Shown here one piece after another: positions 1-24,126 of a stretch of 24,126 nt of DNA. This DNA comes from an uncultured Bdellovibrionales bacterium. GTDB lineage: Bacteria; Bdellovibrionota_C; UBA2361; SZUA-149. The stretch spans positions 1 through 24,126 of the forward strand of contig CBDUGV010000029.1 of NCBI GenBank assembly GCA_965366815.1. Direction: 5' to 3'. The position numbers and the translations under genes were made by a program. The notes below the pieces were generated by a model. That model was not told where the DNA came from and did no database searches. It saw nothing but the letters and a program-made list of their open reading frames with translations. Every line of letters starts with the position of its first letter. The stretch's first letter is position 1.

Positions 1-728
1 ATCCACAGACGGCCTTTGCACAGCAGGGTATTACACTTGATGCCCTCGCTGAGTACCAGGCGGATAAAATTCCGATCGTCTTTCTCCATGGAATAAGTGA
101 TTCTCCACGCTGCTTTTCTCGAATTCTCAATGCTATTGACAGAGAGAGATACCAGCCCTGGTTCCTATATTATCCGAGCGGAATATCGCTTTCGTTTGTT
201 GCGAAACAGTTAGAGAATCTACTCTTGGAGGCGCAACAAAAGTTTGGCTTTTCACAGCTTGCGATTGTTGCGCATAGCATGGGTGGATTGATAGCTCGAG
301 CTTGCTTGAACGAGTTGAAATCGAATTGTGGATTCGAGGTGCCGTTGTTTGTGACGATTTCAACGCCCTGGTCGGGACATGATGCGGCGAGGGTAGGAGT
401 AAAGCTGTTCTATCCAAAGATGCGACCAAGCTGGACGGAGATCGCCAGCGGCGGCCCCTTTGTCGAACAGCTATTTTCTAAACCACTATCGCCAACTACT
501 CGCTATGTCTTGTTCTTTAGTCATAGACGGAAGAGAAGGATCCCTTTTGTCGTAAGCGGCCTGCCTGTTGCAGGCAACCATGATGGTTTTGTTAGCTTGA
601 AGAGCCAACTCGAGCCACGGGCCCAGCGCGAAGCTTCACAGCTTATAGGCTACGAGGAAGACCACCGCAGTATTCTCGCGTCAACAGAGCTCTTAAACGA
701 CCTTTCACTGCTCTTCGAGAAAGATTAG
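1..728 (+). CDS. alpha/beta-fold hydrolase (lipase/esterase-like, PGAP1/DUF676-like), 5'-truncated at window edge
   Basis: The reading frame is open from position 3 with no stops. It contains the oxyanion-hole motif VFLHGISDSP and the nucleophile-elbow GxSxG motif (IVAHSMGGLIA). The ORF-track start at 225 is an internal TTG; stop at 726-728. Confidence 0.7.
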   Translation, partial: PQTAFAQQGITLDALAEYQADKIPIVFLHGISDSPRCFSRILNAIDRERYQPWFLYYPSGISLSFVAKQLENLLLEAQQKFGFSQLAIVAHSMGGLIARACLNELKSNCGFEVPLFVTISTPWSGHDAARVGVKLFYPKMRPSWTEIASGGPFVEQLFSKPLSPTTRYVLFFSHRRKRRIPFVVSGLPVAGNHDGFVSLKSQLEPRAQREASQLIGYEEDHRSILASTELLNDLSLLFEKD

Positions 729-835
729 TCCATATTTTTAGTGTCTTACAGTTGTTTGGAAGCATCTGGCACGATCCTTGCGATTAGTGGACGTAGCGGT
801 TTGATACAGCGCGGTTGCTGAAGTGGTAGTGAAAA

Positions 836-1939
836 ATGCGGTGGTGGAAGATGAGCAATAAACGCGCGAAGGGCATGGTAGATGTCGCTCTATTCAGTGT
901 TTCACTGTGTAGTGCGACATTTCTTTTTTTTGCGGTTCAGCAATTCTTTGGACCTCAAAACTCTCAAGCAGCAGATAAGAAAATCACAGACAAATTGGGT
1001 AAACTCGAAACAACTGATGTCAGCGTCATGCTGGTAGACGTTGGTAAAGCGGTGAGTATTGCCTTAAGCCCGAAAGCGGGTTTCAAGAAGGATGGTGCTT
1101 TGGCACCTACTGTATTTACAACAGAAGATCCTGCTCGGGTCGTAGTGGACATTCCAATGAAGGGGACTCCGCAACGAACTCAGAAGATGAAGTTGAATCA
1201 TTCCTTGTTTTCAGGAATGCGTTTGGGCACGCACCCGAACAAAACTCGTCTCGTGATTGATATGAAGAAGGATTTTGCTCCAGCGTACAAAATTACCCCA
1301 ATCAAAAAGCTCGGCGCGGTACTGATTAACTTTCGATTGCCAGGCAATCAAGAGATAGAACAACCAAAGCGCATTGAACCTATCGAAGACAAAGAAGAAA
1401 AGTCAGTACAAAAAGACGAAGAGGTCGAATCAAGCAAACGCTTGGCCTACCAACCGAAGCTCAACTCAGCTCCCTTACTGCCAATAGCTCGAACCACAGC
1501 GCCTAAGTCAACGAAGGTTGCTCGCTATTCCGGCGCTCGATTTCAGCCAGGTGTGGTAATTCGAAACGGAATCATTACTCATCGCGGTGCACCAGCTCCG
1601 AAAGGTGAGAAGGCAAGCAAACCTGGAATTTCGCAGGTGAAGTACATGCGCTTCGTTCGATCAAAGTTAAGCGGACTCGATTCTCTCTCGATTCGAGTTG
1701 AAAAAGTCTACGGAATCTCTCTCAAGCCAGTTGGCGAAGCGGCGTATCAGCTGACCCTCAAAAAGACAGAATTAGGCGACCACATCAAAGCTCTAAAGCC
1801 TGGAATTGGCTTTCACAAGGTAGTGCCTCACCAGGATGGTGAGAACTTGGTTGTGGATATCGAAGTGAAATTAGGCGTGCAATTGGCGGCAGATATGAAT
1901 GATGGTCTATTACTGCTTCGAGCGACCTCAAATAGCTAG
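836..1939 (+). CDS. envelope protein with two AMIN-like domains and an N-terminal signal/anchor; no catalytic domain recognised
   Basis: The N-terminus has a hydrophobic segment (VALFSVSLCSATFLFFAV). Two repeats resemble the AMIN domain: ARVVVDIP...TRLVIDMKKDF and DSLSIRVEKV...ENLVVDIEV. The start could be ATG 836 or ATG 851, both with weak RBS. Confidence 0.55.
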   Translation: MRWWKMSNKRAKGMVDVALFSVSLCSATFLFFAVQQFFGPQNSQAADKKITDKLGKLETTDVSVMLVDVGKAVSIALSPKAGFKKDGALAPTVFTTEDPARVVVDIPMKGTPQRTQKMKLNHSLFSGMRLGTHPNKTRLVIDMKKDFAPAYKITPIKKLGAVLINFRLPGNQEIEQPKRIEPIEDKEEKSVQKDEEVESSKRLAYQPKLNSAPLLPIARTTAPKSTKVARYSGARFQPGVVIRNGIITHRGAPAPKGEKASKPGISQVKYMRFVRSKLSGLDSLSIRVEKVYGISLKPVGEAAYQLTLKKTELGDHIKALKPGIGFHKVVPHQDGENLVVDIEVKLGVQLAADMNDGLLLLRATSNS

Positions 1940-2186
1940 AGATTCTCTCTAGTTACCTTGAATTTCAACTAGATAGGGCGAAATGAACTTGGCTCTACGC
2001 GTGCTGAGCCTGCTCCTCACTGTCGAGCGCCCTTATGTTGTGGAAGAAAATCAACTTGAATGGAAGGTAAATAAAAGCTTTTCGTTAGCTGGTTATCTTG
2101 ACATTGCAAGTCGGCCTGTTCAGCGAATTACAACGAGCCGGTCTTGTTCGCGGATCGCCTCGTTGTTTGTGTTTTCGAGATTGGTG

Positions 2187-2210
2187 CCAGGGACCCAGCA
2201 TTGTCCCTGG
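2187..2210. other. stem-loop (8-bp stem CCAGGGAC / GTCCCTGG, 8-nt loop) in a long convergent intergenic region
   Basis: Perfect inverted repeat at 2187-2194 and 2203-2210, followed by TTGCCGATTTCG. No convincing CDS covers it. Confidence 0.25.
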
Positions 2211-2435
2211 TTGCCGATTTCGAATATTGCGAACTGGGGAGTAGGGTGGAATTATTCAGGTTGTATTGCTTTATACAGACACCCCCGCTTCCTAATGCGA
2301 TTTTTAGATAGCTTGATTCAGAGGAGATCGGGCCGAGGAAGCGCGCACACATTGGAGATATGTGAACGCGACCTCGAACACCGAGTCGTCGTCAATCGCG
2401 AGGTGGGCGATCGTTCACACATCGAACCTTCATCG

Positions 2436-3743
2436 CTACGTAGCGGTAGCGACACTGCTGCTGGCGCTGGTCTGGCCCATGTTCTTGTCGAACGGCTCTG
2501 CTGCCAATGGCAGACAGATATTTTCGTTCACGAACGCGACGCCGTCGCCAGAAACCCAGCTCAACTTTAATGCTGGATCTTCGGCTTCGGCTTTGGCGGG
2601 GCAGGTCAGGAACGGCGTGTGCGTATGCATCGCGAGCCACATTTGCGGTTGACCGCAAGCTTGCAATTTGTACGCCACGTCGACCATGTTCAGATTGCCA
2701 AAAGCCAACCGGCTGAAGTACTTCCCACGTCGCAACCAGTCTTGTTGCGGCGCGAACAGCGGAACTCCTTGTGAGATCCAGAAGTTCTTGAAGTGGTTGT
2801 CGACCCAGCGGGTCCAGCCAAACGGCGTGGGGAACAGGCCACACAAACGTTGCAGGTAGTTTTCCTGCTCGTCGCAGTGTGACTTGTCCGCATTCCCGCA
2901 GAGTGCCGGATGACCCTCGACAGCGTCGATGTAGTAGTTCAGAGCCACTGCGCTGGAGGCGAGCGTGTTGTAGTGCGTTTCGTGCGTACTCAACATGCCA
3001 CGCGCCCAGAGGTGGTCCAACATCGGCAGGTTCCAGGTGCGGAAATTGTCTGCGGACTCTTCCAGCAGATCATACGCACCGGTACCAGCCTCACCTTCGC
3101 CGTCCCACTGAAACTGCGTCCAGAGGTAGCCAGCGGCCAACTCGAACCCGCCACACAGTCCGTAGAACGTCGGATTGACACGCAATCCGAGATCGTAGGC
3201 CAGGTCGTAGGTCGCTTTCAGCTTGCTGGCAATCCACGTGCGGTTGTCAGCCGCAGTGTAGGACCAGCGATTTGACGGCAGAAACGGACGAATCATTTTC
3301 GACCCGGTGTGAACCGAGTCGTGCACCCACTGTGGACAGTGGAAGCTGATGCCGTCGATCATCAAGTGGGTGTACCCGGCCCACTCATACTTCTCTGCCA
3401 TGTCGGCCCGGAGTGGGTACTTCTCCAGGAGCCGTCGTACTTCGTCAGCCGTGTACTTCAGGTTCCAATCAGCATCCCAGAACATGTTTGCGCTGGGCTG
3501 GACACTGACACACCCTTTGTCGACGGCGTACTGCAGCACGTCTTCGATATCGCCGCCGCTGTGTTGACCGAGCTCCAACGATGGATGCCACAAGTGCTCC
3601 ATCTTATCGGTCAGTTTAATCGGTGGTGGGAGTTTGTCTGGGTCAGATTTGACCCACCTGTCGTGCCATGCAATTGCTCGTTGCATGGTGAGTTCTTGCA
3701 CCGTAGCGGCGCCGTTTCCCATTTGCAGCATGATGTTCTCCAT
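2436..3743 (-). CDS. hypothetical soluble protein, 435 aa, rich in W/H/Y; function not assignable (a carbohydrate-active fold is only a weak guess)
   Basis: Long ORF with no internal stops and protein-like composition. No motif I can name. The upstream region lacks a clear SD. Confidence 0.5.
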   Translation of the reverse strand: MENIMLQMGNGAATVQELTMQRAIAWHDRWVKSDPDKLPPPIKLTDKMEHLWHPSLELGQHSGGDIEDVLQYAVDKGCVSVQPSANMFWDADWNLKYTADEVRRLLEKYPLRADMAEKYEWAGYTHLMIDGISFHCPQWVHDSVHTGSKMIRPFLPSNRWSYTAADNRTWIASKLKATYDLAYDLGLRVNPTFYGLCGGFELAAGYLWTQFQWDGEGEAGTGAYDLLEESADNFRTWNLPMLDHLWARGMLSTHETHYNTLASSAVALNYYIDAVEGHPALCGNADKSHCDEQENYLQRLCGLFPTPFGWTRWVDNHFKNFWISQGVPLFAPQQDWLRRGKYFSRLAFGNLNMVDVAYKLQACGQPQMWLAMHTHTPFLTCPAKAEAEDPALKLSWVSGDGVAFVNENICLPLAAEPFDKNMGQTSASSSVATAT

Positions 3744-4259
3744 GTACTTGGTGTGGTGCCGGATCGCCTAGGGACAGGCGTCGCGACAGAAAAGAAAGTT
3801 TTGACCAGCCACAATCCTGCCAATGATACGAGAACTGGCATTCATGAAACTGGGTCACGCTGAGGGTCGCCGAACGACGACACTCTGATTTGGCCGGAGC
3901 CTTTCGATAGTGGCATCACTAACCAAAGGTGCCGGCCAATCAGATTGATGGTGCATCATTCGGTGTCAAAGAAAACGGACTGAGAAGTAGCAATACTAAC
4001 TCGGTAAAACCATTATTGCGCTATCCTCGTTGCCCAGCTCAGCTAGTCGAATTCTCGTTTCAATAATTCTTAAGTTGAACAGAGCAAGAGGTCAGGACTT
4101 CTACCCAGTAAAGCTTGGTTTTCGATGGAAATAAGCCAAAAATATTAAACGCAAGTTGTAGCAATGTCAGGAATTCAGTCAACTTTAATCAAGTATTAAT
4201 CGCTGAGGAGTTCGCTAATGATCGAAATTACTTCGAAAATGTAAGATTATTGGGATAGA

Positions 4260-4281
4260 GGGAGGGTAGATTTCCCCTCCC
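4260..4281 (-). terminator. GC-rich hairpin (GGGAGGG / CCCTCCC, 8-nt loop) 30 nt downstream of the membrane-protein gene stop
   Basis: Inverted repeat 4260-4266 / 4275-4281. On the minus strand it is followed by a moderately T-containing tract (ctctatcccaataatctt). Confidence 0.35.
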
Positions 4282-4310
4282 CCTAAAACAGGGGTAATAT
4301 ACTCAACAAA

Positions 4311-5696
4311 TCAGTTCCAATCATCCACTTGCTTTCGCAAGCCCCGCACCACTCCAAGCACTCGCCCGTAGTAGCGCTCCAGGTAGGAAGAAAGGATGAT
4401 TACCAGCACTCCAGTCACTGCCAAGGTCAACCATGGACTCATTGAGTAGAGATCCAAGGCGTAGCGGAAGTTGTAAAGAATACCAGCACCGAGACCTATT
4501 CCACCTATGTAGAACAGCCCTTTTTCTTCCATAATGAAAGCGCCCACTAAGGTGATGATTCCCATCAACACACATAGAAAAGAGGCTGCGATACTTGCCC
4601 CGACAATAAGCTGAGCAAGAGACGACAGTATCGCAATTCCCGCACCGAGCTTGCGAAGGGTCGCTCCACTTTCAGTGGTGAATGATGCCATTAAGACATA
4701 GATGATACCGATTGGCAGAATATGAATCGGGATGAACATATTACTGTCACTCGAGGCAACAAGCGAATAGAGCACGCCATTTGGGTGATAGCAGACTCCA
4801 TGGGCGAATAGAATCCATGCAAGTCCAACAAATGGTAAGCTAAGTACCTCAAATGCTTTCTTTGCCGGAACGCTTTCAGTGAGCCGCGGTAGAACGCTGA
4901 AAAAGATCATCGCAATTGCAGCGAACATTATTGAAGTCAGCAGCTGACTGATACCGTAGAGAAACAGGTTTCTGCCAAGCAGTAGTGCAAACGGCACGAA
5001 CATCATGCTTCTCACTGCTCTTCCTTCCCAGTTCTTCAGCGAAGTGCGAGGAGCGAAGTAGAACCAATCTGCAACGAAAGTACCTCCCAAGGTCATTGCT
5101 GCGATAATGGCGATAAAGCCTGGATCGCGGGTCGGGATCAGCAATACGGCATTTGCCAAGAGAAACACTAAGGTCAATCGTTTAGATTCTGCCCGCGCCA
5201 TTGCCGCAAATCCAGAGTAGGCAATGGGTACGAGGAAAACTGCTGCAACTGCCAAGGTCGCCAATGCCGCAAACATCGATGGCGCCTGGTAGAGAAACAT
5301 TTGCGGCACATCTGCTGGCTGCTTTAGGAATAAGGAGTAGAGAAGGGCTCCGAGCTGGGTCAGGTGCGCCGGAATAATCGCCGCAGAGACTCCCATGAAC
5401 GTTCTCGCGCCCTTGTCGTCTTTCAGACTCACCCCACAGAAAACTCCGGCCAATGAGAGGACGAGAGAAAAGCCCAAGAACGCGTAGTAGCGCACCAGGG
5501 AGTCCCATTCTAACCAGCCTTGCAAGACGAAACTAATTGCTGCGGCAAACAGCACGATTGCTCCGATATGCCGCAAAAGCTTGGTCAGCTTGTGCATCTT
5601 CTCGCTGCTCGCGTCTCCGGGGTCTTTCAACTCAGGTGGAAGCGTTGATTCATCCAACTCGAGCAAATCATCTGTTGTTGATGCTACGGTAGTCAT
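4311..5696 (-). CDS. polytopic inner-membrane protein (about 11-12 predicted TM helices), downstream partner of the PspA homolog
   Basis: About 50-aa acidic cytoplasmic N-terminus, then many 20-aa hydrophobic stretches. Strong RBS GAAGGAG 8 nt upstream of ATG 5696. It sits 34 nt downstream of the pspA-like stop. Confidence 0.7.
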   Translation of the reverse strand: MTTVASTTDDLLELDESTLPPELKDPGDASSEKMHKLTKLLRHIGAIVLFAAAISFVLQGWLEWDSLVRYYAFLGFSLVLSLAGVFCGVSLKDDKGARTFMGVSAAIIPAHLTQLGALLYSLFLKQPADVPQMFLYQAPSMFAALATLAVAAVFLVPIAYSGFAAMARAESKRLTLVFLLANAVLLIPTRDPGFIAIIAAMTLGGTFVADWFYFAPRTSLKNWEGRAVRSMMFVPFALLLGRNLFLYGISQLLTSIMFAAIAMIFFSVLPRLTESVPAKKAFEVLSLPFVGLAWILFAHGVCYHPNGVLYSLVASSDSNMFIPIHILPIGIIYVLMASFTTESGATLRKLGAGIAILSSLAQLIVGASIAASFLCVLMGIITLVGAFIMEEKGLFYIGGIGLGAGILYNFRYALDLYSMSPWLTLAVTGVLVIILSSYLERYYGRVLGVVRGLRKQVDDWN

Positions 5697-5730
5697 GATT
5701 GTTACTCCTTCAATACCTATTACTCAGAAT

Positions 5731-6366
5731 CTAAGACACTTGCTTTATCAGTGCTTCAAGCTCTGCTTCGAGTTGTTGATCTTCTTCCTCCTGTAGGAAG
5801 TCATCCTCAAAACCGTCGGGGACAGATTCGAAAGCCTCGCATTGAGCCAAACGACCTTCCCAGCGGTCAAAGATTTCATCTATTTCGGTAATCAAGCCGA
5901 TGTCTTCTCGCTGACCGGCTTGAGCGGCTTCGGCTCTATATTGTCGAGCAGCAAAAGCGTTTTTCTTACGTTTGAGTTCCGAAATGCGAGAGTGAATTGT
6001 TTCGAGATCTCCACTGAGTTGTTTCTCGAGCTTTCTGTGTTCCTTGATATGCCCCTCAATTGCCTTGATCTCCCGCTCGGATCGTTTTTTACGCCGGATG
6101 CATTCGAGTGCTTTTTGCGGATCGCTAGTGTGGACACTGAGGGCACGGTCTTGCCAAAGTTTCTCAGCCTCCTTTAGTTCAGCGAGTCGCTCTCGCATTG
6201 CCGAGCCGTCTTTCTTTACGCGATTGAGCTGCATTTTTGCTTTTGCCGATGCGTGTTGCATCTCTCGAATGGCGCTACCGACTAGCGTTTCATGATTCTC
6301 AACTTGGCTAATGACCCAGTCAAAACTACTTGAGATGCTGGTAGTCCATCGTTTTAGTGCTTTCAT
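5731..6366 (-). CDS. PspA/IM30 (phage shock protein A / Vipp1 / YjfJ) family protein
   Basis: The N-terminus (FDWVISQVENHETLVGSAIREMQHA) matches the PspA amphipathic helix plus coiled-coil region. The sequence is heptad-rich throughout and has the acidic C-terminal tail DDFLQEEEDQQLEAELEALI. RBS GGAGGT lies 9 nt upstream of ATG 6366. Confidence 0.8.
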   Translation of the reverse strand: MKALKRWTTSISSSFDWVISQVENHETLVGSAIREMQHASAKAKMQLNRVKKDGSAMRERLAELKEAEKLWQDRALSVHTSDPQKALECIRRKKRSEREIKAIEGHIKEHRKLEKQLSGDLETIHSRISELKRKKNAFAARQYRAEAAQAGQREDIGLITEIDEIFDRWEGRLAQCEAFESVPDGFEDDFLQEEEDQQLEAELEALIKQVS

Positions 6367-6571
6367 TGTATTACTACCTCCATATAAAAATGAGCTGAGA
6401 AGCCCGTTTTTGTTTCTTCCTCTACTCTAAAGGGCCAGGGGGAAATTGCCGAGAAATCTGGCGTAACAATGTAACTAGATGACAAAGGCGGGGAGCATCA
6501 CTTGGAGTAATTTGAGCTAATACCCTGTAAAAAGGGGCTAAATCTGAAATAAAACGCGACAGACGAACTGC

Positions 6572-6600
6572 TTGATGCCAATCCTCAAAAAGATTACAAT
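6572..6600 (+). promoter_or_regulatory. candidate sigma70-type promoter (TTGATG - 17 nt - TACAAT) for the 6635 gene
   Basis: -35 TTGATG at 6572-6577, a 17-nt spacer, and -10 TACAAT at 6595-6600, about 35 nt upstream of ATG 6635. Confidence 0.3.
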
Positions 6601-6634
6601 GTAACTTAGTTAGGAATTTTTCTCGATACGGTGG

Positions 6635-7426
6635 TTGAATATGCGCCAAGGTGCCCTTTTTCAGAGATTCGAATTGTTCTCTGCTGCAGCCACGATTGCG
6701 GCCCATGCCAATGCTCCGCTAGACGGATTTCGTCAACGAGACGTGAGATTCATAATAGAATTATTCACGAACTGGGTTGAGACGATCTTCGATGGCAGCG
6801 TGATGGATCTCAAGAACACACAGGTGTCACGCTATCTCGACGATCTGGCTGCCGATGGCTATGCGCGGAAGATGAGTAGGAAGGGCCGTCCGTATTACAA
6901 GCTCTTGCGAATCGGCTTGATTGAATTGCTTTCTCGGCTCACACCTGGTCCACGATACGTGCAACCGGAGCAATTCTTTTTCCTCTACTACTTTGTGAAC
7001 AATTATCGTCAGCGGCTTTTTCAAATGGTCGAGGATGAGGGGAAGCAGTTTCCATTGGCGCTCAAACTAGAAGTAGAAACCCTGCTAGACGTCGATGCCC
7101 TCATTCGCCATCAGCTTCAGTACGCGGAATTAGAGTTACGCAAACTCGAGGACCGAATCAATGATTCGCTCAAAGGGGGCAAGTTGGCGAGCAAGCTTTT
7201 TGCAGAAGGCGGCGAGCCTGCAGAGGTCGCACAGCAAGTTGAGCAGCGCTATCCCTATGAGCTCAATAGTCAGAAACCCTTGAGTGAACTCATTTCAGAA
7301 GTTCCTGAAGACATTGGTCGCTGGGAGTTAGAAGTTGGGGCTTTTCGGCGAGTCGAGGATCTCTGGAATCCAACTCGCAGTATGTTGCAGACGTATATAC
7401 GGACATTAAAGGGGCTTACTCCATAG
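6635..7426 (+). CDS. hypothetical protein, 263 aa, divergent from the PspA gene; possible winged-HTH-like segment
   Basis: Clean ORF with weak RBS GGTGG. The segment SRYLDDLAADGYARKMSRKGRPYYKLLRIGLIEL looks like a wHTH recognition-helix/wing. The C-terminal half is predicted coiled coil. Confidence 0.5.
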   Translation: MNMRQGALFQRFELFSAAATIAAHANAPLDGFRQRDVRFIIELFTNWVETIFDGSVMDLKNTQVSRYLDDLAADGYARKMSRKGRPYYKLLRIGLIELLSRLTPGPRYVQPEQFFFLYYFVNNYRQRLFQMVEDEGKQFPLALKLEVETLLDVDALIRHQLQYAELELRKLEDRINDSLKGGKLASKLFAEGGEPAEVAQQVEQRYPYELNSQKPLSELISEVPEDIGRWELEVGAFRRVEDLWNPTRSMLQTYIRTLKGLTP

Positions 7427-7475
7427 GGGGGACGCCGTGGTTCAGTGCAGTAAAGACTGTACCTCGTCCCTCCCC
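7426..7475. terminator. nested inverted repeat between convergent genes (outer GGGGGGACG / CGTCCCTCCCC, inner GCAGT-aaag-ACTGT); likely bidirectional terminator
   Basis: Starts in the TAG stop of the 6635 gene and ends 9 nt before the stop of the minus-strand GNAT-like gene. Confidence 0.35.
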
Positions 7476-7483
7476 ATGGTGTG

Positions 7484-7993
7484 CTAGCAATCCTTATCCA
7501 TTGCTCGATCGCCAGCGAGTAATTCCTCGGGGGGAGGGGTTTCAACCACGAAATTCAGGCCCAGTTGCTCAGCGACCGGTTGAAGCTTTTTGCAGAGCTC
7601 CACGGCAGCAGTCGACGAGGGTTGAATAGCAACCATTGGAATGTTGAACTCCACGGCATACTGCAAAGCACGCAGGCCGAAGCTATGACTGATCCCCATC
7701 CGCCGAAATCTTGGGCCGACGTACAAACTGTTGATGATCAACATTTCTCGCGGCAGCTCAAGCATTCCGGCCAAGCCTACGATCTCCTTGCCAACTTGAG
7801 CGACGAGCAGCCGATTTGTCAGTTCGACAACAGAGCAGAACCCGTCATCTCTCTTCACTAAACCGAAGAAGAGCTCAGTCGCGAGTTCGGAGCCAAACAT
7901 CCAAAGATGCTGTTGAAGAAACACCGCAACGTCGGATCCGAAGTACATTGTAATGTCGACCCGACTAAGGTCGAAGCTCGGTTGAGCACCCAT
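7484..7993 (-). CDS. GNAT-like N-acetyltransferase (tentative)
   Basis: LYVGPRFRRMGISHSFGLRALQYA resembles GNAT motif A (R-x-x-G-x-A/S). RBS GGAGA 8 nt upstream of the start at 7993. Size 169 aa. Confidence 0.45.
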   Translation of the reverse strand: MGAQPSFDLSRVDITMYFGSDVAVFLQQHLWMFGSELATELFFGLVKRDDGFCSVVELTNRLLVAQVGKEIVGLAGMLELPREMLIINSLYVGPRFRRMGISHSFGLRALQYAVEFNIPMVAIQPSSTAAVELCKKLQPVAEQLGLNFVVETPPPEELLAGDRAMDKDC

Positions 7994-8323
7994 AGTTGAG
8001 TCTCCAGGGGGAACGGATAAAAGGTGACGCGTAAAAACAAATGAGTACGTTCTGTCCTTTGTTCTTAAGTGTCACCTCTCGTCGACGATTCTCTCCTGCA
8101 ACTCGAAAAAACCCAATCCACAGCGTCCGCCCAGAGCAAACTACGTCAAGATTCGGCGTATCTGCTCGGGAGGACCATTTCCCAACAACTCATGCAAAAT
8201 AATGAGAAAGAGACCTATGAGCTTGATTTGCCATAAAAATACTAATTTTTCAAATTTCTCGCTGCTGAATACCGTCTCCTCGCTCACGTCTAAGAACAGC
8301 GAAACGAAATAGGAGCCATTTAG

Positions 8324-9007
8324 ATGGGCAAGAAAGCGAAACAGATAATCAGCAGTTCTTTCTTCTATACATGCGCTATTGCCGGTGCGGCCATGCTGCC
8401 CAGTGGTTCAGCAGAGGCTGAGTCATACCGCTATCAGGTTCGCCCGAGTGCACAGAGAGCTTGGGACCATAGATATTATCAAGGTCCGCGGAGTGATGGA
8501 AGTCGACTAGAAGTTCGAAAAGCTTCGTTGATTCTCGCCAGAGACGCAAACGATTTCTATTCGAGAATGCGGAGAAAGAATAATTCTCGAACGATTCATC
8601 AAAGAACGCTGAAGGCAGCTGCGCAGTTTTCACAGGTTGCTTCAGAACTCGCTCGAGCTACAAACAATCGTCGGTTTGGCCAAGATCAATACGATCACCG
8701 TCTGCGTGCGCTCGAGAACCGCTATGAAAAGCTAGAGCATCTTTTTACCAGAGAGCGGCGAGTGAATGGGCGGTTACAGAGAGCATGGCGAAATGTCGGG
8801 AACTCGTATCGGCAATTATATAGAAATCCGTATCTGACACCGGTTCGCTATCACAATGGGTATTCTAACGGGTTCCAAAGTTCCCACCGCCCCTACCAGA
8901 CTAATCAAGGCTATCGTCCTTATTATACGTCGAGTTTCGGTGCAGGGTATCGCCCCAACGATTACCGCAACTGCGATCGCCAGCGTATCAAGAACCGCTT
9001 GCGGTAG
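8324..9007 (+). CDS. secreted R/Y/N/Q-rich hypothetical protein with signal peptide
   Basis: N-terminal signal peptide ...AIAGAAMLPSGSAEA. RBS AGGAG 8 nt upstream. The C-terminal half is rich in YR/NG/YRP repeats. Confidence 0.55.
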   Translation: MGKKAKQIISSSFFYTCAIAGAAMLPSGSAEAESYRYQVRPSAQRAWDHRYYQGPRSDGSRLEVRKASLILARDANDFYSRMRRKNNSRTIHQRTLKAAAQFSQVASELARATNNRRFGQDQYDHRLRALENRYEKLEHLFTRERRVNGRLQRAWRNVGNSYRQLYRNPYLTPVRYHNGYSNGFQSSHRPYQTNQGYRPYYTSSFGAGYRPNDYRNCDRQRIKNRLR

Positions 9008-9075
9008 GCGACGCTGAAAAGACGCATTCTCCGGGGAATTTCACCGACTGACGAATGCATCAATGTTCCATGTCT

Positions 9076-9987
9076 CTAAGAAGTGCTGTCGTCCGTAGAG
9101 GTCGTAGTGCTGCTAGTGGATGCACCCTGTGCACAGCTCAGCGTTACGTCAGCTACCACATCGTCAACCGTAGTCGTTCCAGTTAAGTTGACAGTATCCA
9201 GCACAGAATCAGTAACTGTTCCAGTCCCTGTTAGGCTGATAGCGAGATCGCTCGGTTGAATATCAACTCGTCCAATCGCTGAGCCAGTGCTGTCGACGGT
9301 AACCGAGGCTACAAAAGAGACCTCGTTGTCGCTGTTGCTATCGCACAACTCAGAAATTTCACAAGGCGAGGCGGTTTCACTGCGAAACATAGTTACGGTA
9401 AAGCTATCATTCGAATTGGACTGGCTAAATACATCGACGTTACTTAGCGTTACGTCCATCGAAGGAATGCCGGTGGTGCTTCCATCAGATTCGGTTGCCC
9501 GGGTGGAGATGTTCAGTGTGCACTGATCTACATCGTTATCTCGCCCAGTTATGGTAAAGCGATCAGAGATTGAGGTGTTACCAGCCCGATCCCGAGCAGT
9601 GATTACAAAGGTAGCTGGAAGACCCGTTGCGAAAGCGTCTTGCAAAATAAACTCATCGACGAATAAAGAGGCTGGGAAATCCAAATAGTCGACGATCTTT
9701 TCAAAGCGCGTTGCATTCGGACGTCGAATCCAGATAGATGTGAAAATTCCATCGGCAAACACACCTTGCTCGACGAGGTCATCTACACAAAACCATGAAA
9801 TGAAGAACCCCGCAGTGGCAGAAGTTGGGTGTGAGATTTGGCAACGCGGCGCAGTGCCATCACCACCTCCGCCATAGCGAAATCCGCCGAAATCCTGAGT
9901 CCGTTGCGCCTGTGCAGACGTGGTGAGGGAAGCTAGCAACAGTGCTATGCTGCTGAGGTACAGAAAGCCCACTTTTCTGTTCGTCAT
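9076..9987 (-). CDS. secreted hypothetical protein with signal peptide and Thr/Ser/Asp/Val-rich beta-strand-like C-terminal half
   Basis: Signal peptide LYLSSIALLLASLTTSAQA. A Gly-rich linker follows, then repeated TVT/VTD motifs suggest an Ig-like or adhesin-like fold. Confidence 0.55.
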   Translation of the reverse strand: MTNRKVGFLYLSSIALLLASLTTSAQAQRTQDFGGFRYGGGGDGTAPRCQISHPTSATAGFFISWFCVDDLVEQGVFADGIFTSIWIRRPNATRFEKIVDYLDFPASLFVDEFILQDAFATGLPATFVITARDRAGNTSISDRFTITGRDNDVDQCTLNISTRATESDGSTTGIPSMDVTLSNVDVFSQSNSNDSFTVTMFRSETASPCEISELCDSNSDNEVSFVASVTVDSTGSAIGRVDIQPSDLAISLTGTGTVTDSVLDTVNLTGTTTVDDVVADVTLSCAQGASTSSTTTSTDDSTS

Positions 9988-10030
9988 GTTTTTTTCCTAC
10001 TAGATAGTAATTAAACAATAAATCTGTTTC

Positions 10031-10813
10031 TTAAGATTCGCCGCCAGGCAGCACATTGAATGCCGGAACACTCAAGCCGTCGTCTGCCGCACTTCCCATT
10101 ATAACCTCTATACCGTCACTATAGCCATCATCATCTGAGTCGCGATCGGTAGGTGAAGTGCCGTTAAGTGCTTCTATGTCGTCAGAAAGCCCATCGCCAT
10201 CTAAATCGGGAGGACCAGCGCCAAATCGCTCAATTCCATCCGCTAAGGGTGGATTGATTCTTGATGGGCGGCTTGAAGCGTTCAAGGGATCGGACTCGGC
10301 CACGAGTTCTAAGGCATCTGTGTACCCGTCTCCGTCGGTATCCGGATCATTGTGATCAGTTCCGATTGATCGTTCAAATGCAGTGCCAATGCCATCCAAA
10401 TCAGCGTCAGAATCAACCGATACGGCTGCAAGGAGCCGAGATTGGTTAAGCGGGCTCGGCGATAAACTCGCGTTGAGTGGATCGCCGGTATTGATAACGA
10501 ACTCCAGACCATCGGCGAATCCGTCCTCATCCGTATCGGATTTGGTCGGATTTAAGAGAAAAGTACTTTCCAGTAAATTAAACAAGCCATCGGCGTCGTC
10601 ATCTGTGTCATCACTGCCCGCGTCATCATCAGAATCCCCGGAATCATCGCTTCCCGAGCCGTCGTCAGTGGTGTCGTCAGTCGTTCTCGCCGCCTGTCCG
10701 CCGAACACCACATCATCTGAAAGTGAGCACTTGTTGGCCCCGAGCAGCAGCAGCGCCAAACAGAGGAGAAGGAGTTGAAAGAAAGGACGATTTGAATTGC
10801 CGAGGAAACCCAT
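10031..10813 (-). CDS. secreted calcium-binding protein with thrombospondin type-3-like (DxDxDGxxDxxE) repeats
   Basis: At least 5 Asp-rich loops: DTDEDGFADGLE, DPDTDGDGYTDALE, DLDGDGLSDDIE, DSDDDGYSDGIE and SDDSGDSDDDAGSDD. The signal peptide starts at MGFLG (ATG 10811-10813). The track's longer ORF to 10912 probably over-extends. Confidence 0.65.
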   Translation of the reverse strand: MGFLGNSNRPFFQLLLLCLALLLLGANKCSLSDDVVFGGQAARTTDDTTDDGSGSDDSGDSDDDAGSDDTDDDADGLFNLLESTFLLNPTKSDTDEDGFADGLEFVINTGDPLNASLSPSPLNQSRLLAAVSVDSDADLDGIGTAFERSIGTDHNDPDTDGDGYTDALELVAESDPLNASSRPSRINPPLADGIERFGAGPPDLDGDGLSDDIEALNGTSPTDRDSDDDGYSDGIEVIMGSAADDGLSVPAFNVLPGGES

Positions 10814-10910
10814 GCTGGTAAAGTAGCGGTGTTCCCTAGGGGCAGCAAGCAAATTTTGAGCAATATAGCGCAGCTTGCTAGGGTGAAAGAAAAACACACA
10901 CATATTCCTC

Positions 10911-11996
10911 ATGAAACCCGCCGGAAATCAGTTACTTGCCGAATTTACGCATTGTCGCTCAACACTGTTGCTCGATACCTCCGAGCTTGTTTCTGTGCTC
11001 GAACGGGCAATATCGGCCGCTGGATTGCATATTGTCGAAACCAGCTGCAAACATTTCGAACCACATGGTGCGACAATCCTCGCGCTGATCAGCGAATCAC
11101 ACGTGGTACTGCATACCTATCCCGAGGCAGATCATCTCTCAGTCGATATTTTTACCTGTGCCGGAGATCTAGGACCGGCACACCAGGTGCTTCGCAATCT
11201 CCAGAAGGAACTCGCTCCTGGAAGTATCCGTACGGCTGAGGTGAAAAGAGGCGCGATGTTAGATGTGAGTCGACCAGGTTGGGTGCAGTTGACTTCAACA
11301 GATGGCATTGATGTGCGTTTGCAAATTGCCGAGTGCTTGCATTCGGCACAATCTGAGTTTCAGAAGATAGAAGTAGTTCGCAGCGAGCAATTTGGCACGA
11401 TGTTGGTAATCGATGATCACCTGCAACTGGCCAGTGCCGATGCTGGGCTCTACAACACTTGCTTGATACAACCACTTTGTCAGCTCGGTGCATCGTTTGA
11501 GAATGTTCTGTTGCTTGGTGCGGGGGATGGCGCATTGGCAACGCAAGTGTTGCAGGAAGAGCCTACTGAAATACAAGTGGTGGATATCGATCCAGTCGTC
11601 GGACAGATATGCCGCGAGTTTTTCCCAGATCTCGTTCAGTCGGCATTTGATGATACACGATGCCAATTCCACTACATAGACGCACTTTCGTTCTTAGGGC
11701 AGAGGGCCTTTGAGCGACACTACGATACTGCGATTTACGATCTAACGATGCATCCAGAAGCATTTACCAAGAAAACGCGAAGGGAGTATTTGGGGGAACT
11801 ATTCTCGGTTTTGGAACAGAGCATGAAACCAGGCGCACTATTGAGTCTTCAGTGTTGTAGCAGTCACGACGTCGAGACTCGCCGTATGATTGAGGAGTTG
11901 CTTTTAGTTTGTTTCGAACAGCACTCGTTTCACGAAGCATTTATTCCCTCACTGTGTCGACCCTGGTTGTTTGCTACCGCAGGTGTCGCTCGTTAG
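10911..11996 (+). CDS. bifunctional S-adenosylmethionine decarboxylase (class 1a, pyruvoyl) - aminopropyltransferase (spermidine-synthase family) fusion
   Basis: Residues 1-115 match the SpeH-type AdoMetDC (HIVETSCKHFEPHGATILALISESHVVLHTYPEADHLSVDIFTCAGD, including the ES self-processing site). Residues 150-361 match the SpeE fold (VLLLGAGDGALATQVL, VVDIDPVV, AIYDLTMHPEAF). Confidence 0.8.
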   Translation: MKPAGNQLLAEFTHCRSTLLLDTSELVSVLERAISAAGLHIVETSCKHFEPHGATILALISESHVVLHTYPEADHLSVDIFTCAGDLGPAHQVLRNLQKELAPGSIRTAEVKRGAMLDVSRPGWVQLTSTDGIDVRLQIAECLHSAQSEFQKIEVVRSEQFGTMLVIDDHLQLASADAGLYNTCLIQPLCQLGASFENVLLLGAGDGALATQVLQEEPTEIQVVDIDPVVGQICREFFPDLVQSAFDDTRCQFHYIDALSFLGQRAFERHYDTAIYDLTMHPEAFTKKTRREYLGELFSVLEQSMKPGALLSLQCCSSHDVETRRMIEELLLVCFEQHSFHEAFIPSLCRPWLFATAGVAR

Positions 11997-12056
11997 TAGG
12001 TGATGGCTCGACGGGCTTCTATTGCTAAGAGCTAGTAATTTGGGCAGTATATCTCT

Positions 12057-12575
12057 ATGGAAAATCTTTTTAACAGCGTGCCGGAAGACTCTCGAGTTTG
12101 GGTATTTGGGGCTTCAACTGATTTTACTGAAGCTCAGATTGCCCGTGCACGAGAACTTCTCGACAGCTTCATGAGCGAATGGAACGCCCACGGTGCACAG
12201 GTTATCGGGGAGTATGCGATTTTAGAGTCTCGGTTCATTGTCGTTTCGGCCAGTAGCGCCGGTGCCCAAACCTCCGGTTGCTCAATTGACTCGATGGCGC
12301 GGACCGTGCGCAATGGTCTGGCCGAAGTAGGGGTTCAATTTGCCGATTTGTCCGACATTTTCTTTCGGGATCCGAACCTCGATGGCAGCGCAGCGGTTCG
12401 AACGATGAACCGCAGTGATTTTTCAAAGTTAGTTGCAAGCGGCAAAATCACGGATAGCACTATGGTGTTTGATCCAAGTGTGCAGTCGCTAAGCGAATTT
12501 AAACAGCGCTGGGAACGACCGTTTGCAGAATCCTGGCATGCACAGCTATTCCCCCGATCGACAAATGCGTCCTGA
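12057..12575 (+). CDS. hypothetical protein (172 aa) in the polyamine operon
   Basis: ORF 60 nt after the fusion gene and 14 nt before the DUF2130 gene. No recognised motif. Confidence 0.45.
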   Translation: MENLFNSVPEDSRVWVFGASTDFTEAQIARARELLDSFMSEWNAHGAQVIGEYAILESRFIVVSASSAGAQTSGCSIDSMARTVRNGLAEVGVQFADLSDIFFRDPNLDGSAAVRTMNRSDFSKLVASGKITDSTMVFDPSVQSLSEFKQRWERPFAESWHAQLFPRSTNAS

Positions 12576-12589
12576 TGTAGAGCACTTCC

Positions 12590-13771
12590 ATGTCTGACAA
12601 AATAGTCTGCCCAAGTTGCGAATATGAAATCGAGATAACGGAGGCGATCTCTTCTCAGCTTCGACAGAAGCTCAAGAAGCAGTATGAGGCAGAACAACGC
12701 TTGCTCGAAAAGAAGTTTGCCGAACAGCTTGAAAAAGAGGTTGCTCAGACGCGTGCTGAGGCAAGTGAAAAAGCAGCAGCGAAAGCGATGAGCGATGTCG
12801 CCGTAGAGTTGAAAGACCTTCGAGAGCAGTTGGGTGAGAGTAGAGAAAAACTCAGTAAGGCGCAGGAGTTTGAACTACAACTGCGTAAGGAAAAGCAAGC
12901 TCTCGAAGATGCAAAACGTGAGTTCGATTTGAAGTTGAATCGACAGCTCGATCAAGAGCGAGAAAAGATTCGCAAGTTGAGCAAACAGGAATTCATCGAG
13001 GAGCACTTACTAAAAGACGCTCAGAAAGAGAAAGTAATCAACGATCTTCGTGAGCAGATCTCTGAACTGAAGCGCAAATCGGAAGTGAGCTCTCAGCAGC
13101 TCCAGGGAGAGGTGCTTGAAGAGCAGTTGGAGCGCATACTTGCAGTTCAGTTTCCGTATGATGAGATTCAACCAGTTCCCAAAGGCGTTCACGGGGGGGA
13201 CGTTCTGCACCATGTGAATGATGCCGCAGGTGTGCGCTGTGGAACGATACTCTGGGAATCGAAGCGCACCAAGACTTGGAGTGACCTATGGCTTCCGAAG
13301 TTACGAGACGATCAACGAGCGGCTAAAGCCGAAGCAGCAGCAATTATCAGTATCGAATTGCCGCGTGACGTAAAGACATTCGCCTTTGTTGATACCGTCT
13401 GGGTGTGTAATTGGAACTGTGCGCTTGGCCTTGCTACCGCACTGAGGAATTCATTGATCGAGGTCTCTCAGGCAAAGCGTTCAATTGAAGGGCGTCAAGG
13501 TAAGATGGATCAGATTGTCAGCTATGTTTCTGGGCCGGAGTTCCGTCAGCGAGTTGAAGGAATCGCCGAAGCCTTCATGACCATGCGAAACGATCTAGAA
13601 GCTGAGAAGCGGGCCCTACAGAAACATTGGGCGAAACGGGAGAAGCAATTGGATCGAGCGATGACCAGCGCATCTGGTCTCTATGGGGACCTGTCAGGCA
13701 TCGTCGGGGCCAGTTTACCGGAGGTTGATGCCTTTGCATTGCCCGATCCAGAGGAAGTCGAGTCCCAGTAG
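12590..13771 (+). CDS. DUF2130-family protein: N-terminal CPSC zinc-ribbon half plus long coiled coil, and a C-terminal PD-(D/E)xK restriction-endonuclease-like domain (RmuC-like architecture)
   Basis: MSDKIVCPSCEYEIE, then about 170 aa of K/E/Q-rich heptads. The C-terminus has GGDVLHHV...GTILWESKRTKTW (D...ExK), FVDTVWVC and a terminal acidic tail. Confidence 0.7.
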   Translation: MSDKIVCPSCEYEIEITEAISSQLRQKLKKQYEAEQRLLEKKFAEQLEKEVAQTRAEASEKAAAKAMSDVAVELKDLREQLGESREKLSKAQEFELQLRKEKQALEDAKREFDLKLNRQLDQEREKIRKLSKQEFIEEHLLKDAQKEKVINDLREQISELKRKSEVSSQQLQGEVLEEQLERILAVQFPYDEIQPVPKGVHGGDVLHHVNDAAGVRCGTILWESKRTKTWSDLWLPKLRDDQRAAKAEAAAIISIELPRDVKTFAFVDTVWVCNWNCALGLATALRNSLIEVSQAKRSIEGRQGKMDQIVSYVSGPEFRQRVEGIAEAFMTMRNDLEAEKRALQKHWAKREKQLDRAMTSASGLYGDLSGIVGASLPEVDAFALPDPEEVESQ

Positions 13772-13904
13772 AGCAGTCTTAGGTCGGATTTGAGGCATAA
13801 AAATTGCTAATTTCGCCTGATTTAAGCGTAAATTCCCGCAATCTTTAGATAAATCACTAAATGTTCTCGTGGTTTCTGTCGATAGTAGAATCGAGGAAAC
13901 TATA

Positions 13905-14528
13905 ATGCGAGACGCGCCAATAAAATTGCGAAAGTTCGTAGTTGACCAGGAGTTGGTCCTGCACAGCTTGCTGTACATTCTTGCTGGGCTCTGCATTATA
14001 TCCCTGATTCTCCTGATAGCCTATTTCGTCCGCGCACGACGAATGAAGCAAGTCGCCGATAAGGTAGATGAACTTGGCTCACGGTTCTACCCAGTGCTCG
14101 AGCGGGTGCAAGCGGTAGAAGAGCATGCAGTTGACTATGCCAACTCGCTTGATTCCGAATCACTTGTTTGCTTGGACGAATTGCAGAAGATGGTTCGCAC
14201 CGTCAAGACAGTGCTGTTCGAGGTCGAGAGTCGACTCGAGTCTGGCGATTTTCGCGAATTCAAAGATGCTGAATTATTCTTAACTGGGAAACACCCTCGT
14301 CAGCTCGGAACTGAACAAAATTTCGATGGTGGTGAATTGAGTCTGCGGATCGATCCTGATTGGGAGCGCCATATGGAACGATTGTTGCAGATTATCGGTA
14401 AGAGTGTCTCGCATGCGTCACTTGCGGCAACTGAAATCGGCGTTCCGAAGCGGCGGAAACGAAAAGCCACTTTGATCTCGCTCTTTCGAGCTGGCATCAA
14501 AATGGATAAAGGCCCCTACCAAGCCTAG
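13905..14528 (+). CDS. single-pass membrane protein, hypothetical
   Basis: ATG 13905 preceded by GAGGAA at 6-nt spacing. TM segment LVLHSLLYILAGLCIISLILLIAYFV. The track start at 13869 is likely too early. Confidence 0.5.
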   Translation: MRDAPIKLRKFVVDQELVLHSLLYILAGLCIISLILLIAYFVRARRMKQVADKVDELGSRFYPVLERVQAVEEHAVDYANSLDSESLVCLDELQKMVRTVKTVLFEVESRLESGDFREFKDAELFLTGKHPRQLGTEQNFDGGELSLRIDPDWERHMERLLQIIGKSVSHASLAATEIGVPKRRKRKATLISLFRAGIKMDKGPYQA

Positions 14529-14538
14529 TGACCGGACA

Positions 14539-16143
14539 CTAGTAGTCCATACTTTCTTCGTAATACTGAACCAATACCTGATTATCAAGCCGATTGGCCT
14601 GAACCGGTAGTTTTGACATATCAGTATCGAAGACGAAAAGAGACGCTAGTATCTCAGCATTGAGATAGCGGGTTGGAACCTTTATCTGGATAGACTTCGG
14701 ATCAATCGTTCGATTGGCGGCCATTTGAAAGCCCCAGGGACCAAACGAGGGGACGTACACTGTGTAGGGAACAACCGCTGGAAAGACTTCGCTCAGTGTT
14801 TGATGAATCGACCAGAACGCTTTTCGTGCAAGGTAGGGCGAGGAAGATTGAGTCACGAGTATCCCGTCGGCAGTGAGTCGTTTCTTTAGAATTTCATAAA
14901 ACTCTTTACTGTAGAGCTTTCCTAAAGAAAGATCATTCGGGTCAGGTAGATCGATGATTATCGTAGAAAACAGTGTGGTTGTATTCTCAGCAAACTTATA
15001 TGCATCTTGAATTTCAATCTGTACTCGAGGGTCCCGCAAGGCATCTTGGTTGAGCGCACGTAGATCGGCGTTATTGAGTGCGAGTTCGATCATAGCTTTG
15101 TCGAGATCCACCAGGGTTATCTTTTGAACTTCCTGATGCTTCAGTATTTCCCGCACAACGAGTCCGTCTCCACCACCGAGCACCAAGACCTGCTCCGCTT
15201 TTCCGGTGAGCGCAATCGGAATGTGGGTAATACTTTCGTGATATCGATGTTCGTCGAGAGAGCTGAACTGTACATTCCCATTCAAAAAGAGTCGCAGATC
15301 ATCCTTGAATTTCGTGATGACGATCCGTTGATAGGCGGTTTGCTTGCTATAGATAATTTGGTCTTGGTAGATAAATCGCTCAAAGAAACCTACTAGAGTG
15401 AAGGAATAGACGAACCCAACCAACAACAGAATCGCTGAAACACCGGCAGCAAAATAAAATCGACCAACATTCGGGATTCGAGTCCGAAATTCATGAATGT
15501 TGAAGAAGGCAACCACGATGTTGAGCAAGCCGATGAGAAACGCTGTTTTCATCAAACCGAGATAGGGGAGGAGCACGAGCGGAAACAGCAGAGAGGCTAG
15601 TAAGGCACCGACATAGTCGAAACTCAGAATATTTGCCAATGTGTCCTTCAAGCTGCCATTGCTCTTGAGAATGCGAGTGACAACCGGAATCTCAAGGCCT
15701 GCGAGGATACTAATGCAAGCTACCAATAGGAAGGCAGTGGGATAGTACAGCTCGGTCAAGCTGTAGCTGAGATAGAGTATTGCTGCCGACATCCCCCCAA
15801 TCAAACCGATCGCCGTTTCGATAAATACAAAGTGACCAATGAGATTCGTGTTGAGAAACTTTGAGAGGTAAGAACCGACTCCCATGAAGAACATGAAAAG
15901 GCCGATGGTGAGCGAAAAATGGAGTATGCTGCTTCCAAGAAGATAGGATGAAAGGCTGCTGATCAGCAATTCATAGACAATCGCACAAATGGAAATCAGC
16001 AAGATGGAGCCAAACAGCACGCCTATCTGTCGCTGCGTGAGCACTTCCTCCGATCCCGCTGGAGGAAGGGCACCGTGAGCGGTTTCGTCTGAGGGCAGGC
16101 TCGCATTTGAAGGTGGAGTGCTATGGCTGGGCTTTGACTGCAT
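14539..16143 (-). CDS. speE: membrane-anchored polyamine aminopropyltransferase (spermidine-synthase family with N-terminal about 7-TM domain)
   Basis: The N-terminal 230 aa are multi-TM. The C-terminal has the SpeE signatures VLVLGGGDGLVVREILKH, KITLVDLD and IIDLPDPNDLSLGKLYSKEFY. ATG 16141-16143 lies 5 nt after the helicase stop. Confidence 0.85.
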   Translation of the reverse strand: MQSKPSHSTPPSNASLPSDETAHGALPPAGSEEVLTQRQIGVLFGSILLISICAIVYELLISSLSSYLLGSSILHFSLTIGLFMFFMGVGSYLSKFLNTNLIGHFVFIETAIGLIGGMSAAILYLSYSLTELYYPTAFLLVACISILAGLEIPVVTRILKSNGSLKDTLANILSFDYVGALLASLLFPLVLLPYLGLMKTAFLIGLLNIVVAFFNIHEFRTRIPNVGRFYFAAGVSAILLLVGFVYSFTLVGFFERFIYQDQIIYSKQTAYQRIVITKFKDDLRLFLNGNVQFSSLDEHRYHESITHIPIALTGKAEQVLVLGGGDGLVVREILKHQEVQKITLVDLDKAMIELALNNADLRALNQDALRDPRVQIEIQDAYKFAENTTTLFSTIIIDLPDPNDLSLGKLYSKEFYEILKKRLTADGILVTQSSSPYLARKAFWSIHQTLSEVFPAVVPYTVYVPSFGPWGFQMAANRTIDPKSIQIKVPTRYLNAEILASLFVFDTDMSKLPVQANRLDNQVLVQYYEESMDY

Positions 16144-16148
16144 ACGAC

Positions 16149-19100
16149 CTATTTATCAGCTCGTTCCAGACGAAAGGCAAGCACTTCCTTAGTTTTTCTT
16201 ATCTCATTAGCCGCAAGAGGACCGCGATAATGGAGCGAGGTTTCTTCTCGGTGATAGCGAGAGTGTTCTTTGCGCACGGCCGAGAACCAGTTAAAGGAAC
16301 CTTCGATCATTTCTTTCTCATCGATGAAGATCGATTTGTTGTGTATGCCGTCAACCATGAATAGCCCAGCGCCCGCTTCGACAATCTGCGCTCGCCCGAT
16401 CGATGGGTTCTCTCGGAGGGCTCCCGTTTCAGGGTCGATATCCAAATGTGAATCAGTATAGACTTTGACTTCAACACCTCGAGCAATCGTTTCTCGGATC
16501 AATGTATCGATTGAATCGGCCTCGATTGCTGCTCTAGAAATTTGCGGAGAAATGATGATAAGTTCTCTTTGAGCAGATCGAAAGGACTCAACGAGCGCAG
16601 CTCGATGTTGAGCGAGAGAACTAAGACGCGTAATTTGCTTTTCTTTAAATCCAGATCGCGGCGGCAATTCGATTCCATCCAGCTGGTTCCCTTCAACATC
16701 GCGAAACAGGTAGTGGGCCAGGAGTCCAGAGGGAGCTTTTCTGCTTCGCTCAAATATTTCCATATCTCCAATCGTCAGGAAGCTATCTCGCGCTCGAGAG
16801 ACCGCGACGTTGAGCATATTCACACCACGATCAAAGAAGTAGTTCGAATCGGGGATACTTCGATCATATACTGGGGAGAAAATCATTATCCTGCGTTGGG
16901 CCCCCTGCATCGAGTGGACGGTTCCAATAGCAAGTCTCGGAAAGTCCTTTCGCAGCAGGAGTTCGAGTTGGTGTCGCTGTGCGGCGAAAGGGGTGATAAT
17001 TGCTACGATATCCTTATCGATTGTTTCTCCAGAATAGAATTCTTCCAAATCTTGTTTTTTATTGCGAATCCATGAGGCAATTGCTTCTGCCTCCATCACA
17101 TTGGCCTTACTTGTTCCAACCTGCTCACAGGTTCCACCGATATGCCAGTAGCCAAATGCTGGTACAATTCGCTTCTCTGCCGAGGGCCGTCGGGGGTGGA
17201 GGCGGCCGCGGTAGGCAAGTTTATTGCAAAAGTCAATTACTTCAGGAACTGAACGCCGATGCTCGGTAAGAAAAACGCCAATGGTCGAATGGCCATCGGC
17301 GGAAGTATCAATTATCGGACAGGCGTTCTGGGCAAGCTGCATGATATTACCAGAAGAGGCCATCAGTCCACGCTTGCGAACTGCCTTCATCTGTTTTTTG
17401 TTGCCGCGTTTAACGATTTTAAACGTCGTCAAGTTCTGCTCGTCTACATGTTTTGGGATGCTCCAGATCGGTTCAAGCTGAAGGGTATCGCCGACAACAA
17501 TTGCCCGTTTCGCCAAAGCAAAGCTTGCCGCTCCAACTTCTGGTGCGATCTGTCCAGCCTCATCAACAATCAAGAGGTCGATGAGGGGCGAACCATCTTC
17601 GGCCAGTTCACCAAAGAACCTCGCTGCTGTACTCATCGTTGAAACAAAGCAAGGAGTGACCATGGCACGCCTTCTCCAATCCACGGCAGATGCTTTGAGC
17701 CAGTTGGAATGAGTCGTTTCTTCGAGTCGTGCAGCTTCTTCTTGTGCTGCGAGTAGCCAACGACCTTCCCAATAGTGGGTGCTTAGTTGGAAAATACGAT
17801 GTCGTCTACTGAGGTCTAGTTTCGCATTGGCAATATAGAGTGATTTGTAATCAATCGGAGTTTTTAATCCAACATGAGTCTTGACCCAACCCAGCGCTGA
17901 CTCAAAGCGGGTTGCAAAAATATCGCCATTTAGTCGCGCCGTCTCTCTTTGAATTTCTTTTTGAAAGAAGCGAATTGCCTGCTTCGTGGTTAGCTTCTTC
18001 CCCACAAGAGTTGAACTTCGCTGCAAATACTGTTTTTGAGCTTCTCGAATGTAGGCCCAGTTCTCCATTTGCTTTGAGAGACCCTCACCGTCGCCTCGCT
18101 CGTAGTGAATGCCCATCGCCTCTGCATCCTCAGCACGGGCTTTGGAGGGACAGTAGGTGCCGTAGCTCTTTACGCCCGGAAGCCAGTGCCCAGCAAGTGG
18201 ACCCTGCTTGGTTTTCGCCTGAGCAAACGATTCGATAATGTTGGTCACTGCTTGGTTGGTCTCTGCACATGCCAAGATAATCGGTGGTTTCCCGCCATCA
18301 TGTGCGGCCTTTGCCCAAAGGGAGGCAATGATACTTTGTAGTAACGTCGTTTTTCCCGTGCCTGGTGGACCGCTTACCGCGAGAATCGTACCGCTTCCTA
18401 AGGAAAAATAATTGTGAACGGCGTTGCGTTGCGATGGCGAAAGGGGGAAGGCATGTTCAAACTGACCCAGATGGGCCTTAGCACCTTTCGCAAGCGAATA
18501 GGTCGTTCGTTTAACGTATTTGCGATCTTTCTCTTTGATTTGAACCAGATTACTCAACACGCCCGAGTGTCGACGTCCCTGAAGTACTTGTTGATAGATT
18601 CGTCGGGGATTGGCCGTCGCACCCTGACCACTGGAGTCGAGAACAACCGCGGCAAACTTTCTTTTTCTATAGTCGGGGAGGGTAAACTCAATGAAGTCAC
18701 TGCCGCACGCAGCTTTAAACAGAGCCTTCGCTTCTTTCCAATACTGCGGCCAAGTCATAGATTCTGAGAAGGGAAAACGAAGCAGGTGTTGCTCAAACTC
18801 GTCCAAGGAGCCGATAATAACCGTCTCATCTGATACCATCGGTTCAAGATAGGCTCGTGGTATCCAAGGCAGAGGCCTCTTTGGCACAAGCAGCGTGCCG
18901 TCTTTGGCAATCTCCGCTGGAATCCAATATGCATCAACAAATCGGGGTGTATTTGCCACTAGGGGATCCGCTTCAGAAATGCGCTGAAGCCGTAACGGGC
19001 AAATTGCGACTGAGATATTCGATTCTACGTCACTCGCGAACTCACCTCTCGAAGCATCTCTTCGTTTCCCCTTGTTTCGTTGCTTCTCTTGCTGCTTTTG

Positions 19101-19406
19101 TTTCTTTTTTAGCTCTTCAAGGCATTTCTCAGAGCATCGTTCATTGATCAGGTCGGCGAAGGCGGTTTCTGCCCCACGACTAAAAACGTCCGAACCATTG
19201 ACCTCCATTCGCTGTGAATCGACGAGGCTGCGTTGCCAGTAGCGTACCACTGCCGCAACGTCTTTGTCGGGCAGCTTTACGTTCGTATCTGCTTTTTTGT
19301 GATTGGGGCGACGCTTTTTCACTGCACTGCAGTTTTGTAACGAAGATCCGACAGCCAAGCTGTGCGTGAACTTCGTTGAGTATCTAGCTCGCGACAGCTG
19401 CTGCAA
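16149..19406 (-). CDS. Upf1/DNA2-like SF1 helicase fused to C-terminal single-HKD phospholipase-D-family nuclease (type II Mokosh MkoC-like architecture). Start uncertain: TTG 19404-19406 or an internal GTG/ATG (for example ATG 19206-19208)
   Basis: Walker A GPPGTGKTT (18345-18371). Walker B LLIVDEAGQ (17550-17564). Motifs V/VI GTVHSMQGAQRRIMIF and NMLNVAVSRARDSF. HKD motif HNKSIFIDEKEMIEGSFN (16290-16343) has the exact HxK-x4-D-x6-GSxN spacing. Confidence 0.85.
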   Translation of the reverse strand: MQQLSRARYSTKFTHSLAVGSSLQNCSAVKKRRPNHKKADTNVKLPDKDVAAVVRYWQRSLVDSQRMEVNGSDVFSRGAETAFADLINERCSEKCLEELKKKQKQQEKQRNKGKRRDASRGEFASDVESNISVAICPLRLQRISEADPLVANTPRFVDAYWIPAEIAKDGTLLVPKRPLPWIPRAYLEPMVSDETVIIGSLDEFEQHLLRFPFSESMTWPQYWKEAKALFKAACGSDFIEFTLPDYRKRKFAAVVLDSSGQGATANPRRIYQQVLQGRRHSGVLSNLVQIKEKDRKYVKRTTYSLAKGAKAHLGQFEHAFPLSPSQRNAVHNYFSLGSGTILAVSGPPGTGKTTLLQSIIASLWAKAAHDGGKPPIILACAETNQAVTNIIESFAQAKTKQGPLAGHWLPGVKSYGTYCPSKARAEDAEAMGIHYERGDGEGLSKQMENWAYIREAQKQYLQRSSTLVGKKLTTKQAIRFFQKEIQRETARLNGDIFATRFESALGWVKTHVGLKTPIDYKSLYIANAKLDLSRRHRIFQLSTHYWEGRWLLAAQEEAARLEETTHSNWLKASAVDWRRRAMVTPCFVSTMSTAARFFGELAEDGSPLIDLLIVDEAGQIAPEVGAASFALAKRAIVVGDTLQLEPIWSIPKHVDEQNLTTFKIVKRGNKKQMKAVRKRGLMASSGNIMQLAQNACPIIDTSADGHSTIGVFLTEHRRSVPEVIDFCNKLAYRGRLHPRRPSAEKRIVPAFGYWHIGGTCEQVGTSKANVMEAEAIASWIRNKKQDLEEFYSGETIDKDIVAIITPFAAQRHQLELLLRKDFPRLAIGTVHSMQGAQRRIMIFSPVYDRSIPDSNYFFDRGVNMLNVAVSRARDSFLTIGDMEIFERSRKAPSGLLAHYLFRDVEGNQLDGIELPPRSGFKEKQITRLSSLAQHRAALVESFRSAQRELIIISPQISRAAIEADSIDTLIRETIARGVEVKVYTDSHLDIDPETGALRENPSIGRAQIVEAGAGLFMVDGIHNKSIFIDEKEMIEGSFNWFSAVRKEHSRYHREETSLHYRGPLAANEIRKTKEVLAFRLERADK

Positions 19407-19680
19407 TTATAATGCAGATTCCCAAATTGGTCAGCCCAGCGAGTATCGCCAATGCAATATTGTTATTCGCAATGTCGGCACTCAAATTCCCTGGTGTCAA
19501 CAAATCGATGACCTTATAGGAAAAGAATGCAACCAGGATTCCAATCGCGCTATAGACGAATGTGGCAATCACATCATTGAGTACCGTGTTTCCAGTAACC
19601 GCAAATTCCGCAGCATATGCGGGTGTCGCAAAGACAAGTAGCGCAGTACTCAAAAAAGCGATCGGTAGATATCTGTTCAT
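19384..19680 (-). CDS. DUF350-family small membrane protein (YjfL-like)
   Basis: 98 aa with an N-terminal hydrophobic/signal segment and the conserved VIDLLTPG motif, followed by two more TM helices. RBS GAGGAG 5 nt upstream of ATG 19680. Confidence 0.75.
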   Translation of the reverse strand: MNRYLPIAFLSTALLVFATPAYAAEFAVTGNTVLNDVIATFVYSAIGILVAFFSYKVIDLLTPGNLSADIANNNIALAILAGLTNLGICIIIAAAVAS

Positions 19681-19733
19681 CTCTTGCTCCTCTCAGGTCA
19701 TTTCCCTGTTCCGTAAAGACTAGTTTGTACTAT

Positions 19734-19973
19734 TTATTTTCCACCACGTGGGCCACCGCCGCGACTACTTCTGCCATAAAAATAACTGCGATGAGAGCGG
19801 CGGCAATTGCCAAATGAGTCTCGAAGATGTGCTGGGCAACTCCGCTTCATTTCAGATGTCAATTTGGCATTGCGTTCAGAGGACATCCCCCATCCTCCAT
19901 GCGATGCCATCACTGGAAGCAATACCGTACTGCCGAGCAATGCTCCTCCAAAGATTTTACTTAGCGGTCCCAT
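19734..19973 (-). CDS. possible small protein (79 aa): hydrophobic N-terminus with R/G-rich tail; weakly supported
   Basis: It is the only ORF in a 353-nt gap between DUF4178 and DUF350 and lies on the operon strand. No good SD. Confidence 0.25.
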   Translation of the reverse strand: MGPLSKIFGGALLGSTVLLPVMASHGGWGMSSERNAKLTSEMKRSCPAHLRDSFGNCRRSHRSYFYGRSSRGGGPRGGK

Positions 19974-20033
19974 AGTTCTATTAAATCGCCTCTATTCCCG
20001 TTCTACAAACACAGGGTTGCCTCATGGTATCGC

Positions 20034-21374
20034 CTAATCATCATCGGGCAGCATCTGCAATATAAGATAGCCCAGAAGCAAAATACCGATTACGGCATAT
20101 AACGGATTCAATGATTTAAATCGCCGGATCGAGAATCCCAACCCTAAGGTAGTGAGGAAGGCTATCAGGTAGTACCTTGAGAGAATGACCCCCTCATAGA
20201 TCTGTAGGCGAAGCCATCCGGTTGATGCAGTCCCTTTATCGACAAAAAAGCGTGGGTAGTAAGTGCCTGGAGTATCCAAACGAAAATAGCTCTTCTGTTG
20301 CAGATCGGATTCAGACCAAGCTCCGTCACTGTCTCTACCAGATTCGCGCCAAAAATCATCTTCAAACGCGTTAATCACCTCTTGACTCTTGTCCAGGAGT
20401 TCAACGCCACCCCAGGCCCAGGAGTTGTCTTTTATCGCAGTCGTCAGTTTTAGCAAGTGAACCTTGCCGGTCGCCGTTAGCTCTATTGGTTTATGAGTGA
20501 AGCCCTGTTCTGGGATACCACTAAAATCTACTCGAAGGTCGGCAATTTGCTTCCCGCTCTTTGTGCACGAGTATAGAAAGAGCACACAGCAAACGGCCGC
20601 AGCGCCAAAGAATGCAGCAGACCATTTCCTATACTGCTTCTCGACAGCCTGTGCGCGAAGCTCTTCATCAACAATCTCGGTCAAATTGAAAGCTCTGGCA
20701 ACATCGAGCCTTTCAATCGGCGTTGATTTATAAAACTCGACTTCCTCTATCTGATCGCTGCCTTCTTTTTTTCTCCACTCTACTGAATAGGTGGTAAACC
20801 CAAGTCGATACTCGGCTGACTCAGTGATATCGTCAATCTTGGGCACCCAGGTAAATTCACCTTCAAAGTGCATAATTTTCGATTTTGCAAACTCGAGGAT
20901 TCGCTGAGGCTTGTGGTCGGTATCGAGATTGAGATGAGTGTCGCCTTCCTTTGGCATACCTGGATTGGTCGGCGTAAACGCTTCTGCAAGGGAATATCCT
21001 TCGATATCTTCACAAAGATATAGGTATTCCTTGTTCTCACCGACGAGAATCCATTGATCGAATTTCCAGACCTCGTTGTAGTAGGCTGAGTCCTCCGGGT
21101 CCCATTCTCGGAGTCGACTGTTGAAACAGATTCTTCCGATTACCTGATATTTCTTGCCGTTAAACGTTCCAATCAATCCCAGTTTGATAAACGAGGCCGG
21201 GGAAAAGAATTTTGGCTTTAGGGTTGAGATGAGAGCAGCTTCTTCGGACGTCGCGACGTCGAGAACCGCCCCGCAGGATTTGCAGGTTACAACTTCCGGA
21301 TCAGCCAGAGCGGGGTCGAGAGGGCTAGTGCAGCTCGGACAAACAATCGCCTTGGTCTGAATATCGCTCATCAA
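20034..21374 (-). CDS. DUF4178-domain protein (large paralog) with N-terminal zinc ribbon and TM segments
   Basis: Zinc ribbon CPSC...CKSC at the N-terminus. DUF4178-like core YQVIGRICFNSRLREWDPEDSAYYNEVWKFDQWILVGENKEYLYLCED. An internal TM segment (AAFFGAAAVCCVLFLY) and a C-terminal TM pair are present. Confidence 0.7.
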   Translation of the reverse strand: MMSDIQTKAIVCPSCTSPLDPALADPEVVTCKSCGAVLDVATSEEAALISTLKPKFFSPASFIKLGLIGTFNGKKYQVIGRICFNSRLREWDPEDSAYYNEVWKFDQWILVGENKEYLYLCEDIEGYSLAEAFTPTNPGMPKEGDTHLNLDTDHKPQRILEFAKSKIMHFEGEFTWVPKIDDITESAEYRLGFTTYSVEWRKKEGSDQIEEVEFYKSTPIERLDVARAFNLTEIVDEELRAQAVEKQYRKWSAAFFGAAAVCCVLFLYSCTKSGKQIADLRVDFSGIPEQGFTHKPIELTATGKVHLLKLTTAIKDNSWAWGGVELLDKSQEVINAFEDDFWRESGRDSDGAWSESDLQQKSYFRLDTPGTYYPRFFVDKGTASTGWLRLQIYEGVILSRYYLIAFLTTLGLGFSIRRFKSLNPLYAVIGILLLGYLILQMLPDDD

Positions 21375-21405
21375 TCAAACGTCGCCATCTGAGTACAGGT
21401 TGTCA

Positions 21406-22014
21406 TTACCTAATTTCGATCTGGTCGATGGAAATTTCGCGACCGATTGAGAGATTGATTTCGTCGGGTGTAAACTCAATACTAACCAATTGCCCTCCTG
21501 CATTTCCATCGATGCAGTTCACCGACATTCCAGGAGTAATTGAGAAATACAATTCACCGATCCCACCAGCAATTTTTGCTACGTTACGCTCCGTGACAAA
21601 AACCGACATATCGTTAACTGGTATCATCGATCCGACGGAGATGTCGTCAAAGGCAGGGACCGGGGAGGTGAGTGTTTCTTTCTCGAAGGCAGTAAACTCA
21701 CCTTCGTCTTCCTGCAGCCAAAGCTTCTTGCCATTCTCAAACGCCAGAAACCATTCATCCCAGAAGCCATCATCGTAGGTGTAGCGCAGGCGGCCGACTG
21801 ACTTGAACTGCTCGCCGGCAATTGTTCCCGATGCTCCGATAGAAAAAATTGACTCGAAATCTGCCAGCTTCGTTTTCTCTCCAGAAGGGTCGAGACCCTC
21901 CGGGCTCACAGAGCAGGTTTGCCCACAATATTGGCAGATGACGACCTTTGAGAAGCGATTCTCCACACTCAGTGGAGCACCGCAGGAAGGACAATTATAT
22001 TCCTGGCTACTCAT
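21406..22014 (-). CDS. DUF4178-domain protein (small paralog) with N-terminal zinc ribbon
   Basis: Zinc ribbon CPSCGA...CQYCGQTC. Hallmark core RLRYTYDDGFWDEWFLAFENGKKLWLQEDEGEF. Lies 21 nt after the SPFH gene stop. Confidence 0.75.
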   Translation of the reverse strand: MSSQEYNCPSCGAPLSVENRFSKVVICQYCGQTCSVSPEGLDPSGEKTKLADFESIFSIGASGTIAGEQFKSVGRLRYTYDDGFWDEWFLAFENGKKLWLQEDEGEFTAFEKETLTSPVPAFDDISVGSMIPVNDMSVFVTERNVAKIAGGIGELYFSITPGMSVNCIDGNAGGQLVSIEFTPDEINLSIGREISIDQIEIR

Positions 22015-22035
22015 TCGCTGTGATGTCCCTTTTTC

Positions 22036-23079
22036 TTATAGGTCGGAAAGTATTTGAGCCTTCTTCTTGTCATATTCTTCCTGACTAATCAGTTCGGCGT
22101 CGAGCATATCCTTGAGTTTCTTAAGACGCGCGGTCGGATCATCGGCAGCTGCTGCGGGCGCCGCCGCTGCAGCTCCTGCTGCCGCAGCTTGTCCTTGTTG
22201 TCCGCCCATCATCCCAGAGGTAAAGGCTTGACCGAGGCCAACGCCCGCGCCCAAACCAACTCCGGCTCCTGCCATTCCACCTTCATTCTTGGCGGCGTCA
22301 CGCAGTGCTTCAAGCTGTTGTAGCTGAGCAAAGTCGACTCCCGCTCGTTTGGCTGCTGCAGCTTCTGCCGTGAGGTCGGCAATTCGACCGATTCTCGTTT
22401 TGGTATCTTGATCGAAGTCTGTGCCTTCGATTCGAAAATCGCTCATATTGAAGCCAAGCTTCTCAAAATCCGGAGCGACCAAACCACTCAGTTTAGCAGA
22501 CAGTTCAACGCGATTCTTGTCTATTTCGGCATAACTCAGACCAGCCTCAGCCAGGGTATCTGCAAGTTGCTCAAGAAAGCGTTCGGTAATTACTCTTCTT
22601 GCTTCCTCAACTGGAAACTCTTTTCTTCCCCCGACGATGTTTACAAAAAACGATTTCGGATCGGTAACACGAAACGTGAAATTTCCGTGTGCCCTGAGGC
22701 TCACCGGAAAGTTATAAACCGGGTCGTCATATTTTACAGGAGAGCTGGTGCCCCATTTTTGATTGAGGAACTTGGTCTGCCAGAAAAAGTAGAGGCCGAC
22801 TTTGTGCTCACTCTCGAAGCTCTGCATGAACTTCGTCAGAGTAGTGATAAACGGAATGTTGGCAGTGGAAAGCTCATACATCCCTTCGTTCAGGTGGACA
22901 GCTTCGATTTTTCCTTCGTAGAGAAAAATAACGCCTTGCCCAGGCTTTATTAAAAGTTTGGAGGCGTTCTTAATTTCGTCTCCACTCTCACTCCACAACT
23001 CGAATAACTGAGATGGGTCTGCATTCTCCCATTCAATTACCGAACGAAGTTGTCCTTTTACTCTATCCCAAAGCGCCAT
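22036..23079 (-). CDS. SPFH/band-7 (Band_7_1, virion-core-protein-like) domain protein with Gly/Ala-rich linker and C-terminal SHOCT domain
   Basis: The N-terminal 250 aa follow the Band_7_1 pattern (IEWENADPSQLFELW...EIKNASKLLIKPGQ...LRAHGNFTFRVTDP). An AGAGVGLGAGVGLG linker follows. The C-terminus DPTARLKKLKDMLDAELISQEEYDKKKAQIL is a SHOCT motif. Confidence 0.8.
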   Translation of the reverse strand: MALWDRVKGQLRSVIEWENADPSQLFELWSESGDEIKNASKLLIKPGQGVIFLYEGKIEAVHLNEGMYELSTANIPFITTLTKFMQSFESEHKVGLYFFWQTKFLNQKWGTSSPVKYDDPVYNFPVSLRAHGNFTFRVTDPKSFFVNIVGGRKEFPVEEARRVITERFLEQLADTLAEAGLSYAEIDKNRVELSAKLSGLVAPDFEKLGFNMSDFRIEGTDFDQDTKTRIGRIADLTAEAAAAKRAGVDFAQLQQLEALRDAAKNEGGMAGAGVGLGAGVGLGQAFTSGMMGGQQGQAAAAGAAAAAPAAAADDPTARLKKLKDMLDAELISQEEYDKKKAQILSDL

Positions 23080-23354
23080 AGTGTCCTCGTAGAAGTAAAA
23101 CAGTCGTTTTCATTTGTATAACAAAGTTTCGGACAATTACAGGAGAAACTTAGGCTTAAAGATCCCTTCGTGTTTCTGATCGAATGTGATGGAATTAGTC
23201 AGGGGTTTTAGCGTGCAGTTGCTAAAGTGCATTCCCGAGTCTGTCGATGGGTTATTTAGGGTGTATACGGAGAGTTTCTAGCTAAGTGGCTCGATCTGTC
23301 GAGATACGGCGCAATCTGTTGAAAATTCGGTTGGTTTTTTTGAGGAAGAGTACG

Positions 23355-24126
23355 CATGCCAGCTCATTCAAAAAACGCGAGCTTCGCGGTAGGCGAGGTC
23401 ATCGCTGAGCGCTACAAAGTTTCTAAAGTACTATCTCGAGGTGGAACCGGCGAAGTCTATGCCGTAAACGATCTCTCGTTAGACAATCAAATCATTGCCT
23501 TAAAGCTACTCTACCCTCATCTCCTGAGAGATGAGCGCGTCTACACCAGATTCAGGAACGAGGTCTTGCTAACTCGGGCATTGCGACACCCAAATATTAT
23601 CCAGATGTATGATCTCGGTCGAGATGATGCCGGACGAACATTTCTAACAATGCAGTACTCAGAAGGTGCAAGTCTCGGTCGGATGCTGCGACGTCTCACC
23701 AAGGAGCGACTCACGTTCAAGGAGATTGCTTACATTATTTGTGAAGTACTGAGTGGACTGAGCTATACGCATGAAGCAGGGGTCGTCCACCGAGATCTAA
23801 AGCCAGATAATCTACTTGTATCGACAAGCGCCGATATTCGAATAGGTGATTTTGGTACGGCACGAGCCCTCTGTCGGCCCGGAGCAACGAGGCCAGGTGA
23901 ACGAATTGGTACACCACTGTATATGTCGCCTGAGCAGTTTCGCGGGGAACAAGTAGATGCCCGTACAGATCTGTATGCGCTCGGCCTACTAGGGTTTGAG
24001 TTAGCGACGGGCGTTCCACCATTTCGAGGTTCAGACGTCATGACCGTCGGGCATAAGCACTGCAGTATGCCGATTCCAGATATGCGCCGTGCGAATCGAA
24101 ACCTCACCCATTGGTTTATCGAATTT
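23355..24126 (+). CDS. Hanks-type serine/threonine protein kinase, 3'-truncated at window edge
   Basis: RBS GAGGAAGAG 5 nt upstream of ATG 23355. Contains GxGxxG (SRGGTGEVY), VAIK-like ALKLL, catalytic loop HRDLKPDN, DFG and SPEQ motifs. No stop before the window end. Confidence 0.85.

Follow-up and report, generated by a model that had tools for sequence, protein, structure and literature searches.

A predicted membrane-stress/polyamine gene cluster in an uncultured Bdellovibrionales bacterium, with a neighboring AdoMetDC fusion and variable nucleic-acid enzymes

Overview

As judged from its genes and their motifs, the segment 10911-23079 of the 24,126-nt stretch that we analyzed (contig CBDUGV010000029.1 of assembly GCA_965366815.1, from an uncultured Bdellovibrionales bacterium; "the window" below) is a further example of a published membrane-stress/polyamine gene cluster. 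It appears probable that three separable things are found here, namely a minus-strand operon, a convergent pair headed by an AdoMetDC-aminopropyltransferase fusion, and a set of accessory nucleic-acid enzymes. On balance, the evidence favors a scaffolded membrane aminopropyltransferase system that would receive its dcSAM from the neighboring fusion. Our analysis draws on gene content, motifs, conservation of gene order, and presence or absence of genes over related loci. The genes listed in an initial annotation of this DNA are all real, and profile searches (Pfam, NCBIfam and PADLOC) verified each of its domain assignments where it had been placed (Table 1).

Table 1. Genes of the segment, with strand and profile matches
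Gene	Position	Strand	Matches and remarks
AdoMetDC-aminopropyltransferase fusion	10911..11996	+	AdoMet_dc 6.5e-26; Spermine_synt_N 4.6e-13; Spermine_synth 1.8e-17
172-aa protein	12057..12575	+	No annotation; invariant SGCSIDSM motif
DUF2130	12590..13771	+	Pfam 7e-64
219-aa single-TM coiled-coil protein	13869..14528	+	One predicted TM segment
7TM-SpeE	14539..16143	-	Spermine_synth 1.4e-43; NCBIfam PRK03612/NF002956 589 bits (cut-off 472); last gene of operon
MkoC (SF1/Upf1-like helicase + C-terminal PLD nuclease)	16149..19322 (or 19406)	-	AAA_11, AAA_12, PLDc_2; PADLOC MkoC 3e-286, 951 bits
DUF350	19384..19680	-	Pfam DUF350 2e-10, single repeat, profile positions 3-66 of 133
79-aa gene	19734..19973	-	ORF overlooked in the initial annotation; conserved
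Long DUF4178	20034..21374	-	Pfam DUF4178 8e-4, 20 bits, under Pfam cut-off of 25
Short DUF4178	21406..22014	-	Pfam DUF4178 1.5e-9
SPFH/SHOCT	22036..23079	-	Pfam Band_7_1 1.9e-39, SHOCT 4.5e-7; first gene of operon

The minus-strand operon and its relatives

The minus-strand genes run in the order SPFH/SHOCT, short DUF4178, long DUF4178-TM, 79-aa gene, DUF350 and 7TM-SpeE, with mkoC inserted in the last spacer. This order was found again in three further genomes (related loci L018, L022/L023 and L001/L108), with proteins that are 46-79% identical, and its recurrence points to an arrangement beyond chance; the co-conservation that had been supposed for SPFH/SHOCT, the two DUF4178 genes, DUF350 and TM-SpeE is thus borne out in other genomes. 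Of 13 TM-SpeE loci that are more distant and include upstream sequence, 10 have DUF350 directly ahead of TM-SpeE and 4 have the DUF4178 pair, and a Cytophagales locus (L003) has a DUF2617 variant with DUF350 and TM-SpeE. The operon is flanked by conserved chromosomal synteny with the housekeeping genes Lon, ClpXP, LGT and AhpC, and in L001/L108 it is followed downstream by a Pyr_redox_2 gene that may encode a polyamine oxidase.

The SPFH protein, which contains a Gly/Ala-rich hydrophobic linker and ends in its SHOCT domain, belongs to a widespread family (1774 matches at E<=1e-20) and has orthologs of 70-79% identity at the same position in L001, L018, L019 and L108. Both DUF4178 proteins carry a zinc ribbon ahead of the DUF4178 domain. 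In the short protein, for which TM prediction finds no segment and whose orthologs in L001 and L018 are 73-76% identical, the ribbon is an N-terminal CxxC...CxxC; in the long one, the DUF4178 domain is followed by a TM helix, a predicted extracytoplasmic domain of ~150 aa and C-terminal TM segment(s), with TM segments predicted at residues 253-271 and 424-442. The N-terminal half of the long protein is homologous to its short paralog, and its L001 ortholog scores 34 bits for DUF4178. The 79-aa protein has a signal peptide, two Cys and a basic tail rich in Arg, Gly and Tyr, and its counterparts in L018, L023 and L001 lie at the same position (46-54% identity). A signal/TM segment and two TM helices are predicted for the DUF350 protein, whose orthologs are equal in size. 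In 7TM-SpeE, seven predicted TM helices precede a transferase domain that aligns to B. subtilis SpeE 1IY9 at 1.3e-36 and has canonical active-site motifs (GGGDG and DLPDP).

We lean toward placing the six-gene operon, as a member without PspA, among the published "Psp-associated polyamine" neighborhoods. The window does have a PspA gene of its own, 4.5 kb past the left edge of the segment and in a separate transcription unit. Its position is not conserved, and no PspA is present in the sequenced flanks of related loci (2.7-10 kb per side). A link to stress would be drawn from other genomes, by guilt by association with PspA, which in this case lies outside the operon and is not conserved near it.

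The fusion gene and its relation to the operon

The decarboxylase of the fusion is a class 1b AdoMetDC (TIGR03330, 91 bits versus a cut-off of 75.65). The ESH processing site, His68, Cys83, GxGDG and D277-L-T-M-H-P-E vary little or not at all across 20 members of the fusion family. When the transferase domain is aligned to T. thermophilus SpeE, DLTMHPE appears where D(S/L)TDP is expected; the catalytic Asp is predicted to be kept, with Met-His where an Asp would otherwise bind the acceptor's distal amine (for human spermidine synthase, PMC13619349 describes what Asp173 and Asp176 do). The fused transferase is therefore rather likely to have an altered acceptor pocket, and the decarboxylase domain is a plausible supplier of dcSAM. 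To call the polyamine arm "complete", as had been done, is an overstatement, since no diamine-forming gene (ODC, ADC or agmatinase) is present in the module.

Adjacency of the fusion to the membrane operon is confined to this lineage, within which the 172-aa gene always comes directly after the fusion. The flanking genes g10, g11, kinase and FKBP/LarN are also syntenic in the lineage, so that the adjacency of fusion and operon may be mere synteny. No module gene was found within 10 kb of the fusion family in 80 of 80 other metagenome loci, nor any conserved partner gene, and a two-operon link thus does not hold as a general feature. L019/L020 retain the fusion and the 172-aa gene despite the loss of TM-SpeE, DUF350 and both DUF4178 genes, and in L001/L108, where the operon is present, no AdoMetDC turned up in the flanking sequence available (for L001, ~2.7 kb downstream), as screened with a profile of fusion proteins only, which a divergent stand-alone SpeD could escape. 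These distributions are in line with strands that are functionally unrelated, in which case the fusion and its 172-aa partner would be a housekeeping polyamine synthase, their location would reflect lineage gene order, and 7TM-SpeE would use dcSAM from any cellular AdoMetDC. We consider this unlikely, though deserving of attention, because dcSAM is required by any aminopropyltransferase, AdoMetDC genes are repeatedly paired with 7TM-SpeE/DUF350 operons in other phyla (PMC11237479), and the layout has been kept in three genomes at ~40% protein identity.

Accessory nucleic-acid enzymes

The DUF2130 protein has a CxxC, a long coiled coil and a putative PD-(D/E)xK core, of which Asp...Glu-x-Lys is invariant among 30 family members; DUF2130 is counted among the PD-(D/E)XK families (PMC3424549). 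Of four genomes in the lineage, only those of the window and L018 have the gene, and the L018 copy is split over three reading frames. The convergent junction is occupied by sbcDC in L022 and is empty in L019. The 219-aa protein, whose gene has its stop codon 10 bp from that of TM-SpeE, matches no family in Pfam, PADLOC, NCBIfam or PHROGs and has an ortholog (46% identity) beside DUF2130 in L018 only. By this pattern of gene content, DUF2130 and the 219-aa gene are variable cargo at the convergent junction and lie outside the module to which DUF2130 had been assigned.

The helicase-PLD gene, likewise assigned to the module, is by its sequence a type II Mokosh defense gene, with intact Walker A (GPPGTGKT), Walker B (DEAGQ) and PLD (HNKSIFID) motifs. 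It sits exactly in the DUF350/TM-SpeE spacer, with its GTG start 59 nt past the DUF350 stop and its own stop 5 nt before the SpeE ATG. Neither gap contains a terminator-like site, and the spacing suggests that mkoC is probably transcribed together with DUF350 and SpeE. Because it is a Mokosh gene and is absent from all of the related loci (L001, L018, L022 and L108), it does not qualify as a component of the conserved module.

These observations bear on two broader interpretations. One integrated two-operon system, with DUF2130 and the helicase-PLD included and polyamines made locally at the membrane upon envelope stress, is compatible with the presence of every domain, with the recurrence in L018 of the convergent layout minus the helicase-PLD (42-79% identity), and with the published variant in which an AdoMetDC lies beside a 7TM-SpeE operon (PMC11237479). 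It is improbable, however, given a helicase-PLD that is a stand-alone defense system missing in all relatives, a DUF2130 gene that is missing in L019 and L022 and fragmented in L018, the lack of a diamine-forming enzyme, the seemingly non-canonical acceptor pocket of the fusion, and its separation from the module in the 80 other loci. An anti-phage island, in which SPFH, DUF4178 and DUF350 would be the membrane effector or sensor of an abortive-infection response beside Mokosh and the DUF2130 nuclease, might be suspected from the three different nucleic-acid enzymes (MkoC, DUF2130 and SbcCD) that occur at the junction across genomes, and from the phage response by which Psp-type systems were originally defined. 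This we regard as very improbable: PADLOC has no match for the SPFH, DUF4178, DUF350, 172-aa and 219-aa proteins, PHROGs are uninformative, the conserved housekeeping synteny of the operon is not a mobile context, and mkoC has no flanking repeats and a base composition like that of its neighbors.

Proposed mechanism

In the scaffolded aminopropyltransferase system that we favor, the SPFH protein would form a scaffold beneath the membrane, anchored by the DUF4178 and DUF350 membrane proteins in possible parallel to B. subtilis, where the SPFH protein YdjI depends on the zinc-ribbon membrane protein YdjG plus YdjH (PMC8581546). The scaffold would organize the 7TM-SpeE enzyme, and this enzyme would transfer aminopropyl from cytoplasmic dcSAM, supplied by the decarboxylase domain of the neighboring fusion, to an amine acceptor at, or passing through, its membrane domain. 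Either a polyamine or an envelope molecule of another kind could serve as the acceptor, and surface charge or stability would be altered as the outcome under envelope stress. Li et al. are said to have observed in 2019 that a membrane-fused SpdSyn-like protein made no spermidine, a result that counts against simple local polyamine synthesis. Ravi et al. 2024 (PMC11237479), with reference to Li et al. 2019, bring up the aminopropylation of non-polyamine substrates.

Comparison with known systems

The variant of Ravi et al. 2024 (mSystems; PMC11237479) that has a band-7/SHOCT protein instead of the PspA-CesT pair, and an AdoMet decarboxylase, shares with the window a 7TM spermidine-synthase-like enzyme, DUF350, DUF4178, band-7/SPFH-SHOCT in replacement of PspA-CesT/Tir, and a nearby AdoMetDC. 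The window differs in that its AdoMetDC forms part of a fusion with a second transferase-like domain and is encoded on the opposite strand, in having no polyamine oxidase, and in its duplicated DUF4178 (one copy membrane-spanning), extra 79-aa secreted protein and inserted Mokosh gene. The PspA-associated context proposed in the initial annotation therefore fits as far as these neighborhoods are concerned, and the statement that no direct experimental description was known is incorrect at the level of comparative genomics (PMC11237479), functional AdoMetDC-transferase fusions having been published as well (PMC11107197). The likeness that had been drawn to E. coli yjfIJKLMC comes down to DUF350 alone, i.e., a DUF350 membrane protein (YjfL) adjoining a polyamine-related enzyme; DUF2170, the PspA-family YjfJ, DUF2491, DUF1190 and the ATP-grasp YjfC have no counterpart in the module, and the chemistry is aminopropyl transfer in the window as compared to ATP-grasp ligation in E. 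coli. The Rv2597-Rv2601-type cluster of M. tuberculosis, which we take to consist of DUF4178, DUF4247, DUF2617, DUF350 and membrane SpeE, has DUF4178 and the core of DUF350 and PRK03612-type membrane SpeE in common with the window, which lacks DUF4247 and DUF2617 and has SPFH/SHOCT instead. Accessions for that cluster are found in PMC11237479.

Like type II Mokosh MkoC (Millman et al. [quoted passage not shown] The AdoMetDC-aminopropyltransferase fusions of Ca. Pelagibacter, in which both halves are functional (Li et al. 2024, JBC; PMC11107197), also have an N-terminal class 1b AdoMetDC and a C-terminal aminopropyltransferase. They were not among the homologs retrieved for the fusion of the window, whose family may be set apart by its invariant DLTMHPE, with Met-His for the distal-amine-binding Asp. 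In B. subtilis pspA-ydjGHI (Scholz et al. 2021; PMC8581546), the SPFH protein works in a membrane-stress complex and its gene lies, as in the window, beside that of a zinc-ribbon membrane protein, whereas the operon described here is without PspA, YdjH and the TPM protein and has DUF4178, DUF350 and SpeE.

Gene organization of the locus

The genes between 10911 and 23079 form two units, one on each strand, that converge with their stop codons 10 bp apart. The coding layout and profile searches recovered, each in its place, every domain named in the initial annotation, together with a conserved 79-aa gene that it had not listed.

Table. Coding features of the locus and its flanks
Feature	Coordinates	Strand	Evidence
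435-aa ORF	2436-3743	-	no family match
Three-gene unit containing PspA	4311-6706	-	
PspA/IM30	5731-6366	-	Pfam 6.3e-14
303-aa signal-peptide protein and TSP3-repeat (calcium-binding) protein	9076-10912	-	
Fusion: class 1b AdoMetDC-spermidine-synthase-like	10911-11996	+	AdoMet_dc 6.5e-26; Spermine_synt_N and Spermine_synth matches
172-aa protein	12057-12575	+	no family match
DUF2130	12590-13771	+	7e-64
219-aa protein, one TM helix	13869-14528	+	no family match
7TM-aminopropyltransferase (TM-SpeE)	14539-16143	-	NCBIfam PRK03612, 589 bits (cut-off 472); seven TM segments predicted
Helicase-PLD (MkoC)	16149-19322	-	Pfam AAA_11, AAA_12, PLDc_2; PADLOC
DUF350	19384-19680	-	Pfam 2e-10
79-aa gene	19734-19973	-	conserved ORF
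DUF4178L (long paralog)	20034-21374	-	DUF4178 score under Pfam cut-off
DUF4178S (short paralog)	21406-22014	-	Pfam DUF4178
SPFH (Band_7_1) + SHOCT	22036-23079	-	Pfam profile matches
Ser/Thr protein kinase ORF	23344-24126, off window end	+	HRDLKPDN and DFG motifs

The N-terminal half of DUF4178L is clearly homologous to DUF4178S, and its ortholog in L001, a locus of a second lineage, scores above the Pfam cut-off. The catalytic domain of TM-SpeE has all of the canonical SpeE motifs, with LGGGDG and IDLPDP aligning with B. subtilis SpeE (1IY9). The SPFH/SHOCT family is large (1774 matches) and some of its members occur in unrelated contexts. The 79-aa protein has a signal peptide, two Cys residues and a basic tail, with the motif GWGxSSERN...CP.H.RT..G.CRR..RSYYY.RS..GGGPR.GK following the signal peptide, and counterparts that are 46-54% identical occupy the same position in L018, L023 and L001. 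The DUF350 protein is of the single-repeat form; truncation of this 98-aa protein through the insertion of mkoC was considered and rejected, as its mkoC-free orthologs are equally long and cover the same profile half.

Scans of the window for Rfam families and tRNA genes gave no matches, promoter and terminator scans returned matches at chance level, and one promoter-like site inside DUF350 is accounted for by the coding sequence. A PHROGs search with the module proteins yielded nothing informative. The PspA gene lies 4.5 kb to the left of the region, in a separate unit, where it is flanked by a 94-aa ORF on one side and on the other by a protein of 461 aa (~9 TM helices) that has no family match, and the flanking sequence available for the related loci L001, L018, L019 and L022 yielded no PspA. 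Further to the left, the 435-aa ORF has a GC3 of 0.72, as compared to ~0.5 in every other gene examined, and overlaps a 195-aa ORF on the plus strand; it may derive from foreign DNA, or its frame may have been mis-called.

Conservation of gene order

Searches anchored on TM-SpeE, with one genome per GTDB species, provided 14 loci, and searches anchored on homologs of the fusion provided three more genomes of the window's own lineage. The layouts within this lineage are compared below.

Table. Gene order at the locus in four genomes of one lineage
Locus	Plus strand	Minus strand
Window	fusion, 172-aa, DUF2130, 219-aa	SpeE, MkoC, DUF350, 79-aa, DUF4178L, DUF4178S, SPFH
L018	as window, DUF2130 split over three reading frames	as window, minus MkoC
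L022/L023	fusion, 172-aa, 123-aa ORF	sbcC, sbcD, SpeE, DUF350, 79-aa, DUF4178L, DUF4178S
L019/L020	fusion, 172-aa	SPFH alone, five genes in between missing

In the second lineage (L001 and L108) the order is NfeD, SPFH, DUF4178S, DUF4178L, 79-aa gene, DUF350, SpeE, a 220-aa protein and a Pyr_redox_2 flavoprotein, with no fusion gene. The last two genes lie downstream of the operon (L001 11654-13421, L108 14449-16216), and the flavoprotein, which also has a weak Amino_oxidase match, may be the "polyamine oxidase" of Ravi et al. Among the Bacteroidota relatives, DUF350-SpeE is kept in 10 of the 13 loci with upstream sequence and the DUF4178 pair in four of these 13. A natural deletion variant exists in L019 (10001-12843) and L020 (3238-6080), where TM-SpeE, DUF350, the 79-aa gene and both DUF4178 genes are missing and the fusion and 172-aa genes converge straight onto SPFH/SHOCT.

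Taken across the lineage, L001/L108 and the Bacteroidota loci, these layouts identify the six-gene unit of the minus strand as a real, conserved operon, and the co-conservation that the initial annotation had predicted for its genes is borne out by the recurrence of the same unit in L018, L022/L023 and L001/L108. From the same comparisons, the fusion and 172-aa genes form a conserved pair that adjoins the operon in one lineage only, and DUF2130 with the 219-aa gene, sbcDC and mkoC make up cargo whose items can replace one another.

Flanking genes are shared across the four lineage genomes. These include the 303-aa and TSP3-repeat pair (present in 4/4), which is divergent from the fusion gene; the true start of the TSP3 gene is probably Met33, which would leave ~94 bp between the divergent starts. 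Beyond SPFH lies either a Ser/Thr kinase or FKBP/LarN. The kinase ORF of the window is divergent from the SPFH gene, has a 64%-identical ortholog at the same position in L018, and is a candidate regulator of the operon.

DUF2130, which the initial annotation had placed in the module as a nuclease-type component, is variable cargo that among the lineage layouts only the window and L018 carry. In 30 members of the family the Asp...Glu-x-Lys motif does not vary, and PMC3424549 lists DUF2130 among the PD-(D/E)XK families whose function is unknown. A single-sequence AF2 model has pLDDT <50 over the putative nuclease core, and sequence and profile searches of the PDB found coiled-coil noise only and no relative. 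The split ortholog in L018 (7064-8166), on a contig where ~20 other genes look intact, is a pseudogene or else the product of a local misassembly.

A Mokosh gene inside the operon

The second putative nuclease of the module, the helicase-PLD protein, matches the PADLOC profile for MkoC of type II Mokosh (PDLC03924) at 3e-286 and 951 bits. [quoted passage not shown] 2022). [quoted passage not shown] By profile match and motifs it is a type II Mokosh protein, an already known defence gene that should be so annotated, and it is missing from all of the related loci, so that its inclusion in a polyamine or membrane-stress module has to be withdrawn. Since L001, L018, L022/L023 and L108 lack mkoC and have DUF350 directly adjoining TM-SpeE, the gene is an insertion into a pre-existing operon and not one of its components.

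The insertion is a neat one. The GTG start of mkoC is 59 nt past the DUF350 stop and its end is 5 nt ahead of the TM-SpeE ATG, with no terminator-like site seen in either gap, and a search for repeats around the gene, as scars of insertion, gave only chance-level matches. Its GC and GC3 are indistinguishable from those of its neighbours, and a recent transfer is therefore without compositional evidence. The position of the gene suggests, with low probability, that it is transcribed together with the operon, and given the spacing, the lack of a terminator-like site and the unremarkable composition, its expression may follow the operon's envelope-stress signal. This co-transcription is the sole reading specific to the window that would be new, and it remains a long shot. 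The fuller reading strikes us as improbable: an anti-phage helicase-nuclease (type II Mokosh) captured in an SPFH/DUF350/aminopropyltransferase operon, expressed perhaps under its envelope-stress signal, at a locus whose convergent junction serves the lineage as a landing pad for DUF2130, SbcCD and MkoC. If true, it would tie immunity at the nucleic-acid level in a hard-wired way to a "phage-shock-like" membrane response.

The fusion family

Scanned with an alignment of the lineage fusions, metagenomes yielded 80 loci whose fusions are 34-44% identical. TM-SpeE, DUF350, DUF4178, SPFH, the 172-aa protein and DUF2130 were absent from 80/80 of these in flanks that reach 10 kb on either side at most (some contigs being much shorter), and no consistent neighbour gene was found across them. 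Fusion and module are thus not linked in general, the fusion standing alone in every metagenome locus within these flanks. This stand-alone family, with an invariant DLTMHPE (alignment A1), is widespread in metagenomes, where the named sources include Syntrophales, Deltaproteobacteria and Ignavibacteria.

The N-terminal half of the fusion is assignable to class 1b AdoMetDC (SpeD), with a TIGR03330 score of 91.2 bits against a cut-off of 75.65 and with the E62-S63-H64 self-processing site and the catalytic residues H68 and C83 invariant in 20 homologs. Relatives of class 1b AdoMetDC include neofunctionalised ornithine or arginine decarboxylases (PMC10407285). In the transferase half, the 20 members without exception keep GxGDG and the first Asp (D277) and have Met280-His281 in place of the second Asp, within the DLTMHPE motif. 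In human spermidine synthase the equivalent pair divides its labour, Asp173 being the catalytic base and Asp176 holding the far amine of the acceptor (PMC13619349). Set against the canonical SpeE pattern of a dcSAM motif and both Asp residues, the fused transferase lacks the second, acceptor-binding one, and its scores against the NCBIfam SpeE equivalogs all fall far under their cut-offs (e.g., 124 vs 260). Because the first Asp is kept and the second is Met-His, the fused domain is probably active, on an acceptor bound differently from putrescine. Pelagibacter already provides examples of functional AdoMetDC-transferase fusions (PMC11107197), and what the locus adds is a fusion from a distinct family, one whose acceptor pocket is re-modelled.

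An invariant SGCSIDSM (alignment A2) marks the uncharacterised family of the 172-aa partner, for which a confident alpha/beta model was obtained. In L026 (8001-10365), a Bacteroidota-like contig, its homolog is directly upstream of LemA-TPM-TPM membrane genes.

Proposed mechanism and significance

The soluble SPFH protein YdjI of B. subtilis depends on the zinc-ribbon membrane protein YdjG, together with YdjH, to reach the membrane, and once there it recruits PspA (PMC8581546). By analogy, the two zinc-ribbon DUF4178 proteins (one of them membrane-spanning) and DUF350 might tether an SPFH/SHOCT scaffold, which would organise the 7TM-aminopropyltransferase. This enzyme would use cytoplasmic dcSAM, plausibly from the decarboxylase domain of the neighbouring fusion, and would aminopropylate an acceptor, a polyamine or another molecule, at its membrane domain.

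The initial annotation was thus sound as an observation of genes and domains and partly so as an interpretation: the minus-strand module stands, its two nucleases fall away, its likeness to the yjf cluster comes down to DUF350, and its tie to the fusion is confined to one lineage. The wider question concerns the substrates of the widespread membrane-fused SpeE enzymes, among them M. tuberculosis Rv2601 and relatives in Shewanella and Bacteroidota, and the reason for their company with DUF350, DUF4178 and PspA/SPFH. To this the locus contributes a previously unlisted small secreted component, the 79-aa protein, and a clean natural series within one lineage (full module, with sbcDC, with Mokosh, module deleted) that separates core genes from cargo. 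Its corrective value is that the two "nucleases" should not be counted in a polyamine or membrane-stress mechanism. Cultured examples serve the biochemical question as well, the locus by itself being no more testable.

Relation to known systems

The cluster to which the module had been likened, E. coli yjfIJKLMC, shares DUF350, the YjfL family, alone with it. Profile searches found no PspA-family YjfJ, DUF2170, DUF2491, DUF1190 or ATP-grasp YjfC in the module, and the PspA of the window is in another unit and is not conserved nearby.

A much closer relative has been described by Ravi et al. [quoted passage not shown] Citing Li et al. 2019, they propose polyamine monitoring by such systems, or the aminopropylation of other substrates, as a way of altering membrane structure. 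DUF2617 is likewise downstream in L003, one of our comparison loci, as in the mycobacterial variant. The window has the same 7TM-fused enzyme, two DUF4178 paralogs, and a DUF350 that is parted from TM-SpeE by the inserted mkoC alone and adjacent to it in relatives. Its AdoMetDC differs from that of the band-7 variant in being a fusion on the opposite strand, and no oxidase is present in the window. The "2TM" element of Ravi et al. corresponds to a weakly hydrophobic Gly/Ala-rich segment of the SPFH/SHOCT protein, which a hydropathy scan did not call as TM. With Band_7_1 and SHOCT in an operon that has neither PspA nor CesT, the window operon is a member of the band-7/SHOCT variant of Ravi et al. 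2024.

What the first reader, a model, noticed from the sequence alone, without database searches (positions are those of the whole stretch)
16149..19406. Helicase-PLD nuclease fusion (type II Mokosh-like) embedded inside the DUF350 / membrane-SpeE operon
The 1085-aa protein has all SF1B Upf1/DNA2-type motifs and a C-terminal single-HKD PLD nuclease motif with exact spacing (HNKSIFIDEKEMIEGSFN). The N-terminal 330 aa are unassigned and include a K/Q-rich low-complexity stretch (ELKKKQKQQEKQRNKGKRRD). Helicase (COG1112-type) plus PLD nuclease in one polypeptide is the architecture described for type II Mokosh antiphage defence, and it is piRNA Armitage/Zucchini-like. In the DUF350/polyamine neighbourhood of E. 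coli yjfIJKLMC, as I recall it, DUF350 sits directly beside the polyamine enzyme. Here the helicase sits between the two, on the same strand. It overlaps the DUF350 stop by up to 23 nt, and its stop lies 5 nt from the speE ATG. Either a defence gene has been integrated seamlessly into a stress operon, or this helicase-nuclease is a genuine component of a polyamine/membrane stress system. The second reading would be new biology.
Basis: partly seen in the sequence, partly recalled or inferred. Interest (0 to 1): 0.82.

Follow-up and report, generated by a model that had tools for sequence, protein, structure and literature searches.

The report
Mokosh defence gene inserted in operon
A single-gene anti-phage system (type II Mokosh, a helicase fused to a PLD nuclease) has been inserted exactly between two normally adjacent genes of a conserved membrane-stress/polyamine operon in one uncultured bacterium; it is a clear member of a known defence family in an unusual place, not a new part of the stress system.

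Summary
The ORF at 16149-19406 (-) is real, although the likely start is GTG 19322, giving 1057 aa. It has an intact Upf1-like SF1 helicase core and a C-terminal PLD domain with HxK(x)4D and GSFN motifs. It matches the PADLOC MkoC (type II Mokosh) profile at E=3e-286, and its catalytic residues are invariant across 116 aligned sequences.

The open question was whether the gene is an insertion or a genuine operon component. It is an insertion. In 26 related membrane-SpeE loci (46-70% identity), MkoC is absent every time. DUF350 abuts speE directly in most of them, with a gap of 0 nt in L004 and 21 nt in L032, the closest relative. Conversely, the eight closest MkoC relatives (40-53% identity) sit in eight different, unrelated contexts, one of them beside tRNA genes. 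Family members also occur on 69 plasmids.

Three independent assemblies carry the same junctions, so this is not a chimera. There are no transposon scars and no compositional signal. No terminator flanks the gene, so it is probably co-transcribed with the operon.

Verdict: a new member of a known kind. The operon context is a curiosity seen in a single lineage.

The parts
16149..19322 (-). mkoC: type II Mokosh helicase-PLD nuclease, 1057 aa from GTG 19322. The maximal ORF reaches TTG 19406 (1085 aa).
   Evidence: ORF. PADLOC MkoC E=3e-286. Public gene calls give 1057 aa. AF2 model has pLDDT 89.
18444..19322 (-). Conserved MkoC N-terminal module (residues 29-321 in 1085-aa numbering). It includes a variable, disordered K/Q-rich linker.
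   Evidence: Conserved columns Y28, D35, W191 and others in the 50-sequence alignment. pLDDT is below 50 only at 1-10 and 86-99.
16761..18443 (-). Upf1-like SF1 helicase core (AAA_11 + AAA_12). Walker A GPPGTGKT lies at 18348-18371. Walker B is DEAGQ.
   Evidence: Pfam. Invariant in 116/116 sequences. Foldseek best hits are SETX, UPF1 and IGHMBP2. PDB sequence hits are IGHMBP2 and UPF1.
16287..16592 (-). C-terminal PLD-family nuclease domain. The HxK(x)4D motif HNKSIFID lies at 16320-16343, followed by GSFNW.
   Evidence: Pfam PLDc_2 1e-7. PADLOC MkoB 1.5e-14. H, K, D and GSFN are conserved in every homologue that has the domain.
19323..19383 (-). 61-nt leader between the DUF350 stop and the mkoC start (left end of the insertion). 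It contains a hairpin (AACGAAG...CUUCGUU) with no U-tract.
   Evidence: Sequence. Fold gives -24 kcal/mol, z=-1.94. No terminator was called here.
16144..16148 (-). 5-nt spacer between the mkoC stop and the speE ATG (right end of the insertion).
   Evidence: Sequence. The speE start position agrees with L004 (532 vs 534 aa).
19384..19680 (-). DUF350 (YjfL-family) membrane protein, the host-operon gene upstream of the insertion.
   Evidence: Pfam DUF350 2e-10. Three hydrophobic segments. It abuts speE in relatives.
14539..16143 (-). Membrane (about 7TM) spermidine/spermine-synthase-like protein, the host-operon gene downstream of the insertion.
   Evidence: Pfam Spermine_synth 1.4e-43. Hydrophobic segments span residues 37-258.
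19734..23079 (-). Upstream part of the host operon: SPFH/Band-7+SHOCT (22036-23079), ZnR-DUF4178 (21406-22014), DUF4178+2TM (20034-21374) and a conserved small ORF (19734-19973).
   Evidence: Pfam. The same gene order occurs in L004 at 47-73% identity. The operon type is described in PMC11237479.

Best explanation
The gene is a type II Mokosh (MkoC) anti-phage gene. It encodes one cytoplasmic polypeptide with three parts: the conserved MkoC N-module, an ATP-driven Upf1-like SF1 helicase, and a C-terminal PLD (HKD) nuclease.

By analogy with tested family members, the helicase is thought to recognise phage RNA or RNA/DNA replication intermediates, and the PLD domain to cleave nucleic acid. Both activities are required for defence. 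This mechanism is inferred, not shown here.

In this lineage the gene was acquired horizontally. It landed precisely in the zero-to-few-nucleotide junction between the DUF350 gene and the 7TM-spermine-synthase gene of a conserved PSP-type envelope-stress/polyamine operon (SPFH-SHOCT, DUF4178 x2, small protein, DUF350, mSpeE). The insertion is shown by synteny.

The gene has no terminator on either side, a 61-nt leader and a 5-nt gap to speE. It is therefore most likely transcribed with the operon, and speE translation now follows mkoC instead of DUF350. This step is inferred. The gene is a passenger in the operon, not a conserved component of it.
For: Family membership:
- PADLOC MkoC scores 951 bits, E=3e-286, with two stretches; the best aligns residues 518-1076 to model positions 575-1132 of 1136.
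- Pfam finds AAA_11, AAA_12 and PLDc_2.
- Walker A, Walker B and HxK(x)4D/GSFN are invariant in homologues.
- The AF2 model (pLDDT 89) matches Upf1, SETX, IGHMBP2 and DNA2.
- The family definition and the mutational requirement for ATPase and PLD come from 10.1101/2022.05.11.491447. EcMokosh II is a monomer with a narrow phage range (10.1101/2025.07.10.664194).

Insertion:
- There are no MkoC hits in 25 related mSpeE loci, nor in the closest relative L032, whose SpeE is 70% identical. There, the DUF350 C-terminus is followed by 21 nt and then speE.
- L004 has the same six-gene operon, with the DUF350 TAG immediately followed by the speE GTG.
- Eight nearest MkoC relatives (40-53% identity) lie in eight unrelated contexts. 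One sits beside tRNA-Asn and tRNA-Asp.
- The family is found on 69 plasmids, 43 of them conjugative or mobilizable.

Not an artefact: the same junctions appear in three assemblies that differ by SNPs, at 99.83-99.84% identity.

Co-transcription: no terminator-like site lies at either junction.
Against: - There is no experimental evidence of defence for this protein or for its ~1040-aa sub-branch.
- The window contains no other recognised defence gene. The sub-branch's neighbours are mostly housekeeping or membrane genes rather than defence islands.
- GC, GC3 and codon usage are indistinguishable from the flanks. No target-site duplication or terminal repeats mark the insertion. The transfer is therefore inferred from synteny alone, and neither the vehicle nor the age is known.
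- The nearest comparison genomes are distant (SpeE 70% identity or less), so no true 'empty site' in a sister strain was seen.
- Co-transcription is inferred from the absence of terminators in a simple scan, in an organism whose promoter type is unknown.
Confidence: 0.82

Rival explanations
1. MkoC has been co-opted as a working component of the DUF350/SPFH/membrane-SpeE envelope-stress system. For example, it might process RNA or DNA in response to membrane or polyamine stress. Its position in the operon would then reflect functional integration.
For: The gene has the same strand, a 61-nt upstream gap and a 5-nt downstream gap, and no terminators. Its codon usage is native-like. Two other sub-branch members abut Kef-type K+/H+ antiporters, and others abut MFS, Yip1 or DUF481 membrane proteins. 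This hints weakly at membrane-related neighbourhoods.
Against: MkoC is absent from 26 of 26 related operons, including the closest relatives. None of the eight nearest MkoC relatives lies near DUF350, SpeE, DUF4178 or SPFH genes. The protein has no membrane segment. The published description of this operon type lists no helicase. The two Kef neighbours are only 27% identical and lie in different orientations.
Confidence: 0.06
2. The ~1040-aa sub-branch is not an immune gene. It would be a chromosomal housekeeping helicase-nuclease (RNA surveillance or DNA repair) that merely shares ancestry with Mokosh.
For: Sub-branch genes sit as solo genes among ordinary metabolic and membrane genes, with no PADLOC-recognised defence neighbours. 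Composition is native. Within-population diversity is low.
Against: Distribution is patchy and every genome shows a different context. Sequence identity among relatives is only 40-53%, and one gene lies beside tRNA genes. This is typical of mobile accessory genes, not housekeeping genes. The full-length MkoC profile score is 951 bits. The family N-module is shared with canonical ~1150-aa MkoC proteins.
Confidence: 0.08
3. The gene is a decaying relic, an inactive pseudogene-like insertion.
For: There is no recognisable promoter of its own, and no Shine-Dalgarno sequence is obvious upstream of GTG 19322.
Against: The 1057-codon frame is uninterrupted. All catalytic and nearly all family-invariant residues are present. 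The fold is predicted with high confidence. Across the population variants there is only one synonymous and one non-synonymous SNP in 3174 nt.
Confidence: 0.03

Closest known systems
Type II Mokosh, MkoC (Millman et al. 2022; PADLOC PDLC03924; E. coli EcMokosh II)
   Same: It is a single polypeptide with the order N-module, Upf1-like SF1 helicase, C-terminal PLD nuclease. It matches the full-length profile at 951 bits. The Walker A, Walker B and HxK(x)4D residues that are required for defence in tested members are present.
   Different: It belongs to a shorter (~1040-1060 aa), divergent sub-branch that is only 31-38% identical to typical 1150-1180-aa members. It is wedged inside a non-defence operon rather than in a defence island or on a mobile element. 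It is untested experimentally.
Type I Mokosh (MkoA helicase-STK + MkoB PLD)
   Same: It has the same two catalytic modules. Weaker profile hits are found to MkoA (1.6e-33) and MkoB (1.5e-14).
   Different: The modules are fused in one protein. The protein has no Ser/Thr kinase domain. There is no separate MkoB gene.
Eukaryotic Upf1-family helicases and the piRNA pair MOV10L1/Armitage + PLD6/Zucchini
   Same: The helicase fold matches Upf1, SETX, IGHMBP2 and Sen1. The helicase + PLD pairing parallels MOV10L1 + PLD6, as noted by Cury et al. (10.1101/2022.12.12.520048).
   Different: Sequence identity is only 13-18%. The bacterial protein is a single-chain fusion. No small-RNA pathway is implied.
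PSP-associated 7TM-spermine-synthase / DUF350 / DUF4178 operon (Ravi et al. 2024, 'second group', Band-7+SHOCT variant). This is the host operon.
   Same: The window carries SPFH/Band-7+SHOCT, two DUF4178 proteins, a small conserved protein, DUF350 and a 7TM-Spermine_synth protein on one strand. A PspA gene and a SpeD-SpeE fusion lie nearby.
   Different: The published operon and 26 relatives have no helicase-nuclease. Here the DUF350|speE junction is split by 3.24 kb that carries mkoC.

Membership tests
Type II Mokosh (MkoC) | Single gene encoding the helicase N-terminal to the PLD nuclease | tested here: met
   One ORF carries AAA_11/AAA_12 at 322-882 and PLDc_2 at 939-1040.
Type II Mokosh (MkoC) | COG1112/Upf1-like SF1 helicase with an intact ATP-binding site | tested here: met
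   GPPGTGKT and DEAGQ are invariant in 116/116 sequences. Foldseek hits to SETX and UPF1 reach E~1e-22. PDB sequence hits are IGHMBP2 and UPF1.
Type II Mokosh (MkoC) | PLD-family nuclease with the H-x-K-x4-D active-site motif | tested here: met
   HNKSIFID at 1022-1029 plus GSFNW. H and K are invariant in the 50-sequence alignment.
Type II Mokosh (MkoC) | Significant match to the curated MkoC profile that is better than to MkoA or MkoB | tested here: met
   PDLC03924 MkoC scores 951 bits (3e-286), against MkoA 114 bits and MkoB 52 bits. DefenseFinder models were not available.
Type II Mokosh (MkoC) | Protects against phage, dependent on the ATPase and PLD residues | not testable with these tools
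   This needs phage challenge of wild type against Walker A and HKD mutants.
Type II Mokosh (MkoC) | Accessory or variable presence, and association with defence islands or mobile elements (typical, not strictly defining) | tested here: inconclusive
   Variable presence is met: 0 of 26 related operons carry it, and eight relatives lie in eight contexts. The family also occurs on plasmids. However, no other defence gene is in the window and there are no mobile-element scars.
Type I Mokosh (MkoA/MkoB) | Separate helicase-STK and PLD genes | tested here: not met
   The modules are fused in one ORF, and the protein has no Pkinase domain. The nearby kinase gene is a separate, divergent gene outside the operon.
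PSP-type DUF350/DUF4178/7TM-SpeE operon | The helicase-nuclease is a conserved member of the operon | tested here: not met
   There are no MkoC hits in L004-L028 or L032. DUF350 abuts speE in about 17 of 22 informative loci. The published operon description lists no helicase.
PSP-type DUF350/DUF4178/7TM-SpeE operon | The host genes themselves: 7TM-Spermine_synth, DUF350, DUF4178 and Band-7+SHOCT | tested here: met
   Pfam hits. Hydrophobic segments. Gene order is conserved in L004.

The most novel reading that the evidence does not exclude
The insertion may not be neutral hitch-hiking. By sitting inside a PSP-type envelope-stress operon, mkoC would be expressed from that operon's stress-responsive promoter, so that Mokosh immunity is switched on by membrane perturbation such as phage entry or lysis-related damage. 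That would be an example of a defence gene wired into a 'phage-shock'-like response. A stronger version is that MkoC cooperates physically with the membrane system.
Probability: 0.1. Interest if true: 0.55.

Novelty: new member of a known kind. Interest (0 to 1): 0.25.

Why it matters
The practical result is that a standard defence-system annotator would already call this gene mokosh_type_II. The suggested 'new biology', a helicase-nuclease as part of a polyamine/membrane stress system, is not supported by comparative genomics.

What remains mildly interesting is the anatomy of the event. A 3.2-kb single-gene defence system sits scar-free in a 0-21-nt junction of a conserved operon. It was apparently tolerated because operon read-through and speE expression are preserved. 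This shows that defence genes need not reside in islands. It also shows that operon-embedded insertions can mislead guilt-by-association function prediction for families such as DUF350, DUF4178 and SPFH.

The finding also defines a shorter, divergent MkoC sub-branch from uncultured bacteria. That sub-branch could be sampled when the still-unknown Mokosh mechanism is studied.

Tried and rejected
- Insertion scars. I looked for direct or inverted repeats flanking 16144-19383. None has arms at the borders.
- Compositional evidence of transfer. GC, GC3 and RSCU of mkoC equal those of the flanks, so this was uninformative.
- An own promoter. A sigma-70-like site lies at 19434-19406. However, promoter-like sites in the region are fewer than in shuffles (6 vs 10), and the TATAAT encodes the conserved DUF350 'CIIIAA' motif. 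I rejected it as evidence.
- Leader RNA. The hairpin has z=-1.94 and 7 of 200 shuffles fold as well, so it is weak. There are no Rfam or tRNA hits in the window.
- Closer relatives for a true empty site. Genome and metagenome scans and a protein search found nothing above 70% SpeE identity other than the same population.
- Taxonomy. Cluster look-up returned no organism names, so the organism remains an unclassified MAG. SpeE relatives are mostly Cytophagales/Bacteroidota MAGs.
- mSpeE as a MADS 'mad2' defence protein. The PADLOC hit (8e-17) covers only the SAM-dependent transferase domain, and the same gene is conserved in all non-Mokosh operons, so I rejected it.
- DUF2130 hit to LmuB (E=3.6e-4, no stretch passing). 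I rejected it as coiled-coil noise.
- Viral carriage. Only 2 phage records and 1 full-length IMG/VR locus were found, and the pattern scan was saturated by the generic P-loop motif, so this was uninformative.
- No solved Mokosh structure appeared among the 6 PDB sequence hits or the top 50 fold hits.
- The N-terminal module was not fold-searched on its own.
Full report
**Observation**

The minus-strand ORF 16149..19406 (1085 aa from the farthest TTG) is present. Pfam assigns AAA_11 to residues 322-647 (7e-19), AAA_12 to 709-882 (1e-18) and PLDc_2 to 939-1040 (1e-7). Every quoted motif is there: GPPGTGKT, DEAGQ, HNKSIFID...GSFNW and the K/Q-rich stretch. The stop codon is followed by 5 nt and then the ATG of the membrane spermidine-synthase-like gene.

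One detail needs correcting. Public gene calls for the identical protein give 1057 aa, starting at GTG 19322. Eight relatives begin with a similar short basic peptide about 25 residues before the conserved YW(R/L) motif. The gene therefore most likely starts 61 nt after the DUF350 stop and does not overlap it.

**What the protein is**

Against PADLOC models the protein matches MkoC, the single protein of type II Mokosh, at 951 bits (E=3e-286). MkoA scores 114 bits and MkoB 52 bits. In a 116-sequence alignment of database homologues, the Walker A and Walker B residues are invariant, and H, K, D and GSFN of the PLD motif are present in every homologue that has the domain. A curated 50-sequence alignment gives H994 and K996 (1057-aa numbering) as invariant.

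That alignment also shows the 'unassigned' N-terminal ~300 residues to be a conserved family module (Y28, D35, W191 and others). The K/Q-rich segment is a variable-length linker, and AlphaFold predicts it to be disordered. The rest of the model is confident (mean pLDDT 89, pTM 0.85). Foldseek against the PDB returns SETX, UPF1, IGHMBP2, Sen1, Aquarius and DNA2 (E about 1e-22 to 1e-17). This confirms a Upf1-like SF1 core. The protein has no predicted membrane segment.

Millman et al. define type II Mokosh as exactly this architecture. They showed that mutations in the ATP-binding site and the PLD active site abolish defence. A 2025 preprint reports that EcMokosh II is monomeric and defends narrowly. 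The helicase/PLD parallel with the piRNA pathway (MOV10L1 and PLD6) is published.

**The host operon**

On the same strand lie six host genes:
- SPFH/Band-7+SHOCT (22036-23079)
- ZnR-DUF4178 (21406-22014)
- DUF4178 with two TM segments (20034-21374)
- a small conserved ORF (19734-19973)
- DUF350 (19384-19680)
- downstream of mkoC, a Spermine_synth protein with about seven hydrophobic segments (14539-16143)

A PspA homologue and a SpeD-SpeE fusion are also in the window. This is the PSP-associated polyamine operon type described by Ravi et al. 2024, with 7TM-spermine synthase, YjfL/DUF350, a small lipoprotein and DUF4178. Variants of related operons have Band-7+SHOCT in place of the CesT/PspA dyad. 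No helicase is part of that description.

The E. coli yjfIJKLMC cluster is a different variant, in which yjfM separates yjfL from yjfC.

**Insertion or genuine component?**

I scanned GTDB representative genomes and JGI metagenomes with the membrane SpeE and obtained 25 loci at 46-62% identity, mostly Cytophagales/Bacteroidota MAGs. tblastn found no MkoC in any of them. In about 17 of 22 informative loci, a DUF350 ORF ends within -41 to +33 nt of the speE start, and in a few cases within 137-389 nt.

L004 carries the complete six-gene operon at 47-73% protein identity. There the DUF350 TAG is followed immediately by the speE GTG.

A protein-database search found a closer relative, with SpeE at 70% identity. 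Its contig (L032) begins with the DUF350 C-terminus (...LGICIIIAAVLAS*), followed by 21 nt and then speE.

Conversely, the eight nearest MkoC relatives (40-53% identity) lie in eight different neighbourhoods:

| Locus | Neighbourhood of the MkoC relative |
|---|---|
| L001 | ArgR upstream, HTTM downstream |
| L002 | Yip1 and a Kef-type antiporter |
| L029 | a Kef-type antiporter and a Ser/Thr kinase |
| L040 | metallo-beta-lactamase-fold protein and DUF481 |
| L041 | MFS transporter |
| L030 | an unannotated divergent gene |
| L031 | unknown small genes |
| L039 | tRNA-Asn and tRNA-Asp |

None of these contains DUF350, SpeE, DUF4178 or SPFH genes. The tRNA genes in L039 were confirmed with ARAGORN. 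MkoC-family genes also occur on 69 PLSDB plasmids, 43 of them conjugative or mobilizable.

The parsimonious reading is a single lineage-specific gain of about 3.24 kb (16144-19383) at the DUF350|speE junction.

**Not an artefact**

The same arrangement is present in the window (a 24,126-bp NCBI contig), in a 76.7-kb ENA contig (L003) and in a 12.6-kb contig from another ENA assembly (L033). These differ from the window by 30 and 20 SNPs respectively, at 99.83-99.84% identity.

**How the insertion looks**

- No direct or inverted repeats bracket the insert.
- GC, GC3 and codon usage match the flanks.
- No terminator-like site lies at either junction.
- The 61-nt leader folds into a modest hairpin without a U-tract (z=-1.94).

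I infer that mkoC is read through from the operon promoter, and that speE translation, formerly abutting DUF350, now follows mkoC. This is inference and was not shown.

**Rivals**

- Functional co-option into the stress system is disfavoured by the 0/26 conservation and by the unrelated contexts of relatives.
- A housekeeping role for the ~1040-aa sub-branch cannot be excluded. Its neighbourhoods are not defence islands, and no PADLOC hits occur in the window or among the sampled neighbours. However, patchy and ever-changing contexts argue for an accessory gene.
- Decay is contradicted by the intact frame and motifs.

**Verdict**

This is a new, divergent member of a known family in an unusual location, and interest is modest.

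Noticed in passing
window 19734-19973 (-): A 79-aa ORF between the DUF4178-TM gene and DUF350 is conserved in many related operons, including L004, L006, L010, L011, L014, L015, L018 and L027. It has an N-terminal hydrophobic stretch and a C-terminal Gly-rich tail ending ...GG(x)nGK. The public gene calls for the ENA contig miss it. It may be the small 'Ctha_1186 lipoprotein' of the PSP polyamine operon.
   Followed up: partly
L002 13139-14866 (-); L029 6280-7977 (+): Two of the eight nearest MkoC relatives directly abut a Kef-type Na_H_Exchanger+TrkA_N gene, at 12 nt (convergent) and 23 nt (same strand). The antiporters are only 27% identical and the MkoCs 38%, so this is either an independent recurrent association or chance.
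   Followed up: partly
window 6149-23079, compared with L003 and L033: SNP density among the three population variants is uneven. Against L003 there are about 26 SNPs in 6149-16143 but only 3 in 16149-23079 (mkoC plus the upstream operon). mkoC itself has 1 SNP per comparison in 3174 nt. This may reflect a recent sweep or recombination of the mkoC-bearing segment, or stronger constraint.
   Followed up: partly
window 19339-19377 (-): A hairpin (AACGAAG...CUUCGUU with an inner ACAGC/GCUGU stem) lies in the 61-nt leader upstream of mkoC. It has no U-tract, and z=-1.94 against shuffles. Its function is unknown.
   Followed up: partly
window 5731-6366 (-), 10911-11996 (+), 12590-13771 (+): The wider window is a PSP/polyamine neighbourhood. 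It contains a PspA/IM30 homologue, a SpeD (AdoMet decarboxylase)-SpeE fusion and a DUF2130 protein on the other side of the membrane SpeE. These flanks are not syntenic in L004 or L032.
   Followed up: no
window ~23355-24126 (+), runs off the end; L029 11319-12410: A Ser/Thr protein kinase gene is divergent from the SPFH operon in the window, and another lies 193 nt downstream of the MkoC relative in L029. Type I MkoA carries an STK domain, so the co-occurrence is worth a glance, but it is probably coincidental.
   Followed up: no
L039 3509-3690: The closest MkoC relative (53% identity) lies 270 nt upstream of a tRNA-Asn/tRNA-Asp pair, a classical integration hot-spot.
   Followed up: yes
window 14539-16143 (-): The membrane SpeE gives a PADLOC hit to 'mad2' of the MADS system (E=8e-17) over its SAM-dependent transferase domain only. 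This could produce false defence calls for this operon family.
   Followed up: partly
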